Virus record (IMG/VR): IMGVR_UViG_3300043961_000090 | Strand: one strand, 5' to 3' | DNA length: 64,000 nucleotides | DNA from: an uncultured virus (IMG/VR IMGVR_UViG_3300043961_000090) | Taxonomy: Duplodnaviria; Heunggongvirae; Uroviricota; Caudoviricetes | In this document: piece by piece, positions 1 through 64,000 of the stretch | How positions within the stretch are numbered: position 1 is the stretch's first letter | How the letters are laid out: each line of letters begins with the position of its first letter | Made by a program: the position numbers and the translations under genes | The notes under the pieces: generated by a model | The model's input: only the letters and a program-made list of their open reading frames with translations | Database searches by the model: none | Told to the model about the DNA's origin: nothing

Positions 1-112
1 TCATTTATAGGATAAAGAAAACCCAACTTTATAAAATGATCCAAAGAAGGTCACACAAACAGTCCTAACTAAAAATGCAAGTCACTGACAACCAGTAACT
101 TGCACTTTAAGC

Positions 113-125
113 GTTGGGATACCCG
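113..125. repeat. att core GTTGGGATACCCG (left prophage end); reverse complement resembles a tRNA-Gln 3' end
   Basis: Identical to 39350-39362; preceded by a hairpin TGCAAGT...ACTTGCA (76-104); tRNA identity is from recollection only. Confidence 0.8.
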
Positions 126-211
126 GAGTTATGCGACTAAAACATAATTCTCGAAAGCCTTTATTAATCACCCTTTCTCTTTGTTTTTATTTTAGTTTTT
201 ACTTGATTTTT

Positions 212-229
212 CCGACTTTTCGCCGAGTT
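212..229. repeat. Putative integrase arm-type site CCGACTTTTCGCCGAGTT
   Basis: Identical 18-mer at 39277-39294, same orientation, both just inside the att cores. Confidence 0.7.
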
Positions 230-246
230 TTTTATTGCAAATAGAT

Positions 247-747
247 TCAGAAAGACAATAAATTATTTTTCTTTTCATCATATTCTTTCTTGGTCATTCC
301 TCCCTTTTTAAAGAGATCATAGAAAATACCAATATCTTTTATCCTTGACGATGTCAGCTCATCATAATGCGATGAATAAGATGGATCTTGTAACTCCTTT
401 TTCTTTTCAAGATAATCTTCATCCGTAATAGCTCCCTTTTCTTTCAGGTCAAATAGGGAAACGAGATCTTTTGCTATTGCACTTTCTTCTCCGGTATAAG
501 CGGGTTCAAAAGATAATACAGGAGGAACAAAAGCAGATTTATTGTTATACTCCTGATCAAAACTATCTTCATTCATACATAAGAGTTTAATTCCCTCAAT
601 GAAACCTATTATAGAAGGAATACCCGTCCAACAGAACAATATATATAATATCCCAGGACCGGATTTCCCAAGATAAAATTTATGGATACCCAATCCACCC
701 AATATCAATGCAAATATTGCTGCAGTTGTTTTATTCTTCATAATCAC
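247..747 (-). CDS. TM2/NINE-domain membrane protein with two C-terminal SHOCT-like repeats
   Basis: KNKTTAAIFALILGGLGIHKFYLG TM2 signature; LxDLKEKGAITDEDY..KKKEL motif twice; downstream of repressor. Confidence 0.85.
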   Translation of the reverse strand: MIMKNKTTAAIFALILGGLGIHKFYLGKSGPGILYILFCWTGIPSIIGFIEGIKLLCMNEDSFDQEYNNKSAFVPPVLSFEPAYTGEESAIAKDLVSLFDLKEKGAITDEDYLEKKKELQDPSYSSHYDELTSSRIKDIGIFYDLFKKGGMTKKEYDEKKNNLLSF

Positions 748-780
748 ATCATTTTATCAAGTTATCATTTATTTTGACAA

Positions 781-1188
781 TCAGACAGCGGCCTGATCGA
801 TATTGTCTTTCTTAACAGATATATCTCTTTCAGCCTTTAATCTTCCTATTTCTTCAGCTTGTTTTCTTATAATTTCATCTTTCTTCTCAATTTCAGAAAG
901 CAAGTGAGAAATATAATCATTAGAAGCCACTTTTTTATCAATATTTTTATGAATAGATTCAATATTTCTATCCTGAATCATATTTCCTTTTCCAGTCATT
1001 AACCATACAACAGAAAGTTGATGATAATTATCAATGATAAGTTGCAGCCATTTACTTTGTATATCATGACCGCTTTTTATAGCTCTAGATAATACACCAG
1101 CACTTGCTCCTATTGACTTTTCCATTGTACTAATAGGAATATTCTCATGATTAGCGAATATACTGATTCGCTCTATTAAATTTGTCAT
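781..1188 (-). CDS. CI-like HTH phage repressor
   Basis: N-terminal HTH ending WLMTGKGNM, C-terminal coiled coil, divergent from lytic genes. Confidence 0.8.
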   Translation of the reverse strand: MTNLIERISIFANHENIPISTMEKSIGASAGVLSRAIKSGHDIQSKWLQLIIDNYHQLSVVWLMTGKGNMIQDRNIESIHKNIDKKVASNDYISHLLSEIEKKDEIIRKQAEEIGRLKAERDISVKKDNIDQAAV

Positions 1189-1203
1189 TGAATTAATTAT
1201 ATT

Positions 1204-1333
1204 TGATAATTATCATTATTTAACATGAAAATAATCAGTATTTTGTTTGCTATACTGAAAATTATCATTATATTTGCTCCATGTTCAGTTTTGCACAAGC
1301 CCAAAAATACGAAAAATTAAAGATAAATACAAA
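1204..1333. promoter_or_regulatory. Lysis-lysogeny switch: operators TGA(T/A)AAT(T/A)ATCA and face-to-face promoters
   Basis: 12-bp palindromes at 1204-1215, 1226-1237, 1256-1267 (also 1022-1033); + promoter TTTG 1246-1249/TATATTTG 1269-1276; - promoter CAAAAATA 1302-1309/CAAA 1330-1333. Confidence 0.7.
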
Positions 1334-1356
1334 TATTTTTACAAATAAAAAGCCAC

Positions 1357-1743
1357 ATGAAAAAACAATTAAAAGCAGATACAAGGCTAAAGAAATATCT
1401 TGCAGGATTATTTCGGGTGAGCCAGCGGACAGTTTATTATGCTCTCGGATTTGATTCCAGTAGGGGTAATACAATCATTGCTTCAAAGATTCGAAAGGCC
1501 GCACGTGAGCATGGGGCACAATTAGTATACACATTGCCTGAATGTGAAACTATATATAACGCTGATGGAAAAATGATACAGACATTCCAAAACGGCGCTA
1601 AAATAATAGCAGATAAGGAATCAGGTAAAATATCTATAGCCTTTGATAAGACTATAATCTATACTGAAGACAATTGCTCTATCTCTGATTTCGGTAAAAT
1701 ACAGGATCTTGCTAGTAAATATAAAAAAGGAGGCATATTATGA
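1357..1743 (+). CDS. Cro-like HTH early regulator
   Basis: LAGLFRVSQRTVYYAL HTH-like segment; first gene of the rightward operon. Confidence 0.6.
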   Translation: MKKQLKADTRLKKYLAGLFRVSQRTVYYALGFDSSRGNTIIASKIRKAAREHGAQLVYTLPECETIYNADGKMIQTFQNGAKIIADKESGKISIAFDKTIIYTEDNCSISDFGKIQDLASKYKKGGIL

Positions 1744-2219
1744 CGGATCTACTTTTCGATATACCTGAAGAAATAAAGGATATTGTGAACCCCAATCCAC
1801 GAATGTTTATGAAGCATGATGTATTCAAGGCAATAATTGAGTTTAAAAAGAACTACAATCATAAGAAAGGCCTGGTTAAAATATTGACATTATTCAATCC
1901 TTCCGCAAAATTTGCAGATAAATTAGATACATGTTTAAGATCTGATTTTCTTGGAAAAATAATTGATCTTAAAAGATACCCGGAAGTTGATCTTGGAATA
2001 ATTTATATCGAAACAAGTCATCCATCCATTGGAAATGTATTTTTAAGCGATATCTATCAAAATCTATATCAGGAAGAATTACCTCTCAAGCATAAGAATG
2101 AAGATCTTTTATTAAAAAGCATGTTGGAAAGAAGACTATTAATTGATTTCAATGACGGGGACATATCCCATTATCTTATAAGATCATGGACAGGAGATCA
2201 GAATACTATAACCACATAG
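1740..2219 (+). CDS. Hypothetical phage protein
   Basis: 159-aa ORF with ATGA overlap. Confidence 0.6.
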   Translation: MTDLLFDIPEEIKDIVNPNPRMFMKHDVFKAIIEFKKNYNHKKGLVKILTLFNPSAKFADKLDTCLRSDFLGKIIDLKRYPEVDLGIIYIETSHPSIGNVFLSDIYQNLYQEELPLKHKNEDLLLKSMLERRLLIDFNDGDISHYLIRSWTGDQNTITT

Positions 2220-2464
2220 CAGATATGCTATGTAACATGCATCCCGGTGAAACATTTGAGATCAAAAAGCATGTCAAGCCTGAAAATCAAGAATATTTTA
2301 TCAGATGTTTCAAGAGATTTGCAGGATTAATTAATTGTGATCGATGGTGGTATGAATGGGATGATGAATTTCTTACTATTACTTACCAGGAAAGCGATGA
2401 TTTTCTTAACAGAAATACGATTCGTTACAGAGACAAAAGGGGCAAAAAATGGTTACAGAGATAG
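2186..2464 (+). CDS. Hypothetical phage protein
   Basis: 92-aa ORF overlapping both neighbours. Confidence 0.6.
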   Translation: MDRRSEYYNHIADMLCNMHPGETFEIKKHVKPENQEYFIRCFKRFAGLINCDRWWYEWDDEFLTITYQESDDFLNRNTIRYRDKRGKKWLQR

Positions 2465-5400
2465 ATAAAGAAAAAATAAAAGAGACTGCCAATATCGTCG
2501 AGATTATACAGGAATTTGGAGTAAAGCTACAGAAGGCCGGCACAATATATAAAGCCTGCTGCCCATTTCATCAAGAAAACACTCCTTCTTTCTATGTTTC
2601 TCCCACACGTCGCACCTGGCACTGCTTCGGAGCATGCGGAGAAGGCGGTGATGTCATTTCTTTTCTCCAGAAATTGAATGGCTGGACTTTTATCGAGTCC
2701 TGTCATTGGCTGGCAAACAAATATAGCATTGATCTACATGAGGAGAAACGAACTCCGGAAGAAATAGCAGCAGAGAAGAAACGTGAATCCATGCTGAGTG
2801 CTATGCAGGAAGCCCAGAAATGGTTCACTGCACGAATGAATGTCTATCATAATACATCCCCAATATTCAATATCCTGCAAGATCGCGGAGGATATAAGGA
2901 AGATACTTTACGGAATTATGGTATTGGCATCAGCGGTACCAATGATGAACTTTGTCGGCAACTCTCTAAGTCTTTTCCAAAAGAAATTCTCATTGCTTGT
3001 AACCTGGGTTATGACAATATCCATGAACATGCTTTCCAGGACAAATTCCGAAACCGTATCATGTTCCCTTTCTATACTTTTTCGGGGAATATTATAGGAT
3101 ATACAGGCCGGACCATGATCAAAGACCTGAAACCTAAATACAACAACACCGGAGATACACCCTTATTTACGAAAGGAAACGAGATATGGGGTCTATACCA
3201 GGCACGGAAAGAGATTATGCGTTCGGACCAGGTGATCTTTGTCGAAGGACAGTTTGATGTCATAGGCCTTGCTGACCAGGGAATCAATAATGCAGTAGCT
3301 TTTTCGGGCACGGCACTGACGGACCAACAGCGGAAAAAGATCATGAGATTGACTCATAATGTCACACTCATGTATGATGGAGATACTGCAGGAATAGCAG
3401 CAACACAAAAGCATATTCCGGAGCTGCTGAAAGCAGGATTCCGGGTTCGATGCATATTGGTTCCGGACGGACAGGATCCGGATGAATTTTCGCACAAGGA
3501 AAAGAAGTTGGCCGTATGGATAAAAAACCACGAAGAAAGTTTTGTGGAATATCTCTACTCTACTACCCTATCAAATGATGAAATCAAGCAGAACCAGGCA
3601 ATCAATGAGATTCTGAAAGACATCGCCATTGTAGATGACAAAACACTACAGGAGAAATATCTGAAAAGACTGAGCAAGTTGGCAGACATGCAGCTCTCTA
3701 TTATCAGGGATCAATTCAAAGGTCAGAAAAAGCAGAACCTGAAGAAAGAGGTCAAGAATGACAATCCTAGATTTGTCGGCATTGAGGAAGCAAAAAATCA
3801 TATCTCTGATGAAAATGATTCCATCGAATTGGTAACTAACTGGGATTCTTTTTTTGATGGTTTGGAGCAACGTCCTGTCGTGATGGCCATAGGTATACCT
3901 CTTGAATCAGACCTGCAGTTGCTCAGGCAAATATCCTCTACCATACTTTTTACTCTTCCGGACGAAAAGGTAACAACGGATAAAGAAAATGATGAGATCT
4001 TGCTATTAAAAGCCCTCTATAAACAAGGCTATACGATCCTTGTTAAGAGTGCCAACAAGGAAGAGGATTTCATTGCCTGGTATATCGGACTATATACTTC
4101 AATCCTCGAAGAGAAAGAGAATGATTATACCGACCTCGAGCAGGATACTTATATCGACCGTTGCGCAGAAATGATTGCATACGCACCATCGACAAAGCGA
4201 GTACGATCAATGAAGAAATGGTCAGAAGGTCTGGGAATCACTGAACGTGCATTACGTGATTCTGTCAAGGTCATGCTCGACAAAACCAAGAGACCATCAC
4301 GGTCAAAAGATGAAGACGATACAGATGCAGAGTTTGATTTCAAAGATGAATCTACTCAGGTACCTGACTATGTCGAAAAGAATCCGGATTACGCATATAT
4401 GTTGAAACGCTTCCATTTTTATCCACGTCTGAATAAAGAGGATAATCCCTGTTGCTATATGTTCCGTTCCGGAGAATCTGAGAGTTATCATCGTGTCTGT
4501 GATTTTTATATGGAGCCCCTTATCCATATCTATGATAAGGACTCGAAAGAGAACAAACGTATTGTCAAACTTTATTCGATCAATAAGGATAGTTTCGGAC
4601 ATCCTGTAAAACCGAAATATGTGGAATGGCAGACAGATATATTCGGATCAATGAACACGGTAAAACTGGCCCTGATGCGTGAAGGTCCTTACAATATGGA
4701 GCACATGTCTGCAAAAGGACCGGAATGGGATAAGATCTGGAACTGGATGAGTTTGAAATTCAAACTCAGTTACAGACTCAATGTTCTCGGACAACAGAAA
4801 GAAGGCTTTTTCGCATTCAGTAACAAGATATTCTTTCAAAACGAAAAAGGAGAATATGAGCTTAGGGCAATGGATAACCTCGGCCTGGTATCTTACAAAG
4901 GTCAGATCTATTATTGCCCTGCCTGGAGCGAGATCTATCTGCATGACCGTAATGAGGACGATCCATACGAACAGGATAAATGGCTCTATTATCAGGATAT
5001 ACCCGAAAACAAGCAGATCACATTCGCATACTGGGCAAAATTGTTTAATGAAGTCTATAAGGTAAATAATAACGGCAAATGGGGTATTCTATTTGCTATT
5101 ATGTCTGCCTTCCGTTCAGACATTTTTCCGATCAAAGGTATTTTCACAGCCCTGTTTTTCATGGGGCAGACCGGTTCAGGTAAATCCCAGATAGCTATTT
5201 CTATAAGATCCTTGTTTATCAAACCGAACGTGCAGGTATCCAATCTGAACGGTATCAGCGAAGCAGCCTTTTTCTCGATCCTTGAAAGATACCGTGATAT
5301 CCCCTGGTTATTCGACGAATATAACGACAAAGAGATCTCTCCTGAGAAATTCCAGGGACTGAAAGCTTTGGTCTATGACGGCAACTCAAAGCAGAAACGA

Positions 5401-6375
5401 AGAGCAGCTACCGGAAATGACATCATCAGCACGAAGGTCAATACCTCAATTGTGCTTATGGGACAGGAAGCCCCACAGCGCGATGACAACGCATTGGCTA
5501 ATCGTGTCGTGCTCTGTGATGTTCCTCCACGTGATTTTACCAACGACCAGCACGCCAGTATGATTTTCAATGAACTAAAAAGTTATGAGAAAGAAGGTCT
5601 AAGTTATCTTCTATGTGAAGTATTGAAGATACGGCCAATCGTTCAGCAGAACTTTGCAAGTTATCAATCAGAATGTATAAAAGACCTGTCAGCAAGGGCC
5701 AGTGTCTCGGGAGGACGTTCAGGGGACTTGACACGTATCATCACTACCGTATCCTTTTTCTGCACAATATGCAAGATCATCGAGGATAATTGTCCGCAAC
5801 TCAAGTTGCCTTTTACATACGAAGAGTTTTTGAAGATCGCAGTTGAGAAAGTCAATTACCAGGTCGAATTGCTTTCACATACGGATAAGGTCAGTTCCTT
5901 CTTTGCTGCTATGGACTCTATGCTCGATAGACATATCATCATCAGAGGTCGTGAGTTCAAGATAGATACGCCAGAAGATGTCATGTTGCATCTGGACGAA
6001 GGAGACCGGACGGTACAGTCTGGAGTAAAGATCCTATATATGAACGTGAAATCAGTCTATGACCTTTACAAGAAAGACCGGACGACTGATGAACCGATCA
6101 GCAAGCAGACCCTTTCAACTTATCTGAAATCGAACCCTTGTTATATCGGCACCAAGCGGTCAGTAAGATTCACATGGACAGAACCTCACTATGAGAATAA
6201 AACAGATGCTGATGGCAACGAATCTGACCAAGCAACGATGACAATGGTTACAACGACAAAGAATACCTCATGCTATGTATTTGATTACTCGCGCCTAGCC
6301 AGGATCATGGATATTGACCTGGAGCGAGAACAGGACGATGATATTTCCAAAAATGAAGATAATGTTCCATTTTAA
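2449..6375 (+). CDS. DnaG-type primase fused to C-terminal P-loop helicase/ATPase
   Basis: CHC2 zinc finger (CPFH..CFGAC), Toprim (VEGQFD, YDGD), Walker A GQTGSGKS and Walker B WLFDE. Confidence 0.93.
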   Translation: MVTEIDKEKIKETANIVEIIQEFGVKLQKAGTIYKACCPFHQENTPSFYVSPTRRTWHCFGACGEGGDVISFLQKLNGWTFIESCHWLANKYSIDLHEEKRTPEEIAAEKKRESMLSAMQEAQKWFTARMNVYHNTSPIFNILQDRGGYKEDTLRNYGIGISGTNDELCRQLSKSFPKEILIACNLGYDNIHEHAFQDKFRNRIMFPFYTFSGNIIGYTGRTMIKDLKPKYNNTGDTPLFTKGNEIWGLYQARKEIMRSDQVIFVEGQFDVIGLADQGINNAVAFSGTALTDQQRKKIMRLTHNVTLMYDGDTAGIAATQKHIPELLKAGFRVRCILVPDGQDPDEFSHKEKKLAVWIKNHEESFVEYLYSTTLSNDEIKQNQAINEILKDIAIVDDKTLQEKYLKRLSKLADMQLSIIRDQFKGQKKQNLKKEVKNDNPRFVGIEEAKNHISDENDSIELVTNWDSFFDGLEQRPVVMAIGIPLESDLQLLRQISSTILFTLPDEKVTTDKENDEILLLKALYKQGYTILVKSANKEEDFIAWYIGLYTSILEEKENDYTDLEQDTYIDRCAEMIAYAPSTKRVRSMKKWSEGLGITERALRDSVKVMLDKTKRPSRSKDEDDTDAEFDFKDESTQVPDYVEKNPDYAYMLKRFHFYPRLNKEDNPCCYMFRSGESESYHRVCDFYMEPLIHIYDKDSKENKRIVKLYSINKDSFGHPVKPKYVEWQTDIFGSMNTVKLALMREGPYNMEHMSAKGPEWDKIWNWMSLKFKLSYRLNVLGQQKEGFFAFSNKIFFQNEKGEYELRAMDNLGLVSYKGQIYYCPAWSEIYLHDRNEDDPYEQDKWLYYQDIPENKQITFAYWAKLFNEVYKVNNNGKWGILFAIMSAFRSDIFPIKGIFTALFFMGQTGSGKSQIAISIRSLFIKPNVQVSNLNGISEAAFFSILERYRDIPWLFDEYNDKEISPEKFQGLKALVYDGNSKQKRRAATGNDIISTKVNTSIVLMGQEAPQRDDNALANRVVLCDVPPRDFTNDQHASMIFNELKSYEKEGLSYLLCEVLKIRPIVQQNFASYQSECIKDLSARASVSGGRSGDLTRIITTVSFFCTICKIIEDNCPQLKLPFTYEEFLKIAVEKVNYQVELLSHTDKVSSFFAAMDSMLDRHIIIRGREFKIDTPEDVMLHLDEGDRTVQSGVKILYMNVKSVYDLYKKDRTTDEPISKQTLSTYLKSNPCYIGTKRSVRFTWTEPHYENKTDADGNESDQATMTMVTTTKNTSCYVFDYSRLARIMDIDLEREQDDDISKNEDNVPF

Positions 6376-6385
6376 AATTTAAGTT

Positions 6386-6649
6386 ATGAAAAAAGAAAAT
6401 ATTAAGGTAGCATCAAAAAAATTAGATGAGCTAGAAACTCTGAAGAAAATCATAAATGATAAGGCATATCACGGATTTTCCAGCTGGGGTATTAATGACC
6501 ATGAAGATGTTTTGCATTTTTCCTGGTGCAAGAACTATTCTAATATGGATTATAATATCAGGCCATTAAGCCCAGAATTAAATGAACGGATCATGGAAGT
6601 TCTTAAAGACAGGGTTAAGGAATTAGATGAAGAAATAAAGAAACTATGA
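6386..6649 (+). CDS. Hypothetical phage protein
   Basis: 87-aa ORF in early operon. Confidence 0.6.
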   Translation: MKKENIKVASKKLDELETLKKIINDKAYHGFSSWGINDHEDVLHFSWCKNYSNMDYNIRPLSPELNERIMEVLKDRVKELDEEIKKL

Positions 6650-6652
6650 AAA

Positions 6653-7072
6653 ATGAAGCAAATATCATCTAATATGGCCATTTGTCCTCACTGTGGCAGG
6701 ACACTTAGTTTAGACAATTTTTACAAAAGAAGTGACCGAGGATATGAAACATTGTGCAAAGATTGCTTCAGGCAGGAAAACAGAAAAAGATATCCTCTTA
6801 AACCTGAAGGATGTTACATTCGTCCAGATGGTCGAATATTTTTGAATAAAGGAGGTATTCATTCAATTTATTGGAGTAATTCTATGATTAAGGACCTAAA
6901 GGAAAAATTTCATAACACAAGTAATGAAGATCTTCTGATTGAATTCGGTCTTGGACGTGTTTCTCTCAGGACCTTAATAAGAAAGGCTAGAGAATTGGGA
7001 TTAAAGAAAGATCATGCATATCTGCATTATATCTATTCTCATCATCTATGTAATTCAAACATTTTTAAATAG
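6653..7072 (+). CDS. Zinc-finger-containing phage protein
   Basis: CPHC...CKDC; C-terminal RKARELGLKK HTH-like segment. Confidence 0.6.
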   Translation: MKQISSNMAICPHCGRTLSLDNFYKRSDRGYETLCKDCFRQENRKRYPLKPEGCYIRPDGRIFLNKGGIHSIYWSNSMIKDLKEKFHNTSNEDLLIEFGLGRVSLRTLIRKARELGLKKDHAYLHYIYSHHLCNSNIFK

Positions 7073-7078
7073 ACAAAG

Positions 7079-7393
7079 ATGAAACTAAAACTAATTAAAG
7101 GAACTCATGGCCAATATGCTTTTTATTGCCCTGCCTGTAAAGACATACATTGTGTTTGGACGGATCCTCGAGACTGCGTACATGTCTGGGGATGGAACAA
7201 AAACAAAGAAAAACCTACTTTTACCCCTTCAATAAAAGTACTCTCTTATACCGGTCAGGACGTAACCGGAATCTGTCATTCTTTCATAAAAGACGGAAAG
7301 ATACAATATCTCGGAGATTGTACACATAAAATGAAAGGAAAGACTGTTGAACTTCCTGATATCCCTAAAAAACATTTGAACTTTTTAAAATAA
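7079..7393 (+). CDS. DUF6527-like small Cys/His protein
   Basis: FYCPAC..H, PTFTPSI, CHSFIKDGKIQYLGDCTH pattern. Confidence 0.7.
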   Translation: MKLKLIKGTHGQYAFYCPACKDIHCVWTDPRDCVHVWGWNKNKEKPTFTPSIKVLSYTGQDVTGICHSFIKDGKIQYLGDCTHKMKGKTVELPDIPKKHLNFLK

Positions 7394-7400
7394 ACAGATT

Positions 7401-7649
7401 ATGGAAGAACAGCAAACAAGAACCGCACCGGTTGCGGGAGATAATGGTCAATGCTTTTGCCATATAACATGGATAACTTTTATAAAAGCATATAAAATAT
7501 ACAAAGAAAAATATGAAGGTAATTTTTCAGTCGATAGAATAATAGATCAAGGTGGATTTACCGAAGAAGAACTTGATGAGTTTTTCCCTGAATGGAAAGA
7601 TTATATCATTGAGGATGAGCCTTTAAAACGAATATTAAAAATCAAATAA
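7401..7649 (+). CDS. Hypothetical phage protein
   Basis: 82-aa ORF in early operon. Confidence 0.55.
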   Translation: MEEQQTRTAPVAGDNGQCFCHITWITFIKAYKIYKEKYEGNFSVDRIIDQGGFTEEELDEFFPEWKDYIIEDEPLKRILKIK

Positions 7650-7792
7650 TTATGACCATTTGTAAAGATATAATACCAAACAGAGGGCAGCCAAAATTCT
7701 GTGACTGTTTTTTCATCTTTTTATATGAAAAAGAAAAATCCTCTCAAAAAATGGAAAATAACGCAAAAACGCTGAAAAACGTGTTTTTCGTT

Positions 7793-8238
7793 TCCAACAG
7801 TCCAACAGTCCAACAAAACGACTTGTTTCGATTACTTATTATTTATACATATAAAGTATAAGTTATTGATATACAATATATTACTTATTATTTATTATAT
7901 TATTATATTATGAATTATCTTGTTGGAAATGTAGGATTATTGTTGGAAACATGTTGGAAACTGTTGGATTTACCCCCCTGTTTGTTGGAAATGGTAGTTT
8001 TAACAGTTGTTCTATTTTTCCAGTTAAAAAGTGTTTTGTTGGACTGTTGGAAACGCTTTCCAACAACTCCGTCAAAATCAGAATATCAAGAAAGTGCCTG
8101 TTTAAAGGCTTTCCGTTTTTGTGTTGGAAAAGCATTTCCAACACTTTCCAACAGGATTTTGAGAAAGTCGTTATCTTCAAATCCTTTATTTATAGGCTAT
8201 TTAACACTATTAACACTTCTTAGTGTTGGACTGTTGGA
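7793..8238. other. Putative phage replication origin with TGTTGGA iterons
   Basis: 16 copies of TGTTGGA/TCCAACA in both orientations around an AT-rich core (~7830-7920), downstream of the primase-helicase. Confidence 0.7.
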
Positions 8239-8302
8239 AACGTTTTGCAGAAAACAGGCATATATGAGTTTTTGAATCAATAATTTATCAAGGAGAAAAA
8301 TT

Positions 8303-8848
8303 ATGATAATGTCAAACAATAAGAAAAGAGAAAGAGCACGGTTACAATTGAATTGCAAGCGATATGTCAAGGCTTATCTCCTTGCTAATTATAACAGTCC
8401 CGATGAAGACTGGAAAGAAATCATAGATTTGTCGACGGATAAGGTATTATACCCCATTTTCGTTTCGATGCTGAAGCGGAATGAAGGCAGGTATGACAAC
8501 CGGTCCAAATGTGCGAAATATAACGCTACTGTCAGCATCGCTCTTACAATGGATCAATTCAGGCGTTATGGCTGGATGCTTTCGAACACCGAGACCCTTC
8601 GATTCAACCGGATCCTGGAATATCGTGTGAAGCGAATGCTATACTCTTCAGTCGGAGCATTACGAATAACAGGTATGCCCATATCTGACTGTATCAGACG
8701 ATTCCGACAAGCGACACATATCACGGAATGTGACTGGGATACGGATAGTATTCGAAAGGACCTGCAGAGACATCTTCCAGACATTTCTGATCTATCTGAT
8801 GATTTTTTGAAAAAAATAGAAGAAAAAGTGTGGTGCACTTTGTCCTAA
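8303..8848 (+). CDS. Hypothetical basic protein, candidate late transcription regulator
   Basis: 181-aa Arg/Lys-rich ORF just before the structural genes; function inferred from position only. Confidence 0.5.
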   Translation: MIMSNNKKRERARLQLNCKRYVKAYLLANYNSPDEDWKEIIDLSTDKVLYPIFVSMLKRNEGRYDNRSKCAKYNATVSIALTMDQFRRYGWMLSNTETLRFNRILEYRVKRMLYSSVGALRITGMPISDCIRRFRQATHITECDWDTDSIRKDLQRHLPDISDLSDDFLKKIEEKVWCTLS

Positions 8849-8888
8849 CATGGGACAACCTGCACACACGATAAAAAACAATATAAAA

Positions 8889-9374
8889 ATGAAGAACTTT
8901 AACATTAAAGATGATAATATCGGAGGATTGCTCCGGATGTATGCCATCCCGGTAAGTTCGTTCCTCCGGCTCAGAAACGATTATGTCAATAATCAACAGA
9001 TCTTGGAAGTACAGGATCGTGATTCCATCATCAACATACCGAGTCTGGACAATCAGACTTACAGTTGGACCGAAGCTCATGATCGGGATGAAGGAGGTGA
9101 TTATTGGGAACCGGTCATTGACGGGATTATACCAGGAAACAAAATTGATAATCAGGATGTCATCGAGGAACTGGAACGAGGAGAATGGCTGGTATTGGCT
9201 GAAGATCAGGACGGAGCAGTATATTTATCAGGATCAAAAGATGCTCCAATGGAATTTACAACCACACGTTCATCAGGTACATCCTATACTGATCGCAATC
9301 AGATTTCCTTTGAATTCAAATGTCGCCAGGATCATCCTTCCTTGATTTTGGCAAATGATATGGATGATCTTTAG
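8889..9374 (+). CDS. Hypothetical acidic phage protein (possibly structural)
   Basis: ORF 8850..9374, likely start MKNFNIK; LVLAEDQDGAVYLSG resembles FFIVQDANGEYYLMG in 11708..12301. Confidence 0.55.
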   Translation: MKNFNIKDDNIGGLLRMYAIPVSSFLRLRNDYVNNQQILEVQDRDSIINIPSLDNQTYSWTEAHDRDEGGDYWEPVIDGIIPGNKIDNQDVIEELERGEWLVLAEDQDGAVYLSGSKDAPMEFTTTRSSGTSYTDRNQISFEFKCRQDHPSLILANDMDDL

Positions 9375-9467
9375 TCCATATCATCCGTTTTTCAGGCCTA
9401 TTCAGGGTCCCTATGTCTTATGACCGGTCTGATGATTTGATTATTTTTGGCATATAAAATTTATGAT

Positions 9468-10634
9468 ATGCCAAAACTGATCAAATTAGTTGGTGATATA
9501 GATAGCTGGGGGTATATGACTTATCAGATTCAAAACCAACTGAGCAATACAAAAAAAGGAGACTCGATAGAGCTTCAGATTGATTCATTGGGAGGTGACG
9601 TCGCTCAGGCGAAGACCATCCAGAACATGATCAAAAGTCAGGGTAATGTCACAGCTCATATTGTCGGTTATACTGCTTCAGCTGCCACATGGGTCGCATT
9701 GGGTGCAGATAAGGTCGTCATGAATGAGGATGTTCTGATGCTTATCCATCAAACAAGTTGCGATCTGACGCTCTATCAGAGTGTGAATGCTGATGATCTT
9801 ACACAGATCATTGCTGATCTTCAGAAGAAGAAAAAGGATAATGAAGCCTTTGATCTGTCGATTGCCCAGAGTTATGTACGTCATAGCCAGGGTAAACTTG
9901 ACGTGAAAGGTGCTCTCAATCTGATGAAAGATGCAGCATGGCTGACACCTGACGATGCATTGAAATATGGACTGATCGATGAGATCAGTAATGAGAAAAA
10001 CATGCAGATAGTTGACAACGCCATCTCGAAGAAAATAATGAATGCTCTCAAGATGCCGGCTATCCCTGTTAAACAACCTGCAGAACAGGAACCGGAGAAA
10101 AAGAATATGGTTACTGCAATAAAAGATGCTCTAACTCAGATTTTCGGAGGTTCGGTGGCTAATGTTGCTCCTGCTGAAGCCCCAAAAGTACAATCAGAAA
10201 AAGATAATACGATTATGAAAAAAGATTATGTAAAGGTGAACACTCTCCTGAAAGTAGAAGGGATTGAGGTAAAGGATGGAAATATTACCCTGACGGAAGA
10301 TCAGGTAAAATCCATCAATGATGCATTGGCAGAAAAGGATGCGAAAGTTGACGAACTCAACAAGAGTCTTGATACTGCCAAAGCAGATAAAAAGACTGCA
10401 GATGATGCACTGTCAAATGCAGAAAAGACTATTGATACGATCAGTGATGACATCAAATCCACTGAGGGTATTTCCGGAAAGGTAGATAAGATAAAAACCC
10501 TGATGAATCATGTTGCAGGTGTTCAGGTTGATACTCCTCCTGCTGAGCATGATCCGGAAGACTGCTCTGACGTGGCTAAAGATCCGATAAATGACTTAGT
10601 CGCTCCATATCTTCACAGAAACACTAAAAAATAA
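9468..10634 (+). CDS. ClpP-type head maturation protease with scaffold-like C-terminus
   Basis: IDSLGGDV, ASAAT, LIHQ, WLTPDDALKYGLIDEI motifs; coiled-coil tail. Confidence 0.9.
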   Translation: MPKLIKLVGDIDSWGYMTYQIQNQLSNTKKGDSIELQIDSLGGDVAQAKTIQNMIKSQGNVTAHIVGYTASAATWVALGADKVVMNEDVLMLIHQTSCDLTLYQSVNADDLTQIIADLQKKKKDNEAFDLSIAQSYVRHSQGKLDVKGALNLMKDAAWLTPDDALKYGLIDEISNEKNMQIVDNAISKKIMNALKMPAIPVKQPAEQEPEKKNMVTAIKDALTQIFGGSVANVAPAEAPKVQSEKDNTIMKKDYVKVNTLLKVEGIEVKDGNITLTEDQVKSINDALAEKDAKVDELNKSLDTAKADKKTADDALSNAEKTIDTISDDIKSTEGISGKVDKIKTLMNHVAGVQVDTPPAEHDPEDCSDVAKDPINDLVAPYLHRNTKK

Positions 10635-10640
10635 ATCATT

Positions 10641-11690
10641 ATGACATTAATTAAAAAAACTATTCCACGAAGATCATCTAATAATTCTGGTTTCAATTAC
10701 AAAAATTCCATTGATGTTTCTGCTGTTAAAGCAGCATTCGATGAGCATTTTGATCTGCTGAATGCCATCGACACCTTGGATGCCAGTGAAGTGTTACAGT
10801 ATTGCTATGGTATTCCCGGAATACAAAATGCTATCCCTCTCGGAAAAGTAGAAGGAGGCTCCGTCTCTTCCATGTATAACGGAGTTTTTCTCGGACAGAC
10901 AGAAGATTCTAAAATCGTTCCAAGAACGCTTACTGTTTACCCTATCAAAATGGAAGATTCGGATGAACCGGAGAATTATCGCCGGACTTATGTTACGGAA
11001 GTTCGAGGAGGATTATATGACGGAGGTCATCCTTTTGAGGTATGGCTGATGGAACATGTTCTTAAATTAGCTTCTCAAGAACTTCTTGATGTCTTGTTTA
11101 CCGCATCTTACGATGCGACTAAAATCTCAAAGACAGTCAATGCATCAATCAAATATTCATTTAATGGCTGGGGTACGATCATTGAAAATGAAAAGACCGC
11201 AACAACTATTTCTACAACGATAGGAAACGAATATGCAACAGGTGTGTTGACAACCGCTAATATCGGCGATAAATTTCTCGAGATGTGGAGAAAGATGCCG
11301 GAAACATACCGTAGAAAGAACTCCATGGTCTTCATGAGTATGGATCTTAGAGACATGTACGTAGATTGGTATGAAGCAAAGTATCAATATGTCGCCGGAG
11401 TTGGAGACCAGGAAAGTCATCCGGTATTTCTGAGAGGTACGAATGGAAAGGTTCAGATCGTACCTGTCTATGGACTCCCTACCGGTTCTCAGTTTGTTTT
11501 GATGACCTCTCAATCAAATATGGCCTATGGATTTGATCAGGAGTCAGATATGAAAACTGTATTACCATTTCCATCAGGTAATCCTTATCAGTTTACGATG
11601 GCCGGAAAATATGTATTCGGATGCCAGTTTGTAAGTATTGACAAGGCAGAACTTTGTGTCAATGACCAGCCGCTTACTCCGGCACCCTAA
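10641..11690 (+). CDS. Probable major capsid protein
   Basis: 349 aa directly after the protease; size and position. Confidence 0.75.
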   Translation: MTLIKKTIPRRSSNNSGFNYKNSIDVSAVKAAFDEHFDLLNAIDTLDASEVLQYCYGIPGIQNAIPLGKVEGGSVSSMYNGVFLGQTEDSKIVPRTLTVYPIKMEDSDEPENYRRTYVTEVRGGLYDGGHPFEVWLMEHVLKLASQELLDVLFTASYDATKISKTVNASIKYSFNGWGTIIENEKTATTISTTIGNEYATGVLTTANIGDKFLEMWRKMPETYRRKNSMVFMSMDLRDMYVDWYEAKYQYVAGVGDQESHPVFLRGTNGKVQIVPVYGLPTGSQFVLMTSQSNMAYGFDQESDMKTVLPFPSGNPYQFTMAGKYVFGCQFVSIDKAELCVNDQPLTPAP

Positions 11691-11707
11691 AAATAGGAGG
11701 ATAGAAT

Positions 11708-12301
11708 ATGTCTACAAAATGTATATCTTTAGCCAACATCGATGAGAACCTTGATTGCGCCGAACAGGACAATATGGGTGGACTTACCCCAAAAGTGATT
11801 TTCGGATATTGGGATGATGTGGCCGGATGGCCATCATTACCTGTTGGTGCAGCCGACGCCCCAGTTGCTCTTGCTGCTGCCGGAGCTCTTTCAGGTGATG
11901 TAACGATGAAAACCGGAGTTCAGGCTTATACCTTCGATTTCGGGGAAGACAAAGGCAATTTTACCATAGCTCCACAAGGTGAAATTGGATCATTGAGTAT
12001 GCTGTATACGCTGACAATAGTCAGTGCAAAGATCCGAAACACAATACTCGGATTTTTGAATGCGGTGAAAAACAAGAAAATGTTTTTTATCGTACAGGAT
12101 GCTAATGGCGAATATTATCTGATGGGAGATTCCCGCCGTGCTGCTCATCTCAATTCAGGTGATGGTGCAGCTACAGGTACCGCTGCTACAGATGCCAACC
12201 AAACCACATTGAAATTCACATACGTCTCTCCGCGTGCATTGCAATATGTAGGAGATGTAGCCAATTTGCTTTCTGCTGTCCAAGCACCTGCCGGGTCTTA
12301 A
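11708..12301 (+). CDS. Probable structural protein (tail tube-like)
   Basis: 197-aa Ala/Gly/Thr-rich ORF after capsid, followed by a terminator. Confidence 0.55.
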   Translation: MSTKCISLANIDENLDCAEQDNMGGLTPKVIFGYWDDVAGWPSLPVGAADAPVALAAAGALSGDVTMKTGVQAYTFDFGEDKGNFTIAPQGEIGSLSMLYTLTIVSAKIRNTILGFLNAVKNKKMFFIVQDANGEYYLMGDSRRAAHLNSGDGAATGTAATDANQTTLKFTYVSPRALQYVGDVANLLSAVQAPAGS

Positions 12302-12321
12302 TGCTTTTCTCTCTGTTAGCC

Positions 12322-12360
12322 GACGCCTCATGTCCATAATGGTCATGGGGCGTTTTTGTT
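12322..12360 (+). terminator. Intrinsic terminator
   Basis: ACGCCTCATG...CATGGGGCGT stem followed by T-tract. Confidence 0.7.
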
Positions 12361-12421
12361 TTTGTCCGATAGTTGCGATTAGAATCGCACTATATTTGCA
12401 ATATATCAAAAAACGAACAAA

Positions 12422-13303
12422 ATGGAATTAGACAAACAGTATTATGACGCCCGCGACGAAGCCATTCAATGGCTTAATCTCGATTATCATCGCCGGTCAT
12501 GGAAAAAAGGTATACAACTCCTCGAACAGATGCGATTTCAGCCTCTCAAAGTAAGATCGTTGAAAATGCACGGAAACACACCGATTTGCATGCGAATGCT
12601 GATCAATACCATGCGTTATGCAATCAAGTGGTTCAGGGATACTGATAATCCGCAATTCGCGGATGGAATACCTGCAGAACTTCTCAATCAGGACGAAGGG
12701 CCGAAAACTCCGGTAAAAGAAGAGGCTAAAGTGGCCGAACAGAAAGATTCTGAGAAGTTCAAGAATATGCCTGAATCCGTTCAGGTGCTCACGCTTCGTT
12801 TTTCTGAAGCATTCAAGCACCGTGCAATTCTTCACCGTGCCATGGCCGATATAGGAGAAAAAAATGATAAGGAAAGCATGGATAAAAGGAAAGACCTGTC
12901 AGAACAGATCGACCGGTTATCGAGTCTCATGGACCGCCTTTATCCGCTGAAAGAAGCATACGAGCAACAGAGTATAATCCCTACATTGGAGCAAATCAAT
13001 GAGATTCAGAATTTACCTGCTCCTGTTGCAGATCAATCATCAAAACAGATCGCGGAAAGCAGTTTGCGCAAAAAAGAAGAGGACTTTTCTTCGATGTGCA
13101 AAGAGAAACTTGCAAAACGACATCATTCTATCCGGACGCAATTAGTAAAAAAGAACAACCGGCTGAAATATAACACGGAAAAGAAACTGGACAAACTGAA
13201 CCCGATGCCGGACAGTTCTGAGAGGACGAAAATTGAAACACAGGTCAGATTGCTGGGTGATCAACTCCAGCAGGTTGACCAGGCACTTGCTAAATTCGGA
13301 TAA
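12422..13303 (+). CDS. Hypothetical helical phage protein
   Basis: 293-aa ORF with own promoter. Confidence 0.65.
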   Translation: MELDKQYYDARDEAIQWLNLDYHRRSWKKGIQLLEQMRFQPLKVRSLKMHGNTPICMRMLINTMRYAIKWFRDTDNPQFADGIPAELLNQDEGPKTPVKEEAKVAEQKDSEKFKNMPESVQVLTLRFSEAFKHRAILHRAMADIGEKNDKESMDKRKDLSEQIDRLSSLMDRLYPLKEAYEQQSIIPTLEQINEIQNLPAPVADQSSKQIAESSLRKKEEDFSSMCKEKLAKRHHSIRTQLVKKNNRLKYNTEKKLDKLNPMPDSSERTKIETQVRLLGDQLQQVDQALAKFG

Positions 13304-13305
13304 TT

Positions 13306-13881
13306 ATGGCAAAAAAATCATTGGCCGAACTTTCTTCGGATGATATTCTCGCGAGTATCCTGGATCCTGAAGGATCACCTTTACCTGCCAAATATGAGCA
13401 GGAAAAACGGCGTGTGATACAGGCTGCACAATTATGGGATAGTTATCCGAATGAGCGACAGGTTTCACGGATGTTGCAGATAAAATACAATATATCCCTT
13501 AAAACAGCCTACCGTGATATTGCCTTATCCAAGCAGTTGTTTAAATCAGAGCATACCTTTGACTGGGATGCGACAATGGCATGGATGATTAAGGATCAGA
13601 TTGAACTGATCAACAAATGCAAGGTACATGGTGATTATAAGGAATGGAACAATGCTAAGAAAGTACTCCGCCAGATTATCGGTGATCGTCCTGCCAAAGA
13701 AGATGACCCGAAGCGTATGCAGGCAAATATGTTTGTGATTCAAGTCAACAATAATGGCCATGTTTTCAATCTTTCCCTGGATAAAGTGCGCAAACTTGCT
13801 CCAGACGAACTCAAGACCATGATCGATGCAATGAGTGATCCGATCACTGATGCGGATGCAGAAGAAATTTTTGATTCTTAA
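13306..13881 (+). CDS. Probable terminase small subunit
   Basis: HTH-like KYNISLKTAYRDI; position upstream of large terminase. Confidence 0.6.
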   Translation: MAKKSLAELSSDDILASILDPEGSPLPAKYEQEKRRVIQAAQLWDSYPNERQVSRMLQIKYNISLKTAYRDIALSKQLFKSEHTFDWDATMAWMIKDQIELINKCKVHGDYKEWNNAKKVLRQIIGDRPAKEDDPKRMQANMFVIQVNNNGHVFNLSLDKVRKLAPDELKTMIDAMSDPITDADAEEIFDS

Positions 13882-13891
13882 TCATATAAAA

Positions 13892-14158
13892 ATGAATACA
13901 ATATTAAAAGACCACAGATTGATCAAGGTCCTGGTCGATCATCGAAAGATTGACTTTGTGACGGTTTCCAGGACAAAGATAATATGTACCCTTTCGCCGA
14001 AATTCCGTCCGGACGATGTCGATATACTCTGGCACCAGGTTGGCCAATGGCCGATGACGCAAAAAAGAAACGGAAAGAATTACATTATCTTTGACCGTTT
14101 CCCGGATGAAAAGACCATGACTGCACCCCCGATGCCATTGAAAAAACCACAAGCCTGA
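13892..14158 (+). CDS. Hypothetical protein
   Basis: Likely start MNTILKD; stop overlaps terminase start. Confidence 0.5.
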   Translation: MNTILKDHRLIKVLVDHRKIDFVTVSRTKIICTLSPKFRPDDVDILWHQVGQWPMTQKRNGKNYIIFDRFPDEKTMTAPPMPLKKPQA

Positions 14159-15891
14159 TGGAACAGGATTACTGGGAGGAAGATATTAAGGTTAATCCTG
14201 CTCAGATGGCATATATGCTCTTGCAGGCAAAAAATAAATATGTCATCTATTCGCGTGGTACCGGTAAATCCTTTATCGTCGGAAGTGATGTCGATGAGAA
14301 TGTCCGGACGATGCCGCGTGGAATCACCTCTCTTACCCAGGCTACGATCGGCCAGGCATTGACCAAGACTCTCCCGTCTACATTCAAGATGCTGGAGCAA
14401 TTGGGTTACAAAAAGTATGATTATACTACTCATACCGGCGATTATGTGATCTGTCAGAAACCACCTGATGGTTTCTATCAGCCATACGAACATATCATGT
14501 CGTATGAGCATTGCATCACGTTTTCGAATGGTCATTGCCTGTATATATTGACTCAGGAAGGCAATAGTCGTGGACCGTCTGTAGACTATAACATCACAGA
14601 TGAAGCGTTAACACTGAACAAGGATAAATTTGACCAGCAGGTTGCTCCGACCAACCGGGGCAATGAATTTATCTTTGGCCGACGCTCCAAGCATCCTGTC
14701 CTGAAGCATCATGGTAATGCGTTCTTTTCATCTATGCCTTATACTCCACAGCAAAAGTGGTTATTAGAACCAGCTAAATATTATGAGGAAGAGCGTGGTA
14801 TCCATCTGTTTGAAATCTGGAACAAGATCGTCAATCTGCAGATGCAACTGATACAGTCGAAGATTGACAAAGATATCACTAAATTCAAGGACATCTGGAA
14901 TGAATGTGCGCGACTCCGAAAGACGATTACTCCGTTTGTCAGCAAAGATAAGACATTATTCATCCTCGGTTCTATATTCGATAATATACAGAATGTCGGA
15001 CTATCTTATATCATGAACCAGTATAAGGTCATGGACAAACTCTCGTTCATGATCGAGATTTTGAACTATATGGTTGACCGCGTCGCGAATTGTTATTACA
15101 AACTCGATGACAGACATATCTATTACAATGCCACGAATGATTCTTTCATCAAGGATTTTGCTGAGAACAATGATTACAACATGCGCGAACTGGCACGCGA
15201 TAATGACTGCCGTCGTGATCTCGACTGTGATCCGCGCCAACCGCTTGAGATATGTACGGACTGGGGAAGCAATGCTTCGTTCCTCTCTGTTGGTCAGCCA
15301 CGCAATTATGACTTTGTAACCCATGAGCTCAGTCTTTTCCCTGTCTTCGACATCATCAATGAGTTCTATGCCCAGCGCAATGAAGAGGACGATACCCTGG
15401 TCAATGCACTGTGTGATAAGTTTGCTGCCTACTATGCCAATCATCTCACACGTCACATCATCTACTATCGGGACCGGTATGGAGATGTGCGTCATGCGAA
15501 TGCCAAGAAGAGTTACAATGAGATGTTCATTGACCGTCTGACCTCCCGCTATGGCTGGACGGTTGAACCGCGCGTTCATGGAGGTATAGAACCGCCACAG
15601 CATGATAAGTTCCTGCTATGGATGCAGTTGCTTGCTGAGACAGACGCACGTTATCCGCATATCAGGATCAACGGAGATAAGTGCAAGTATACCCTGATAT
15701 CCATGAACAACACGAGCGTGATCACTGATCCTCAGACCGGTAAGTTTACCAAGGATAAACGGAGTGAACGCAATTCTACCATCTCTCCTCTCGAGGCCAC
15801 CCACTTTGGTGATTGTTTGGATAAGATGATCTGGACCAAGTATGGCAGTCTCCTAAATGGTACCCATAGTTTTGTCGATGTGAGGATATAG
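14158..15891 (+). CDS. Terminase large subunit
   Basis: Walker A SRGTGKS, Walker B ITDEA, nuclease acidic motifs DWG and THFGDCLD. Confidence 0.85.
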   Translation: MEQDYWEEDIKVNPAQMAYMLLQAKNKYVIYSRGTGKSFIVGSDVDENVRTMPRGITSLTQATIGQALTKTLPSTFKMLEQLGYKKYDYTTHTGDYVICQKPPDGFYQPYEHIMSYEHCITFSNGHCLYILTQEGNSRGPSVDYNITDEALTLNKDKFDQQVAPTNRGNEFIFGRRSKHPVLKHHGNAFFSSMPYTPQQKWLLEPAKYYEEERGIHLFEIWNKIVNLQMQLIQSKIDKDITKFKDIWNECARLRKTITPFVSKDKTLFILGSIFDNIQNVGLSYIMNQYKVMDKLSFMIEILNYMVDRVANCYYKLDDRHIYYNATNDSFIKDFAENNDYNMRELARDNDCRRDLDCDPRQPLEICTDWGSNASFLSVGQPRNYDFVTHELSLFPVFDIINEFYAQRNEEDDTLVNALCDKFAAYYANHLTRHIIYYRDRYGDVRHANAKKSYNEMFIDRLTSRYGWTVEPRVHGGIEPPQHDKFLLWMQLLAETDARYPHIRINGDKCKYTLISMNNTSVITDPQTGKFTKDKRSERNSTISPLEATHFGDCLDKMIWTKYGSLLNGTHSFVDVRI

Positions 15892-16186
15892 TCCTCACCT
15901 ACCCTGTCAGTCCGTGCGACTCCGCGTGCGATTCTGCATCTGATGCAATCGCAGGTCGGGGTCGCATTCCTGTCATATATCCTTGTTTTTGCGACTGCTT
16001 TCGCGACTGGCGGCATAGGGCGCGGCTGAGTAAAACGCAAAACAAAATTTTTCAAAAATGGTTTTCAAGCATTTTTTGGCTGACTTTCAAGTATTTGCAA
16101 AATCCTTAGTGTCCCTGCTTTTTGTCCAATTGAAGTGCTCCAAAAATATCTAATTTTGCCTTTGTACAATCAAAATACAGATAAAG

Positions 16187-16774
16187 ATGAAGGTTACAAG
16201 AGAAATTTTGCTGAAAATCATGCCACATGCCAGGAAAGAGGTTGATTCCTACCTTCCCTGGCTGAATCTTTATGCTCCGGTCTATGGGGTAAACACTGCC
16301 ATGCGATGGTGTCATTACCTTGCTCAGGTGGCTGTGGAAAGCGCAGAATTGCGATATACCAGGGAGATTGCATCAGGAGCAGCGTATGATACCGGTAAAT
16401 TGGCAATAAGACTTGGAAATACACCGGAAAAAGATGGTGATGGCGAGAAATATAAGGGAGGTGGACCATTACAGGTCACCGGATATGCTAATTACAAAAA
16501 ATTATCTGCTGCACTCAAGATTGACTTTATCACTCACCCGGAACTGATTGCAACGCCATATTATGGAGTATTATCCAGTTTTTGGTTCTGGAAATTCGGA
16601 ACCGGGCATGATCTTAACCTTCTGGCCGATAAAGATGAGTATACTCACATCAGAGAGCTTATCAATGGCGGTCATAACGGACTTAAACAGGGTTTGGACT
16701 ATCTCGGAAAGGCTAAAAGAGCATTTGGAATCTTAAAATCAAAAAATAATCCTTTAAAATCAAAGAAAAAATGA
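16187..16774 (+). CDS. GH19 (chitinase/lysozyme-like) endolysin
   Basis: YLAQVAVES, LGNTPEKDGDGEKYKGGGPLQVTGYANY, INGGHNGL. Confidence 0.9.
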   Translation: MKVTREILLKIMPHARKEVDSYLPWLNLYAPVYGVNTAMRWCHYLAQVAVESAELRYTREIASGAAYDTGKLAIRLGNTPEKDGDGEKYKGGGPLQVTGYANYKKLSAALKIDFITHPELIATPYYGVLSSFWFWKFGTGHDLNLLADKDEYTHIRELINGGHNGLKQGLDYLGKAKRAFGILKSKNNPLKSKKK

Positions 16775-17256
16775 AAAAACTGATTCTTAAAATTAAGATG
16801 TTGTTCAGCATATTGACGACTTGGTTCGCCAGTATGCTGAGTAAAAACGATGAAATTGTCAAGATATTTGCTCCATTTGCAATAAATATCTGCAATTTCA
16901 TCAAGGAGTACAATGGTTCTGCACCTATTGATGCTATCAGACTATTCATCGAGTCGACAGGAAATGCCTATCTCAAGTCAGTTATAGGTATCACGGACAA
17001 ACTGTTGAATGATGAGAATATGGATAAGGTCATCGCAGTACTTAATATTGCCAGTAAGGCTGCTTCAGCAAGGACTGTGGCCGATAAACTTAATATCATA
17101 TTAGATTATATCAAATCCCTGGAAACTGATAAGAGAAAGATCGCATGGACGACTCTTGCTGCCATGATCGCATCTGACCTGGCAAACGGTAAATTGAGTT
17201 GGCAGGAATTATATTCTATCGCACAGGGTATCTATGAAAAGAAGTTGAACTTATGA
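16771..17256 (+). CDS. Hypothetical lysis-region protein
   Basis: 161 aa, ATGA-type coupling to lysin. Confidence 0.6.
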   Translation: MKKLILKIKMLFSILTTWFASMLSKNDEIVKIFAPFAINICNFIKEYNGSAPIDAIRLFIESTGNAYLKSVIGITDKLLNDENMDKVIAVLNIASKAASARTVADKLNIILDYIKSLETDKRKIAWTTLAAMIASDLANGKLSWQELYSIAQGIYEKKLNL

Positions 17257-17909
17257 TAAATTTTTTGAGTTTAAAGAAGAAATCACAGTCGGCAGTCATC
17301 CTGTCGGCCGTGATCCTTGTTGTTCTCATCTCATTTTCTGTTCTTTTTTCGCGGTATTCTTACGAAAAGAAAAGAGCTCATGAGTTTGAGCAATCGAGCA
17401 AGCAGCTCTCGATGACTGTCAATCATCTGAATGATAGTAACCGCATCTTCAAGACTAAATTGGGGAAGGCTACGGTATGGGCTTCCGAGTCTCAGACGCT
17501 TTACATGGATAAAAAGAACCTGGTATCTCAACTGACCACCCAACTCGGCGTCAAGAAGAAAGAGTTGCATGATATCGGTATCAAGATAAAGGATATCCAG
17601 TCGGTTGTCTCTGTCAATTCGACCTCGAGTGATACCGTGCATACCGTTGCGTATATCGATAGTATTCAGTCGCTTCATGCCGAATATTGCGACAGTTTTA
17701 TAACGATCGCAACTCAGATATTCCGGAACAACCAGGCTGTTATCCGATATACGAGCCGAGAAACATACGATCTGTTCAACTATGTTTCCTTCCGGCATCA
17801 TTTCCTCTTCTTTCGCTGGGGGCGTGACAACAAGTACCTTTTGCTCCCGCATAATCCCCATACCAAGGCTGTTATTAAGGCCATTCACATGATACGGTCC
17901 AATCCGTAA
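17253..17909 (+). CDS. Membrane-anchored coiled-coil protein (spanin-like)
   Basis: N-terminal TM helix, coiled coil, C-terminal HHFLFFRWG; in lysis cassette. Confidence 0.55.
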   Translation: MINFLSLKKKSQSAVILSAVILVVLISFSVLFSRYSYEKKRAHEFEQSSKQLSMTVNHLNDSNRIFKTKLGKATVWASESQTLYMDKKNLVSQLTTQLGVKKKELHDIGIKIKDIQSVVSVNSTSSDTVHTVAYIDSIQSLHAEYCDSFITIATQIFRNNQAVIRYTSRETYDLFNYVSFRHHFLFFRWGRDNKYLLLPHNPHTKAVIKAIHMIRSNP

Positions 17910-17931
17910 ACTGCCTATAGATAAAGAGATT

Positions 17932-17960
17932 GCCCAGACTATTCTAGTTTGGGCTTTTTT
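17932..17960 (+). terminator. Intrinsic terminator
   Basis: GCCCAGACT/AGTTTGGGC stem plus T6. Confidence 0.8.
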
Positions 17961-18015
17961 ATTCTAAATCCATTAATTTAAATGTATAAATATTGTTAAT
18001 GTGATAAAGAAAGTC

Positions 18016-18056
18016 ATACTTTTGTTTTGATATGTGAGATAAAAGTATTACCTTTG
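18016..18056 (+). promoter_or_regulatory. Host-type promoter with overlapping inverted repeat
   Basis: TTTG 18026-18029, 19 bp, TACCTTTG 18049-18056; ATACTTTT/AAAAGTAT at 18016-18023 and 18041-18048. Confidence 0.7.
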
Positions 18057-18098
18057 TATCAGATAAAGAAATAAAGAACAATTTAAAAATCAAAGATT

Positions 18099-18347
18099 AT
18101 GAAAAAGATCAAGAACGTTACGACAGGTGTACTTAATGAGTTTGGAAACTTTTACGGAGATGTAGAAATTGAGCATGATAAATTAGAGGAGGCTTATGAT
18201 TTTCTCGAAGATGAATTAGATGATGATATGAAGAATTCCCCGGAATTGTGGGCCGGAGAATTTGAGAGCGGCTGTAAAAGATACGCCATCGTTGGTGACG
18301 GTGCAATGACATCCAATGGCGAATATGTAGTTGCTGAAATCATCTAA
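18099..18347 (+). CDS. Small acidic protein, anti-CRISPR candidate
   Basis: 82 aa, 20 D/E vs 7 K/R; own promoter; followed by HTH gene. Function is inference. Confidence 0.5.
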   Translation: MKKIKNVTTGVLNEFGNFYGDVEIEHDKLEEAYDFLEDELDDDMKNSPELWAGEFESGCKRYAIVGDGAMTSNGEYVVAEII

Positions 18348-18390
18348 ACTCAAAACCTAGCCCTGTACAGGTTAAGGGCAAAAAATTATT

Positions 18391-18657
18391 ATGAATAAGG
18401 ATATAGAGAATGAAGCCATCCGAATGTATTCGGCTGGCAAGAAGACAAAAGATATACTTACTGCTACTGGAGTAGGATCACAGAGCACATTATATCGGAT
18501 ATTAGATCGGAATAATATCCCTAAAAGGCCACCTAAAAAGGTAAAAAAAATAACGATATCCCTTGATAAGGATGTCATGGATAAAGTAAATCAGGAAAAT
18601 CCAGATAATTTATCGCAATGGATATGTGATAGAATCAGAAAATCATATCAAAATTAG
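18391..18657 (+). CDS. Small HTH plus RHH-like DNA-binding protein (Aca-like)
   Basis: TKDILTATGVGSQSTLYRIL HTH; KITISLDKDVMDKV...NLSQWICDRI RHH-like. Confidence 0.7.
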   Translation: MNKDIENEAIRMYSAGKKTKDILTATGVGSQSTLYRILDRNNIPKRPPKKVKKITISLDKDVMDKVNQENPDNLSQWICDRIRKSYQN

Positions 18658-18764
18658 AATAAAAGACTTTCCCTTCCATATTTTATTGCAAAAAGTGGAG
18701 GATATGCCATGATTTATACCGAAAAACACTAACTTTGCATTTAGAACTCTAAATGAAAGTGATT

Positions 18765-19616
18765 ATGAAGAAAATTATATTATTCCTAATTGTTATTATT
18801 GCTTCAGCAGCATTCGCCCAGAAAAATACACATCAATATCAGAGTAAAAAAAATACTGATTCCATCAAATATTGCCTTAATGTGCTGAAATACCCGGATC
18901 GCCTCCTCTTCGAGGGCTGGGGACTTCCATTTTATAGGTTGCCAAATGATGATAGTATAACTGACAGTCTACCGCAGGTTATAGATTGTTATATTATAGG
19001 TGATAACAAGGATCGGTATTTATGTACTTCGTATGGAAAAGCATTCTGGATTAATAAGAAAGATCTATTATTGAATCATGATAGCATTGATAATCTGCTG
19101 CATAACAAATGCAGGATCTATTCGCGATATGTGAGAAACAAAGGCATTTTCTACTCTAAAGGAGACCTGGATTATTTTAAAGACCAGATGAATCTCATAT
19201 ATGGCTCACCAGTAACCATATATACTGCCGAAAAATATCAGGAAAATGAATATATGAATACAACAAGTTTCAAATTTGAGATTGGCAATAATACCAAGAA
19301 GATCATCAAATATGTATATCTAACGATAAAAGGATATAATGCCGTAAATGATCCTGTTGAAAACAGTGTAACAGAAACATGTATCGGTCCTATTTCTCCT
19401 GAAGAAACAGCATCTTATAAATTTGAAAATATCTGGTGGACGGATGTTATCGAAAAAGTAAAAATAATCGGGTTGAAACTAAAATTTACGGATAATACTT
19501 ATCGAATTATTCCTCATCCGGAGAAATGTATTTATACACCCGTGTTTGGATATCAGGTAAACTGCTTTAGCAAAATAGATACTTGTATAGATGTTGATGA
19601 TCTAATAGGTAAATAA
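18765..19616 (+). CDS. Exported accessory (moron) protein
   Basis: Signal peptide MKKIILFLIVIIASAAFAQ; TAACTTTG promoter upstream. Confidence 0.7.
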   Translation: MKKIILFLIVIIASAAFAQKNTHQYQSKKNTDSIKYCLNVLKYPDRLLFEGWGLPFYRLPNDDSITDSLPQVIDCYIIGDNKDRYLCTSYGKAFWINKKDLLLNHDSIDNLLHNKCRIYSRYVRNKGIFYSKGDLDYFKDQMNLIYGSPVTIYTAEKYQENEYMNTTSFKFEIGNNTKKIIKYVYLTIKGYNAVNDPVENSVTETCIGPISPEETASYKFENIWWTDVIEKVKIIGLKLKFTDNTYRIIPHPEKCIYTPVFGYQVNCFSKIDTCIDVDDLIGK

Positions 19617-19623
19617 AAATATT

Positions 19624-20235
19624 ATGAAGAAAATTCTATTGCTATTTTTAATGCTGATCAGTCTAAGTGCAAATGCGCAAAAAATAGATTTGGATAAACA
19701 GGAAACTGATGGATCAAGACTGATAATAACTACTCGTGTTCTATTTGCAGAACATGACTTAACATTTGTACTTATCCCAAAGAAGGATAAAAGACCATCT
19801 TCTATGGATCTTGCAGCGGAATGTTGTATCAATAAAGATGGAGAGAAAACTTATTTTGTTGATTTCCCCATTTTTTATTATCAGCATAAAATACTAATAA
19901 AAAAAGGAAGTCGGCTATTATTCAAGTTTGATAATGATTCTATTATGGAAATAAAATCATCAAGAGATGTTGATGAACTTAATAATGATCTAAGTTTTAT
20001 TGGAGATAAAGCAACTTATTCAGCAGTTCTTTCTTATGAAATGTCTTCTTCTCAAGCTAATATATTTCGGAATCATAAGGTCGTTAAAATGAGGTTAGAA
20101 ACTGATCTTGATTATCTTGATTTGGACCCAACCTATTATAACAAGAAATTTGATTTTAATGGAAAATTCATAAAATGTATTGATGTTATAAACAAAGCTC
20201 TCATGAAATCAAATGATCTTTATAATGGCTTTTGA
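19624..20235 (+). CDS. Exported accessory (moron) protein
   Basis: Signal peptide MKKILLLFLMLISLSANAQ; low GC. Confidence 0.7.
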   Translation: MKKILLLFLMLISLSANAQKIDLDKQETDGSRLIITTRVLFAEHDLTFVLIPKKDKRPSSMDLAAECCINKDGEKTYFVDFPIFYYQHKILIKKGSRLLFKFDNDSIMEIKSSRDVDELNNDLSFIGDKATYSAVLSYEMSSSQANIFRNHKVVKMRLETDLDYLDLDPTYYNKKFDFNGKFIKCIDVINKALMKSNDLYNGF

Positions 20236-20274
20236 TTGAAAAAAGAAACGATTTTTGTTAAAAAACAAGGGATT
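20223..20274 (+). repeat. 52-bp direct repeat, copy 1
   Basis: TAATGGCTTTTGATTGAAAAAAGAAACG...CAAGGGATT identical to 20803-20854. Confidence 0.95.
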
Positions 20275-20781
20275 ATGAAGAAAATTATATTGCTATTTTT
20301 AATACTGGTCAGCTTTGGAATGACAAATATTAGCGCAAAAAGATGCTATATTGACGTGATGATTCTTCCTACAAGAATATCACAACCATCTTATATGGCT
20401 CTTGTTGATCAAGGAAATAATATGCTGAAATCTTTTGCATATTTATATGATAATGATCAATATGGTTCCTATTTTTTTACTCCAATGGCTGTTTGTAATC
20501 TTATGGCAAACAATGGATGGGTTCTTTCGCAATATATTCAAACAAATCTTCCTACTGAAGCAGCTGGAATTTTTGATGTTTTTCTTGGAAAAAGGGAAAC
20601 TGATATTACCAAAATAGAACATTATATCTTTTATAAAGATTCTTTATCAGAAAACAATGAATCTTTATATGGGTTAAAATTAACTGATAAATTGGTAAAA
20701 CCTCAAAAGACCGAAAAAGAAAAAGCATTCGAGAAAAAACATGAAAAAATCAGAGAACAGGGTGATGGCGTATACCAATAA
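20275..20781 (+). CDS. Exported accessory (moron) protein
   Basis: Signal peptide MKKIILLFLILVSFGMTNISA; lies between the 52-bp repeats. Confidence 0.7.
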   Translation: MKKIILLFLILVSFGMTNISAKRCYIDVMILPTRISQPSYMALVDQGNNMLKSFAYLYDNDQYGSYFFTPMAVCNLMANNGWVLSQYIQTNLPTEAAGIFDVFLGKRETDITKIEHYIFYKDSLSENNESLYGLKLTDKLVKPQKTEKEKAFEKKHEKIREQGDGVYQ

Positions 20782-20802
20782 CTCCTTATAAAATGGAAAC
20801 AT

Positions 20803-20854
20803 TAATGGCTTTTGATTGAAAAAAGAAACGATTTTTGTTAAAAAACAAGGGATT
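20803..20854 (+). repeat. 52-bp direct repeat, copy 2
   Basis: Identical to 20223-20274. Confidence 0.95.
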
Positions 20855-20900
20855 TATGGAAATTTTTCTGTAAATCCTTTGTTGTTTCTGAAACATTCCC

Positions 20901-21136
20901 TATATTTGCCATTGCTTACAAATGACGAAATCATTCGTTCCGTAGGGCATCGGTAAATTGTCCATCAAATTGCATGGGCTTTTTTTATGCCCAAAATATA
21001 AAGCTATTGGCGGTTGCCATCTCGTAAATAAGATCAGTCCTTCGGACGAAGTCGTTATTTGTAAGCAGCGGGATGTGCAGCCGCTTCTTTTGTCTCCGCA
21101 CCGAGCGGTTCTCGGCTTGCTTACAAATAACGCAAC
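20901..21136 (+). ncRNA. c4/CI-like antisense RNA regulatory leader
   Basis: TATATTTG promoter; TTGCTTACAAAT(G/A)ACG at 20912-20927 and 21117-21132 with complement CGTTATTTGTAAGCA at 21053-21067; hairpins and a terminator-like GGGCTTTTTTT. Confidence 0.6.
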
Positions 21137-21439
21137 ATGGAAAAACAAAAATCTATTCAGCTTCAGGAGTATTCGCATGTTCCGTCTCTTATCCAGGAGA
21201 AAATCTCTTATGCGAAAACATCGGCCAGGACCTGGCTTAATTCAAATTCTACTTTTTACAGTCGAATCGCGGGATATCCGGTTACCCGGATTATGGCCAT
21301 CAGAATCGGGATCATTCTTCCGCTGCTGCTGGTTATCGCTGCCATCATGGTAATGCAGTCTCCAGTGATAGCATGTATCTCCGGAGCAGTCTCTGCCTGG
21401 ATCGTCTATCGACTCAATCAGAAAGGAGGCAGAAAATGA
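21137..21439 (+). CDS. Small two-TM membrane protein
   Basis: Two hydrophobic segments; first gene after the antisense leader. Confidence 0.7.
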   Translation: MEKQKSIQLQEYSHVPSLIQEKISYAKTSARTWLNSNSTFYSRIAGYPVTRIMAIRIGIILPLLLVIAAIMVMQSPVIACISGAVSAWIVYRLNQKGGRK

Positions 21440-21795
21440 AAAGTAAGTGGTATTTTACAAAATCTTATAAAAAATATTTTGCTGTTAATGCTAAAGGAGG
21501 AAAATTGCAACGATATATAAATGATTATATTTATATACTTTTCGATAAAAAATCGATGAATGAATTTGTCAATGAAATCAAACAAAAATGCAAATCTTTA
21601 GATCAAGAATATCCGAGAACTACTCCTTTAGAAGTATATTTCGAAAAAGAAAAACATCTTTCTTATATTGGTTACAAACTTACTATATATAAAAGAAATC
21701 GTCCGGATGCCATTGTTGTTTTAGATTTTGCTGAGGTCAGACGAATAGAACATTATCAGACAGAAATTGATTTTGAGGAAGGAACAAAAAAATGA
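21436..21795 (+). CDS. Hypothetical protein
   Basis: ATGA coupling; start MKSKWYF. Confidence 0.65.
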   Translation: MKSKWYFTKSYKKYFAVNAKGGKLQRYINDYIYILFDKKSMNEFVNEIKQKCKSLDQEYPRTTPLEVYFEKEKHLSYIGYKLTIYKRNRPDAIVVLDFAEVRRIEHYQTEIDFEEGTKK

Positions 21796-22115
21796 AAAAA
21801 GTATATATTGAAATCACAGATGGGACCTTATGCCCCTCATCCACCGAGGAGGAATTATATCATTGGTGTGTAGATAATTTCCATGCCACTATTATGACAC
21901 CTATCTTCTTTGAATTGATGGATATCGCCATCATGAGAAAAATCAAGGCAATCAACGAGAAGAATAAGAACGGATTGCAACTTGTCAGGAAAATTGATAT
22001 GAACGAATATGAGATTACGGTATCGCGATCCAATTGCCGGATATCCGTCGACAGCCTGTTTACTATCTCAGGTTACAAGGCGAAAAAGGAATATACGGAC
22101 GAAGATGTCCTATGA
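21792..22115 (+). CDS. Hypothetical protein
   Basis: ATGA coupling. Confidence 0.6.
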   Translation: MKKVYIEITDGTLCPSSTEEELYHWCVDNFHATIMTPIFFELMDIAIMRKIKAINEKNKNGLQLVRKIDMNEYEITVSRSNCRISVDSLFTISGYKAKKEYTDEDVL

Positions 22116-22160
22116 TATCGGGGTGCTTTTCTCTATTTTTGCATAAAACAGAAAGAAAAA

Positions 22161-22682
22161 ATGAAAGTTTATATCAGCGGAAAAATGAAGGGCCTCGATA
22201 AAGAGGACTATGAACAAAATTTTGATGATGCCGAAAAGGCACTCAAGATGCAGGGCCATGAAGTGATCAATCCATGCAAAAGCATCTGGAACGGTGATGA
22301 TCACTCACATGAAGGAAAGAAATGGGGAGAAATGATAAGAAAAGACCTCGAGCTCCTGTCCGGATGTGATGCAATCTACATGCTCAGCAACTGGAAAGAG
22401 GATTCGCAGGGTTGCCGGGTGGAATATCATTTTGCGAAAGGATTGGGAATAAAGATCCTTAACGCAAATGATGACGGTCCCCTGGAAGAGTTTCTCCGCC
22501 AATACCGCCAGTCCGGACCCGCAGGGAATATCCAGTTCATGACCACTAATGATATTGCCTACATGCTCGAGGACATGCAGGAATATACGTCAGAACTCAT
22601 ATCCATGACCTTACAGGCACATGGCTATAGAATGAAAGTTATTCATGATAAATACTATTGGGTTATGTATAACATAAATTGA
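22161..22682 (+). CDS. DUF4406-like (nucleoside 2-deoxyribosyltransferase-like) protein with C-terminal extension
   Basis: MKVYISGKMKG, VINP, CDAIYMLSNWKEDSQGCRVEYHFA. Confidence 0.8.
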   Translation: MKVYISGKMKGLDKEDYEQNFDDAEKALKMQGHEVINPCKSIWNGDDHSHEGKKWGEMIRKDLELLSGCDAIYMLSNWKEDSQGCRVEYHFAKGLGIKILNANDDGPLEEFLRQYRQSGPAGNIQFMTTNDIAYMLEDMQEYTSELISMTLQAHGYRMKVIHDKYYWVMYNIN

Positions 22683-22701
22683 GTTTTTAGAACTTCTTTA
22701 G

Positions 22702-22733
22702 AAGGTCGAGTCCGTGAGGATCCGGCCTTTTTT
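22702..22733 (+). terminator. Intrinsic terminator
   Basis: AAGGTCGAGTCC-GTGA-GGATCCGGCCTT plus T-tract. Confidence 0.6.
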
Positions 22734-22790
22734 GTGTCCTATGGTGAAAATCGTTTTTTGTCTACATTTGTAAAAACAAAAAATACGATT

Positions 22791-23342
22791 ATGCTGAAAA
22801 GAATGCTCTACTCATACGGTTATCTCTCTGTACATGCTTTCGCTCAAAGCCTGTTCCCAAGTACTAAATATGTATCTCCTGCCTGCACGGTGGGCATCAG
22901 CAGCGTGCTCGGAGCGGTAGCGGCCATGATGGGCCTGTGGCCGTTCCTGCTGCTGGCCATGGTGCTAGTGATGACCATCGAACTGGTATCCGGTCTGATG
23001 GCCAGTCATGTAAGAAAGGAAAAATTCGAGAGTGCAAAGTTCTCCCGATTTGTACTGAAGCTCTGCATCTGGTTTATATTGTTCGTCTCCGTCCAACTCT
23101 TTGCCATCATCGCACGACATGAGGGGACTATGCTGATATGGGAATTGACCGGTACCCTATTTGATGTCATCACGATCATTCTGATGGTCTGTTTTCTGGT
23201 CGAAAACGTCACATCAATCCTCGAGAACCTATCCTGTATCGACGGTAAGGATAAAAGTTATTATATAGACCTGATCATGGATGCGGTGGGTATAGCATTC
23301 AAAAAAATAGGACTGAAAAAAGATAAGGAGGACGGAAAATGA
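22791..23342 (+). CDS. Phage holin (family 4-like)
   Basis: Several TM helices; ENVTSILENL motif. Confidence 0.75.
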   Translation: MLKRMLYSYGYLSVHAFAQSLFPSTKYVSPACTVGISSVLGAVAAMMGLWPFLLLAMVLVMTIELVSGLMASHVRKEKFESAKFSRFVLKLCIWFILFVSVQLFAIIARHEGTMLIWELTGTLFDVITIILMVCFLVENVTSILENLSCIDGKDKSYYIDLIMDAVGIAFKKIGLKKDKEDGK

Positions 23343-23425
23343 GGAAATGGGGTTATCTGCTGCTTATCGTTGAGATCATCGCGCTGATTGTGCTTTGGTT
23401 TTTCCTCAGTAACTATCAAAATTAA
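23339..23425 (+). CDS. 28-aa single-TM peptide (not in the ORF track)
   Basis: MRKWGYLLLIVEIIALIVLWFFLSNYQN; ATGA overlap with holin stop. Confidence 0.55.
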   Translation: MRKWGYLLLIVEIIALIVLWFFLSNYQN

Positions 23426-23429
23426 AAAA

Positions 23430-24614
23430 ATGGAATGTTCCCTTGATTTTACAAAATCTACGGATCTGGTTTTTGCCATGAATCTGGATAAGATCATCTA
23501 TTCCGGATTAGATGCAGATACTGCCCTGACAGTTCAGGTGAAGATTTCCCAATCTGCTACACTTGATGATATCAGGGATTCGTGGAATACCGTCTATTAT
23601 GCAGATCAAGATGGATATATCCATATCTCCGGACTCGGGCGTGTATGGAATGATCATATCCTCTCCTATCGATTTATCTATAACAACATGGATGAGGAGA
23701 ATCCTGAAGGATTCATCAATAGTAGTATATATGCTCAATTTACTTATCAATATACTACTGAAACTGTCGATGGGAACGTACATAATATAGTCATTCATAC
23801 TGCAACCTGTATCCGCCGAATCTATTATGCCAGGAAGATTTCAGAGCATACTCCTGCAGAGATTGCCACATGGTGGCCGATCATACCAAGGGAAAAATAT
23901 ACAATCTCCGGACTGAAAGAGATGATATACCTCCTGTCTATCAGTACCTGTCATATCAAGGCTGGCGTTGCATCCTTGCTGAATGGCCAGACGGCTTATA
24001 CGGAGCAGGATATATCACCGACAAAGGTTCATGATTATAAAACTATAGATGTATCTCCGGATACGATCAAGACGACCGTCCTGGGTAATACTACTGCCAA
24101 AATGCTGTATTATGACATCATGTTATATGATGGTGATATGCTGAAAGATACGGTGAGGTATACGATGGGAACCCGGAATTATCCCCAGAAAACAGAATTT
24201 ATCTACCTGAACTTTATCGGAGCATACGAGACAGTTCTGTTTACCGGCCAGGAAGAACTGGATCCGGAGAGAAATGTCGATTATGGATATGCGGGTGACG
24301 AATATACTGCCCTTGACCTCGAGGTAAACAATGTCTATAATACCTATTCGGGCTATTGCAACAAGACTATTATGTCACAAATCAGGGATATGCTCGAGTC
24401 TCCTCTGATATGGGTCTGGACCGGTACGGATTACCGGAAGATAATCATCACGGATATAGATTATAAGAGGATCACTCCGACATCAGAGATGTATAATGTC
24501 AAGGTTACCTGGCGCTATGCGGAAGATATAGAACATACGGATAAGGACATTGTGCCCTGGGATACTTCTTCCAAGGTGTTCTCCCATCCGCCGTTTGACC
24601 GAACTTTTTCTTAA
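23430..24614 (+). CDS. Probable structural (tail/baseplate-associated) protein
   Basis: ~394-aa ORF in late region. Confidence 0.55.
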   Translation: MECSLDFTKSTDLVFAMNLDKIIYSGLDADTALTVQVKISQSATLDDIRDSWNTVYYADQDGYIHISGLGRVWNDHILSYRFIYNNMDEENPEGFINSSIYAQFTYQYTTETVDGNVHNIVIHTATCIRRIYYARKISEHTPAEIATWWPIIPREKYTISGLKEMIYLLSISTCHIKAGVASLLNGQTAYTEQDISPTKVHDYKTIDVSPDTIKTTVLGNTTAKMLYYDIMLYDGDMLKDTVRYTMGTRNYPQKTEFIYLNFIGAYETVLFTGQEELDPERNVDYGYAGDEYTALDLEVNNVYNTYSGYCNKTIMSQIRDMLESPLIWVWTGTDYRKIIITDIDYKRITPTSEMYNVKVTWRYAEDIEHTDKDIVPWDTSSKVFSHPPFDRTFS

Positions 24615-24620
24615 CAAGAT

Positions 24621-24941
24621 ATGGATACAGATAAAAATAAAGAAAAATGGATGCCGGCATCGACGATGCTTGATGATATGGATATCCGGTATGACCGCCG
24701 TGGAAAGAGACGGATATTTTCGGTAAAGTTTGTCACACTGTCCGGCAAACTGCATTATTTCCCGCAATGCTACGCCCAGGGAGCAGGAAAGATGAACAAT
24801 AAGGAATATCGGATGCGCGGGCTGCAGCCCTGTGACTGCAAAGGCTATCCGGAAGCTCATGCTTTCGCAGTGAGGATCACGAATATACTCGAATACAATG
24901 GATTTAAAATAGACTGGAATAATGGACATACTATACAATGA
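24621..24941 (+). CDS. Hypothetical phage protein
   Basis: 106-aa ORF before portal. Confidence 0.65.
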   Translation: MDTDKNKEKWMPASTMLDDMDIRYDRRGKRRIFSVKFVTLSGKLHYFPQCYAQGAGKMNNKEYRMRGLQPCDCKGYPEAHAFAVRITNILEYNGFKIDWNNGHTIQ

Positions 24942-26286
24942 AGCGGGCATACCCCTGATGATGCAATCGACCTACCTGTTCGGTGATACCTATACAGACA
25001 GGGCTGCCATCAATTCCTTTGAGGCAAAGAATGCACTCCTTATGCCACACAACGAATGGTACCGGGATTATATGCTCGTTGACCAATACAAGGTCATGGC
25101 ATGGGGGAAAGCAAACAAGTTCCCGCAATTTGCTGCCAAACTGATCAGTGAGACGACCGTCCTGGATGCAGGATTAAAATTTCTATGGTTCCTGACGCTC
25201 GGCCAGGGATTATTTCCGTGTACCGTTACCGGATATGATGACGATGGGAACGAATTACTGCAGGCAATTGATGATCCGAAACTCACCCGGTTTATCAATT
25301 CCAGGATGTGCCGGAAATATATGGAGAAAGTCCTTCGGGATTATTTCAAGTTCGGCAACGGAGCAGTTCACTTCGTTCCTGGTCTTGACCTCAAATCCAT
25401 CGTCGGGCTGAACCCGCTGAATGCTCTGATGTACAGATATACGGAAGCGGACGCCTACGGTAACAGACAGGCACTCATATCAGGATACTGGCCTGCTATC
25501 CCTGCAACAGATCAGTATAGGGTTGTCCCTGTACTCAATGAATATGATCCCGAAGGCCAGGCGGACCTGCTCAACCAACTCGGGCAGCTACAGGATGGAT
25601 TCGTCTACCCTATCCGGGAGAGCTGGAGCAATGAGGATGCATACGGTGAACCGCGCTGGTGGCCTGCTTTCGTCGCAGGATGGGTAGATATTGCGCACCT
25701 GGTACCCCAATATCTGAAAAAGGCTTATAAAAATCAGACGACATGGAAATGGCACGTGCAGATACCTTATAGTTATTGGGATAAGAAGTTTCCGGTCAAT
25801 GACTATAAGAGTACGCAGGAAAGAAAGACCGCCATCAACCAGTTCATGGATACAATCGAGCAGAATCTGCTCGGTCCTGAGAATGCCGAAAAGCCATTGT
25901 TTACCAATTACGCCATCAATGAAGCCAATGGCCGTATTGAGGAAGAATGGAAGATCACGGCACTGGATAATAAATATACCGGGAACGAGAACCTGGTCAC
26001 ATCATCTGCAGCCAACTCAGAGATTCTGTTCTCGTTGATGGTCAACCCTAATGTGTTCGGAGCCGGAATGCCTGGCGGTACCTACTCGATGAATCAAGGT
26101 GGCTCTAATATCCGTGAGGCTTTTCTGGTCAATATTGCGAATGCATGGAAGGACCGCCAACAGATCCTTGATCCTCTCGAACTCTATATCAGACTGAACG
26201 GACTTCCGGAATGCCAGTTGCGCTTCCGAAATACGATCCTCACTACACTCGATAAGGGTGCAGGCACACAGAAAACTTTATCTTAA
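24922..26286 (+). CDS. Probable portal protein
   Basis: 454 aa; RDYFKFGNG, YGEPRW, EILFSLMVNPNVFG resemble portal motifs. Confidence 0.7.
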   Translation: MDILYNEAGIPLMMQSTYLFGDTYTDRAAINSFEAKNALLMPHNEWYRDYMLVDQYKVMAWGKANKFPQFAAKLISETTVLDAGLKFLWFLTLGQGLFPCTVTGYDDDGNELLQAIDDPKLTRFINSRMCRKYMEKVLRDYFKFGNGAVHFVPGLDLKSIVGLNPLNALMYRYTEADAYGNRQALISGYWPAIPATDQYRVVPVLNEYDPEGQADLLNQLGQLQDGFVYPIRESWSNEDAYGEPRWWPAFVAGWVDIAHLVPQYLKKAYKNQTTWKWHVQIPYSYWDKKFPVNDYKSTQERKTAINQFMDTIEQNLLGPENAEKPLFTNYAINEANGRIEEEWKITALDNKYTGNENLVTSSAANSEILFSLMVNPNVFGAGMPGGTYSMNQGGSNIREAFLVNIANAWKDRQQILDPLELYIRLNGLPECQLRFRNTILTTLDKGAGTQKTLS

Positions 26287-26296
26287 TCTGATTAAT

Positions 26297-27298
26297 ATGA
26301 TATTCAGCAAAGAACACTTTACGAATGACCGGGAGTTGCAGCAACTCCTCCCAACGAGTGCAGCTCTCTCCTGGGAAAAGATGGAAGCTCCGCTCCGCAA
26401 TGCCCAGGATGATTTTCTGCTCCCGCTCATGGGTGATACCATGATGGCGGACATCGAATCCATCTATGTAAAAGCTGATGCAGACCGAACGGCTGCTGAC
26501 AAACGGATATTATACCTTGCACAGAAGGCTGTGGCCAATATTGCATTCTGGATCAACTTTGATGCACTTAACCTCCGGATTACTGACCAGGGATTCCAGC
26601 GGCAACAGAGCGAATCAGGCAACTGGACCGGTGCATATAAATATCAGGAAGATCATCTGCGACAGAACTTTAAGAATACCGGATTGAATGCCCTTGACAG
26701 TCTGATGAATTATCTGGAGGAGCATATCAGTGATTATGACCACTATAAGAATTCTCCCGGATACGTTCAGGCACAGAAAAGTATCGTGCACGGCACATCA
26801 GAGATCGAGGAGGTATATGATATCCATGATTCCAGAATCATCTTTCTCCGCCTGCAACCGGTTATCCGGAATGTACAGGCATTGGTATTGCAGCCTATAC
26901 TCGGGGATGCACTCTATCAGAAACTGCTGGGCTGGCTGGAAGATTCTACAAGTTTTGCAGATGCATATACCGATGCAAAATTCGATGATTTCCGCAAGAG
27001 CTGCTGCCGGGTGGTCGTGATGAAAGCTATCATACAGTTGCTCCGGACAACCGGGAGCATTACGGACCGCGGACTGTACTTTACAACCATTCAGGCCGAG
27101 AGGCCCGGAAATAATACAGAAAGTCCGGTCAGTGACGTGCGCCTGGATCTCGCTGTCAAGGATGCGGAGCGGGCCTGTGACGGATATGTCAGCAGGCTTA
27201 CTGCCTATGTCAACACTTATATGGTCGCTGATGCAACAGGCAGCTCCCTGCATGCACTTGACCGTGATAATACTGATAAGACTTCTTTCTGGGCCTGA
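26297..27298 (+). CDS. Probable head-tail connector protein (two-repeat architecture)
   Basis: LLPLMGD / LQPILGDALY internal repeat; follows portal. Confidence 0.55.
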   Translation: MIFSKEHFTNDRELQQLLPTSAALSWEKMEAPLRNAQDDFLLPLMGDTMMADIESIYVKADADRTAADKRILYLAQKAVANIAFWINFDALNLRITDQGFQRQQSESGNWTGAYKYQEDHLRQNFKNTGLNALDSLMNYLEEHISDYDHYKNSPGYVQAQKSIVHGTSEIEEVYDIHDSRIIFLRLQPVIRNVQALVLQPILGDALYQKLLGWLEDSTSFADAYTDAKFDDFRKSCCRVVVMKAIIQLLRTTGSITDRGLYFTTIQAERPGNNTESPVSDVRLDLAVKDAERACDGYVSRLTAYVNTYMVADATGSSLHALDRDNTDKTSFWA

Positions 27299-27308
27299 AA
27301 AGAACGAT

Positions 27309-28097
27309 ATGAAGAAACTGCATATCAAATATAAGCGATATGGTATCACGAAAGGAATAGACCGGACGGTACCGGAAAAATGGGGAGAAATGACCGGATC
27401 ACAGTTTATTGCCATGGTCCGGGTGGCACAGCATGATATGCCTGTCAATGATTTTCCAGGGATATTTCTCGGACTGCCGAAAGGTGTGGAGCTCGATATC
27501 TTCCAACTCTATCAGTTGATGGGACTGATGCCGGATGAGATCAAGGATGCGCGGGTATCCCACTTCTTTATCCAAAAAATAGGCAAATTATATGCACCTG
27601 CAGACAAACTATCAGGTATGAGCCTGCAGCAGTTTATGACGGTCGATACTTTCTTCATGCAGGCTTCTGACCAACTGTCCAGGAAAGGAGAATATACGGA
27701 TTCGGATGCATTATGCAAGATGATCGGCGCACTCTATATACGGAAAAAAGAGGCTTATTTCGTAGAAGACTCAGACCGGAAACTGGTAAATATTATCCAT
27801 AATGCGGAACTGGCGAGAAAGGCCGATAAATCGGTAAAAATGGGCATACTGATCAACTGGGGAATGATACACAGATGGCTGAGCAAGGCTTTCCCTCTGC
27901 TCTTTACGGAAGAGGAGCAACCGAAAAAAAAGATGGCCAGACAGAAAAGCCAATGGCTGACTATTCTCGACAATTTCGTCGGTGATGATATCAGCCATCT
28001 GCAGACCTATCGGAGCATGGAATGTACGGATGCATTCAGGCTGATGAATCACCGGATATATAATTACAACCAGCAACTCTTAAAGAACAGGAAATGA
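27309..28097 (+). CDS. Hypothetical phage protein (tail chaperone-like position)
   Basis: Likely start MKKLHIKY. Confidence 0.55.
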   Translation: MKKLHIKYKRYGITKGIDRTVPEKWGEMTGSQFIAMVRVAQHDMPVNDFPGIFLGLPKGVELDIFQLYQLMGLMPDEIKDARVSHFFIQKIGKLYAPADKLSGMSLQQFMTVDTFFMQASDQLSRKGEYTDSDALCKMIGALYIRKKEAYFVEDSDRKLVNIIHNAELARKADKSVKMGILINWGMIHRWLSKAFPLLFTEEEQPKKKMARQKSQWLTILDNFVGDDISHLQTYRSMECTDAFRLMNHRIYNYNQQLLKNRK

Positions 28098-28582
28098 CTT
28101 ATACGATTGATGATTTTAAGGATTATATCGAGAATCTGGCTAAATCACATAGCCAGGTAAAGCATAGTGATACCAATATTCACTTTGCTTATCTCAACGA
28201 TCAGAAAGAATCTCTGCTGCCTGATCAGATGCGATATCCTTTTGTCTATTTCGGACACGAAGGATTCCATGTCAATGAATCTCAGCAGATGGTCTGGGAT
28301 GTCAACCTGTCCCTATTCGACCATGTGGCTGATACCGGTAATGATGTCGAGGTCAACACGGCACTGGGTACCACCTGTCAGATACTCATTGACTTTCTCT
28401 CGAAGATGAAAGAGGACCGCAAGTCTCCTTCTTACAAACTGTTGAGAGGTCTGGACTTTAACGAGGCTTCAGCCAGTCCGATGAGCAATCAGGATGATGC
28501 CCTGTATGGATATGCTATCTCTTTCCGCATTGCACTCCCCTGGTGTAGTCAACTCGCGGATGGAACTTTTCTGAATCCTTAA
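28094..28582 (+). CDS. Probable tail completion/terminator protein
   Basis: 162-aa acidic ORF with YPFVY motif upstream of tape measure. Confidence 0.5.
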   Translation: MTYTIDDFKDYIENLAKSHSQVKHSDTNIHFAYLNDQKESLLPDQMRYPFVYFGHEGFHVNESQQMVWDVNLSLFDHVADTGNDVEVNTALGTTCQILIDFLSKMKEDRKSPSYKLLRGLDFNEASASPMSNQDDALYGYAISFRIALPWCSQLADGTFLNP

Positions 28583-28592
28583 ATAAAATGCT

Positions 28593-29105
28593 ATGGCTGA
28601 CAAACTGATGACAATAGATGAATTCACTGCCCGGCTGAAAGCCTGGGGAATGGAAGTGAAATCAGTGGCCAATGCTAACCTGTCGGGAACGCATGGATCC
28701 GGTGGGCTATCACAGATGAAAGTCTCGGCCGGATATAAACAAGCAAAGGATTATCATTTTGTATCATTCAAGTTTCCACGGCATGGTGTATTTCTCGAAT
28801 ATGGCGTTGGACGCGGATGGATACGGCAGGGCGGACAGGTCATACGCGGGCAGCGCACCCATAAAGGTGATGCGATTTATAATCAACTTCAGCAAAAAGG
28901 CTATTCTTCCAAGGAAATCCGGGGATATGCAGTACAGACCGGAGCAAAAGCAGGAAAAGGAAGGAAACCATTGCTCTGGCTTGATGATGCTATCAATTCC
29001 AAGGCAGAAGGTATAGCTGATCTTGCTCAGGAATATTACGGAGATTACAGTTTAGATAAATTATCAGATATGATCGGCCGAATGGCCATCGTCAAGAAAG
29101 GATAA
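28593..29105 (+). CDS. Probable neck/tail completion protein
   Basis: HGVFLEYGVGRG and RKPLLWL motifs, HK97 gp10-like pattern. Confidence 0.55.
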   Translation: MADKLMTIDEFTARLKAWGMEVKSVANANLSGTHGSGGLSQMKVSAGYKQAKDYHFVSFKFPRHGVFLEYGVGRGWIRQGGQVIRGQRTHKGDAIYNQLQQKGYSSKEIRGYAVQTGAKAGKGRKPLLWLDDAINSKAEGIADLAQEYYGDYSLDKLSDMIGRMAIVKKG

Positions 29106-29109
29106 GATT

Positions 29110-32100
29110 ATGGCAAACAAAACAGTCAACAGAACCGTCCGGATGTATATCGACGGAAAGGAAGTAGATAACAGTCTGAATGCAATATATAAGGAGCTCC
29201 GGGAGCAGAAAAAGGCATGGAAAGAAGCAGAAGTTGGATCAGAAGATTATCAGAAGGCAGTCCGGAACATCAAGACTCTGAACGGTGCCATCGAGGAGCA
29301 TAAGCAGGAAATACGGAGTGTGGGAACAGAACATACCGGAATAATGGGGAAATTTACCGGTATGGTGAACGGCATGAAAGGCGGATGGCTTTCGCTTACC
29401 GGATCCATTACCGCTGCTCTTGCTGCCGTTCAGGGAGCTATTGCTGCTCTGCAGGGAGTGATCAATGGAATAAAATGGTGGTATAATTACAACATTGAAG
29501 CTGAAAAAGCCTCCAGACTGACCCATGAATTTTTGGGGATCACCGGCCAGTCTTTGGTAAAAGTAAGATCCGAAATACAGGCTATAGCAAGCCAGTTTGG
29601 GAAGAGTTATAAGGATGTGCTCGAAGGCGTTGATTCACTGACAGCACAATATGGAATCAATGCGAAGAATGCGACGGATATTGTCAAGAAAGGTTTTGCT
29701 TCCGGAGCTGATGAGGGAGGTAATTTTCTGGAGCTTCTCAAGCAATATGCTCCGGCATTCCATGATGCAGGTATAAGTGCGGACCAACTTGTGGCCATTA
29801 TCAGTCAGACGCGTTCCGGGATATTCTCTAAAAACGGTCTATCAGATATTGCTATGGCATCAAACCGAATTCGCACGATGTCATCAACTACCGCCGTTGC
29901 CCTGGATAATATCGGGATATCATCATCAAAAGTAGAGAAAGAACTGCGAGACGGATCAAAGAGCACTTTCGACATCATCAAAGAAATAGCCACGCAACTT
30001 GAGCAACTCCCTCAGAATAGTAATGCAGCAGGGGCAGCAATAAAAGCCATATTCGGGAAAAATGCGGCAAATGACGGCATGAAAATGGTAGAGAACCTGG
30101 CTAAAGTGTCTACCAGTCTTGAGGAAGTGAAGGCAAAAACAGGAGAATGGGGGAAATTGCAGGAAGAGCAGATCGATGCACAGACGCAACTGAATGAAGA
30201 TGCAGATAAATATTTCGGAATCAGTCATAATGGTTATGCCAGTATGACTGCAAAAGCGAAAATCTATCTATTGGAAGGTCTTTCCGCAACGATAAAGGTA
30301 GTTGCCAATATCATTAACTATTTTATCCGCTGGTATAATGAATCGATGCTCATCCGCGGTGCTGTACAAACTGTTATAGGTACAGTATCAGCTTTAGGTT
30401 CTATAGTAGGATCAGTTTTCACATATCTGACAGATCTTATTAATAACTCTGTTCATGATTTAAAAGGATGGGCAGATGTCCTCGAAGGTATCATTACCCT
30501 TGATTTCAGTAAAGTAAAGTTAGGATTCAAAGAAGTTGGTGATGCACAGTCTAAAGAGCTCAAATCTATCGTCAGTAATTTCTTAAAGGCAGATAAGGGC
30601 GTTACTGATGCTTTTACCAAGGCTGGTAACCGAACGCTAAACGGGCATGTCAATGAACTGGGAGGTAACAACAATAAGGTCAATGCTGATACCGCAAAAA
30701 GCATGATCGGGAGACGGAAGAGATTAGGTAATTGGATTGTCGAATGGAATGGGAAGGAATGGGTAGGAATAGAGAGGGTTTCTGCCAAAAGAGAGAGCAA
30801 AAGAACTACATCACTAAAAAATTATACTGATCCCGAAGCTGCTGCCGCTGCAAAAGCTGCTGAAAAAAAGAGAAAGGAGCTTGATGCTGCAGAAGCTAAA
30901 GCAAAAGAAGAGGCCAGAAAGAAGATGCAGAAGGCCTTGGATAATATTGATGCTGAATATCAACAGAAAGAAAACAAGGCTAAAGATGACTATATGAAAG
31001 GGAATATCAAGACCCAGGAAGAATATAATCAAAAACTGGAAGATTTGGAAGAGGAAAAACTGGAAGCTCAATTAAAAGTGGCCAATCTTGAGCCTAAAAA
31101 ACGCGAGGAAATCAATACAAAGATTCAAGATGCCAAAATGAATCTCTTCAACAAGATGAATGACCTCATGAGAAACACAACTGATGAAGATCCTACACAT
31201 GAGTTGGATAACACTTTAAATAATCTCAAGAACAAACTTGATGAGGAAATGAATATTCTCAAGAATGCCTATCATGAGAAACTCATCACGGAGGAACAAT
31301 ACCAGGAAGATAAGAAGAAGTTGGAAACAAAATATGCCAACGAAGCGAAAAAAACTACTCAACAAAATTATGAAAAGCAAGATGAAAAGAGGGACGAAGA
31401 ATTTGAAGCAGAATTATCTGCATTGAAATTAAAATTAGCGAAGGAGGGATATTCGGAAGAATATATTGAAAAGAAACTCCTTGAAATGCGGCAAAACTAC
31501 TGGAAGAAACTTCTAAAGAATGATAAAGTATCAGCAAAAGAAAAGAATAAAGTCAATGAAAATCTGAACAATTCAGAAGTTAGTCAATATTCTAGCAAAT
31601 ACGAAAAGATTCAGGAAAAAGCGGAAATGTTCAGCGATATTATAAAATCTACAGCAATAGATCTTGGTAATGGAATCGCTGGAATTATCAAGAAAGATGG
31701 AACAACTGTTCAGACCATCGTAAAATCTATTTTAAAAGATATGCTGAATGCCTTTTTGGATTATCTCCAGAAACAGCTCATAGGGGATGAATTTGAAGTA
31801 ACTGCTAAATCCATAAAAAATTATGGTCCAATTCTCGGACCTATTAGGGCAGCAGTATCCATTGCTTTAATGCAAGCTCCATTTTTGGCTGCAAAGGCAG
31901 CTATTAATTCTTTCGCCGAAGGCGGTTATACCGGTGATGGGGGCAAATATGAGCCTGCCGGAGAGGTGCATAAAGGTGAATATGTGCTCCCACAGGAAGC
32001 AGTTCAGAATCCTGCATTCGCTCCACTGATGCATATTACTGATATTGCAAGGAAGTCAGGTAGAGTAGCAAATCTGACTGATGAAGACCTTGCTGCTATA

Positions 32101-32349
32101 TATAATAAAGGAAATACCGCTCCGCAAATAACAACTATAGCTTCTCGAGCACAAGATACACAGAATAAACAGATGATGGCCATGATCGCATCCAACACTG
32201 CTTTGTTGGCATCAACAACCGCTACCATCTCAAAACTGAATAAACGGCTCAGTCAGCCTATTACCGCTGAAACATACGTAGCTGGTCGGGGTGGAATCAA
32301 CGAAGCACAGGCACTTTACAGACGCCTGAATAAAAACGCAAGCAGATAG
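29110..32349 (+). CDS. Tail tape measure protein
   Basis: 1079 aa, coiled-coil/Ala-rich; FAEGGYTGDGGKYEPAGEVHKGEYV motif. Confidence 0.92.
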   Translation: MANKTVNRTVRMYIDGKEVDNSLNAIYKELREQKKAWKEAEVGSEDYQKAVRNIKTLNGAIEEHKQEIRSVGTEHTGIMGKFTGMVNGMKGGWLSLTGSITAALAAVQGAIAALQGVINGIKWWYNYNIEAEKASRLTHEFLGITGQSLVKVRSEIQAIASQFGKSYKDVLEGVDSLTAQYGINAKNATDIVKKGFASGADEGGNFLELLKQYAPAFHDAGISADQLVAIISQTRSGIFSKNGLSDIAMASNRIRTMSSTTAVALDNIGISSSKVEKELRDGSKSTFDIIKEIATQLEQLPQNSNAAGAAIKAIFGKNAANDGMKMVENLAKVSTSLEEVKAKTGEWGKLQEEQIDAQTQLNEDADKYFGISHNGYASMTAKAKIYLLEGLSATIKVVANIINYFIRWYNESMLIRGAVQTVIGTVSALGSIVGSVFTYLTDLINNSVHDLKGWADVLEGIITLDFSKVKLGFKEVGDAQSKELKSIVSNFLKADKGVTDAFTKAGNRTLNGHVNELGGNNNKVNADTAKSMIGRRKRLGNWIVEWNGKEWVGIERVSAKRESKRTTSLKNYTDPEAAAAAKAAEKKRKELDAAEAKAKEEARKKMQKALDNIDAEYQQKENKAKDDYMKGNIKTQEEYNQKLEDLEEEKLEAQLKVANLEPKKREEINTKIQDAKMNLFNKMNDLMRNTTDEDPTHELDNTLNNLKNKLDEEMNILKNAYHEKLITEEQYQEDKKKLETKYANEAKKTTQQNYEKQDEKRDEEFEAELSALKLKLAKEGYSEEYIEKKLLEMRQNYWKKLLKNDKVSAKEKNKVNENLNNSEVSQYSSKYEKIQEKAEMFSDIIKSTAIDLGNGIAGIIKKDGTTVQTIVKSILKDMLNAFLDYLQKQLIGDEFEVTAKSIKNYGPILGPIRAAVSIALMQAPFLAAKAAINSFAEGGYTGDGGKYEPAGEVHKGEYVLPQEAVQNPAFAPLMHITDIARKSGRVANLTDEDLAAIYNKGNTAPQITTIASRAQDTQNKQMMAMIASNTALLASTTATISKLNKRLSQPITAETYVAGRGGINEAQALYRRLNKNASR

Positions 32350-32352
32350 ATT

Positions 32353-34662
32353 ATGCTGATATTATTGATAAATGGAATGAGAGTGAATCTCCCTGCTGAT
32401 ATGCAGGAGGATTTTTATGCTTCCAATCCTTTTTTTACCAAAAAAGGAGAATGGACGCTGGATATTGATATTGATCTGCATGATCCGCAAAATGCAATCG
32501 TATATAAGAGTATCAATCGCCTTGATGTCCGGACGCATCCCACCAATCGTACTGCTGTTCTATTTAATGCTGACCGGCTGATCCTGCACGGAACGGAAGT
32601 GATTGATTCTATTGATGAGAACAAGGCAAAGATACAATTGGTCGGAGGAAATTCGGAATTGAATTATCTCGGTGGCACATCACGACATATACAGGACGTG
32701 GATATGGGAATCATGAACCTGGGGAATACCGAACAAGAGATGCTGGATAAAGCAGTTGCATCATGGGGCGGGAGTTATCCGGAATGGGAATGGGTATGCC
32801 TGCCTGTCTGCAGCAAAAACGAGACAACACATAAGGATCTTAATGTTATAGATAATTTTACTTTGGATGATGATGAGACCTATTATGGAGCCAACATACC
32901 TCGTATACATTTCTCCGGAGGGCAGGATTTCGATTCGGCTATATTGGATCTTGGAAATGTGGGGGATCATCAGCATATATGCGCACTTCCGTATGTTCCG
33001 GCATTCATCGAGCGCCTTATATCCGGACTCGGATTTAAATTAGGATCTGATGCTATCGCTACCGATGAAAGATATAAGCACATGATATTCTGCTCTTCGA
33101 ATACAGGAGTAGCATGGAACTGTAAGGTCCCTAATGTGCTGGTCAATGACTTTATCACGGATGTAGAAGCCTTTTTCAATGTTATTTTTGATATCAATGA
33201 ATATACCAGGGTAATTAACATCTATAGCATTCCTGATTTCTATGCACAGCAACAAACAGTCTATATCCCTCTCCGGGATGTGATCGGAAACATTAAAAAG
33301 GATTATAAGGATACGGCAAATAATGGAGATGATAGTGATGATTCTGATAATGATGGTAATGATTCTTTAAATTTCGGGAGCGACAACCTGAAATATAATC
33401 TATCGGATGATATCGCCAACAAATATGATGATGTGTCAAAGGGACTGATTGCTGCATGTGATATCATCGATGTGACAGAAGGGAGCTGGAGTAATCCATT
33501 TTCGAGATATAACTATGCGGATATATGGAAAATCATTACAGGGAGCAGCACTATCGACGCAGATAATACTGATGGATCAGGGATATCATATAAGGTAAGC
33601 GTGATGAGTCTATTCCGCCAGACAATGTTCGATGAGCAGAACCTATATATGCTCAGATGTGTGATCCCGAAGAGTGACAGCGAAAAATATGGTATAGCTG
33701 CAGTGCGACCAATAAATCAATTTGCCGCACGAGAGATACCAGATCCGAATGCCAACACCTTATCATTCAATATCATCCCATGTAAGATATTATCCTCTCC
33801 AGTCTATAAAGCAGACGATAACCATCATGGATTCCAGTTTCCTTTTCTCAATCCATCATGGCCACCTCAGGGTGATAATAACGTAGTATTCGGAAATCCG
33901 AATACTTTCAGCTATGCTGACAATCAACTCAACAAATATGTCCAGGATGGATATAAACCTGATGAGATAGAGGATAATAACGGACGTATTGAGGTGGCTT
34001 TTTATGATGGCCTGCAGAAAGTAACCTGGGAGGATCCTGCTATGAATGCCAATCATGATAATCTAAAAGTCCCAGTAGCGACAACTCTTAATGAAACATT
34101 TTTGCTCAGAGAAAAGATAACGGATATATCTGATAAACTCATTGCTGGTTGCCGGGCCGTAAATTTCGGGTATCCGGAACGGACGATGAGCATACTCGGA
34201 ACGCATGGGATGTATGCCTATACATACTCGAAGAATCCGAAGATCGACAAAACAGAAACCTATACGATTCAGTTCAAATCAGAAAAGCAATTGGATCCGA
34301 GATCGATATTCGTGATCGGAAACATGAAATTCTATTGTAAGCAACTAAAATATTCACTTACAAATCACGGTATGAGCCAGATCATTGAAGGCACCTTTTA
34401 TAAAATGACCGGAAATGAGTTATCAGGAAGCACCTTCACTGTCACTATCATACTCGGAACTGACGTAACGACGGATAATGCTCTCACGGAAATCGAGGAA
34501 GGATCTGCATTTACGGCAAAATTTGTGAAGGGTGTTCATGATACGCCTAATGTCTCAGTAAAGATGGGTGATGAATATATCACTGCAGGTGCCTGGTACC
34601 CGGAATCATTTACAGTCTATATATCTAATGTGACAGGTAATATTGAGATCACTGCAGAGTAA
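32353..34662 (+). CDS. Tail tip/baseplate protein
   Basis: 769 aa immediately after tape measure. Confidence 0.65.
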   Translation: MLILLINGMRVNLPADMQEDFYASNPFFTKKGEWTLDIDIDLHDPQNAIVYKSINRLDVRTHPTNRTAVLFNADRLILHGTEVIDSIDENKAKIQLVGGNSELNYLGGTSRHIQDVDMGIMNLGNTEQEMLDKAVASWGGSYPEWEWVCLPVCSKNETTHKDLNVIDNFTLDDDETYYGANIPRIHFSGGQDFDSAILDLGNVGDHQHICALPYVPAFIERLISGLGFKLGSDAIATDERYKHMIFCSSNTGVAWNCKVPNVLVNDFITDVEAFFNVIFDINEYTRVINIYSIPDFYAQQQTVYIPLRDVIGNIKKDYKDTANNGDDSDDSDNDGNDSLNFGSDNLKYNLSDDIANKYDDVSKGLIAACDIIDVTEGSWSNPFSRYNYADIWKIITGSSTIDADNTDGSGISYKVSVMSLFRQTMFDEQNLYMLRCVIPKSDSEKYGIAAVRPINQFAAREIPDPNANTLSFNIIPCKILSSPVYKADDNHHGFQFPFLNPSWPPQGDNNVVFGNPNTFSYADNQLNKYVQDGYKPDEIEDNNGRIEVAFYDGLQKVTWEDPAMNANHDNLKVPVATTLNETFLLREKITDISDKLIAGCRAVNFGYPERTMSILGTHGMYAYTYSKNPKIDKTETYTIQFKSEKQLDPRSIFVIGNMKFYCKQLKYSLTNHGMSQIIEGTFYKMTGNELSGSTFTVTIILGTDVTTDNALTEIEEGSAFTAKFVKGVHDTPNVSVKMGDEYITAGAWYPESFTVYISNVTGNIEITAE

Positions 34663-34725
34663 CGATGTCCTATCCGGACAAAAAATCTTGTTTTAAATTT
34701 GTAAAAACAAAAAATACATACGATT

Positions 34726-37700
34726 ATGTCAATAGTTATATCAGATCTTATCGCTTCCGCCGAGACCATCCGCACGAATAATCTCCCGGATTCCAATACT
34801 CCTGAACTGGTCGGTTCGACCATGAAGAATGCCTTGCTGTTGTTGCAGGACCTCCAGTCCGCAAAAGACGGTCCTTATTATATAGATGTGAGCATCAGTG
34901 ATGCTCAGAACCTGCCATCTTCCCCTACTGATCAGCAGAAGCTCACAGCCTATCTGATCGGGAGTTATGTCTATGTCTGGAATGGTACTGCCTGGACCCC
35001 GAAACAGTTTGTTGGACCTGTCGGAGAAAAAGGTGATAAGGGAGACAGCGGTGTGACTGATGCAGCATCCGTTGTGGCAATCAGTGATTATACTGCCGGT
35101 GACGGATCGGATGCCACAAAGGTGTATGTCGGTACGGCCAATGCGCTGAAAAACCTGTATCTGTACGTATCCGGAATGATCGCGAAGAATACTCAGAATA
35201 TTGGTACCAATGACTATCCTTCCTATGATGCATCCCTGCCCTATAAGGTCGGTGACATTCGCACCTATGACGGCAACCTCTACCGTTGCACGACCAACAT
35301 CACGACTTCCGAGGCCTGGAACTCCGCCCATTGGACCCAGACGTCTATGAATGAGATTCAGAGAAAAATGAACTCCGTGCTGAACATCTCGGAGACATAT
35401 CCCACGAGCGGGACGAACGGTGGTAATACCTATTCACTGACAGGCAGCAAGGAGGTAGACCGCCTCACGCTGACCAGCGGTGTGGCTACAGACGGCATAA
35501 TTAAGATCACGTTAAATAGCACGGAGCATGATATTGCTGTAATGGCTGCTAAAGCAGAAGTGGACAGACTGACATTTACTGGGGGAGTTACAGCTAATGG
35601 CACAATAAAGATACATTTGGGAGGAGTTGAGTTTGATATTGCAGTTACAACTGATTATAACACAGCTGATTTATTAGCTGCTTTCATAGCCACCCAGACT
35701 TTTACAGGATGGACTGTAACATATATTGCTGGAAATACCTATATTGATTTTACTTGCAACACGGCTGGAACTGCTCCTGCTCCAACTTATGACATCAATT
35801 CCAGCGGAGCTACGGGAAGTATCACACAAATCACTGTCGGTGAAGATAACCAATCCACCATAGCATTGCTTGCCATTTATATCGCTACACAGACTATAGA
35901 AGGTTTCACCCTTACCGCCGGTTCGGACTATGTAGATTTTATATCTAATTCTGATGGCGATTTAACTACTCCTTCTTATGATGATAATGGGACTGGGGCA
36001 ATTGGAGGTATATGCGTTAATACTGTTTTCAGTATATCTGCATTATCTGTTATACCTATATATTTACAGAGAGGAGGTTTGTTTATTATATATATTGATA
36101 GAAAATCAGGATTATATAAACATGCATATTTAGATAATCCTACTTTCACTGAAGATGCATCATATTGGAATTCAAAGGGAGAATCAATCTCTTATCCATT
36201 TCATATAATGGGTGCTCTTGAATTTGATGGAGAAATACATCAAATACATACTACTTTTTATACTACAGATTTTATATATCTTCCTAAAGGATCTATCATA
36301 TATTCAGAACAAAAAGGAATATATAATTCTTACTATCCACATATTGCTGTTTATAATGAAGATTTTTCATTTAAGGAAGCTCCAACTTATAGCGGTTCTA
36401 GTCCTTTTTATTATGCATTACAAGATTGCTATGTTAAATATACTAATGATATAGCAGGATATATAAATCCTACTATATTATATCAATATAACAAAAATTT
36501 CGGATATGATGGTTTTATTTGGGACGGAACTATAATTCATGGCTTTTTAAATGGTCTGGGATTGATTTCAACAGATGAAACTAGATACGTTACTGATTAT
36601 ATAAAATTATCAAAGGGAGATAGAGTAAAAGTCTTAGAAAAAAATTTAGTCATAGGTAATATTTATCAGCCAAATTTATGCATATATAAATCGAAAACTT
36701 TGTCATCTTTTTTTAGTTCAGTTCAGGCTGAAGAAGAAGTAGGATTAACATATATCGCAAAAAATGATTGTTATGTAAGATATACTAACGCTTTATCCTA
36801 TAAAAATACTATAAAAATTGAAAGGATACAAAATAATAGCCTATCTGAATCAGATATCTTACAAGAAATATCAAATATTTCTTGTAAGATTAATAATAGA
36901 TTTATATCATTGAAAAAAGAAGATTTTTTCAAACACGAATATATAAATGTTACTAATGGACAACTATCTTATCTATATTTAAATAATCAAATTTCTTCAA
37001 AGAAATTTTATAAAATAATTGATCCATCTGAAACATTTTTATTTAATATAGAAATGTCTAATACTACTTATCGTCTTGTCTTTTGCTTAATTTTTTTTGA
37101 TAAAGAATATAACTATTTATCTTTTGAAACTTGGAATAGAAATTATCAATTTTCCGTTCCTAACGGAGCAGTTTATTTTAAAATTTCATTATCATTGGAA
37201 TTAGAAGATTCCAGTTTTATATCACCAGTAGAAAATTTAAGAGATCTTATATTCGATAATCTGGTTTCAAATCTTATTTTAGATAATGTAGAAGAAATTT
37301 CCATATCTGATGAAAACTATTTAAGTATATGGAATGGGAGAAAAGTTGGATTTTTGGGCGATAGTCTTACTTCTTATGCAGATTATGTAAATGCTTATAG
37401 TAATATAACAAATTGCCAAGTTGTAAATTATGGAATTGGTGGAACAAATATTGCTACTATTAGTGGAAAAACAAATGCTTTCGTAGATAGATATTTAAAT
37501 ATGGAAGATGATCTTGATATGCTAATAGTAGAAGGAGGAGTTAATGATCATAGAAGTGGGGTTCCAATAGGGGATTTTAATGATATTAATATTGATGGAT
37601 CATTGAACAATACCTTTTATGGAGCACTTCATCTATTAATGAGGGGACTTATTAATAAATATAGAAACATACCGATCGTATTTCTTACCCCAATGCACAA

Positions 37701-38049
37701 TTCTTACAGAGATGAAACTTGGGGAGATACTGGAGATTATAACTATTATCAATATACGACCAATGGAAAATTGGTAGAAAATAAATTTCCTCTAAAGGAT
37801 AACCGGGACGTCGATGATACTGTCGCTACTGGAGATGTATTATCTAAATATGTGCAAGCAATAAAAGATGTAGCGTCTTTCTATTCCATAAAAGTAATTG
37901 ATCTTTATGCAATAAGCAATATACAGCCTATTTTGGATTGGAATAAGACAATGTTTACCAGAGAAGGAATACATCCTAATGCAGTCGGAGGAAAAAGAAT
38001 TGCTGATATTATTTATCCAATTCTTGAAAAACTTAATTATAATTTATAG
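34726..38049 (+). CDS. Tail fibre/receptor-binding protein with C-terminal SGNH/GDSL esterase
   Basis: Short collagen-like GxxGxx, CBM-like YKVGDIRTYDGNLYRC, GFLGDSLT, GGVND, GIHPN. Confidence 0.8.
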   Translation: MSIVISDLIASAETIRTNNLPDSNTPELVGSTMKNALLLLQDLQSAKDGPYYIDVSISDAQNLPSSPTDQQKLTAYLIGSYVYVWNGTAWTPKQFVGPVGEKGDKGDSGVTDAASVVAISDYTAGDGSDATKVYVGTANALKNLYLYVSGMIAKNTQNIGTNDYPSYDASLPYKVGDIRTYDGNLYRCTTNITTSEAWNSAHWTQTSMNEIQRKMNSVLNISETYPTSGTNGGNTYSLTGSKEVDRLTLTSGVATDGIIKITLNSTEHDIAVMAAKAEVDRLTFTGGVTANGTIKIHLGGVEFDIAVTTDYNTADLLAAFIATQTFTGWTVTYIAGNTYIDFTCNTAGTAPAPTYDINSSGATGSITQITVGEDNQSTIALLAIYIATQTIEGFTLTAGSDYVDFISNSDGDLTTPSYDDNGTGAIGGICVNTVFSISALSVIPIYLQRGGLFIIYIDRKSGLYKHAYLDNPTFTEDASYWNSKGESISYPFHIMGALEFDGEIHQIHTTFYTTDFIYLPKGSIIYSEQKGIYNSYYPHIAVYNEDFSFKEAPTYSGSSPFYYALQDCYVKYTNDIAGYINPTILYQYNKNFGYDGFIWDGTIIHGFLNGLGLISTDETRYVTDYIKLSKGDRVKVLEKNLVIGNIYQPNLCIYKSKTLSSFFSSVQAEEEVGLTYIAKNDCYVRYTNALSYKNTIKIERIQNNSLSESDILQEISNISCKINNRFISLKKEDFFKHEYINVTNGQLSYLYLNNQISSKKFYKIIDPSETFLFNIEMSNTTYRLVFCLIFFDKEYNYLSFETWNRNYQFSVPNGAVYFKISLSLELEDSSFISPVENLRDLIFDNLVSNLILDNVEEISISDENYLSIWNGRKVGFLGDSLTSYADYVNAYSNITNCQVVNYGIGGTNIATISGKTNAFVDRYLNMEDDLDMLIVEGGVNDHRSGVPIGDFNDINIDGSLNNTFYGALHLLMRGLINKYRNIPIVFLTPMHNSYRDETWGDTGDYNYYQYTTNGKLVENKFPLKDNRDVDDTVATGDVLSKYVQAIKDVASFYSIKVIDLYAISNIQPILDWNKTMFTREGIHPNAVGGKRIADIIYPILEKLNYNL

Positions 38050-39204
38050 CACTCCTTTATAACCCACAATATCCTTATCCGCTATGCTCCGATCCAAAGG
38101 AGTATAGCGGTTAGTGATTTCAATCGATGAGTGCCGTGCCTGGTCACGAACGGTCAGGATGTTTTCATTATCTTTAATCATATTGGTAATCCCAGTATCC
38201 TTAAAGCTGTAGAATTTATAAGTTTCCGGAAGGTTAAGAGGCTTCCGAACTCTCAGATCCCAGAACTCTCTGAACTGGCGCTGATCCTTATGAGTAACGC
38301 TAGGTCTCATATCTTTACCGAACAGGTACCATGATCCAGGATTGCTAAAAATCCCAAGATCGATCATGTATCGCATGACATGGTCCGGAATAGTAACAAT
38401 AGCATCATTATGATTCTTTGTATGATCACCATATAAGATTAGCGTCTTATTTTTGACGGAAATATCGCGGATCTTGATATAACTCATTTCCTTTGGCCGG
38501 ACAAATAAATAATTGATACACTGGCAGGCGAGCAGAAAGTGAGGATAACGTTCAGAAAGGAAATCACGTATATTGGCCATGACAGGATCAGGGATCACCT
38601 CCCTATTCTTTCGACGTGATCGTTTCATCTTACTGATACCTTCGACAGGATTAATAGTCAGATAAGCACGCTGAAGCAGATAATGAGAAAAACTGCTCAG
38701 CCATCCGAGATAATTGTTCCTGGTCTGAGGAGTATTGTTCAGATCGATAAAAACATAATCAAGAAATTGTGATGCAATATGCCGGTCAAATTGATAAATA
38801 TAGATGATCTTATCCTTTCCCCAGCGAGAAAACATACGGAGATAACTCATATAACTAACAACGGTATCCTCTCGGAGATCATGACATTGCATCTCCTTAG
38901 TCAGATATTCCTTGTATTTTTCAATCACATCAGAAAAGGTAGAATATTCCATTGGGCGCATCTGTTCAATCCATGGATTCCATCCATCAAGGAGTTTCTT
39001 CGTAAGTTTCTGGATAATTTGAGTTGCTCTGAGTTTCTGATACCTTTTACCATGCAGCCTTCCCAGCATGATCTTCTTTTGCTTCATCTTTCCGGTAGCC
39101 GGACAAAATGCAGTAAAGCTCACATAGCATTCAGATTTTTGATGAAATACCGGTGGCGTCCATCCTTTGATCTGATTGATAATTTCATCATTAGTAAGAC
39201 TCAT
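38044..39204 (-). CDS. int: Prophage tyrosine integrase
   Basis: RPKE, YSFKDTG, ARHSSIEITNRY catalytic motifs; adjacent to att. Confidence 0.92.
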   Translation of the reverse strand: MSLTNDEIINQIKGWTPPVFHQKSECYVSFTAFCPATGKMKQKKIMLGRLHGKRYQKLRATQIIQKLTKKLLDGWNPWIEQMRPMEYSTFSDVIEKYKEYLTKEMQCHDLREDTVVSYMSYLRMFSRWGKDKIIYIYQFDRHIASQFLDYVFIDLNNTPQTRNNYLGWLSSFSHYLLQRAYLTINPVEGISKMKRSRRKNREVIPDPVMANIRDFLSERYPHFLLACQCINYLFVRPKEMSYIKIRDISVKNKTLILYGDHTKNHNDAIVTIPDHVMRYMIDLGIFSNPGSWYLFGKDMRPSVTHKDQRQFREFWDLRVRKPLNLPETYKFYSFKDTGITNMIKDNENILTVRDQARHSSIEITNRYTPLDRSIADKDIVGYKGVL

Positions 39205-39276
39205 TTTTTTTCCTTTCTCATTTTCAGAGAAAGGATAAGATTAATAACAATATGACATTCAACTCTATAAGTGTCA

Positions 39277-39294
39277 CCGACTTTTCGCCGAGTT
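39277..39294. repeat. Putative integrase arm-type site
   Basis: Identical to 212-229. Confidence 0.7.
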
Positions 39295-39349
39295 CTTTTA
39301 AACAACAACAGGCTAACTCGTTGATATTAACGATGTTAGCCTGCTTTTT

Positions 39350-39362
39350 GTTGGGATACCCG
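39350..39362. repeat. att core (prophage/ICE junction)
   Basis: Identical to 113-125; preceded by hairpin CAGGCTAAC...GTTAGCCTG (39309-39343). Confidence 0.8.
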
Positions 39363-39621
39363 CATGTGATATTTGCAAAGGCTTGTCAATCCAATTATAA
39401 CAAGTGTTGACACAAAACGTTAAATGCCAGCTATTTATAAATATAAAATCACGAAAAATGCTTTCATAATAGACAAATAGGACCAGTGCTGTTATACAAG
39501 AATTTTGAATTACCGTGCAGTTTTAGTAACTTTGTTAGCAGAAGTTAGGTCGTTCCAGTATCAAACCTTTTAAACTTCAAAACAGACCTAAATATTAAAA
39601 ACATTAACAAAGCTATTAATT

Positions 39622-41055
39622 ATGACATCAGTTAAAGCATTCATTCGTTCAAGTTCAAAGAAAGGAAAGAAAATTACTGTCAGATTACGCCTGACAGATG
39701 GTCGCAGAGGACAGATATTCTACAAGACAGCCCTTGAAGTTTTGCCCGATGACTGGGATAAAAAGACGGAGTTGTTAAAAGCCCGCAAGTTAATAGATCC
39801 CAGAGTTAGAAAAAACTTCAATTCAGCTCTCCTTGACTATAAGCGTGCCTTTGAAAACATCTATGAAGAAACCTATGACAAGTCTACTCTTAAAGATAAA
39901 AATCATCTTAATTTGCTCATTGACCAGAGAATTCATCCAGAAAAGTACAATCAGACAGACCACGAAGAAACTGTTAAAAGTTTTGGTTTTTTCGAGCAAA
40001 TACACCGCTTTTTAAAATACAAAAATTATCCCGAAAGCCACAGAAAGAGTTTTGATGTCCTTACCCGTCTACTCCACCGCTTTGAGGTTTTCAAACAGAT
40101 TTCCACTAACAACACATTCATTTTAGATCTTTCTACCATCAACTCGGATTTGCTTATAGATTTACGAGATTTCATCTTTAATGAATATATGCTTATAGGC
40201 AAACAAAGATTTCAAGGTATATATAAGCTATTTCCCGAACACAGAATCATCAAAAAGAGAGGTTATAACACTGTTATTCGATATATGAAACGACTTCGTA
40301 CCTTTATCAAATGGTGCCTAGTAGAAGACTTAATAAAGAAAGATCCTTTTGACAGATTTACTATCGGTGAGACTCATGACGGAAAACCATACTATATTAA
40401 CCTTGAAGAGCGTGATATCATAGCTGAAACAGATATAAAGGCGAAATGGGATCTTCTCTCTACAGAAGAGAAAAAACATATCAGCAAACATATAAGCGAT
40501 CATACTATTATCCGGCTTATCCAACAACGCGACGTCTTCATCTTTCAGTGTGTTGTAGGCTGTAGAGTTGGCGATTTGCTCTCCTTTACCCCTAGCAACA
40601 TCAATAACGAAGTATTAACATACGTTCCTCACAAGACTAAGGATAACATCCTGTCAACCAAAGTATCCGTACCACTTAATACACTAGCTAAAAACATTGT
40701 TAACAGATATATAGGCTGTAAAGATAACCATGGAAAGCTACTCCCATTTATCTCTGCTCAGAGATACAACAATGATATAAAAACCATTTTCACCCTCTGT
40801 GGAATTACTCGTGAAGTACCCGTATTGAATGCTGTATCAGGCGAATATGAAATGAAGCCATTGAATGAAGTTGCATCCTCACACATGGCTCGACGGACTT
40901 TCATTGGAAATCTCTACCGACAAGTAAAAGACCCAAATCTTATCGGAAAATTGTCTGGACATGTCGAAGGTTCTAAGGCATTTAACCGATACAGAGACAT
41001 TGATATGAGTATGAAGATGGAATTGGTCAGTCTACTCGACAGCCAACACAAATAG
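39622..41055 (+). CDS. int: Bacteroidetes-type tyrosine integrase
   Basis: N-terminal arm-binding domain, GCRVGDL, SSHMARRTF, LSGHVEGSKAFNRY. Confidence 0.93.
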   Translation: MTSVKAFIRSSSKKGKKITVRLRLTDGRRGQIFYKTALEVLPDDWDKKTELLKARKLIDPRVRKNFNSALLDYKRAFENIYEETYDKSTLKDKNHLNLLIDQRIHPEKYNQTDHEETVKSFGFFEQIHRFLKYKNYPESHRKSFDVLTRLLHRFEVFKQISTNNTFILDLSTINSDLLIDLRDFIFNEYMLIGKQRFQGIYKLFPEHRIIKKRGYNTVIRYMKRLRTFIKWCLVEDLIKKDPFDRFTIGETHDGKPYYINLEERDIIAETDIKAKWDLLSTEEKKHISKHISDHTIIRLIQQRDVFIFQCVVGCRVGDLLSFTPSNINNEVLTYVPHKTKDNILSTKVSVPLNTLAKNIVNRYIGCKDNHGKLLPFISAQRYNNDIKTIFTLCGITREVPVLNAVSGEYEMKPLNEVASSHMARRTFIGNLYRQVKDPNLIGKLSGHVEGSKAFNRYRDIDMSMKMELVSLLDSQHK

Positions 41056-41077
41056 CAATTTTTATCAGATTTACTCA

Positions 41078-41104
41078 AAGCCAGCCAGATAAGTTGGCTT
41101 TTTT
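41078..41104 (+). terminator. Intrinsic terminator
   Basis: AAAGCCAGC...GTTGGCTTT plus T-tract. Confidence 0.65.
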
Positions 41105-41189
41105 ATGTTTATCTAAGAAAAACAAAACGTTTGCCCACCTCCCTGAATTTTATTAACTTTAAGACAGACAGAAACAAAAAAGAATAATC

Positions 41190-41486
41190 ATGGAAATCAA
41201 AGAACTTGTTAAAGAGAAAGAAGAACAGATGATAGTTCTCACGGCCAAACAGCTGAATGACTTTGCTGAAGACTTAATAGAGAAACATCATAAAGATTTA
41301 ATTGCCATCATCAAAGAAGACAGGCAAGATAAGATAATCACACAATCTGAAGCAGCAGATCAATTACATATCTGTTCTAGAACACTGAAGAGATGGGCAC
41401 AAGCTGGACTAATTAATATCCTAAAGATAGGTGGGAAAAACATGTATTTTCAGAAAGATATTGATAGAATGCTAAGTAGTGAATAA
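41190..41486 (+). CDS. MerR-like HTH excisionase/regulator
   Basis: ITQSEAADQLHICSRTLKRW...KIGG..YF..DI. Confidence 0.85.
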   Translation: MEIKELVKEKEEQMIVLTAKQLNDFAEDLIEKHHKDLIAIIKEDRQDKIITQSEAADQLHICSRTLKRWAQAGLINILKIGGKNMYFQKDIDRMLSSE

Positions 41487-42231
41487 CTGTGAAAACAAGA
41501 AAAAATACAAATTTCTAAATATCCTAATATTAGGTTATAAATTTTATTCTATAGTAGAATATCCTAAATGTTTTTTAATAATACATATTTTCTTCTATTT
41601 ATGGGATAAAAAACTGAGCAATGAGTTTATCTTTAAAGGCGTTCAAGTGCTATGAAATCTTTTACATATCTCAGTTTTAACAATATTTGCATTTTCAAAG
41701 AAGTGGATTAATTAACATTTCTAACCCCCATAATTTAACTATTCTATTTCATCTAAACTTAGTCATTTATTTGATCTTATTATTTTACAATTAACCATAA
41801 AATTAACATCAGGAATCGCTAGTTATGTCAGAAAGGATATTTTCCACAACTTGTAATAACATATAATAGATCCATAGCCATTCCAAAAGAAGTAAAAATG
41901 TAAGAAGTCACACATGGATAAATACAATATAAAGGCATAATATAAAAGAAAGACTCAATTATTTCTTATTCTTTTTTAAGTATGATACTTGATAATTCGT
42001 GAATAAGCAGTAGAATGATATATGATAAGGAATCAGCTTTATAGTCACAGAAACGATATCTCTTATGCCTAAAGATTTATTCTACCTTGATATTTGCAAA
42101 CAAAAATACTGCAAATTCGCCTAAAAAATAAACTATTTAGATAAATTTCGATCTGAAAATTGCAGAAATAAATACATAAATTTGGATACAGTTTATTTTA
42201 TACTTAAATTTGCAATCATATTTATTACAGA

Positions 42232-42990
42232 ATGGCAACAAAAATAAACAGGATCATGAAGCTATCCCTGCCAACCGGTGTGATGAACACATCGTGGCTA
42301 GAGAGTCAGGGACTTAGTCGGGCAGAGCAGGGGAAATATGTGAAGTCTGGTTGGTTAAAGCGTATATCCACAGGAATATATAAGTTTAGTAATGACACAC
42401 CTACGCTTTATGGTGCATTAGCATCCTATGAAAAACAAATGGGAGGAAATTATCGCATAGGAGCTTCTGCAGCACTGGAGATTCATGGTTTTACCCATTA
42501 TGTCGCTGTCGGAAAACCACAGACTTACGTGTTCACACCATTTAATCACCGCCTTCCCAAATGGATGACATCTTACACATGGGAACGAGCGTTAAGAGAA
42601 TTTTCCACCAAGACGTTCGATGGACATATAGGTGTGACACAAGTGAAATACGAAGGCGTAACATTACAGGTCTCTACTCCCGAACTTGCTATCATGGAAT
42701 GTCTGTTACTTGCTCCCGAATATTACGATTTTATGGATGTGTATTATCTGATGGAAATGCTAACTGCATTACGGGCCAATATGGTAACGAAACTATTAGA
42801 GGAATGTTCCTCCATTAAGGTAAAACGCCTATTCTTATACATGGCAGAAAAGGCAAAACATGCATGGTTCAAACGTTTGGATTTGTCAAATGTTACCTTG
42901 GGAAGCGGTCCTCGAAGCCTTACCAAAGGCGGAATAAAAGTTTCAAAATACAATATCATCATATCAAAAGAATTAGCAGATTATGAATAG
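42232..42990 (+). CDS. abiEi: Type IV TA antitoxin AbiEi
   Basis: YVKSGWLKRISTGIY, STPELAIMECL, SIKVKRLFLYMAEK. Confidence 0.88.
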   Translation: MATKINRIMKLSLPTGVMNTSWLESQGLSRAEQGKYVKSGWLKRISTGIYKFSNDTPTLYGALASYEKQMGGNYRIGASAALEIHGFTHYVAVGKPQTYVFTPFNHRLPKWMTSYTWERALREFSTKTFDGHIGVTQVKYEGVTLQVSTPELAIMECLLLAPEYYDFMDVYYLMEMLTALRANMVTKLLEECSSIKVKRLFLYMAEKAKHAWFKRLDLSNVTLGSGPRSLTKGGIKVSKYNIIISKELADYE

Positions 42991-43882
42991 CATATATAAA
43001 GACAAAGTACGATTGCTCCTTCGGATTCTTCCGATCATTACAGATGAGGAATGTTTTGCCATACACGGTGGAACTGCCATCAACCTGTTTGTAAACAATC
43101 TTTATAGACTTTCTGTGGATATAGATATTACCTACATTCCGTTGGAAGATAGGACATCAAGCATAAAACATATCAATGAAGCCTTAGAGAGGATCAGTTC
43201 CAGAATAACGGAACTTTTGAAAGGTGTGAGAGTGATCCCACGACTGGATATATGCAAGTTGACATGTGAATACCATGGCTGTCAGGTAAAAATAGAAGTT
43301 AACCAAACCAAGCGCGGTATCATTGGAGGCAAAACTGTAATAATGCCGTTATGTACAAAAGCTCAGGATATGTTTGAGATGGAAGTCGAGGCGAGAATAG
43401 TGCCTCTCACGCTGCTTTATGGAGGTAAGATTGCAGCTGCTTTATCACGACAGCATCCACGCGACATGTTTGATATCAGTCACATGAGTATTTCTTTGGC
43501 AGAAGCCAAATATGGGTTTATTTTTTGCCTCCTAGGCAGTGACAGGCCCATACACGAGTCCTTTGCTCCAAGCCTGATAGACCAGAAAGAGGCCATGGAA
43601 AAACAGTTTACAGGGATGTCAGACTTAGATTTTACTTATGAGGACTATAAAAAAACGAGACAAAAACTGATAGAAGATATCAAAAAGATCATAACCGAAG
43701 AGGATAAGCATTTTCTAATATCATTTGAGCAAGGAAATCCAAATTGGAAAGAATCAGACTATGAAGAATTTGCAGACTATCCGTCTGTAAAATGGAAACT
43801 TTTGAATTTGAATAAACTCAAACAGAATAATCCGAAAAAGCTGATGAAAGAAGCTAATCGGTTAAAAGAAATATTTGAATAA
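42983..43882 (+). CDS. abiEii: Type IV TA nucleotidyltransferase toxin AbiEii
   Basis: FAIHGGTAINLF..RLSVDID, GKIAAALSRQHPRDMFD. Confidence 0.92.
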   Translation: MNSIYKDKVRLLLRILPIITDEECFAIHGGTAINLFVNNLYRLSVDIDITYIPLEDRTSSIKHINEALERISSRITELLKGVRVIPRLDICKLTCEYHGCQVKIEVNQTKRGIIGGKTVIMPLCTKAQDMFEMEVEARIVPLTLLYGGKIAAALSRQHPRDMFDISHMSISLAEAKYGFIFCLLGSDRPIHESFAPSLIDQKEAMEKQFTGMSDLDFTYEDYKKTRQKLIEDIKKIITEEDKHFLISFEQGNPNWKESDYEEFADYPSVKWKLLNLNKLKQNNPKKLMKEANRLKEIFE

Positions 43883-44010
43883 AATGTAAGTTCTAATCTT
43901 TGAAAAAGAAAAAATTAAAGCCCTCATCCTTTTGCAAACTTTAGGAAATAGGTAGACGAACTATGTCTTGCCGTAATTAATACTTGATGGCAGGAAAGCC
44001 ATCGTGCTAT

Positions 44011-44498
44011 TTCCCTTATAGTTTTAAAAGAAAATAAAACATTCTTGCAACAAAATAATGTTCCATCTTCTGTCCCAGAGCTGCGGTTCTGGCTTAAAGC
44101 AAGAACCGCAGGAATATCAGCTTGGCGGATATTCGGCTTTAAAGGAAACAGTTCTGCTGTATGGGTAGGAAATCGGCTACCTCCCAGTGCAGGGCTTGGA
44201 GTGATGACATCGTCATGAACGGAAAGGACAAACGGGAGGTGTCGGATGAACATACCGATACAGATGTACCGTTTCCGTTTGGGAGTATGGTGGGCAAAGC
44301 CTCCATAGAATGCCTAAGCCACTCTCCCGAAGCCTGTCCGTATCCCTATGGACAGGTGCAAAGAGGTCTTTCGAGAATGTTCACAGTGAAACCGTAAATA
44401 TTCTCAAGATACTGCTTTGCAGGGCGGCAAGCATATTTTTCGCAATGAACATTAAATCTTAATAACTACTCGTTTTGAAATTAGAATATCTTCTCTAT
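44011..44498 (+). repeat. ~490-bp direct repeat copy 1, containing a structured RNA-like element (~44055-44440)
   Basis: Roughly 90% identical by eye to 46853-47342; many stem-loops; terminal hairpin plus T-tract. Confidence 0.9.
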
Positions 44499-44522
44499 AG
44501 GATAAGTGCATTTGATAAAAGT

Positions 44523-46094
44523 TCATAGATAGAGTTTAAAATATTTCCTGACCATTGCCTTTAGTTGGCCGGCCGTCAGATTTGCTAATCCGGTCTTCTC
44601 TATCAGTAAGAACTCTTCCTTGTTCCTGCCAATGACAAACTTACGTTCTATGCCATCAATATTAGCAAGCAGATGAAAATTGCCTTTGTATGCCTGTTCA
44701 ATATGGATATTCGAGATAGCATGACCGTTGATGGCTATAGCAGGCATATCCGCTTGTTCTTCACATTGACCTTCGGTCCATGTCGGTCGCAACTCGGCAA
44801 AGCCGATGCAAGCATCGCTTTGCTCTCGCTGCTTCGTCCATTCACCCCACTCTTTCAGATGACCAATGATCGTTGTCTCAACTCTGCCGATCCATTTTTC
44901 TGTAACACCATATTTTGTGGCTATCTTGCGGAATTGTTTCAATGAACCAGCAATATCTCGGATGATCGCGTCTGGTCTGCGTATGCCATTGTCACGTGCG
45001 AACTGGATAGCATCATCACGGGTAATGTTCCGGAGCTTTGCCCTAATATACAGGCAATGATCTTCGTTTGGCAAGAAGCCACCATGATCTATTATATAAG
45101 TAATGTCATAAGCAGGCGATAGTCGCCAGTTTCCATCTTCATTCATGATGAACGAGAAGTTCTTATTATGGTCATCAGTATTGTTGGCCAATATATTGAA
45201 TACCATGCGACGGAACACCTCCTGACAATCAGACTCAGGCAAATGGAGTTTTCTGCAAACTACGATCAACTGCTCATAACTGTCTGCATCTGGATAGATA
45301 GCAGCCAACGTCTGCGTATAGACTTTCTTACCGCCATCACGATCAAAACGTTTGGTCATAAAATGATTGTTGCCTTCAACAGGATATAACTCTGATGGCA
45401 TCATGTTGATTCCTGCAGTTGTGGCCAGTTCATAATAGGTCATCTCAAGTTCTGCAGAGCTATACTGCGAATTACCAAACTTCAGTAAATAGTAATCGTA
45501 GTCTTTCAAGTCTGAAATCTGACCACTGCGTATCTCACCGTTTTTGCGATTGAGAGCAATGATAGCCTTAGGTTGTCTGCCACCAGCCGATGTACCAACA
45601 GTCAGTAACGACTGCATGGTGATGGATTCTTCAGGCATGATGCGAGCATTTTCTCTTTCCATAAAGATGTGTTCTGCTAAGTCAACCAACGATTTCAAGT
45701 CTATCTTCTCAGCCCTACGCTCTCTCGATGTCTCTGGAAGGAACTCCAAGGCACCCATACCTCGTTTTCCTATGAATGAGAGCTTATCAAGAGGAGTTAT
45801 ATCTGCATTGGCCAGATGGTTCTGTTGGCGCCATAGGTCAAACAGTTGATTCCCCCAGGCATCAGGTAAGGAGTCAGCAATAAAGGCTGGCAACTTCTGA
45901 TAGATCTTGGCATCCTCACCCCAAACAGGCGTAAGTTCTCTTGTTCCATTTACTGGTGCAACCAAAGGAGAAATATTCAGTCCCTTCTTAACAAACTCTG
46001 GATTATACATGAAATAAGACAACCTGCGCCGTTCATCCCATGCCAGTCTTCCAATCTCTTCATCCCAAAGAATTACCCTTAATGATTTGATCAT
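44523..46094 (-). CDS. hipA: HipA-family kinase toxin with C-terminal extension
   Basis: DSLPDAWG, SAGGRQPK, NTDDHNKNFSF, LSPAYDI. Confidence 0.93.
   Translation of the reverse strand: MIKSLRVILWDEEIGRLAWDERRRLSYFMYNPEFVKKGLNISPLVAPVNGTRELTPVWGEDAKIYQKLPAFIADSLPDAWGNQLFDLWRQQNHLANADITPLDKLSFIGKRGMGALEFLPETSRERRAEKIDLKSLVDLAEHIFMERENARIMPEESITMQSLLTVGTSAGGRQPKAIIALNRKNGEIRSGQISDLKDYDYYLLKFGNSQYSSAELEMTYYELATTAGINMMPSELYPVEGNNHFMTKRFDRDGGKKVYTQTLAAIYPDADSYEQLIVVCRKLHLPESDCQEVFRRMVFNILANNTDDHNKNFSFIMNEDGNWRLSPAYDITYIIDHGGFLPNEDHCLYIRAKLRNITRDDAIQFARDNGIRRPDAIIRDIAGSLKQFRKIATKYGVTEKWIGRVETTIIGHLKEWGEWTKQREQSDACIGFAELRPTWTEGQCEEQADMPAIAINGHAISNIHIEQAYKGNFHLLANIDGIERKFVIGRNKEEFLLIEKTGLANLTAGQLKAMVRKYFKLYL
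44764..44842. repeat. 75-bp palindromic REP/MITE-like in-frame insertion in hipA
   Basis: GCAAAGCCGATGC-AA-GCATCGCTTTGC hairpin; CATT at both ends 75 bp apart; locally GC-rich. Confidence 0.6.
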
Positions 46095-46100
46095 ATCTGC

Positions 46101-46412
46101 TTATTGTTTAGAGTGTCTGATTCGTTGTGCCTTCTTCTCATCCTTACGGATAAGATAGGGTGACTCCGGCAACTCAGGCAGCAAGTCATCCAGAGAATTG
46201 ATCTGACCGACAACCTTCAGCAGAAGGATGAAAGTGGACAGCGACAGATTTCCTGCCGTACCATTTTCAAACTTATGAATGGTAGTCAGTCCGATACCCG
46301 ATTGCTCTGCAACCTCCTTTTGGGTGAGATTGCAGCGCATCCTGTATTCCTTGAAGCGAGTACCAAGCAATCGTACCAGTTCAGGTGTGGAATATTCATA
46401 TAGGTCTGCCAT
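46101..46412 (-). CDS. hipB: XRE-family HTH antitoxin (HipB-like)
   Basis: LTQKEVAEQSGIGLTTIHKFENG; directly upstream of hipA. Confidence 0.88.
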   Translation of the reverse strand: MADLYEYSTPELVRLLGTRFKEYRMRCNLTQKEVAEQSGIGLTTIHKFENGTAGNLSLSTFILLLKVVGQINSLDDLLPELPESPYLIRKDEKKAQRIRHSKQ

Positions 46413-46852
46413 AATTCTTATTTTATACATTATTATAGTGATATTTATATCACTATTTTGTATTTTAAATTCATTTTATTGATATTTATATGTGCAAATA
46501 TACACGTTTTTTTGAATCAAACGAATTTTTTCGGGGAAATATGTGATGATCAGCCAACTTTTTAACAGTCCAAGGTATAAAGTGGAAATTTGAATTAAAA
46601 TGTAAAGAATACATATAACTAACTCATTTGCGGAATTCTAATTAAGGGAAGATATAAGAAGTTCTGTATAGCAATAGAAGAATTTCATCTGGATTTATCT
46701 CGTTCTTATTATCTTAGTTGTCTCTTGGGTAGCCGATTAGTGTCAGAATCTCTTCTTTTTCCTTTTTTTATAGCAGGAATAGGAGAATTTATTAGTTGTA
46801 AGAATTGTCAAAACTGGAAATACATTTCTGATAAAAGTTCATTATATTATTC

Positions 46853-47342
46853 TTCCCTTGTAGTTTTTAAAAGAAAATAAAACATTCTTGCAACAAAAAC
46901 AATGAGCCATCCTCTGTCCCAAAGCTGCGGTTCTGGCTTAAAGCAAGAACCGCAGGAATATCAGCTTGACGGATATTCGGCTTTAAAGGAAACGGTTCTG
47001 CTGTATGGGTAGGAAATCGGCTACCTCTCAGTGCAGGACTTGGAGTGATGACATCGTCATGAACGGAAAGGACAAACGGGAGGTGCCGGATGAACATACC
47101 GATACAGATGTACCGTTTCCGTTTAGGAGTATGGTGGGCAAAGCTCCTATAGAATGTCTTAACCACTCTCCCGAAGCCTGTCCGTGTCCCTATGGATAGG
47201 TGCAAAGAGGTATTTCGAGAATATTCACAGTGAAACCGTAAATATTCTCAAGATACTGCTTTGCAGGGTGGCAAGCATATTTTTTACAAGAAACATTAAA
47301 TATTAACATCTACCCATTTGGAAATTAGAATATTTTCTCTAT
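46853..47342 (+). repeat. ~490-bp direct repeat copy 2, containing a structured RNA-like element (~46898-47285)
   Basis: Homologous to 44011-44498, with several substitutions that preserve pairing on the + strand. Confidence 0.9.
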
Positions 47343-47433
47343 TGATAGCATGGTATATTAATTGAGATCTAAGAAATAAGGTTGTGTCACTGTAAAGTAA
47401 ACCTCAACCAAACTGGGTAATATTAGATACATT

Positions 47434-50400
47434 TCAACACAACTTTCTCAGTATCTCATTCACCATTTTCTCATACCACGATGCTATCTGAAGAGTAAAA
47501 TGACCATGAGAAAGATCAAAGGACGGCATAGAATTGATTTTCTTCAGTTCAGGAAATTCATTATGACAGAATTTATTACGAATTTCAAACAATAAATCCC
47601 AGTCCCCTTGATTAATATATCCCTTTCTTTTCAACCAATTCAAATAGGCTTCATGCTGGACATTAGGACCTTTTACAGTGCCTTCATTAAATAACTTGGT
47701 TTTATCTTCTGGGGAGATGACTGACAAAATACTCTTTTCCAATTCAAAAACCTTGCTGAATACTCTTTCCCGGTACTGTTCATAATCCTCCATTTCTGCA
47801 ACTAATTTATCAAAATCAATTTTCTCTTCTTTAAAATACGGGAGAAGATTTTGCATTCTTTCGTCATGAAGGAATCGAATAAAGAAGGAATAATCTTTTC
47901 TTTTCCTATGTGCCACAATAGTCCGATCATATAGACGTGCTTCCATATCTTCTTCCTCTTTAAGTGGATTTTTTGCAGAATTTGGATCTATATCATTAGG
48001 AGAGATTGTAAATGTTGAAATTCCTGAGTCAGAAGTAGATTTATTCTTTTTCGTGTTCATCTCCAAGAATACATGCCGTATCATCATCAACAAAATCCGG
48101 TCTTCCGTACAATAATAGCGGATTTTCTTTTCTTTCTCAGCTACAGCCTTTTTGAAAATTACTTTTAGCTGTTTTTCTGAGATTCTCTCCTTTTCTTTTT
48201 TGCATTGCTCAATAACATCATCGAGTATTGATTCATAATAATATTTTATGGGCCTATCTTCTGTTGGATCCACATTCACGACACACTCGTAAGGCCTATC
48301 CTTGAATATCGTATAATATCGTTTTTTATGATAAAATGGTTGTAGGTCTTTCAGCCACATTCCAAGCAATCGAGAATAGTTATAGGTCTTTTCACCATCA
48401 GAAATAGTTACTTTTTCTTTCAATCTAGTGATTAAAGCACTATCAAATAAATTAGTTGGCAGATCCGCAGGTTTAGGAACTTGTTTTGTAGAAGTAGAAT
48501 TTTGAGTTTGTACCGATTTCAACCAATTGTCGAAATCATGGACTAATTTCAAATTATTATCTAATTCCGAATTATCGTCTGCTTTAATCCATTTTTGATA
48601 AGTTAGGGGTACTCCTATTTCAGGCATACGAATCTCCGTTTCATTCTTTTTTTTCTTTTCATCCCATTTTGTGAAATAGAATGTCTTATGTAGCCAGCCC
48701 TTCTTTAATGATAAGTATTCTTTATAAAAATCCAAGGTTGAATTTGTCCTTTGACGATCCAAATCTGCAAGGAATGGGTGTCCCTTATCCTTATCCAATA
48801 AGTTCAAATCTCGCTTGCATAACTCCCAAAAGAGTTGCTTCTTTTCATTATTTGCATAAAGAGCTAGGCACTCCTGTAATAGGTCATAATAAAATGAAGT
48901 AATTTTAGTCTTTACATCACGATCTATCACTAGTTTGATAATATCACGAGCTAATTCTGACGCCATCTCGCCAACCTTTAGTTGTCTTCCCTTTTCTATA
49001 TCTTTTATCCGCTTCTTACAGTCTGTAGCAGCTTCCTTAATGCGCTCTTTGAAAGAGTAATTATTTCCAGTATCCTCAACATTTAGCCAATAGTCAATAA
49101 TACGACTCGGAATTTGTCGGCAATCCAATCCTTCAGGTTTCAATATAGTATCAAGATGAAGTTTTCTTTGATGGAATTCTGCCTGATATTCGTCATAGTC
49201 TTTTTTAGTTCTGTAATTTAGAGACTTTTTAGAATCAGTTGATATTCTTTTTAATAAACTGTAACAGGGTAACTGTTCCTTAATCTTATCTATCCATTTT
49301 CTGTTCAGTAAGCAATACTTGTTTTTATTCAAATAATTTTTAATTAGATTATAAGCGGATCCAGGCGAGAGCAACTCCAGTAATACAACCTTTGGTAATT
49401 CTGATATGCTCAAAAAAGCCTGTGGATTTTCCTTGTTAAAGGATATCTCTTGATTACTAAAAGCTAATGCAATTTTATTTTCTACAATATTATAATGAGG
49501 AGCATACTGAGTGAATTTTACTTCCGTACCTTTAAATAATTCTATGAAATCCTTTTCTTCAATGATTTTCTTCTGTACATCATCATTATAAGTTGATAAT
49601 TTCCCAAAAGTTTTAACATCTTTGACAATGCTTCTATTCTTTTCCTCAGGCATTTGCCCGAGCACACGTTTAGAATATGACTTTGTTTCAACTTTACCTA
49701 AATGAATTTGAAAATCATATTTAAAATTTTCTGAAGCATCAAGGAAGTTCAAAGCAAATTCTGGGAATCTGTCCCGACTTCGTTTTAATGTTGAAATGTC
49801 TTTCAAATAAGATTCATAGTCCTTGTCATCATATTTCGCATTCAAGGTTGGTTTGAATTGCTCCTGGTCATTTTTACCTAGGGTATTATATAATTCCTTC
49901 GGGGCACGTTGCAGATAGTTCAATGCATCCATAAGTACAGCCTGTTGAGGATTTTGGCTGTTCAGTTTATTATGAGGAAGTTTTACGCATAACACGGAAA
50001 AGGTCTCTCTTGTAGCCTGAAAATCCGGAGTTTCGGAATTTTTGAATCCACTGATCTTATTAAAGAAATGAAAAGCATTTTCTTTATCCAGAAATAAGCA
50101 ACAGAAGAATACCAAGCCTATTGTCGTCACTTGGTTCGTCTCGTCTACAAATAATTCCGGCCCGATTTTCTTTCTTACATTATCGAAACATTTATCTGAA
50201 ATCACATCTTGAAATCTTTTTTGGGCAAGTTTTACTGCCACTTCAAACAACTCTCTAAGTTGAAGTACTAACTCATTTTTAATATTTACTTTTCGTTGAG
50301 TGCCTGTATCTATGGAAAAATAATGAGTATATTCATTCCTAAAATCACACAGTTCTTTAAAGGCCATTTTTAGGAAATCAGCCAACTTCCCGATATCCGT

Positions 50401-50715
50401 ACCAGTGGCATCATCATCCATTCCTATATTTCTTCTGAAATCACTGGAAAAAGCATTTGCCAATGGAAGATAACGGCATAGATTCAGGTAGATTATTCCA
50501 CCAGGATCAGTAAAAGAAAAAGATTCCGTTAAGAAGGTATTACCTATATTACTATCATCACCCAATTTTGGTTTATTAAATTTTCTGGACATCTCTTGAG
50601 AAATCATAAAGACATTATGTCTCGCAATGTTCAGATATGCTCCAAAATATTCCGGAGTAGTTTTGATTGTATAGGTTTTTGATATCCTATGAAGTGTGTT
50701 TTTGTTTTTTATCAT
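47434..50715 (-). CDS. cas13b: Type VI-B CRISPR effector Cas13b
   Basis: 1093 aa; FGAYLNIARHN N-terminus; two HEPN RxxxxH motifs (RNEYTH, RNKFCH); DRFPEFALNFLD, GEMASELARDI; adjacent 36-nt repeat array. Confidence 0.93.
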   Translation of the reverse strand: MIKNKNTLHRISKTYTIKTTPEYFGAYLNIARHNVFMISQEMSRKFNKPKLGDDSNIGNTFLTESFSFTDPGGIIYLNLCRYLPLANAFSSDFRRNIGMDDDATGTDIGKLADFLKMAFKELCDFRNEYTHYFSIDTGTQRKVNIKNELVLQLRELFEVAVKLAQKRFQDVISDKCFDNVRKKIGPELFVDETNQVTTIGLVFFCCLFLDKENAFHFFNKISGFKNSETPDFQATRETFSVLCVKLPHNKLNSQNPQQAVLMDALNYLQRAPKELYNTLGKNDQEQFKPTLNAKYDDKDYESYLKDISTLKRSRDRFPEFALNFLDASENFKYDFQIHLGKVETKSYSKRVLGQMPEEKNRSIVKDVKTFGKLSTYNDDVQKKIIEEKDFIELFKGTEVKFTQYAPHYNIVENKIALAFSNQEISFNKENPQAFLSISELPKVVLLELLSPGSAYNLIKNYLNKNKYCLLNRKWIDKIKEQLPCYSLLKRISTDSKKSLNYRTKKDYDEYQAEFHQRKLHLDTILKPEGLDCRQIPSRIIDYWLNVEDTGNNYSFKERIKEAATDCKKRIKDIEKGRQLKVGEMASELARDIIKLVIDRDVKTKITSFYYDLLQECLALYANNEKKQLFWELCKRDLNLLDKDKGHPFLADLDRQRTNSTLDFYKEYLSLKKGWLHKTFYFTKWDEKKKKNETEIRMPEIGVPLTYQKWIKADDNSELDNNLKLVHDFDNWLKSVQTQNSTSTKQVPKPADLPTNLFDSALITRLKEKVTISDGEKTYNYSRLLGMWLKDLQPFYHKKRYYTIFKDRPYECVVNVDPTEDRPIKYYYESILDDVIEQCKKEKERISEKQLKVIFKKAVAEKEKKIRYYCTEDRILLMMIRHVFLEMNTKKNKSTSDSGISTFTISPNDIDPNSAKNPLKEEEDMEARLYDRTIVAHRKRKDYSFFIRFLHDERMQNLLPYFKEEKIDFDKLVAEMEDYEQYRERVFSKVFELEKSILSVISPEDKTKLFNEGTVKGPNVQHEAYLNWLKRKGYINQGDWDLLFEIRNKFCHNEFPELKKINSMPSFDLSHGHFTLQIASWYEKMVNEILRKLC

Positions 50716-50900
50716 TTTGTATTGCTTTTTTAGATCAACTAAGTTATCACCAAAGATACAAAAATCAAAACAAATTACATTATGAATTTTAGATTTTCTG
50801 ATTAGTTCCTAATAAAATATATTGCTCGGTTTTGGAGTAGACATATTGTCTTCTGAAAAACTGGCAATATATGTTTTAAGCTTCTGCAGATCATTGAACA

Positions 50901-51596
50901 GTTGTTTATACCCTACAAAATTAAGGCAGCTACAACTTCAGTACGTGTATGATTCATATAAAAGCGGTTGTTTATACCCTACAAAATTAAGGCAGCTACA
51001 ACAATGACAACACTTTTTCTCATAGTTCCACCGTTGTTTATACCCTACAAAATTAAGGCAGCTACAACGGAATGACGACATAATCAATATGCCTTTCGGT
51101 TGTTTATACCCTACAAAATTAAGGCAGCTACAACACTTTAATTCTCAGGATTCCACGACACCATGTTGTTTATACCCTACAAAATTAAGGCAGCTACAAC
51201 GATGGAACATACAACATCATCGTAGACAACGTTGTTTATACCCTACAAAATTAAGGCAGCTACAACTGATCTGCATGAGGAGAAACGAACTCCGGAGTTG
51301 TTTATACCCTACAAAATTAAGGCAGCTACAACACTCTCGTAACCATTATACTGGATCTACAGGTTGTTTATACCCTACAAAATTAAGGCAGCTACAACAA
51401 ATTCGTATCTGACCAGATGATTCATTTCGTTGTTTATACCCTACAAAATTAAGGCAGCTACAACAAAGAATATTGCAACAATGCAAGTAATCATGTTGTT
51501 TATACCCTACAAAATTAAGGCAGCTACAACGCAATCAAAAGAATTGCAAGAGTTAGGGGTGTTGTTTATACCCTACAAAATTAAGGCAGCTACAAC
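50901..51596 (-). CRISPR. CRISPR array: 11 identical 36-bp repeats, 10 spacers of 30 bp
   Basis: Repeat on - strand GTTGTAGCTGCCTTAATTTTGTAGGGTATAAACAAC, period 66 bp; GTTG...CAAC ends typical of VI-B. Confidence 0.98.
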
Positions 51597-51805
51597 TTAC
51601 ATGTCGTATCTTCCACATTATAAGGGTATTATCTTCTATTTTAGCATGATAAAATGCTATTAAATTATTTTTCTGGCACTGCTCAACTCGATAATTTCTT
51701 TTCTAATCCTGATATTACGTCCTCAATATTTTTCTACTTTTACAGTACTCTGTCGGTTTAATTCTTAAATCTTTGCCCATCCGTCTCATTGATAAGAATT
51801 ACCTG

Positions 51806-51837
51806 CAAATATAAGATAAACTAAGCTGATATCCAAA
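51806..51837 (-). promoter_or_regulatory. Promoter driving the CRISPR array leftwards
   Basis: - strand TTTG (51834-51837), 20 bp, TATATTTG (51806-51813). Confidence 0.7.
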
Positions 51838-51849
51838 TATTTAAAAGCT

Positions 51850-52206
51850 TTATTTAGTCAGTTGACCATTTCTTGTGTCAAACTCACTGTCATCTGGTAG
51901 TTCAAAGTATTCCTTATTTGTGGTATTGACAAAGCTGACACTCCTCTTGTCGCCATTCGAAAGAATATAGAAATCAGAAATATTAAAATCAGCCTTCTTT
52001 AACATCTGTATATAAAATTTCCTGCGGCGTGGATCCTTGTCAACGGATTGCAGTTGTGCCACAACACTATTGTCATCCGTGTGCATCACCCCGTGGACGT
52101 GATTTTTTATCCAATGACAGAGTGTTACTATCGGTTTGGCATCGTCCGAAAGTGATACCCTTTCTACAGTCTTTTCCCTATAGATTATAATATATAGTCT
52201 TATCAA
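51850..52206 (-). CDS. Hypothetical protein
   Basis: 118-aa ORF between array and tra region; start uncertain. Confidence 0.5.
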   Translation of the reverse strand: MIRLYIIIYREKTVERVSLSDDAKPIVTLCHWIKNHVHGVMHTDDNSVVAQLQSVDKDPRRRKFYIQMLKKADFNISDFYILSNGDKRSVSFVNTTNKEYFELPDDSEFDTRNGQLTK

Positions 52207-52487
52207 TTATCAACTGATAGATTCCACAATTATACTATCTTTTGTCCATAAATCCGAATTTATCCTAAATATAGGATACGAATGCACGGATAAATAGATT
52301 TTTACTATCTTTGCATGAGTTTTTCTACCCGAAAAACGCCAGAATGAAAAATACCTCATAAGCAGGAAATGAAGTGGCCGAGCACTCCGTCTATAGAAAC
52401 AACTCATCATTCTTAAAATGGAAACTCCACGGTGCTGGCCTTCGGGTACAGACCGTGGGCTTTAATAAGAAAAAAGAACAGACAACT

Positions 52488-52988
52488 ATGGTTTACTATT
52501 TGATAATCGGCTTTTACCTTCTATTATATGCCTGGATGATTTTTCACGACCTTTTCCACAAGGAGCCGGTGGAAATTGCCTCCAGGACAGAAGAGGAAGA
52601 AATAGATATTTCTGAGGAAGCCAAGGCTTTTAAGCCCATAGAGGTCTCTAAGGAGATGTCAGCAGCTCAGCCTTTAAAAGGAGAAAATTCTGTGACTATG
52701 GAAAGAAAGGAGAAAGAGGAAGCAATGAAAGAAACTCCCTCTTTCGAATCTCAACCAATGGAGCAGGAAATCTCGGAGCAGGAATACCTTTCATCTGACG
52801 GTGAGGTTCCGGAGCAAACGACATCTCCTGAAGAAGGGCCTGTCCCGGAGATCCTCCCCTTCCAGAGCACTGAATATTCCGGAGGTATCCTCATGAGCAT
52901 CCTTCATAAACAGATTGAAGACCTTTCGCAAAAGGATCCGGAGATGGACGATGTGACTATCCATCTGATGAAAATTGATCAGAAATAG
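52488..52988 (+). CDS. Membrane-anchored acidic protein at head of tra operon
   Basis: N-terminal TM helix, Glu-rich tail; TATCTTTG promoter at 52306-52313. Confidence 0.65.
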   Translation: MVYYLIIGFYLLLYAWMIFHDLFHKEPVEIASRTEEEEIDISEEAKAFKPIEVSKEMSAAQPLKGENSVTMERKEKEEAMKETPSFESQPMEQEISEQEYLSSDGEVPEQTTSPEEGPVPEILPFQSTEYSGGILMSILHKQIEDLSQKDPEMDDVTIHLMKIDQK

Positions 52989-53181
52989 CAGAATCAGTAT
53001 CCGAGAATTTGGACTTATTTTTAATTTGGTGGAGCATTCGGTATGCTTCCATAAAAAACAGAGGTGACAGCCTGTTTCTTGGTTTGTAAGTACCAAGTTT
53101 ATTTTCTTCCACTTATGGATGAAGATGTCCGCATTTGCGATTTAATTTGAAACGTAAAGTTTTACTCCATGAGAAAAATTT

Positions 53182-53541
53182 ATGCTTCGAGTAAACTTCA
53201 AAGTATTTCTTTGCAAAGTAAAGAACTCTTGCAAGAAAATTTCAGTAAAGCGTGTCGCCACAGTGGCTTGTATGGTACTCTTCTGTACCCTTGATATTTG
53301 TGCCCAAAGTCATGGAGCGGGAGGCTTCACAAAGGCCACTTCAGAGATTTCTTCGTATCAGACTCCTGTCAGTAATCTGATGAAGGCTATTGCCGCCGTC
53401 ATCGTACTTGTCGGAGCGTTCAATGTCTATTTTAAAATGCAAAACGGAGACCAGGATGTCAAGAAGACCATCATGCTGACCATCGGCGGTTGCGTAGCAT
53501 TCATCGCCATGTCAGAAGCCCTTCCATTGTTCTTTAAATAA
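53182..53541 (+). CDS. traE: TraE-like (VirB2-like pilin, DUF4134)
   Basis: AIAAVIVLVGAFNVYFKMQNGDQDVKK. Confidence 0.85.
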   Translation: MLRVNFKVFLCKVKNSCKKISVKRVATVACMVLFCTLDICAQSHGAGGFTKATSEISSYQTPVSNLMKAIAAVIVLVGAFNVYFKMQNGDQDVKKTIMLTIGGCVAFIAMSEALPLFFK

Positions 53542-53618
53542 GGACATGGGAATCATACATTCAGGAGGGGGACTCTTACAAAGTATGTGTCCTTTCCTGT
53601 CTTTTGAAATCACGATCA

Positions 53619-53906
53619 ATGGAGATGAATTTTAATGGTTATCCTGTTTTCAAGGGACTTCAGAAGCCTTTGGAGTTCATGGGTATCCGCGGACGTTTTC
53701 TGACTTATGCCGCCATGGTCATCGGTATCTCTTTTATCGGCTATATCCTCTTTTCTATCCTCGTTGGAAAACTTGCTGGATTCCTTGCCATGACAGGCAT
53801 TACTGCCATGGGCATCCTCGGTATTTTCATCAGACAGAAGAGCGGACTGCACAATAGAAAACGGAGCCGGGGCATCTTCGTCTACCATCACCTTTTCTCA
53901 CGATAG
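53619..53906 (+). CDS. traF: TraF-like (DUF4133)
   Basis: YPVFKGLQKPLEFMGIRGRF plus two TM helices. Confidence 0.8.
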   Translation: MEMNFNGYPVFKGLQKPLEFMGIRGRFLTYAAMVIGISFIGYILFSILVGKLAGFLAMTGITAMGILGIFIRQKSGLHNRKRSRGIFVYHHLFSR

Positions 53907-53910
53907 AACA

Positions 53911-56814
53911 ATGTTTGGAAAAAAGAAAAGCAAAATCGACGGTATCTTTGCCGAACTGGAAGACATCAAGGACGATAAGGGCAAGCTTCTCAATACGGTA
54001 TTGTTCTCCTGTAGGGGTGATGCTTCGGTACTTATCGAGATGGAGAACCCCGTCCAGCAGTATTCGACGGATCCAGCTCTCTATATAGGTTACATGGATG
54101 TGTTGGGTAATATCGTGGAGACCCTTGGAGAAGGCTTTGCCTTGCAAAAGCAGGACATTTTCTGTCGCCAGCGTTATCACCACCCTGTTACCTCGGATAT
54201 GGAATACCTGACAAAGAGCTATTTCCGCTATTTCGAGGGCCGGCCCTATACGGAGATCCGTACCTTCCTGATCCTCACGATGGAGGGACAGAAGAGCACT
54301 TTTGTTAAATATGACGAGAAGGCCTGGAAAGCGTTTCATGTCAAGGTCAGCAAGGTTATTGACATCCTCAAGGAGCATGAAATCCGGTACCATAAGCTCA
54401 GCAAGGAAGAGGTCAACGAATACCTTCATCGTTATATGGCCTGTCATTTTCGAAAGGGATCTTTTGCCATGCAGAACTTCAAGGCCTCTGATGAAAGTCT
54501 GCGGATGGGCGCTGATGCGGTCCAGTCCTTCAGTCTGGTTGATGTCGACGAGATCGACCTTCCTTCCTTTATCAAGCCCTATCTGACCGTTCCGGTCAAC
54601 GGGTATACCATCGCCACTGACCTCCTGGCATTCCTGGCAGAGATTCCCGATACCCACTGCGTCATCTATAATCAGGTTCTTCAGGTTCCCCAGCAGCGGA
54701 AGCTGCTGAGAAAACTGCAGGGCAAGGCCAAGCGTCACGGCAGCATGCCTGATCCCAGCAATAAGATTGCCAAGTCTGATATTGAGCAAGTCCTCAATGT
54801 CCTTGCCACGGAGAGCAAGATGCTCGTCAATACCAACTTCAATATCCTGGTCTGTTGTCCGCAGGAGAAGCTCACCTCAGTCAGCTCATACATTGAGACC
54901 CGTCTTTATGAGTGCGGTATCCTGCCCTCCCGGTCAGCCTATAACCAGCTGGAACTTTTCCTGGACTGTTTCCCCGGTAATGCCTATTCCTTCAATCCCG
55001 ACTATGACTTGTTCCTGACCATGAACGATGCCGCTCTCTGCCTTTTCTATAAGGAGCATCTGAAACACAGTGAGGACACCCCGCTGAAAACATGGTACAC
55101 CGACCGTCAGGGACTGCCGGTGTGCATCGACATTACCGGCAAGGAAGGGTCAGTGAGATATACGGACAACAGTAATTTTTTCTGCATCGGGCCAAGTGGC
55201 AGCGGAAAGAGTTTCCATATCAATTCCGTTGTCCGCCAGTTGCTGGAACAGGATACCGATGCCGTCATGGTCGATACGGGAGATTCATACGAGGGTATCT
55301 GTGCCTATTTCAAGGGGACTTATATCACTTACAGCAGAGAGCATCCCATCTCCATGAATCCTTTCAAGATCACAAAGGAGGAGTATGACCAGAATTTCGG
55401 AGAGAAGAAGAACTTCCTGAAAAGTCTCATTTTCCTTATTTTCAAGGGGAACGAGGCACCGACAAAGATAGAAGACAAGATTATCAACCAGACCATCGTG
55501 GAATACTACCAGGAATACTTCCATCCCTTCAGGGAATATACCGAAAAGGAAAGAGAACAGCTCCGGGAGCGGCTGCTGCTGGAAGATAAAAAGAATGGGG
55601 CATACGAACACTATGAAGAAAAAATTGAAGAGAAGTACGCAGATCCCTATCGTATTCCGGAACTTGAAAAGGGAACTGCTGGAGGAGATGCTCCTCAAAG
55701 CAGGGATCATGCGGTGGAAGAAGAATACACCTCTCAGGAGAAGAAGCACCATGCCAAGGTCGTCCGTCAGGTAAACAAACTGCACGGTCTGGCTAATGAT
55801 GATGCTGCTACCGAAGGAGAGAAGGCTGCTGCCAGCAGACAGCTCCTCCGCCTGATGCCGGAGCTTATTGAAGGCAGGTATATGATGCGGATAGAGAAAA
55901 AGATAGACCGCATGGAGGAACAACGACGGAAGATGCATGTCGGGCGGCTGAACTTCAACAGCTATTATGAATTTGCCCTGGAGCGTATCCCTCAGATCAT
56001 GAAGGACAGCAGTATCAGTTTCGACATCAATGATTTTTCTGCTATACTGGAACAGTTTTATAAAGGCGGCGAGCTGGAATCTACGCTGAACAACGATGCT
56101 GATGCCAGCCTTTTCAGTGAACGGTTCATCGTTTTTGAGATTGATAAGATCAAGGATGATCCTGTCCTGTTCCCCATCGTCGTGCTCATCATCATGGATG
56201 TCTTCCTCCAGAAGATGCGTCTGAAAAAAGGACGCAAGGCGCTCATCATCGAAGAGGCCTGGAAAGCCATCTCCTCACCTACCATGGCCGAATATATCAA
56301 GTACCTCTATAAAACCGTAAGGAAGTTCCATGGCATCGCCGGTGTCGTCACCCAGGAGTTGAATGACGTGATTGACTCCCCTATCGTGAAGGAAGCGATC
56401 ATCAATAATTCAGACATCAAGATCCTTCTCGACCAGAGCAAGTTCAGGGACAGGTATGACGAGATTTCTGCCATCCTCGGTCTCACGCCCGTACAGCGGC
56501 AGCAGATCTTCACCATCAATAATCTCCGGAACCATGAGGGGAGAAACTATTTCAAGGAAGTTTGGATTGCCCGGGGGCAGTATTCTGATGTCTATGGCGT
56601 GGAGGAACCGCCTGAATGCTACTGGGCCTATACCACGGAACGGGCGGAAAAGGAAGCCCTCAAAATTTATGAAGCCCGGTATGGCGGTATCCAGACGGCC
56701 ATCACCAGGATAGAAGAAGACCGCAGGAAGTCAAAGACAGACACCTATCTCGACTTTGCGCGGCAAGTGAATGAACACGGAAAGGTTATGAGCTTATGGA
56801 AGCAAAACGATTAG
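53911..56814 (+). CDS. traG: TraG VirB4-family conjugation ATPase
   Basis: GPSGSGKSF, LIIEEAW, LYKTVRKF. Confidence 0.93.
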   Translation: MFGKKKSKIDGIFAELEDIKDDKGKLLNTVLFSCRGDASVLIEMENPVQQYSTDPALYIGYMDVLGNIVETLGEGFALQKQDIFCRQRYHHPVTSDMEYLTKSYFRYFEGRPYTEIRTFLILTMEGQKSTFVKYDEKAWKAFHVKVSKVIDILKEHEIRYHKLSKEEVNEYLHRYMACHFRKGSFAMQNFKASDESLRMGADAVQSFSLVDVDEIDLPSFIKPYLTVPVNGYTIATDLLAFLAEIPDTHCVIYNQVLQVPQQRKLLRKLQGKAKRHGSMPDPSNKIAKSDIEQVLNVLATESKMLVNTNFNILVCCPQEKLTSVSSYIETRLYECGILPSRSAYNQLELFLDCFPGNAYSFNPDYDLFLTMNDAALCLFYKEHLKHSEDTPLKTWYTDRQGLPVCIDITGKEGSVRYTDNSNFFCIGPSGSGKSFHINSVVRQLLEQDTDAVMVDTGDSYEGICAYFKGTYITYSREHPISMNPFKITKEEYDQNFGEKKNFLKSLIFLIFKGNEAPTKIEDKIINQTIVEYYQEYFHPFREYTEKEREQLRERLLLEDKKNGAYEHYEEKIEEKYADPYRIPELEKGTAGGDAPQSRDHAVEEEYTSQEKKHHAKVVRQVNKLHGLANDDAATEGEKAAASRQLLRLMPELIEGRYMMRIEKKIDRMEEQRRKMHVGRLNFNSYYEFALERIPQIMKDSSISFDINDFSAILEQFYKGGELESTLNNDADASLFSERFIVFEIDKIKDDPVLFPIVVLIIMDVFLQKMRLKKGRKALIIEEAWKAISSPTMAEYIKYLYKTVRKFHGIAGVVTQELNDVIDSPIVKEAIINNSDIKILLDQSKFRDRYDEISAILGLTPVQRQQIFTINNLRNHEGRNYFKEVWIARGQYSDVYGVEEPPECYWAYTTERAEKEALKIYEARYGGIQTAITRIEEDRRKSKTDTYLDFARQVNEHGKVMSLWKQND

Positions 56815-57530
56815 TATTATTCCTGTTTGTCCTGTTGCTTACTCTGGGTACAAGGGCCGGATTCCGGGTTGTTACAGATCCCTGGACGACAGCTGCCGTT
56901 ACGGCCAATGCCGCAGCCCAGAAAGCCATCGAGAGCAAGCATAACCAGCGGTTGGACTCCATCTCAGCAAAACAGAAGAAACTGATGGCTTATACTGCGG
57001 CAATGGCCAGCATCCGGGAGATGTATCAGTTTACGCTGCAAAATGTGGAAGGCTTCGGACCGGAAAGCCAGTATTACAAGGAAATTTTCTCCTGTGCCGC
57101 AGACATCCTCACCGATGTGCCCACCGTGCTGAAAGCTATAGCTAATAAGCCTGTCAAGAACTATATCCTGTGCCTGAATGAGCTGGCCGATGTCACTGAG
57201 GAGACTGAAGGGCTCGTCCATGACTTCAAGGATATCGTCAACAATGGCAGGATACGGCTTCCCGACATCCCCGTCATCAAAAAGACCATTCCGGAGAAGG
57301 AAAAGAATGACGGCTACAACCTGCTGGACCGCTATGAGCGTCTGACCCTGGCCAACAAGATTTACTCCCATCTGCTGGAAATGAAGTACAAGATGGATGC
57401 TATGGTGATGATGTGCCACTACTGTGGATGGAGTACGGTCTTTTTTGACCTTGATCCGGAGACCTGGGCGAGCTGTTTCACCGGCGCGAATATGGTGAGC
57501 GGACTGATCAATGACTGGAACGGACTTTAA
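56796..57530 (+). CDS. Exported conjugation protein
   Basis: Signal peptide, VVTDP motif; in tra operon. Confidence 0.65.
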   Translation: MEAKRLVLFLFVLLLTLGTRAGFRVVTDPWTTAAVTANAAAQKAIESKHNQRLDSISAKQKKLMAYTAAMASIREMYQFTLQNVEGFGPESQYYKEIFSCAADILTDVPTVLKAIANKPVKNYILCLNELADVTEETEGLVHDFKDIVNNGRIRLPDIPVIKKTIPEKEKNDGYNLLDRYERLTLANKIYSHLLEMKYKMDAMVMMCHYCGWSTVFFDLDPETWASCFTGANMVSGLINDWNGL

Positions 57531-57533
57531 CGT

Positions 57534-58208
57534 ATGAAGGCAAGACTATTCTTTCTTTTAGTGGCAGTGACGGCCATCCTGCCCCTCCAGGCTTTTGATA
57601 CGCCGCATGATCTTCCGACTATTGAGGCGCTCATCAGCCTTCACAAGCTCATCAAGGGTAATGAAGACCAGGCCCTGGTAAGGGTGACCGCCAGTTTCGG
57701 AGAGCAGAGCATTGTCACCAAAGGAGCCACAGAGTTCAATGCTGCCCGGTCAACCCTGGACAGCAAGCTCTCCAACGGTTACAGTGCCATACTCCTTGCC
57801 AGTGCGCTGGCCGGCACGGGCACCGACCTCTACAAGCTCATTGACGAGTATGCACGGTTTACCTCTTCCATGGCCCGGACCCTGTTCCACAAGCCTATGT
57901 GTGCCTGGTACTATACGGAGGCCGGTTATGCCTGTGCCCGGGAGATGAAAAATATCCGGAAGATGGCTGTCACCCTTTCCGCCGGCAGCATCAACCTCAT
58001 GAAAGCCTCCATGGATGAGAAGCTCGACCTTGTCAATCAACTCAGGGAGTATATTGACAACATGAAGGCGATCATCGAAGAAGCATACGCCTGGTGCAGT
58101 GTCGTAATAGTCGGCGGTTTTCATTATGACTATATCTGGGACATCCTGAACTCCGATGTAACGGACGGCATTGTAAAAGGAGTGATCAGCAAATGGTATA
58201 ACCTATAA
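57534..58208 (+). CDS. Exported conjugation protein
   Basis: Signal peptide; in tra operon. Confidence 0.65.
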   Translation: MKARLFFLLVAVTAILPLQAFDTPHDLPTIEALISLHKLIKGNEDQALVRVTASFGEQSIVTKGATEFNAARSTLDSKLSNGYSAILLASALAGTGTDLYKLIDEYARFTSSMARTLFHKPMCAWYYTEAGYACAREMKNIRKMAVTLSAGSINLMKASMDEKLDLVNQLREYIDNMKAIIEEAYAWCSVVIVGGFHYDYIWDILNSDVTDGIVKGVISKWYNL

Positions 58209-58220
58209 AACAAGAAGAAT

Positions 58221-58895
58221 ATGAAACGATTTCTGATTTTAGCTCTGTTTTTACTTTCCCTGAAGGTAACCGGCAGGGCACAGTCCGTGCAGCATGACTC
58301 CCAGAAGGAGAAGCAGTGGCGGTCGATGGAGACCGGTCCGTGGGATTTTGATCCGGGATGGTATTACTATTTCCTCCACAAGGATTACAGTGGAGCTTAT
58401 ACCAAATGGAAATGGCACGGCTTCCACTCCGGACTGCGTGTGTATTTCAGGGAGAGCAAGTCTCATGTCAAGACCATTATGCCCGACCGTGCCGCCGCCG
58501 AGGAGGAACAGAGAGCCGGTGAGAAGAAGGCGGAGGAAGAACGGCAGGAAATCAAACCCCTGTACCAGGAAGAGCTTGCCCGTGCAGCTGACCGTTCCGT
58601 GGACCTGGTCTATGCTGATTTCAAGGATGACTACAACCGGATGCAGGATGATATCGATGACGGTCTTGTCTATTGCATGAAGAAAAGCAAGGGCCGTCTC
58701 AGCTATCAGGTCACCCAGCTCCAGAATCAGAATGAACTGATCTGCAACAGTATCGGATACATCCATAAGACCGGCCTCGCCTACGGACTGGAGAATGTCA
58801 GGAGGGAGAAAGCCTATATCGAATATCGGAAGCAGATGCAGGAGCTGGTCAGCCGTGTTGCCCATCTGGTCGGTATGGCACAGAGCTATTACTAA
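58221..58895 (+). CDS. Exported conjugation protein (DUF5045-like)
   Basis: KQWRSMETGPWDFDPGWYYYFLHKDYSGA. Confidence 0.7.
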   Translation: MKRFLILALFLLSLKVTGRAQSVQHDSQKEKQWRSMETGPWDFDPGWYYYFLHKDYSGAYTKWKWHGFHSGLRVYFRESKSHVKTIMPDRAAAEEEQRAGEKKAEEERQEIKPLYQEELARAADRSVDLVYADFKDDYNRMQDDIDDGLVYCMKKSKGRLSYQVTQLQNQNELICNSIGYIHKTGLAYGLENVRREKAYIEYRKQMQELVSRVAHLVGMAQSYY

Positions 58896-58905
58896 AGGAT
58901 ACACT

Positions 58906-60231
58906 ATGATGGATTTGCTACTGGATATCTGTACCCGTCATCTGTTGACCATGGGCCTTCCGGCTATTGACCAGAGTCTGGACAAACTGCTTGTGACCAT
59001 GGAGACCTTCCCAAGGTCTGCCGTTCTGGGCAGTGCCGTCGGCTATGCCCGGATCCTGGGGCTCTGCCTTGCCCTCTGTGTGGGTAGCTATGAGTGCTGG
59101 ATGATGATGCTCGGCCGCAGGGCCATGGATGTGATGAAACTCCTCCGTATCATCGGGCTCAGTATGTGCATCTCCTCGAGTACCTGGATATGCAATGAGC
59201 TTGCCGTTCCGGGAAAGGCTCTGGAGAATACCACTAAGCAGATGGCTGTCAGCAAGAACAGGGAGGTGGCGGCCCTGGAGCTGAAAGTGGCGGAAAAACA
59301 AGACGGCTATCTCAGACGGCTGAGGGCCATACAGGACAGCCTTTCTACGGCTAAGCAGGTCCAGGCCATCGGCGAGGATGCTCACTGGTGGGACAAGCTC
59401 ATCTACAATATGCAGAACCTGGGCAGTACCATCAATGACTATGCCCAGCGGGCAGCAGTCCTCACGGAGACCAAAGCCTCGGAATGGATCAATGACATCA
59501 TCCGTTTTATCGGGGAGCTGATCTTCCAGATGTCCTATTACGGTATGCTGGTGGCCCAGCGCATCTTCCTGACTATCCTGGCGACCTTTGCCCCTATCAT
59601 GTTTGCCCTGAGCATCGTGCCGCCTTTCAGCAATGCCTGGTCACAATGGATGTCCAAGTACCTCAGCCTGACACTATGGGGCTTTGTGGTCTATATCTGT
59701 CTTTACTATGTGGACTTCATCCTGATGTATAATCTTACGGAGGACATCACCGCCTATGACACCCTTCTCAAAGGACAGGTGACGAACTGGGGTTCTATCG
59801 GTGCGCTCGGCCTGCAGGGTATCGGCTCCAACTGTATGTATGCCATGGGCATGCTGGTCGGGGCATACGTCATCCGATTCGTGCCGGAGGTCGCCTCATG
59901 GCTGATTCCGGGCGGTGTAAGCTCCAGTGCAGGGACGACGGCCGGAGCGGTATCTGCCGGTATCGTCAGCGGTGCCGTTTCAGGAGGCACAAGTGCCGCT
60001 GTAGGAGTTGGAGCTGCGGTAACCACAGGTTCGGCAACTGCCGTGGGGGCTGCCCAGCAGGCTCACAGTGACGGCGGCGGCCTGATCCGGGAAGCCGGAA
60101 GGACCATCGCCTCTCAGACCTTTGTCGGACAGGCCTACAGCCATGGGGCGGACAGTGCCCGCTCCATGCATAATGTCGGTACCAGTGACTCGAACTATAA
60201 GCGGGGTGGAACTCCGGATGGCAAGAGTTGA
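58906..60231 (+). CDS. traJ: TraJ-like (VirB6-like) inner-membrane protein
   Basis: Multiple TM helices, FAPIMFALSI..WSQWMSKYLSLTLW, Gly/Ala-rich tail. Confidence 0.8.
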   Translation: MMDLLLDICTRHLLTMGLPAIDQSLDKLLVTMETFPRSAVLGSAVGYARILGLCLALCVGSYECWMMMLGRRAMDVMKLLRIIGLSMCISSSTWICNELAVPGKALENTTKQMAVSKNREVAALELKVAEKQDGYLRRLRAIQDSLSTAKQVQAIGEDAHWWDKLIYNMQNLGSTINDYAQRAAVLTETKASEWINDIIRFIGELIFQMSYYGMLVAQRIFLTILATFAPIMFALSIVPPFSNAWSQWMSKYLSLTLWGFVVYICLYYVDFILMYNLTEDITAYDTLLKGQVTNWGSIGALGLQGIGSNCMYAMGMLVGAYVIRFVPEVASWLIPGGVSSSAGTTAGAVSAGIVSGAVSGGTSAAVGVGAAVTTGSATAVGAAQQAHSDGGGLIREAGRTIASQTFVGQAYSHGADSARSMHNVGTSDSNYKRGGTPDGKS

Positions 60232-60277
60232 TCCAAAGGAAGCCTCTTCAGAAAAGTAGATTTGAATTTTATATTGT

Positions 60278-60877
60278 ATGATGTTGATACAAAGTTTGGA
60301 ACAAAAGACAAGGCTTGCGCTGCTGACGGTCGTTCTTACCGTCTGCGGTTGTACGGTGATCTGTGCTTTCACCGTCTATTATGCCGCGAAGCTGATCACC
60401 GATGACCGCCGGCAGATCTACTGCATCGACGGTCAGATTCCCTTTCTGGCAGAACGCAGCAAGCAGGAAGCCAACTTCGTGATGGAAGCCAAGGCGGACA
60501 TCCAGCTCTTTCACCAGTATTTCTTCAACCTGCCACCGGATGATGATTATATCAAATGGACACTGGGCAAGGCGATGTATATGGCGGACGGCACGGCCAT
60601 GAAACAGAAACAGGCCATGGAAGAGAACGGTTTCTATAGTGATATTGTCTCTTCCTCGGCTGTCTGTACCATTATGTGTGACTCTATCCATCTCGATGAG
60701 CGTACGAGGAAGTTTACCTATTATGGCACGCAGTTGATCAAACGCCGCAGCCGGGATCTGAGACGCTCTATCATCACCAGCGGTGAGCTGGTCAACGTAC
60801 CCCGCACCCAGAACAATCCCCACGGACTGCTGATTACCCACTGGAGGACCCTGGAAGACAAGGACCTTGACCATTAA
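60278..60877 (+). CDS. traK: TraK (VirB8-like)
   Basis: FHQYFFNLPPD, RTQNNPHGLLI. Confidence 0.9.
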   Translation: MMLIQSLEQKTRLALLTVVLTVCGCTVICAFTVYYAAKLITDDRRQIYCIDGQIPFLAERSKQEANFVMEAKADIQLFHQYFFNLPPDDDYIKWTLGKAMYMADGTAMKQKQAMEENGFYSDIVSSSAVCTIMCDSIHLDERTRKFTYYGTQLIKRRSRDLRRSIITSGELVNVPRTQNNPHGLLITHWRTLEDKDLDH

Positions 60878-60895
60878 TCTCTAATCCATTCAAGT

Positions 60896-61399
60896 ATGAA
60901 GAAAAGATTCAGACAGGCAAAGACAGCCCGGGATGAAAAGATAGTCCGTCATGCCACTACACTCGTGGACAGACTCGCGAAAAAGGTAAGACTCCGGGAG
61001 CGGATAGCCGTTGCCAACCGCCTGGCAAGGATGCATAAAAAGAGGACGTTCTGTTGGACGATAGGTCTGCTTTCCGTATCCCTCCTCATGGGTATCTTCC
61101 TGAGTATAGGAGATCTGACGAAGAGCGGTGATCAGGGCAGCAGTCCGGATGACCTTCAACTCAGTTCCATTGCCAATGTCCGTCCGATGTTCGACGGCCT
61201 GCACCAGATACAGAATGCCAGGGCCCTGCAGGGCGGACAGGTTGGCGCGATGATCTCCAGGGGTATCTGTCTCAAGGAGCAGCTGGATTCCCTGGTCCGG
61301 CTCCCCCATAATACCCACCGGGATTCTGCTGCCATTATCGTCAAGTACCATCAATTGGAATATCTGATCCAATCCATAAAAACAAAAGAGAAACGATGA
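60896..61399 (+). CDS. TraL-position membrane protein
   Basis: Single TM helix, between traK and traM. Confidence 0.6.
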   Translation: MKKRFRQAKTARDEKIVRHATTLVDRLAKKVRLRERIAVANRLARMHKKRTFCWTIGLLSVSLLMGIFLSIGDLTKSGDQGSSPDDLQLSSIANVRPMFDGLHQIQNARALQGGQVGAMISRGICLKEQLDSLVRLPHNTHRDSAAIIVKYHQLEYLIQSIKTKEKR

Positions 61400-62583
61400 A
61401 TAAGATCAATTTCAAACAGCCTAAATATATCCTCCCCCTGGTTACGCTCCTGCCAGTGCTCTTCCTCGCCCACACCATCATGAACTTTTCGGGAAAAGGA
61501 AGCGATACTCCTAAAAAGGGTGTCGCGACCGATTCCATCAGTATGTCCCTGCCGGCAGCGGAGAATGTGGGGATTGGCGACAAGATGTCTGATATGAACC
61601 AGCGGATGAGTGAGGACGGAGCCTATACCGCTGTGGACGGCATAGGTGATGAGGATGAAAGCAAAGATTCCACCACAAGCGGCTATAGTGAAAAGGAACT
61701 TGACAACATTGATGCGGCCAATGCTGACCGGAAACGCCAGCAGAAGCAGATGGAAGATATGGAACGCAGTCTTGCCGAAAGCCGGAAGCATATCAACTCC
61801 TATGCAGGAAGCGGTTCTTCGTCAGGCAGCAGCCAGCAGGAGGAGTATGGTGACTATGCCAGGGAGATAGCGGCTATCCAGCGCAGGAGCGTGGCCCGGC
61901 AGCGGGCTTATGAAAAATCCCTGGACGGGAATACAGGTGGGACTGTGGGCGGCAGCGATACTCCCGCTTCCCTTCCCGAAGGCAGGAGAAAGGGCAGGTC
62001 CAGGACTGCCAAGCCGGAGATTGCCATCCTGCATAAGGTGCAGAGCGCAAATGAAGACCAGTTCCATACGCTGGCCTCGCCATCCGCTGCCGATGAACCG
62101 CTGATCAGGGCGATGATCGACAAGACCACCAGGGCCCATGAAGGGACCCGTCTGCGTTTCAAGCTTCTCGATGACGTCACCCTCAAGGGGACGGCTCTCC
62201 GCAAGGGTACCTACCTCTATGGTATCGTGACGGGCTTCGGGCAGCAGCGTGTCAAGGCCAGTATCACCAGTATCCTCGTGAAGGACAAGTTTATCCGTGT
62301 CAGCCTTTCCGTCTATGACAACGACGGCATGGAAGGTTTCTATGTCCCCGAGTCAGCCTTCCGGGATATGATGAAGGAAGCCGGAGCTCAGGCCATGCAG
62401 AACAATGTCACCTTTGATAATGGCGGCGGATCAGAGCTCAGCGGCGAGTCCATTGCCCTTCAGACCCTGCAGAATATGTACCAGAGCGCGTCGAATGCCG
62501 TGGCGAACAATATCCGTAAGAACAAGGCCCGTATCAAGTACAACACGATTGTCTATCTCATCAATACAGGAAACAACGAATAA
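61396..62583 (+). CDS. traM: TraM (VirB10-like)
   Basis: RLRFKLLDDV, SLSVYDNDGMEGFYVP. Confidence 0.9.
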   Translation: MNKINFKQPKYILPLVTLLPVLFLAHTIMNFSGKGSDTPKKGVATDSISMSLPAAENVGIGDKMSDMNQRMSEDGAYTAVDGIGDEDESKDSTTSGYSEKELDNIDAANADRKRQQKQMEDMERSLAESRKHINSYAGSGSSSGSSQQEEYGDYAREIAAIQRRSVARQRAYEKSLDGNTGGTVGGSDTPASLPEGRRKGRSRTAKPEIAILHKVQSANEDQFHTLASPSAADEPLIRAMIDKTTRAHEGTRLRFKLLDDVTLKGTALRKGTYLYGIVTGFGQQRVKASITSILVKDKFIRVSLSVYDNDGMEGFYVPESAFRDMMKEAGAQAMQNNVTFDNGGGSELSGESIALQTLQNMYQSASNAVANNIRKNKARIKYNTIVYLINTGNNE

Positions 62584-62601
62584 AGAATAACAAACAAAGA
62601 T

Positions 62602-63540
62602 ATGAAAAAGATTTTTGCATTGCTGGCTGCGGTGACCCTGTTTACACTCCCAGCCGGCGCACAGAAGAAGTACACTTCCATACTCCGGGACACCACCGTA
62701 AAGGCACGGTATATCCATACCCCTGTCTCTCAGGAGACTTCTGTCTTCCATGAGGATATCCGGCGGAGTAACATCTATGTCAATGAGGAGGTCACCACGC
62801 ATATCATCATGCCGGAGAATATCAAGCTCGTGGATATCTCTACGGCAAATATTGTCGGCAACCAGTGTGAGGACAACATCGTCCGGATCAAACCGGCACA
62901 CAGGATGTACGACAATGAACTGCTCGGCACCCTCACCCTTATCGGTGAGCGCCATCTGGCCCAGTTCAACGTCATCTATACGCAGGGGCCGAACCGGGCA
63001 GATGCCATCTTCAAGGTCAGGCAGGAGGATATGAAACGCTATGACAATCCCGATGTGCTCATGCCCGAGGGAGAGATGGCCAGGTATGCCTGGGCGATCT
63101 ATGGCAGTGGCCGGAAGTTTTATGGTCTCCACTCCTCCGCTAACGGGATCAAGGCTGTCATTAACAACATCTATAGTATCAATGACTATTTCTTCATCGA
63201 CTTCTCCCTCTATAACAAGACGAAAATCAAGTATGACATCAGTGAGATACGCGTCAAGCTCACCGATAAAAAAGAGACCAAGGCCACGAATACCCAGACG
63301 ATCGAGCTGACTCCTGTCTATAGTCTGAACAAGGCGACCAGTTTTCAGAAAGGCTACCGCAATGTCCTGGTCCTGAACAAACTTACTTTCCCGGATGAAA
63401 AAGTCCTTATGCTGGAAATTTCAGAGAATCAGATTTCCGGAAGGGTCATCTGTATCCCCATCGAATATGAGGACATCCTGCATGCCGACAGCTTCAGCGA
63501 GGAACTGATGAAATCGCTGGAAAAATCCTATAAACGGTAA
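62602..63540 (+). CDS. traN: TraN (VirB9-like, DUF4138)
   Basis: TTHIIMPENIKLVDIST, KLTFPDEKVL..EISE. Confidence 0.88.
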   Translation: MKKIFALLAAVTLFTLPAGAQKKYTSILRDTTVKARYIHTPVSQETSVFHEDIRRSNIYVNEEVTTHIIMPENIKLVDISTANIVGNQCEDNIVRIKPAHRMYDNELLGTLTLIGERHLAQFNVIYTQGPNRADAIFKVRQEDMKRYDNPDVLMPEGEMARYAWAIYGSGRKFYGLHSSANGIKAVINNIYSINDYFFIDFSLYNKTKIKYDISEIRVKLTDKKETKATNTQTIELTPVYSLNKATSFQKGYRNVLVLNKLTFPDEKVLMLEISENQISGRVICIPIEYEDILHADSFSEELMKSLEKSYKR

Positions 63541-63544
63541 AATT

Positions 63545-64000
63545 ATGAAAAAGCCAGGTATGATGATCTGCGCCCTGATGCTGACGGCGTCAGTATGGGC
63601 GGGAGAAGGCGACCGGTATGTAAACATCAATTCCGGATTTCTTTTTAACTCCACGCTGAATGTCACTGCCGGCTATGAACGGCAACTGGAGTATGGCGAT
63701 GCCGTGGAGCTCTTCGGCGAGGTTGGCGACCGCTGGCACAGAGACCCTGTCTGTGGCCGGGTATGCCGTAAAGTCTTCTGGAAAGACCACTATTGGGACG
63801 GCGGACTGCTCTATAAGAAGAGCGTCAGACGCTTCAAGAACTCCCGTCTGCGCCTGTGTGTCGGTCCCGTTTTCGGCTCCCACACCGGGGATTATTTCTT
63901 TGGCGTGGAGGGAGGACTGGAATATGACTGCATCTTCCCTTGTGGAATACAGTTTTCGGTCATCCAGAAGAATGATGTGAGTTTCCTTCATGGTGACACG
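63545..64000 (+). CDS. traO: TraO-like outer-membrane protein (truncated by window end)
   Basis: Open frame MKKPGMMICALMLTASVWAG... after traN; signal peptide. Confidence 0.6.
   Translation, partial: MKKPGMMICALMLTASVWAGEGDRYVNINSGFLFNSTLNVTAGYERQLEYGDAVELFGEVGDRWHRDPVCGRVCRKVFWKDHYWDGGLLYKKSVRRFKNSRLRLCVGPVFGSHTGDYFFGVEGGLEYDCIFPCGIQFSVIQKNDVSFLHGDT

Follow-up and report, generated by a model that had tools for sequence, protein, structure and literature searches.

Positions 18016 to 18657 of the window, by which the whole stretch of 64,000 nucleotides analysed here is meant, in all likelihood hold an accessory cassette of a temperate phage of Bacteroidales which regulates itself and belongs to a shuffled set, built in the manner of the acr-aca operons. 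The cassette consists of a gene for an acidic protein, referred to as ORF82, and the gene of a regulator which joins an HTH to a probable ribbon-helix-helix domain (HTH-RHH). It has a well-defined anatomy, its gene pair is mobile, its cargo varies and enters into fusions, and its relatives have a 23-nt element in common with ArdA genes. The unit resembles a working acr-aca operon, its two proteins being candidates for the Aca and Acr classes. As regards the cargo, the proposal that ORF82 is a counter-defence protein is evenly balanced, and the narrower case of an action on Cas13b is counted separately.

The cassette belongs to a prophage. The first 20,000 bases of the window, counted from base 1, recur without a difference in an IMG/VR record 41,440 bases long, and the prophage is accordingly taken to extend over positions 1 to about 41,440. 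It encodes a primase, a protease, a lysin, a holin, a tape measure protein, and an integrase. The primase gene is part of an operon read rightward, which is preceded by divergent promoters (1246 and 1333) and by a repressor-like gene read leftward (781-1188). The product of the latter gave no Pfam family and only a PHROG of unknown function; its position and the divergent promoters point to a putative CI-like repressor. The primase gene (2449-6375) encodes a phage protein of 1308 aa, in which a DnaG-type primase at the N-terminus is followed by some 800 residues for which no family is listed. Beyond the prophage lies an ICE with a second integrase, AbiE, HipAB, TraG, and TraM. This ICE carries cas13b and an 11-repeat array (47434-51596, minus strand), both outside the prophage. 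Cas13b itself (47434-50715, minus strand) matches NF038190 at E 1e-198, contains both HEPN motifs, and is at most 34% identical (BLAST) to 17 homologous loci. The array, with its 10 spacers, is upstream of the gene, and no evident cas1, cas2, csx27, or csx28 was seen when the ORF listing for 36-54 kb was judged by eye. In the defence region of the ICE, a direct repeat of about 330 bp (94-100%; 44022-44351 and 46865-47195) flanks the hipA-hipB module, which suggests that cassettes are gained or lost by recombination.

The cassette lies in a region of low GC content (30-38% over 17-22 kb, with 40-48% in the flanks). It is insulated by an intrinsic terminator 3' of the lysis genes (17932-17961, plus strand), consisting of a 10-pair stem (hairpin 17932-17954) and a T-run. 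A Bacteroidota-type promoter follows (18026-18056, plus strand), with the -33 box TTTG at 18026 and the -7 box TACCTTTG at 18049-18056. It was assigned by the Bacteroidota promoter consensus, a pattern which occurs 10 times in the 64 kb when both strands are counted; a sigma-70 scan gave no site at this promoter. ORF82, the putative counter-defence effector of 82 aa (18099-18347, plus strand), comes next, and the HTH-RHH regulator, an Aca-like protein of 88 aa, closes the cassette (18391-18657, plus strand). The two genes are separated by an intergenic element which appears to be structured (18353-18379, plus strand), as a 5-bp hairpin and possibly a pseudoknot, its fold z-score being only -0.9. 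A near-identical 26-nt hairpin or pseudoknot-like element is found 3' of a capsid-like gene in an unrelated phage (L135). The layout described in the first-pass annotation, with terminator, promoter, 8-bp repeat, acidic 82-aa ORF, and 88-aa HTH protein, is present in the sequence in all its parts. Downstream, three accessory genes (18753-20781) have near-identical signal-peptide-like starts, and an exact 52-bp direct repeat (20223-20274 and 20803-20854) flanks an accessory gene of 181 aa.

Two candidate operators are present. The one chosen in the first-pass annotation is a perfect 8-bp inverted repeat (18016-18048, without strand), formed by ATACTTTT at 18016-18023 and AAAAGTAT at 18041-18048 with a spacer of 17 nt. 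This repeat is real and overlaps the promoter, but it is also common by chance. Indeed, a perfect repeat of at least 8 bp appears in 10% of 2000 shuffles of the cassette promoter, and it is found in 22 of 31 HTH-RHH promoters as compared to 20 of 43 control cassette promoters. Because such repeats are frequent both in shuffles and in comparable promoters, the 8-bp repeat alone is weak evidence. Its 6-bp core is retained with identical spacing in L014, and the core is present in 2 of 13 HTH-RHH lineages and in 2 of 20 control lineages. The other candidate is the motif T(G/T)TGAT, of which two plus-strand copies (18000-18005 and, over the -33 box, 18026-18031) may act as half-sites for HTH-RHH. 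Among the HTH-RHH promoters, 11 of 13 lineages contain the forward motif, as compared to 4 of 20 lineages with other regulators (Fisher p 4e-4), a test which is partly circular, as the motif was chosen from the same promoters and overlaps the -33 box. L003, the sole other lineage with ORF82 in this test, is devoid of it. We infer that the operator candidate valid for the whole family is not the 8-bp repeat but the T(G/T)TGAT copy which covers the -33 box, the repeat being retained as one of two candidates in this promoter.

ORF82 contains 20 D/E against 7 K/R and has a pI of 4.1; other acidic ORFs of the same prophage have pI values of 4.4-4.7. It is small, acidic, encoded by a mobile element, and free of known domains, which is the profile of an Acr-type protein, and acidity together with small size is a weak predictor of anti-defence function. 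No family match was obtained in Pfam, NCBIfam, PHROG, or PADLOC. A word-index search yielded 5 relatives at 70-99%, and a full HMM search yielded 37, of which one repeat protein of 1470 aa was excluded, leaving 36 representatives for the family analysis. The domain is net acidic by at least 5 in 30 of these 36. Fusions, defined by at least 40 extra residues, account for 14 of the 36, and three of the fusion partners are also found as stand-alone genes in cassettes. The conserved positions include G10, L12, E49, W51, F55, Y62, I64, G68, T71, S72, G74, and Y76. The structure was predicted with confidence (pLDDT 87.5) and consists of a strand, three helices, and three strands. Against PDB sequences, nothing was found below E 7.8, and Foldseek returned no PDB match to the model at E<=0.001, an absence which does not prove a new fold. 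In a fold comparison with the model the best VIA Z was 4.1, and AcrIE2 ranked 50th at noise level (Z 2.9, rmsd 4.0, 60 aligned). The best viral fold match was the uncharacterised A0A8S5UDI1 (E 3e-3, TM 0.56), and the best ESM Atlas score, 0.76, serves as a lead only. GenBank phages gave no significant match to ORF82 or to the HTH-RHH protein, and a GTDB pattern scan found no ORF82 among 110 candidates. The cluster records of 30 family members contained no host name. Judged by these comparisons of sequence and model, ORF82 appears to found a small family for which no family or fold match was found.

The 88-aa regulator matches Pfam HTH_7 at E 3.4e-5, just over the cut-off. Its model begins with an HTH made of three helices, continues in an extended stretch, and ends in a further pair of helices, the helices being predicted at 3-14, 19-26, 31-40, 60-69, and 74-86. 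The model helices and the sequence pattern indicate that the C-terminal part is probably a ribbon-helix-helix; residues 53-83 also give a weak match to MazE antitoxin (E 0.03, far below the cut-off). No Aca was present among the PDB sequence or fold matches. The best PDB fold match of the model was ArdK, the establishment regulator of R388, at a level which is not significant (E 0.12, TM 0.32). ArdK is a repressor of anti-restriction genes.

The HTH-RHH family comprises at least 490 members at E<=1e-8, the few named ones being from Prevotella. A set of 37 loci was examined, made up of 33 loci, three from the 23-nt element set, and the window. The first-pass annotation had proposed to check whether homologues of the HTH protein sit beside variable small genes, and this is what was observed: in 30 of the 37 loci the regulator is directly preceded by a co-oriented gene, and six unrelated families are represented among these neighbours. 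Clustering of the 57 upstream proteins gave 24 groups, three of them larger non-cassette genes in L204. The regulator is placed at the operon end or near it. As a small DNA-binding-type protein 3' of variable small genes in mobile elements, it shows two of the features expected of an Aca. By its gene order the family appears to behave like an Aca. As a side observation, three genomes have an HTH-RHH locus, and one of these (G004, with L204 and L207) encodes Cas13b as well, a number too small to interpret.

The ORF82 and HTH-RHH pair is mobile. Leaving aside L001 and L002, which are copies of the same prophage and are not independent, the pair recurs at 70% and 46% local identity, respectively, in L003 and in L004/L005, two other phage contexts with almost no other DNA in common with the window. 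There, the ORF82 homologue has the regulator on its 3' side and, on its 5' side, an additional acidic ORF and a promoter of similar kind. The acr-aca-like reading proposed in the first-pass annotation gains support from this mobility and from the variable cargo upstream of the regulator. Further homologues, each fused to another domain, occur in small-gene arrays (L012-L014). In L012 and L013 they are without an adjoining HTH-RHH regulator.

In L003-L005, L013, and L014, the ORF82 homologues are preceded by the 23-nt element, whose pattern is GCTRYGCTAYCGGCATGACGGGC. The window is devoid of it, and the different hairpin at 18353-18379 occupies the slot which the element takes in related cassettes. 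In Rfam, neither the element nor the window region had a match that reached gathering level. The element is present in at least 120 viral stretches, 80 of which had their neighbourhoods analysed, and in 1 of 401 Bacteroidales genomes. The first ATG is 6-8 bases past its end in 68 of 93 distinct contexts, and exactly 7 in 55. Two variants, in which G6 is changed to C together with C23 to G, hint at a pseudoknot, an indication drawn from two sequences. The element could have a role in translation, in the stability of the RNA, or in the shuffling of cassettes.

As a mark of variable small-gene cassettes, the 23-nt element is seen in many viral contigs (L015-L094 and L239-L258; e.g., L003:4971-4993). 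The 350 ORFs chained around it form 142 clusters, some of them spurious or non-cassette, and the operons end in an XRE-HTH, an RHH, or a member of the HTH-RHH family. When 97 proteins near the element were compared with Pfam, the majority had no family, and the informative matches were ArdA, PcfK, PcfJ, LPD11, MutS_I, and HicA. ArdA directly adjoins the element in L015, L023, and L256 (Pfam E 4e-9, 6e-12, and 4e-9), the genes of L015 and L256 being near-identical, and in L042 the element is located 3' of a PcfK gene, at a distance of three genes. This link to ArdA and PcfK concerns 3 of 80 element loci and is two steps removed from the window. It has been reported that PcfK is the AcrIIA9 domain, often with ArdA around it (PMC6739104), and that, in ICEs of Porphyromonas, ArdA and AcrIIA9 (PcfK) are markers of the anti-defence regions (bioRxiv 2026.08.04.741601). 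Such regions and the loci of the ORF82 homologues have the 23-nt element, in few loci, and an acidic cargo in common; conversely, ORF82 matches neither ArdA nor AcrIIA9, and the window is without the element. Three common cargo families gave nothing significant against PDB sequences. Separately, the accessory gene at 19624-20235 has a likely homologue, alike by eye, 3' of an element-marked cassette in another phage (L077, L254).

These features suggest how the cassette might operate. When the DNA enters a cell or the prophage is induced, the host-type promoter, being free of repressor, would give a burst of ORF82. HTH-RHH, dimerised through its RHH, would then bind T(G/T)TGAT and/or the inverted repeat and turn the operon off, as the family-wide association of the motif suggests. 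In the least secure step, the acidic ORF82 would bind and block a host defence protein, whose nature would most likely be that of a nucleic-acid-binding protein such as a Cas effector or a restriction enzyme. The same autoregulated cassette might instead carry cargo unrelated to anti-defence, for example, a gene for host take-over, inter-phage competition, superinfection exclusion, or lysogen fitness. This is possible, if somewhat doubtful. It would agree with the fact that no gene chained to HTH-RHH was assigned to a known acr or anti-defence family by comparison with Pfam, NCBIfam (92 proteins), or PHROGs (28 proteins), with the position of the distant L012 homologue in a long array of small early-type genes lacking the regulator, and with the three accessory genes adjoining the cassette, secreted or membrane proteins as judged from their N-termini. 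On the other hand, the function-bearing, non-regulatory Pfam matches at or near the 23-nt element (ArdA, PcfK/PcfJ, LPD11, MutS_I, and HicA) are all of the conflict type. The chances are about even that HTH-RHH represents a new Aca-like family and that the 23-nt element is a mark of anti-defence cargo.

The first-pass annotation had also linked ORF82 to the neighbouring Cas13b through a self-targeting spacer. The self-targeting is real: 1 of the 10 spacers (51267-51296) matches the primase gene of the prophage (2730-2759, plus strand) at 29 of 30 positions, the one mismatch being synonymous, and the protospacer is flanked by U on the 5' side and by AGA on the 3' side; the best matches of the other nine do not exceed 20 of 30. 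Of 16 homologous loci, 10 have cas13b-sense repeats in this same orientation and the remaining 6 have no repeat in the stretch compared, so the crRNA is taken to pair with the primase mRNA as its antisense. Both flanks are in agreement with the PFS rule of BzCas13b, given in PMC13288109 as a 5' non-C and a 3' NAN/NNA. As a clue to an Acr, such a spacer is nevertheless weak, as RNA targeting tolerates a repressed prophage. It has been argued, as reasoning, that type VI systems remain inactive as long as no such lytic mRNA is produced (bioRxiv 2024.10.25.620265). A silent prophage can be tolerated without an Acr because Cas13 needs a transcript, and the spacer is best explained by this transcription-dependent tolerance. 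The same chain, from a self-targeting type VI spacer over a prophage HTH to its neighbour as an acr, has been criticised in Leptotrichia, where the candidates tested gave no inhibition of Cas13a (bioRxiv 2021.05.27.445852).

If ORF82 inhibited the neighbouring Cas13b, the prophage could complete its induction although the crRNA recognises its primase mRNA. The Cas13b is intact, with both HEPN motifs, its guide would be antisense to the target with one synonymous mismatch and fitting flanks, and an inhibitor would be needed precisely at induction. Even so, this is very unlikely. The specific link is not supported: the target is a lytic-type transcript and Cas13b resides on a separate ICE, and of 401 Bacteroidales genomes only 18 gave a Cas13b match over the cut-off. 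Lysogens tolerate type VI targets (bioRxiv 2024.10.25.620265), and the spacer is imperfect, mid-array, and was probably acquired from a related phage. Other unannotated accessory genes (18753-20781 and 21137-22115) are equally available as candidates. In the 401 genomes the ORF82 family was found 0 times and the regulator once (in the centre genome), which with 18 for Cas13b is too rare for a co-occurrence test; a complex prediction of ORF82 with Cas13b residues 180-1093 scored 0.00, evidence neither way. The spacer leaves room for another relation, a possible ICE-versus-prophage control of induction through the action of Cas13b on primase mRNA.

In bioRxiv 2024.11.17.623997, AcrVIB1 is described as the only known Cas13b inhibitor, and it inhibits even the Cas13b of its own genome poorly. 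Like ORF82, it is a small protein from a Bacteroidota genome which also carries Cas13b. Its size of about 14 kDa, our own estimate by subtraction from a 34-kDa complex, compares with the 82 aa of ORF82. A bolder reading would make ORF82 a second natural Cas13b inhibitor, unrelated in structure to the first, and the unit at once the entry to an undescribed cassette system of Bacteroidales phages, in which an HTH-RHH Aca and a 23-nt start-proximal element would serve dozens of putative counter-defence families; as a whole, this is highly improbable.

That the two genes form a type II toxin-antitoxin system, in which ORF82 would be the toxin and HTH-RHH an antitoxin regulating its own synthesis, is scarcely to be expected: two small genes of opposite charge and the weak MazE-antitoxin match speak for it, but the pairing is not fixed, the regulator accompanying six unrelated upstream families and ORF82 homologues standing without it in L012 and L013, and the ORF82 model matched no toxin fold.

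The acr-aca-like accessory cassette of the preferred reading may be compared with the known operons. It resembles them in its strong promoter of host type, which carries operator candidates, in a cargo that is small and variable, and in a small DNA-binding protein at or near the operon end; it differs in its Bacteroidota host and in that no known acr was found beside the regulator. According to PMC13551039, Aca1-13 are HTH proteins and Aca14 is an RHH protein, RHH Acas repressing anti-defence operons being thereby on record, whereas here an HTH and a probable RHH would be combined in one chain. No description of the HTH-RHH family, of ORF82, or of the 23-nt element was found in the literature, though subscription papers, supplements, and the DeepAcr/AcrDB tables may list them. 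The sequence of the element was not found in print, and five short motifs were absent from 12 of 13 supplement files of PMC8008677.

According to the same paper (PMC8008677), Acr prediction performs poorly in phages of Bacteroidetes despite heavy CRISPR targeting. The HTH-RHH family and the 23-nt element provide two new baits for guilt-by-association searches, and with them dozens of uncharacterised cargo families for screening. Moreover, with its native Cas13b, guide, and target, the locus offers a direct test of the tolerance of lysogeny by type VI-B systems.

Follow-up and report, generated by a model that had tools for sequence, protein, structure and literature searches.

A duplicated, strongly folded non-coding element between defence modules of a Bacteroidales conjugative element

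The locus and its paired repeats

The window, i.e., the whole 64,000-nt stretch of DNA that was analysed, belongs to a Bacteroidales conjugative element whose defence cargo comprises AbiE, HipBA and Cas13b-CRISPR. The tyrosine integrase gene of the conjugative element (39622..41055, + strand; PF00589) is followed by the gene of a Xis-like HTH_17 protein (41190..41486, +), which is 36% identical to the protein encoded upstream of the first copy of the element described below in two related regions, L023 and L031. Next lies an AbiEi-AbiEii type IV toxin-antitoxin/abortive infection pair (42232..43882, +), after which comes a terminator-like hairpin (43985-44004). The - strand carries hipA (44523-46094), a hipB-like HTH gene (46101-46430) and cas13b (47434..50715; reported by PADLOC and over the cut-off of NF038190), together with a type VI-B CRISPR array (50901..51596) with 11 repeats (36 nt each) and 10 spacers (30 nt each). 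Bacteroidetes conjugative-transposon tra genes occupy 53182..63540 on the + strand, with TraG, K, M and N over cut-off and a TraJ-like protein below it. ARAGORN detected no tRNA or tmRNA in the window, and a relaxase or oriT was not located there. The array of the Cas13b system targets a neighbouring prophage.

Embedded in this cargo are two direct repeats of ~490 bp, copy 1 (44010-44498) and copy 2 (46851-47342), both on the + strand, with hipA and the hipB-like gene between them. The two, reported as ~490-bp direct repeats in the preliminary description of this DNA, align over 490 bp (44011-44498 versus 46853-47342), with 92.7% identity; there is no third copy within the window. The stop codon of hipA lies 25 bp from copy 1 and that of cas13b 92 bp from copy 2. 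Each copy consists of an AT-rich leader, a folded core and an AT-rich tail. The core of copy 1 (44059..44433, +) spans ~375 nt and has 50% GC, versus 21-24% in leader and tail, and that of copy 2 extends over ~46902-47278. Homology between the copies begins and ends at a left (44008..44022, +) and a right (44487-44500) boundary motif, which are alike at 11 of 14 positions. Sequences like the end motif are not uncommon in the window, with 4 matches versus 3.0 expected, and a match at 52172 was rejected as a cassette boundary, being no better than chance.

Open reading frames of 78 aa on the + strand and of 109 and 112 aa on the - strand are present in the element. The first displays 6 synonymous versus 16 non-synonymous changes, among them a stop codon in copy 2, the other two have no Pfam match, and all six frames show stops and an excess of non-synonymous change. 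Judged from these frames, the element is not protein-coding and its ORFs are not credible, in agreement with the preliminary description. The weak -7-like box noted there, CATTCTTG, is present on the + strand at 44040..44047 and 46883-46890. It matches 4 of the 6 specified bases of TAnnTTTG, the Bacteroidota -7 consensus, unlike the promoter boxes of AbiEi, hipB and cas13b, which match 6/6, and it is missing in two of the six copies found (the post-xis copies of L023 and L031). The hairpin plus T-tract said to end the element does exist (44413..44440; in copy 2, 47257-47285; +), but it is weak (-6.5 kcal/mol), and the terminator scan did not call it at 44413..44440.

Fold, conservation and strand

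Folded as RNA on the + strand, the cores of the two copies reach -151 and -154 kcal/mol (z -5.7 and -6.95), and none of 100 shuffles folds as well; the fold of the - strand is equal or better (z -5.8 and -7.4). Six robust arms are predicted on the + strand of copy 1 (44081-44111, 44112-44134, 44144-44276, 44278-44331, 44332-44357 and 44358-44420), with mean pair probabilities of 0.85-1.0 along their main helices, and all five stems named in the preliminary description are among the high-probability helices. The arm at 44144-44276 is long and its internal loops are purine-rich. While the closing helix is weak in copy 1, a helix of 11 pairs (46902-46913 with 47265-47278) closes the core of copy 2. 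In addition, the + strand contains a candidate 7-bp pseudoknot, predicted between the loop 44094-44100 and 44136-44142, and an apparently unpaired 8-nt palindrome (44137-44144), both invariant in all copies. According to the sequence and the predicted fold, the tip of the last arm is a UGAAA loop (44387..44391), which we take to be T-loop-like. By the folding model, the element has the stable, complex fold above background that is sought in a large structured ncRNA. A group II intron or derivative was rejected by inspection of sequence and fold against the known consensus, whose hallmarks are the AGC/CGC triad of domain V, the bulged A of domain VI and a GUGYG start: the 33-nt hairpin at 44373-44405 is domain-V-sized, but it starts with GAGA and lacks a G-U triad pair.

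Across the six distinct copies, the core is 96.5% identical versus 81.5% for the leader and 88.7% for the tail; 31 of 367 core columns are variable as compared with 37 of 125 at the ends (p 4e-8), and no indel occurs across 357 core columns. The helix formed by 44172-44188 and 44232-44247 withstands three different local variants. Paired cells amount to 99.1%, versus 36-46% when the partners are slid, in a test that is partly circular, and two-sided changes are found at none of 124 pairs in this set of only six copies at ~96% core identity. Copies within one locus have interior variants in common, consistent with gene conversion, and the conservation of the core could stem from this process rather than from selection.

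Positions that are unpaired in the folds of both strands are 70% purine on the + strand (p 1.6e-4 and 3.2e-4). Purine-rich loops are expected of RNA, and a + strand RNA is therefore favoured. The preliminary description had based its choice of the same strand on at least three inter-copy differences that yield G-U pairs, read as selection on RNA structure. Three such differences are present (44184, 44353 and 44379), but two further ones between these copies produce mismatches, A-C at 44150 (in copy 1) and C-U at 44368. In strand-neutral helices the ratio of G-U to A-C variants ranges from 3:3 to 10:6 (p 0.23-0.66), which picks no strand, and among 26 independent transitions the + strand is no gentler than random (p 0.28) and the - strand marginally gentler (p 0.035); the argument from substitutions does not hold. 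A per-copy permutation test, which tallies shared changes repeatedly, seemed favourable (0/25 for each strand), but the independent-event test did not bear it out.

Homologues, distribution and module exchange

Rfam 15, which presumably contains the Bacteroidales-2 motif, yields no match anywhere in the window at gathering score. With E relaxed to 10, the region 43800-47500 gives four chance matches, all at <=17 bits, and there is no match to ROOL, GOLLD, OLE, raiA, HEARO, group I/II introns, tmRNA or RNase P. The novelty claimed by the preliminary description is not removed by an Rfam family, and its proposal of a large ncRNA in a defence island survives as to an uncatalogued, non-coding and strongly folded element, while its own argument for the strand fails. 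No paper describing the element was found in the literature searched. The word Bacteroidales is absent from the main text of PMC5737381; a P. gingivalis ICE preprint (10.64898/2026.08.04.741601) makes no mention of noncoding, ncRNA, Cas13 or hipA; and the available part of PMC6294495 holds nothing relevant to the element.

Distant blastn found no homologue in phages or plasmids. Six DNA patterns and two protein queries were run against viral contigs, and the true matches all lay in a single contig that does not differ from copy 1; matches in 17 other viral-contig stretches, as well as L020 and L124, were dismissed as chance. One exact pattern occurs in 1 genome of the genome collection and 2 contigs of metagenomes. 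BLAST at E up to 1e-3 returned matches in 5 of 401 family genomes and 2 of 401 order genomes, the sole full-length one in genome G003; the others cover 29-64 bp and lack the core. The covariance model R1, built from six similar sequences and hence of short reach, retrieved one genome in each of four overlapping sets (1/101, 1/141, 1/39 and 1/81), each time G003. Cas13b has no match among 29 genus genomes. Fragments of the element that carry 8-38 differences are also present in assembled contigs (probably DNA) of four runs, which speaks to presence only.

The six distinct copies are 89-97% alike and all lie in related integrase-xis cargo regions. The DNA to the left of the element in L031, the integrase module of another element, equals that of L023 over 2000 bp (1 mismatch) and the DNA to its right corresponds to the hipBA-cas13b side of the window (92-97%); therefore, the module switch sits at the element. 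More generally, three left-flank and four right-flank types part at or near the end motifs. In L023 both copies are retained, and the AbiE pair between them is gone by internal deletion. G003 has only two copies, both at the cargo locus and none elsewhere. The element is absent from a 79%-identical AbiE locus and six other AbiE loci, from 21 HipA loci, and from the vicinity of 29 loci of homologues of a 141-aa HTH protein and 17 xis-like loci. The preliminary description had noticed neither the module switch at the copies nor this absence from related AbiE and HipA loci. A dedicated partnership with HipA, AbiE or Cas13b is rejected. A tracr-like or anti-repeat RNA of Cas13b was likewise rejected, with best local scores of 6-11 to repeat and spacers, not above the window background.

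Interpretation and comparison with known systems

With a probability of about one half, the element is a new, rare, large (~370-nt) structured ncRNA gene read from the + strand, whose copies double as recombination anchors. We infer transcription, its strand and any function from the sequence, together with homologous recombination as the mechanism of swapping. The multi-branched RNA would be the product of a self-contained gene on Bacteroidales integrative elements, placed in a cargo hotspot directly downstream of xis. It would most likely work in trans as a protein-binding scaffold or decoy, possibly as a homo-oligomer held by its unpaired palindromic segments, and would benefit the mobile element through defence or maintenance. 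At the DNA level, the copies, 90-97% identical, would provide homology anchors at which recombination could swap or delete the flanking AbiE, hipBA, cas13b-CRISPR and rloB modules; a toxin-antitoxin pair enclosed by two copies would hinder its own looping out. There are few large structured bacterial RNAs, and those with a solved function act as ribozymes, guides or RNA machines. Another such RNA in an anti-phage island would lend itself readily to probing and cryo-EM, being obtainable by in vitro transcription from the known sequence, and its position at module joints would offer a testable route for defence reshuffling by Bacteroidales conjugative elements.

It is rather unlikely that the element acts instead as folded single-stranded DNA in conjugative transfer, either as an Frpo-like promoter/priming signal or as a large attC-like site through which the tyrosine integrase would swap cassettes. 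Consistent with such a role, both strands fold significantly when DNA parameters are used (z -5.2 and -6.0), the -7-like box, though lost in two of the six copies, is paired with the distal end of the element (46885-46890 with 47287-47292 in copy 2, p 0.95; p 0.64 in copy 1), modules switch at the element, and the F-plasmid repeats Frpo1 and Frpo2 likewise are near-identical and enclose a toxin-antitoxin pair, according to the available text of PMC9849209. On the other hand, most neighbouring genes face the element (three of the four flank types downstream on the + strand, with hipA, cas13b and rloB, are convergent), the cargo is defence rather than anti-defence, and the purine-rich loops of one strand and the six-way branching suit RNA better.

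Unlikely, too, is a non-autonomous mobile element or mini-cassette moved by a trans-acting integrase or an IS110-/IS200-type enzyme at the end motifs, the fold being the recognition, guide or bridge RNA of this enzyme. The ~14-bp motif common to both ends, at or near which flank types diverge, would fit, as would the post-xis position, filled in L023 and L031 and without a copy in the window, though the upstream 400 bp are homologous. However, the copies are confined to the cargo region at two per locus, the end motif is not rare, the candidate empty site at ~41960-42000 of the window is no better than shuffles (176/500), and the two right flanks in L023 stay alike for ~30 bp past the motif (1/300 shuffles). 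No transposase, terminal inverted repeat or Rfam HEARO/intron match was found, apart from an imperfect 13-17-bp subterminal inverted repeat in copy 2. A known IS or MITE, named in the preliminary description as a refutation, was rejected on the lack of a terminal inverted repeat, the restriction of copies to one G003 locus and the lack of a supported empty site. Less probable still is a new class of folded cassette ends in Bacteroidota conjugative elements, an integron-like, ribozyme-sized recombination signal: the tyrosine integrase or a host factor would read the 370-nt structure, either in RNA or in single-stranded DNA undergoing transfer, allowing whole AbiE, HipBA, Cas13b-CRISPR and RloB systems to be captured and shuffled.

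A cis-acting RNA switch between terminator and last arm, or a regulator that would act, like RteR, on the tra operon downstream, is decidedly improbable. In the former case, a signal would set + strand read-through, antisense into the 3′ ends of hipA, cas13b and rloB or sense into AbiE, and thereby tune these toxic genes. The terminator-like hairpin and the base of the last arm cannot form together, the fold with the former costs 7 and 14 kcal/mol relative to the best fold of the two copies, and hipA and cas13b end close by; but downstream genes have mixed orientation, and related HipA and AbiE loci do without the element. As for the latter, in CTnDOT the excision operon is directly followed by RteR (PMC3809561, in its available part), a position comparable to that of the first copy in L023 and L031, but RteR has 90 nt, and none of eight loop segments pairs with the window, tra transcripts included, better than shuffles. 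A functionless remnant of an intron, guide-RNA scaffold or origin, its copies similar through recent duplication and gene conversion, is barely plausible, for all that substitutions are not clearly structure-preserving, the element is very rare and its promoter is decayed in some copies, since the core is far more conserved than the ends, without an indel, and both copies outlast the loss of intervening cargo.

The element can also be compared with known systems. Frpo1 and Frpo2, 92% identical and ~5 kb apart (PMC9849209, available text), and their homologues in ColIb-P9 are, like the element, long and strongly folded non-coding repeats of a conjugative element. Frpo drives co-oriented genes of the leading region through a fold-back stem in which -35 and -10 boxes are restored; the element, by contrast, has mostly convergent neighbours rather than the co-oriented downstream genes expected of such a promoter, defence cargo and a multi-branched fold. 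RteR is described in the available text of PMC3809561 as a CTnDOT non-coding RNA downstream of the excision genes. It is a single-copy RNA with a known target, whereas the element is duplicated, ~370 nt long and without a detectable antisense target. The E. coli LDR (ldr-rdl) loci are ~500-bp direct repeats with a highly folded RNA and 5′-3′ end pairing, features that the element shares; unlike the type I toxin-antitoxin LDR/SIB, it has no conserved small hydrophobic ORF and no frame under purifying selection. The integron attC is a folded repeat between exchangeable defence genes beside a tyrosine recombinase, a setting that resembles that of the element, which is several times longer and branched rather than a single hairpin; its cassettes, unlike those of integrons, lie in both orientations with their own promoters, and no IntI-type enzyme was identified.

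The ornate RNAs (ROOL and GOLLD; OLE, raiA, LOOT and Bacteroidales-2) differ from the element in being widespread, whereas no distant homologue of the latter was found; it is very rare, and its paired copies stand at module joints in the defence cargo of a conjugative element, with no tRNA in the window. It is also smaller than ROOL, which averages 581 nt according to the available text of PMC5737381, and matches no Rfam family. Like the ornate RNAs, it is large, non-coding, multi-branched and carried on mobile DNA. Moreover, the element has predicted unpaired palindromic segments of the kind through which OLE and GOLLD make intermolecular kissing loops, as stated in the available part of 10.1101/2024.12.08.627333.

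A duplicated, structured and non-coding element

The two direct repeats announced in the preliminary description align over 490 bp (44011-44498 with 46853-47342) at 92.7% identity and in the same orientation; there is no third copy within the window. Both copies consist of a leader with 21% GC, a core of ~375 nt with 48-50% GC and a tail with 20-24% GC. The strong structure attributed to them is borne out, the core folding at -151 kcal/mol in copy 1 (z -5.7) and at -154 kcal/mol in copy 2 (z -6.95), stabilities equalled by 0/100 shuffles. On the + strand, six arms have high pairing probability in both copies: arm 1 (44081-44111), arm 2 (44112-44134), the long arm 3 with purine-rich internal loops (44144-44276), arm 4 (44278-44331), arm 5 (44332-44357) and the last, arm 6 (44358-44420). 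In the predicted fold an 11-pair helix closes the core of copy 2. The sequence would also allow a 7-bp pseudoknot (44094-44100 with 44136-44142), and an 8-nt palindrome at 44137-44144 may be left unpaired; both are invariant among copies. Two more locally stable folds (20 shuffles each) lie at 53101-53300 (z -4.7), which covers part of the first tra gene and the bases immediately before it, and at 46201-46400 (z -4.5), within hipB.

The element is uncatalogued and rare. Rfam 15 yielded no match at gathering score, and a relaxed search (E up to 10) just four chance matches of at most 17 bits. Exact-pattern scans located it in one Bacteroidaceae genome (G003, locus L023), two metagenome contigs (L031/L032 and L033/L034) and one viral contig. 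As L033/L034 is 99.9% identical to L023 and the viral match is identical to copy 1, six distinct copies remain, 89-97% alike. Wider BLAST and covariance-model searches, with sampled genomes and a narrow model, found no more distant homologue, and literature searches yielded no published description.

Because the core is free of indels among the six copies, its ORFs are common to them, and their comparison agrees with the earlier view that none is credible: none is under purifying selection, and non-synonymous change is in excess in all six frames. A 78-aa + strand ORF, interrupted by a stop in copy 2, shows 6 synonymous versus 16 non-synonymous changes, and neither of the two - strand ORFs has a Pfam match. 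A 36-codon ORF within 44059-44169 begins at the presumed 5′ end in 6/6 copies (49 codons in one); its product is hydrophilic, with no clear sign of selection seen.

Module exchange in the defence island

The prophage extends to ~39204 and is followed by a Bacteroidales conjugative element, which begins with an integrase (39622-41055) and a xis-like gene (41190-41486). Then come AbiEi/AbiEii (42232-43882), copy 1, hipA/hipB on the - strand, copy 2, cas13b (- strand) with its CRISPR array and, from 53182 on, the tra genes. The end of hipA lies 25 bp from the right end of copy 1, and that of cas13b 92 bp from the right end of copy 2. Two back-to-back tyrosine integrase genes (38044-41055), one ending the prophage and the other starting the conjugative element, suggest tandem integration at one site.

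Related loci place the switch between modules at the element. In L023 the order is integrase-xis module, copy A, AbiE remnant, copy B and an RloB-like gene oriented back toward the element. An internal deletion joining 42166 to ~43767 has removed the AbiE pair and kept both copies; at L023 1080-1089 nearly all of AbiEi/AbiEii is deleted between short identical stretches, fusing the promoter region to the last AbiEii codons. L031 shares the integrase-xis module of L023 (1 mismatch in 2000 bp) and copy A, followed by hipBA, a second copy and cas13b-CRISPR. Right of copy A, it is 92-97% identical to the window versus 27-47% to L023 (over 30-120 bp). The left side of L031 thus resembles L023 and its right side the window. 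Interior variants are common to the copies of one locus and copy ends track their flanks, the pattern that recombination and gene conversion between copies would leave. No copy occurs at a 79%-identical, intact AbiE locus elsewhere in G003 (L112), at six other AbiE loci or at 21 HipA loci, so neither system necessarily includes the element.

Other features of the island are worth recording. Downstream of xis, an AT-rich, non-coding stretch of ~400 bp (41480-41900) is homologous to L023 1855-2260, at best 72% over 184 bp; the integrase-xis modules to which the two stretches belong are different, and the stretch is a candidate conserved cis site. A short direct repeat (44504-44526 and 46818-46842) flanks the hipBA block. 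Its two copies align over 23 bp, 14 bases being identical, and their score is reached in 3/1000 shuffles; the repeat overlaps the hipA stop codon and is possibly an insertion scar. HipA (44523-46094; 523 aa) carries a C-terminal extension of ~100 aa relative to most relatives (frames of 418-467 aa); frames of comparable length, 511 and 516 aa, occur in two genomes. Between the window and L031, cas13b is 99.9% identical and hipA only 96.2%; the two L031 spacers seen are window spacers 1 and 2. The type VI-B locus (47434-51596) is compact, the array adjoining cas13b with no evident Csx27/Csx28-like ORF of at least 80 aa between them. Spacer 6 (51267-51296) matches the prophage DNA primase gene (2730-2759) at 29/30 bases, while the other nine match at most 20/30 anywhere in the window. 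Provided that the array is transcribed in the same direction as cas13b (- strand), its crRNA would be complementary to the primase mRNA and the conjugative element would target a transcript of its neighbouring prophage.

RNA or DNA, and which strand

The element is probably a large ncRNA. Its core is 96.5% conserved among the six copies, versus 81.5% and 88.7% for the ends (p 4e-8), and bases unpaired in the folds of both strands are 70% purine on the + strand (p 1.6e-4 and 3.2e-4). Purine-rich loops are a feature of structured RNAs, and both observations count in favour of a + strand RNA. The T-tract lies 3′ of the + strand core, and the UGAAA loop at 44387-44391 presumably resembles a T-loop. 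We give a probability of about 0.5 to a stand-alone + strand ncRNA gene, whose folded transcript would serve the mobile element in trans, as a scaffold or decoy, and whose duplicated DNA would also provide the homology through which defence modules are exchanged.

Other findings weigh against this reading. The preliminary description had derived the strand from G-U pairs. The three G-U changes exist, but A-C changes offset them: in strand-neutral helices the ratio is 3:3, 8:6 or 10:6, with fixed mismatches at 4:4, and the choice of strand from these pairs falls. Two-sided covariation was not seen, 0/124 pairs being altered on both sides in six similar copies. A per-copy permutation test favoured structure on both strands (0/25 each); a cleaner analysis, restricted to 26 transitions that arose independently, returned p 0.28 (+) and p 0.035 (-). 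The - strand cores also fold (z -5.8 and -7.4), as does the element under DNA parameters (z -5.2 and -6.0). A folded single-stranded DNA site of the Frpo or attC kind is the less probable alternative that fares best. A non-autonomous mobile cassette bounded by similar end motifs appears somewhat less plausible still, as neither a supported empty site nor dispersed copies were found.

The signals proposed for transcription weigh against it as well. The weak -7-like box is present with 4/6 bases, versus 6/6 for each of those of AbiEi, hipB and cas13b, but is absent from the two post-xis copies. The terminator-like hairpin exists but overlaps the last arm, at a cost of 7 and 14 kcal/mol. A terminator switch yielding antisense RNA, or an RteR-like regulator, is unlikely, as a search for a target found none, and a remnant of a former element is very improbable.

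Likeness to known systems

Among known systems, those that the element would most resemble in its working are large orphan RNAs carried on mobile DNA, such as ROOL and GOLLD (PMC5737381, 10.1101/2024.12.08.627333); the element itself falls outside every Rfam family. Its post-xis site recalls RteR (PMC3809561), which is four times smaller. The layout of the copies recalls Frpo1/Frpo2 of the F plasmid, which are 92% identical to each other and enclose a toxin-antitoxin pair (PMC9849209); unlike there, the genes beside the element mostly converge on it.

Follow-up and report, generated by a model that had tools for sequence, protein, structure and literature searches.

A type VI-B CRISPR locus on a conjugative element carries a spacer matching the primase gene of the prophage that shares its attachment site

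Introduction

Cas13 effectors cut RNA only, and their collateral activity leads to dormancy of the cell. Where a prophage is silent, an RNA-sensing Cas13 should in principle be able to live alongside it and act only on its waking, and tolerance of a silent prophage was reportedly shown for a type III-A system in a 2014 study. Mobile elements are also known to carry CRISPR systems directed against their rivals, e.g., the type IV systems found on plasmids and the type I-F system that phage ICP1 directs against PLE. A target expression threshold is among the properties reported for Cas13. For type VI-A, a recent preprint discusses a tolerance that depends on transcription (10.1101/2024.10.25.620265).

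In the portions of their report on which we draw, Smargon et al. (10.1101/092577) describe type VI-B repeats as 36 nt long, beginning with 5'-GUUG, ending with CAAC-3' and having a poly-U loop, and the mature crRNA as a 30-nt spacer at the 5' side followed by a 36-nt repeat at the 3' side. The locus presented here shares with their systems (BzCas13b, PbuCas13b) an effector consisting of one large protein with two HEPN RNxxxH motifs, 36-nt GUUG/CAAC repeats with a U-rich loop, 30-nt spacers, a lack of adjoining cas1 and cas2, and target flanks of 5' D and 3' NNA. Unlike the loci in those portions of the report, it has no csx27 or csx28 that we could find, its array lies upstream of cas13b, and it sits inside a conjugative element. 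The locus is contained in a 64,000-nt sequence, the whole stretch of DNA that was analysed, hereafter called the window. A sequence-only reading of the window had proposed that one spacer of the array targets the lytic primase mRNA of an adjacent prophage, the element tolerating the silent lysogen and aborting its induction.

Results

Coordinates of the features are collected in Table 1.

Table 1. Features of the window, in order of position.
Feature	Position	Strand	Basis or remark
Left att core, 13 bp, GTTGGGATACCCG	113..125		Looks like the 3' terminus of a tRNA gene on the minus strand
Temperate prophage, 39,237 bp including right core copy	126..39362	Nearly all genes +	X14 contig
Candidate CI/XRE-like repressor	781..1188	-	Divergent from early operon
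Putative divergent control region	1189..1356		Two AATTATCATTAT operator-like repeats with a TATATTTG box beside each
DnaG-type primase gene, 1308 aa	2449..6375	+	Fourth ORF of rightward early operon
Protospacer	2730..2759	+	Sense strand of primase gene
Prophage tyrosine integrase	38044..39204	-	Pfam Phage_integrase; phrog_1 integrase, 1e-26
Right att core, 13 bp	39350..39362		Prophage/conjugative element junction
Bacteroidetes-type integrative conjugative element, left part	39363..64000		Left edge from X14 contig
Element tyrosine integrase	39622..41055	+	Pfam Phage_integrase
HTH_17 (excisionase-like) protein	41190..41486	+	Pfam PF12728, 6.9e-8
AbiEi/AbiEii abortive-infection toxin-antitoxin pair (cargo)	42232..43882	+	PADLOC AbiEi 1.2e-75, AbiEii 1.1e-103; Pfam
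HipA-like kinase and HTH partner (cargo)	44523..46430	-	Pfam HipA_C, Couple_hipA, HTH_3
cas13b, 1093 aa	47434..50715	-	NF038190, PADLOC, PDB 6dtd
Type VI-B CRISPR array	50901..51596	-	11 identical 36-nt repeats, 10 spacers of 30 nt
Predicted crRNA unit 6, 66 nt	51231..51296	-	Reverse complement of spacer, then repeat
Putative leader	51597..51850	-	Adjoins array end that varies between strains
Conjugation genes: TraE-like pilin, TraG ATPase, TraJ-like, TraK, TraM, TraN	53182..64000	+	Pfam, TIGR

Among the gene products of the left part of the window, Pfam and PHROG searches identified a primase, an HNH endonuclease, a head protease, an endolysin, a holin, a tape measure protein, a tail fibre protein and an integrase. 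All lytic genes lie on the plus strand, and the minus strand holds only a repressor-like gene, a TM2/SHOCT gene and the integrase gene. Together with the flanking att repeats and the empty site described below, its integrase, lysis and structural genes mark this region as a temperate tailed prophage. Many of its small ORFs have no known function.

The 13-bp core occurs exactly twice in the window, and none of 100 shuffles held two copies. In 4 of the 4 sequencing runs examined, a contig runs past position 127 into T-loop-like sequence and so represents the empty site. One contig of run X14 joins the sequence ending at 125 directly to that beginning at 39363, i.e., it represents a prophage-free form in which the element abuts the core. 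Since this prophage-free junction falls at the same core, the phage and the element use the same site, as the sequence-only reading had claimed. Read by eye, the core looks like part of the 3' end of a tRNA gene; ARAGORN, run on the window alone, reported no tRNA. An 18-nt repeat, CCGACTTTTCGCCGAGTT (212-229 and 39277-39294), was also considered as the crossover core and was ruled out by the X14 join of 125 to 39363; this pair more likely represents integrase arm sites.

The primase has Zn_ribbon_DnaG, DNAG_N and Toprim domains (Pfam) and a long C-terminal extension, and matched TIGR01391 at 358 bits (cut-off 283.6) and phrog_6444, DNA primase, at 2e-103. Upstream, the ORF at 781-1188 gave no match in Pfam, had a Protein Atlas feature score of 0.97 to XRE-family regulator clusters, and lay near one Protein Atlas cluster in which 76% of members carry Phage_CI_repr; a CI-like repressor is, from these language-model and structure features, a lead only. 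The AATTATCATTAT repeat (family D14) is found at 1204 and 1256 and the TATATTTG motif at 1198 and 1269, and we infer that the region holding them may control both the repressor gene and the early operon. Together, the gene layout and the CI-like lead suggest that the early operon, primase included, would be silent in the lysogen.

To the right of the prophage, the element carries an integrase, an excisionase-like HTH protein, tra genes and a cargo of defence genes. It extends past the end of the window, where a relaxase, coupling protein, oriT and right-hand att would also lie, if present. No kinship between the integrases of element and phage was detectable by BLASTP (best E 0.018 over 16 residues). 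In the conjugation region, Pfam identified DUF4134/TrbC, P-loop_TraG, Transposon_TraM and DUF4138, and TIGR03783, TIGR03781, TIGR03779 and TIGR03780 exceeded their cut-offs. The scores in bits (cut-offs in parentheses) were 441 (261.6) for TraG, 195.8 (152.5) for TraK, 177.6 (172.5) for TraM and 226.2 (164.1) for TraN, and TraJ fell below its cut-off (45.5 vs 290). A 300-nt direct repeat surrounds the HipA module (44052-44351 and 46896-47195, 94%). By this gene content, the cas13b locus is cargo of the conjugative element, beside the AbiE and HipBA modules. With the left edge mapped to 39363 and TraG, TraK, TraM and TraN of the Bacteroidetes/Flavobacteria type found, the earlier description of the locus as ICE-borne was upheld.

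The same holds for the effector, already named there as Cas13b, which scored 662.8 bits against NF038190 (cut-off 150) over model positions 3-1043 of 1066, and 1.8e-172 against the PADLOC Cas13b model. Among solved structures PDB 6dtd matched best (E 9.4e-34), aligning to only a portion of the protein, and the closest named Cas13b is ~40% identical. A HEPN motif lies near either end of the protein, RNEYTH (residue 126) in one case and RNKFCH (residue 1046) in the other; across 24 aligned homologues R126, N127, H131, R1046 and H1051 are invariant and N1047 nearly so. Judged by these alignments, the effector is a full-length Cas13b with both catalytic motifs intact. Neither csx27, the accessory gene of VI-B1, nor csx28, that of VI-B2, was matched among 12 ORFs scanned with PADLOC, nor did PADLOC, Pfam or NCBIfam find them in the ORFs flanking cas13b and the array (46867-47205, 51850-52206 and 52374-52988), and no cas1 or cas2 occurs within the window. 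Since membership is set by Cas13b, the locus is, on its effector, a genuine type VI-B locus, and the absence of csx27/csx28 leaves this membership unaffected.

The repeat has GUUG/CAAC ends and a U-rich loop and folds into two stems, a terminal one of 5 bp and an inner one of 7 bp; Rfam returned no family for 50700-51900, even with E values as high as 1 allowed. A search with 24 nt of the repeat gave 0 matches in the genome contig collection, and among metagenome contigs this sequence was found in only two, both from a sister strain (L003/L004). The cas13b genes of the window and the sister strain differ in 3 of 1094 codons, two synonymously and one nonsynonymously (99.9% identical).

Spacer 6 (51267-51296), the sixth from the cas13b side with four newer spacers towards the leader, is identical to positions 2730-2759 of the prophage at 29 of 30 nt, both on the plus strand. 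A search of the whole window with up to three mismatches returned only two places, the spacer itself and this site, and 0 of 100 dinucleotide-preserving shuffles contained any spacer-6 match; it is the only one of the 10 spacers to match the window outside the array. The sole difference, at 2736, where the phage has A and the spacer G, falls on the third base of a CTA codon of ORF 2449-6375 and is synonymous, CTA and CTG both encoding Leu. The match and its silent wobble, both pointed out in the sequence-only reading, are therefore confirmed. Its statement that the flanks fit the Cas13b PFS stood in part: the 5' T (2729) and 3' AGA (2760-2762), i.e., U and AGA in the RNA, agree with the 5' D and 3' NNA of the BzCas13b rule and disagree with NAN. 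The protospacer has a predicted mean unpaired probability of 0.65, at the 95.6th percentile of 30-nt windows across 1357-6375, and the site is thus predicted to be accessible in the mRNA.

Only the metagenome assembly places the prophage and the spacer-6 array in a single cell. Improbably, in our estimate, the contig merges strains and the cells with the prophage may have an array that lacks spacer 6. The IMG/VR record is 100% identical over the compared part and so not independent of the assembly, the array differs between strains, prophage-free and empty-site forms coexist in other samples, and spacer and target are 48.5 kb apart. However, bridging the 13-bp repeat requires spanning reads, so the junction of prophage and element should be real, and the window is a single unbroken contig in which the array is fully resolved.

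Four indirect lines bear on the strand of the crRNA. The U-run of the repeat loop occurs on the minus strand only, the repeat folds at -9.7 kcal/mol on the minus strand vs -3.6 kcal/mol on the plus strand, and cas13b is coded on the minus strand. Spacers 1-3, on the cas13b side, are common to the window and the sister strain, and the last two on the tra side differ. Since the spacers differ only far from cas13b, the acquisition end, and hence the leader, lies on the tra side. The putative leader is 97% conserved between the strains although the neighbouring array end differs, and its minus strand holds TTTG, 20 nt and then TATATTTG (box at 51813-51806), a pairing that we take to resemble a promoter consensus. 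A scan for sigma-70 promoters, uninformative for promoters of the Bacteroidetes type, found 7 vs 7.9 expected by chance, and the same scan found no terminator. Thus the crRNA most likely derives from the minus strand, the orientation also proposed in the sequence-only reading, with U-run, fold, cas13b strand and spacer turnover in agreement, and would be antisense to the plus-strand primase mRNA. With the array read on the minus strand, crRNA 6 would be complementary to the sense primase mRNA; its predicted unit, for which the spacer-repeat architecture was borrowed from Smargon et al. (10.1101/092577), would form a C-A mismatch with the resident phage at spacer position 24. No RNA run carrying the window was listed among the 24 sequencing runs, and two wastewater runs labelled as RNA share only 0.07 of its words.

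Conversely, transcription of the array could begin on the cas13b side and follow the plus strand, so that crRNA 6 would have the sense of the primase mRNA and would not pair with it. The GTTG/CAAC repeat ends are symmetric, the gap between cas13b and the array is AT-rich as well, 7 of 36 mapped VI-B spacers match the non-coding strand in the data of Smargon et al. (10.1101/092577) that we draw on, and Matrishin et al. (PMC10367356) observed no consistent strand pattern. Nevertheless, the U-run, the energy difference of the fold, the cas13b strand and the turnover on the tra side all favour the minus strand, and we regard plus-strand transcription as very improbable.

A phage variant in another sample (run X14) has G at 2736, as in the spacer, and C at 2733, which is again a synonymous mismatch, so that each known phage allele, resident and X14, differs from spacer 6 at one position. 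Of the two origins offered earlier for the mismatch, escape by the resident phage or acquisition from a relative, the latter is favoured because the G allele of the spacer occurs in a variant with the other synonymous mismatch. Judged by these alleles, a closely related phage haplotype (T-2733/G-2736) is the most likely source of spacer 6. The search for perfect-match relatives suggested with that reading came back empty: the protospacer, searched exactly but for R at 2736 or in codon-degenerate form, returned only the record identical to the window in IMG/VR and nothing in the genome contig collection. A primase-based search of IMG/VR for related loci returned only the record of the window itself. 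Searched as a whole against phage and plasmid collections, the array gave only chance-level matches (E 9; E 0.2-8), with nothing better for the other nine spacers, and 0 of 4 exact patterns for spacers 7-10 matched in IMG/VR.

Discussion

The explanation that we favour, at slightly better than even probability as a whole, is that a functional type VI-B locus tolerates the lysogen and aborts its induction through crRNA 6. The array would be transcribed on the minus strand from a leader on the tra side, and spacer 6 would serve first as ordinary immunity against a related phage family. In the lysogen the early operon would be repressed and no target RNA made, leaving Cas13b idle and the prophage DNA untouched. 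Upon induction, or infection by a relative, primase mRNA would appear and pair with crRNA 6 despite the C-A mismatch, and this pairing would turn on the HEPN RNase, whose collateral RNA cleavage would arrest the cell and curb phage release. Since a phage expressing its early operon on infection should trigger Cas13b before lysogeny is established, co-residence needs a special history, for example entry of the element into an existing lysogen by conjugation. The PFS preference and mismatch tolerance assumed here for this orthologue are taken by analogy from other Cas13b proteins, the nearest named one being the ~40% identical relative noted above.

Spacer 6 may instead be an inert memory, the relic of a related phage with no effect on the resident prophage, whether from poor expression, weak Cas13b activity without Csx27/Csx28, a mismatch or flanks that block activation, or a Cas13b inhibitor encoded by the prophage. 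We consider this possible and, on balance, rather unlikely. It would accord with the single mismatch of both known phage alleles, and with the position of the spacer mid-array, behind four newer leader-side spacers. However, a single mismatch at any of spacer positions 5-30 is tolerated by PspCas13b, a studied Cas13b (PMC8277810), and the flanks are permissive by BzCas13b rules. PADLOC, Pfam and NCBIfam found no accessory gene; against this, both catalytic motifs are present in an intact cas13b, and spacer turnover at the leader end beside a cas13b that is 99.9% identical argues for a working system. Lysogens with self-matching spacers are known and often put down to anti-CRISPRs, and many small ORFs of this prophage are of unknown function; no anti-CRISPR family was found, however, among its 34 ORFs with NCBIfam, a library that may contain none against Cas13b.

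If conditional tolerance is nonetheless the correct reading, the element could settle in a lysogen beside the prophage without killing it, as Cas13b spares DNA, and blocking phage release would protect sister cells bearing the element. Tentatively, and as one possible sense of the arrangement, the element would keep in check a competitor for its tRNA att site by means of a CRISPR system that is portable and acts on RNA alone, holding the silent prophage hostage and answering induction with Cas13b dormancy. This would be a natural case of conditional tolerance by type VI-B that serves conflict between elements and not the host, of which we found no example in print; nor did we find a description of Cas13b on a conjugative element in the literature, as represented largely by titles and the openings of abstracts. 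Conjugative elements could then spread RNA-guided abortive immunity and invade lysogens without autoimmunity, which bears on the role of mobile defence islands in the phage-host dynamics of anaerobic digester and fermentation communities. These 64 kb, which hold two competing elements together with the effector and its array, the target and the two att copies, form a compact natural test case, for which variants of the target allele are already known from other samples.

Among described systems, the type VI-B2 arrays of Porphyromonas gingivalis, from the same phylum, target prophages of that species (Matrishin et al., 2023; PMC10367356), and those prophages are the nearest relatives of the present phage in the phage collection, at ~70% identity over ~150 nt of the primase gene. 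Unlike here, Csx28 is present in P. gingivalis, and conjugative carriage is not described in the portions of that paper on which we draw; the extensive self-targeting in that species is by type I-B and is explained there by anti-CRISPRs (PMC10367356). The type VI-A system of Listeria seeligeri (10.1101/2024.10.25.620265) uses Cas13a from a chromosomal locus, with spacers from a resident prophage acquired in the laboratory with Cas1-2 in trans, and involves neither a conjugative element nor a shared att site. The type IV systems and the I-F system of ICP1 are likewise cases of one mobile element aiming adaptive immunity at another in the same host, but they act on DNA or plasmid maintenance, whereas the Cas13b here would act on RNA only. 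A parallel in behaviour is with type III-A, in which, as in the reading favoured here, CRISPR immunity senses RNA, leaves alone a silent prophage whose target goes untranscribed, and acts once lytic genes are expressed. Type III, however, has DNA as an additional target, and its action can leave the lysogen cured or damaged, whereas Cas13b cuts RNA only and would be expected to cause dormancy; moreover, the type III-A case is experimental, while the present one is a natural configuration known from its sequence alone. The case is, in our view, a good natural example and not a new principle: the idea has already been raised for type VI-A, and type III-A has provided its demonstration.

A spacer matching the prophage primase gene

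Spacer 6, the sixth from the cas13b side of the type VI-B array, lies at 51267-51296 and is identical, on the same strand, to 29 of the 30 positions at 2730-2759. When up to three mismatches were allowed, its sequence was found at just these two places within the window, and no match arose in any of 100 dinucleotide-preserving shuffles; the match, first claimed in a sequence-only reading, is real and well above chance. As that reading also held, the sole mismatch (A at 2736 in the phage vs. G at 51273 in the spacer) falls at the third position of a CTA codon in the primase ORF, where A to G is synonymous. Spacer 6 alone matches elsewhere in the window, and one spacer in ten has a known target. 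Further copies of the protospacer, its codon-degenerate form included, were not found in genome_contigs or in IMG/VR, whose record stems from the window's own assembly and so is not independent of it.

Coordinates of the type VI-B locus and the target gene
Feature	Position	Strand	Description
DnaG-type primase	2449-6375	+	1308 aa; zinc ribbon, catalytic core, Toprim
cas13b	47434-50715	minus	1093 aa
CRISPR array	50901-51596		11 identical 36-nt repeats and 10 spacers of 30 nt
Leader	51597-51850	minus	placed by spacer turnover

The primase scored 358 bits against TIGR01391 and 2e-103 against phrog_6444, and is the fourth ORF of the prophage's rightward operon. A prediction puts the accessibility of the protospacer, which is flanked by T (2729) and AGA (2760-2762), at the 95.6th percentile among 30-nt windows. 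The proposed fit to the Cas13b PFS held for the 5' D and 3' NNA of BzCas13b and failed for NAN. For PspCas13b, a single mismatch is reported to be tolerated anywhere from spacer position 5 to 30 (PMC8277810).

The effector ORF scored 662.8 bits against NCBIfam NF038190 (cut-off 150), covering nearly the whole model, and matched Cas13b of PADLOC (1.8e-172) and PDB 6dtd (9.4e-34). Its HEPN motifs are RNEYTH at residue 126 and RNKFCH at 1046, and the R and H of both are invariant in an alignment of 24 homologues. Close relatives (75-85% identity) are confined to short metagenome contigs, and the nearest named protein is a Flavobacterium Cas13b at 40% identity. The window yielded no csx27 or csx28 and no cas1 or cas2; by definition the locus is of type VI-B, without the accessory gene that separates VI-B1 from VI-B2. 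It is unlikely, while still deserving some weight, that spacer 6 is an inert memory, for which possible reasons are a weak or unexpressed system, the lack of Csx27/Csx28, an inhibitor, or failure of the mismatch or flank.

Orientation of the crRNA

According to Smargon et al. (preprint 10.1101/092577), VI-B repeats are 36 nt long with 5'-GUUG and CAAC-3' ends and poly-U in the loop, and the mature crRNA carries a 30-nt spacer at its 5' end, ahead of the 36-nt repeat. The U-run of the window repeat (UUAAUUUUG) is present on the minus-strand reading only, and this strand folds into the expected terminal stem and inner hairpin at -9.7 kcal/mol vs. -3.6 kcal/mol, without a stable inner hairpin, for the plus strand. 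VI-B arrays are oriented with the effector gene, according to the same work and to Matrishin et al. (PMC10367356), and cas13b here reads on the minus strand. Two sister-strain contigs from another metagenome (L003 and L004) match the window at 98% and 97% identity in the regions flanking the array, with only 3 of 1094 cas13b codons differing. Spacers 1-3, beside cas13b, are common to the two strains, while two sister-strain spacers at the far end, toward the conjugation genes, are unlike every window spacer. Spacers are therefore added at this far end, which places the leader next to it and transcription on the minus strand.

The TAnnTTTG box is characteristic of Bacteroidetes promoters. On its minus strand the leader has TTTG, 20 nt and then TATATTTG, which as a motif match fits the consensus of such promoters. 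Since four indirect lines (U-run, fold energy, cas13b strand and spacer turnover) agree, the array is very probably read on the minus strand, as had been claimed, and a plus-strand reading is highly improbable. Read on the minus strand, spacer 6 would give a crRNA that pairs with the sense strand of the primase gene, save for a C-A mismatch at position 24 of the spacer.

Each repeat also holds TAATTTTG on the transcribed minus strand, which fits the TAnnTTTG box, and might in principle initiate transcription of the unit that follows. Transcription starts within repeats are known for some type II-C arrays. Equally, TAATTTTG may simply be the conserved U-rich loop.

Origin of the mismatch

The mismatch had been ascribed either to escape or to a spacer taken from a relative. 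An X14 contig over 2076-2828 (depth 29.1, 15 differences from the window) has the spacer's G at 2736 and a C at 2733, a synonymous change from GAT to GAC, and this allele, too, matches the spacer at 29/30. In runs X12 and X15 position 2736 is A, as in the window, and contigs of X19 do not cover it. The spacer haplotype (T-2733/G-2736) is one step from each observed allele. On the simplest reading, a related haplotype intermediate between them was the source of the spacer, and ordinary synonymous diversity accounts for the differences; the X14 allele (C-2733/G-2736) thus favours a relative over escape. A relative matching the spacer perfectly was sought in genome_contigs and IMG/VR, and none was found.

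A shared attachment site

Contigs of four other runs (X12, X14, X15 and X19) were aligned on window 1-6500. All four have an empty site, where a contig tracks the window to 127 and continues as TTCGAACCAGG...; by eye, this and 113-127 read on the minus strand as a tRNA T-arm and acceptor 3' strand, and ARAGORN found no tRNA in the window. One X14 contig tracks the window to 125 and then has 30 letters identical to 39363-39392, which is a precise absence of 126-39362. The att core GTTGGGATACCCG has exactly two copies, at 113-125 and 39350-39362. Empty site, X14 junction and core copies together define a prophage of 39,237 bp (126-39362) and an integrative conjugative element starting at 39363, both occupying the same core. 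Two claims of the sequence-only reading are thus supported: that Cas13b is ICE-borne, with gene and array lying in this element beside Tra genes, and that element and phage share an att site, as in the X14 element-only junction at the 13-nt core. The phage attP and the intact site have 15 nt in common; for the element's left junction the figure is only 13 nt. It is improbable that the contig merges strains, so that spacer 6 and prophage were not in one cell.

At its right end the prophage encodes a tyrosine integrase; at its left lies, as a lead only, a CI/XRE-like repressor candidate (Atlas score 0.97), which faces a control region where two operator-like repeats adjoin TATATTTG boxes. Apart from a TM2/SHOCT gene on the minus strand, the remaining genes are all on the + strand. 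The element's integrase is not detectably related to that of the phage. Its TraG, TraK, TraM and TraN score above family cut-offs, its cargo comprises AbiEi/AbiEii, a HipA-like module and cas13b with the array, and it also encodes an HTH_17 protein; its right end falls outside the window.

Several further features were observed. The 18-nt sequence CCGACTTTTCGCCGAGTT, a direct repeat without mismatches, occurs a short way in from each end of the prophage (212-229 and 39277-39294), 87 and 55 nt from the core copies, and likely represents integrase arm-binding sites. In X12, X14 and X19 the contigs covering the chromosomal flank with its tRNA-like end (1-217) add up to 10 to >100x the depth of the prophage body; the prophage may be absent from most host cells, or the tRNA end may be common to many organisms, which contigs cannot separate. 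One X15 contig agrees with the left end of the prophage up to 245 and departs from it beyond, so some phage variants have another gene where the window has TM2/SHOCT (247-747). A prophage block at 18753-20860 (GC ~33%) holds three consecutive paralogous ORFs with like starts, none with a family match, and a 52-nt direct repeat in two identical copies (20223-20274 and 20803-20854), and looks like a moron or diversification region. Another 52-nt repeat, 75% identical and with a TAnnTTTG box, lies upstream of a holin-like gene (22735-22786) and of a tail-fibre gene (34666-34717); these may be repeated late phage promoters. Within the element, GC is 33-44% over 39363-53000 (integrase, AbiE, HipBA, cas13b, array) and 49-53% over the tra genes (53000-64000), which suggests that the cargo region, including cas13b, came from a source of lower GC. 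The HipA-like/HTH module is bracketed by a direct repeat of 300 nt (44052-44351 and 46896-47195; 94% identical), each copy overlapping a small ORF without family match (43924-44253 and 46867-47205); the module looks like a cassette inserted or duplicated in the defence cargo, just downstream of cas13b.

Proposed function and comparison with known systems

The checkable parts of the sequence-only reading all held. Starting from the observed anatomy and drawing the steps from known Cas13 behaviour, we consider it plausible that Cas13b acts on prophage induction. The lysogen would be tolerated because, with the early operon repressed, target RNA is absent and Cas13b leaves DNA alone. Upon induction, or infection by a relative, primase mRNA would pair with the crRNA, and the HEPN RNase would then degrade RNA broadly, arresting the cell and lowering phage output, which would shield sister cells, including prophage-free carriers of the element (X14 shows such a site). 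A problem for this reading is that early-operon expression by an infecting phage should set off Cas13b before lysogeny is established. The order tRNA 3' end, prophage, element fits conjugation of the element into an existing lysogen, where it would have inserted at the right end of the phage, in the tRNA copy restored there; the opposite order of arrival may also apply.

A type III-A system reportedly spared a silent prophage and acted in a transcription-dependent manner (Goldberg et al. 2014). Type III-A sparing of a silent prophage, with action upon transcription, is likewise reported in PMC5754349, and the discussion of a Listeria seeligeri preprint sets out the same principle for type VI-A (10.1101/2024.10.25.620265); a target expression threshold has also been reported for Cas13. 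In the limited literature collection searched, we found no description of Cas13b on a conjugative element or of a natural VI-B spacer against a lytic gene of a neighbouring prophage. VI-B2 arrays of Porphyromonas gingivalis match prophages, and 3 of 28 lysogenic strains have spacers to their own prophage, according to Matrishin et al. (PMC10367356); the prophages so targeted are the nearest relatives of the window phage in the phage collection. The principle itself is thus not new; what is new in the locus is the context of a system of known kind.
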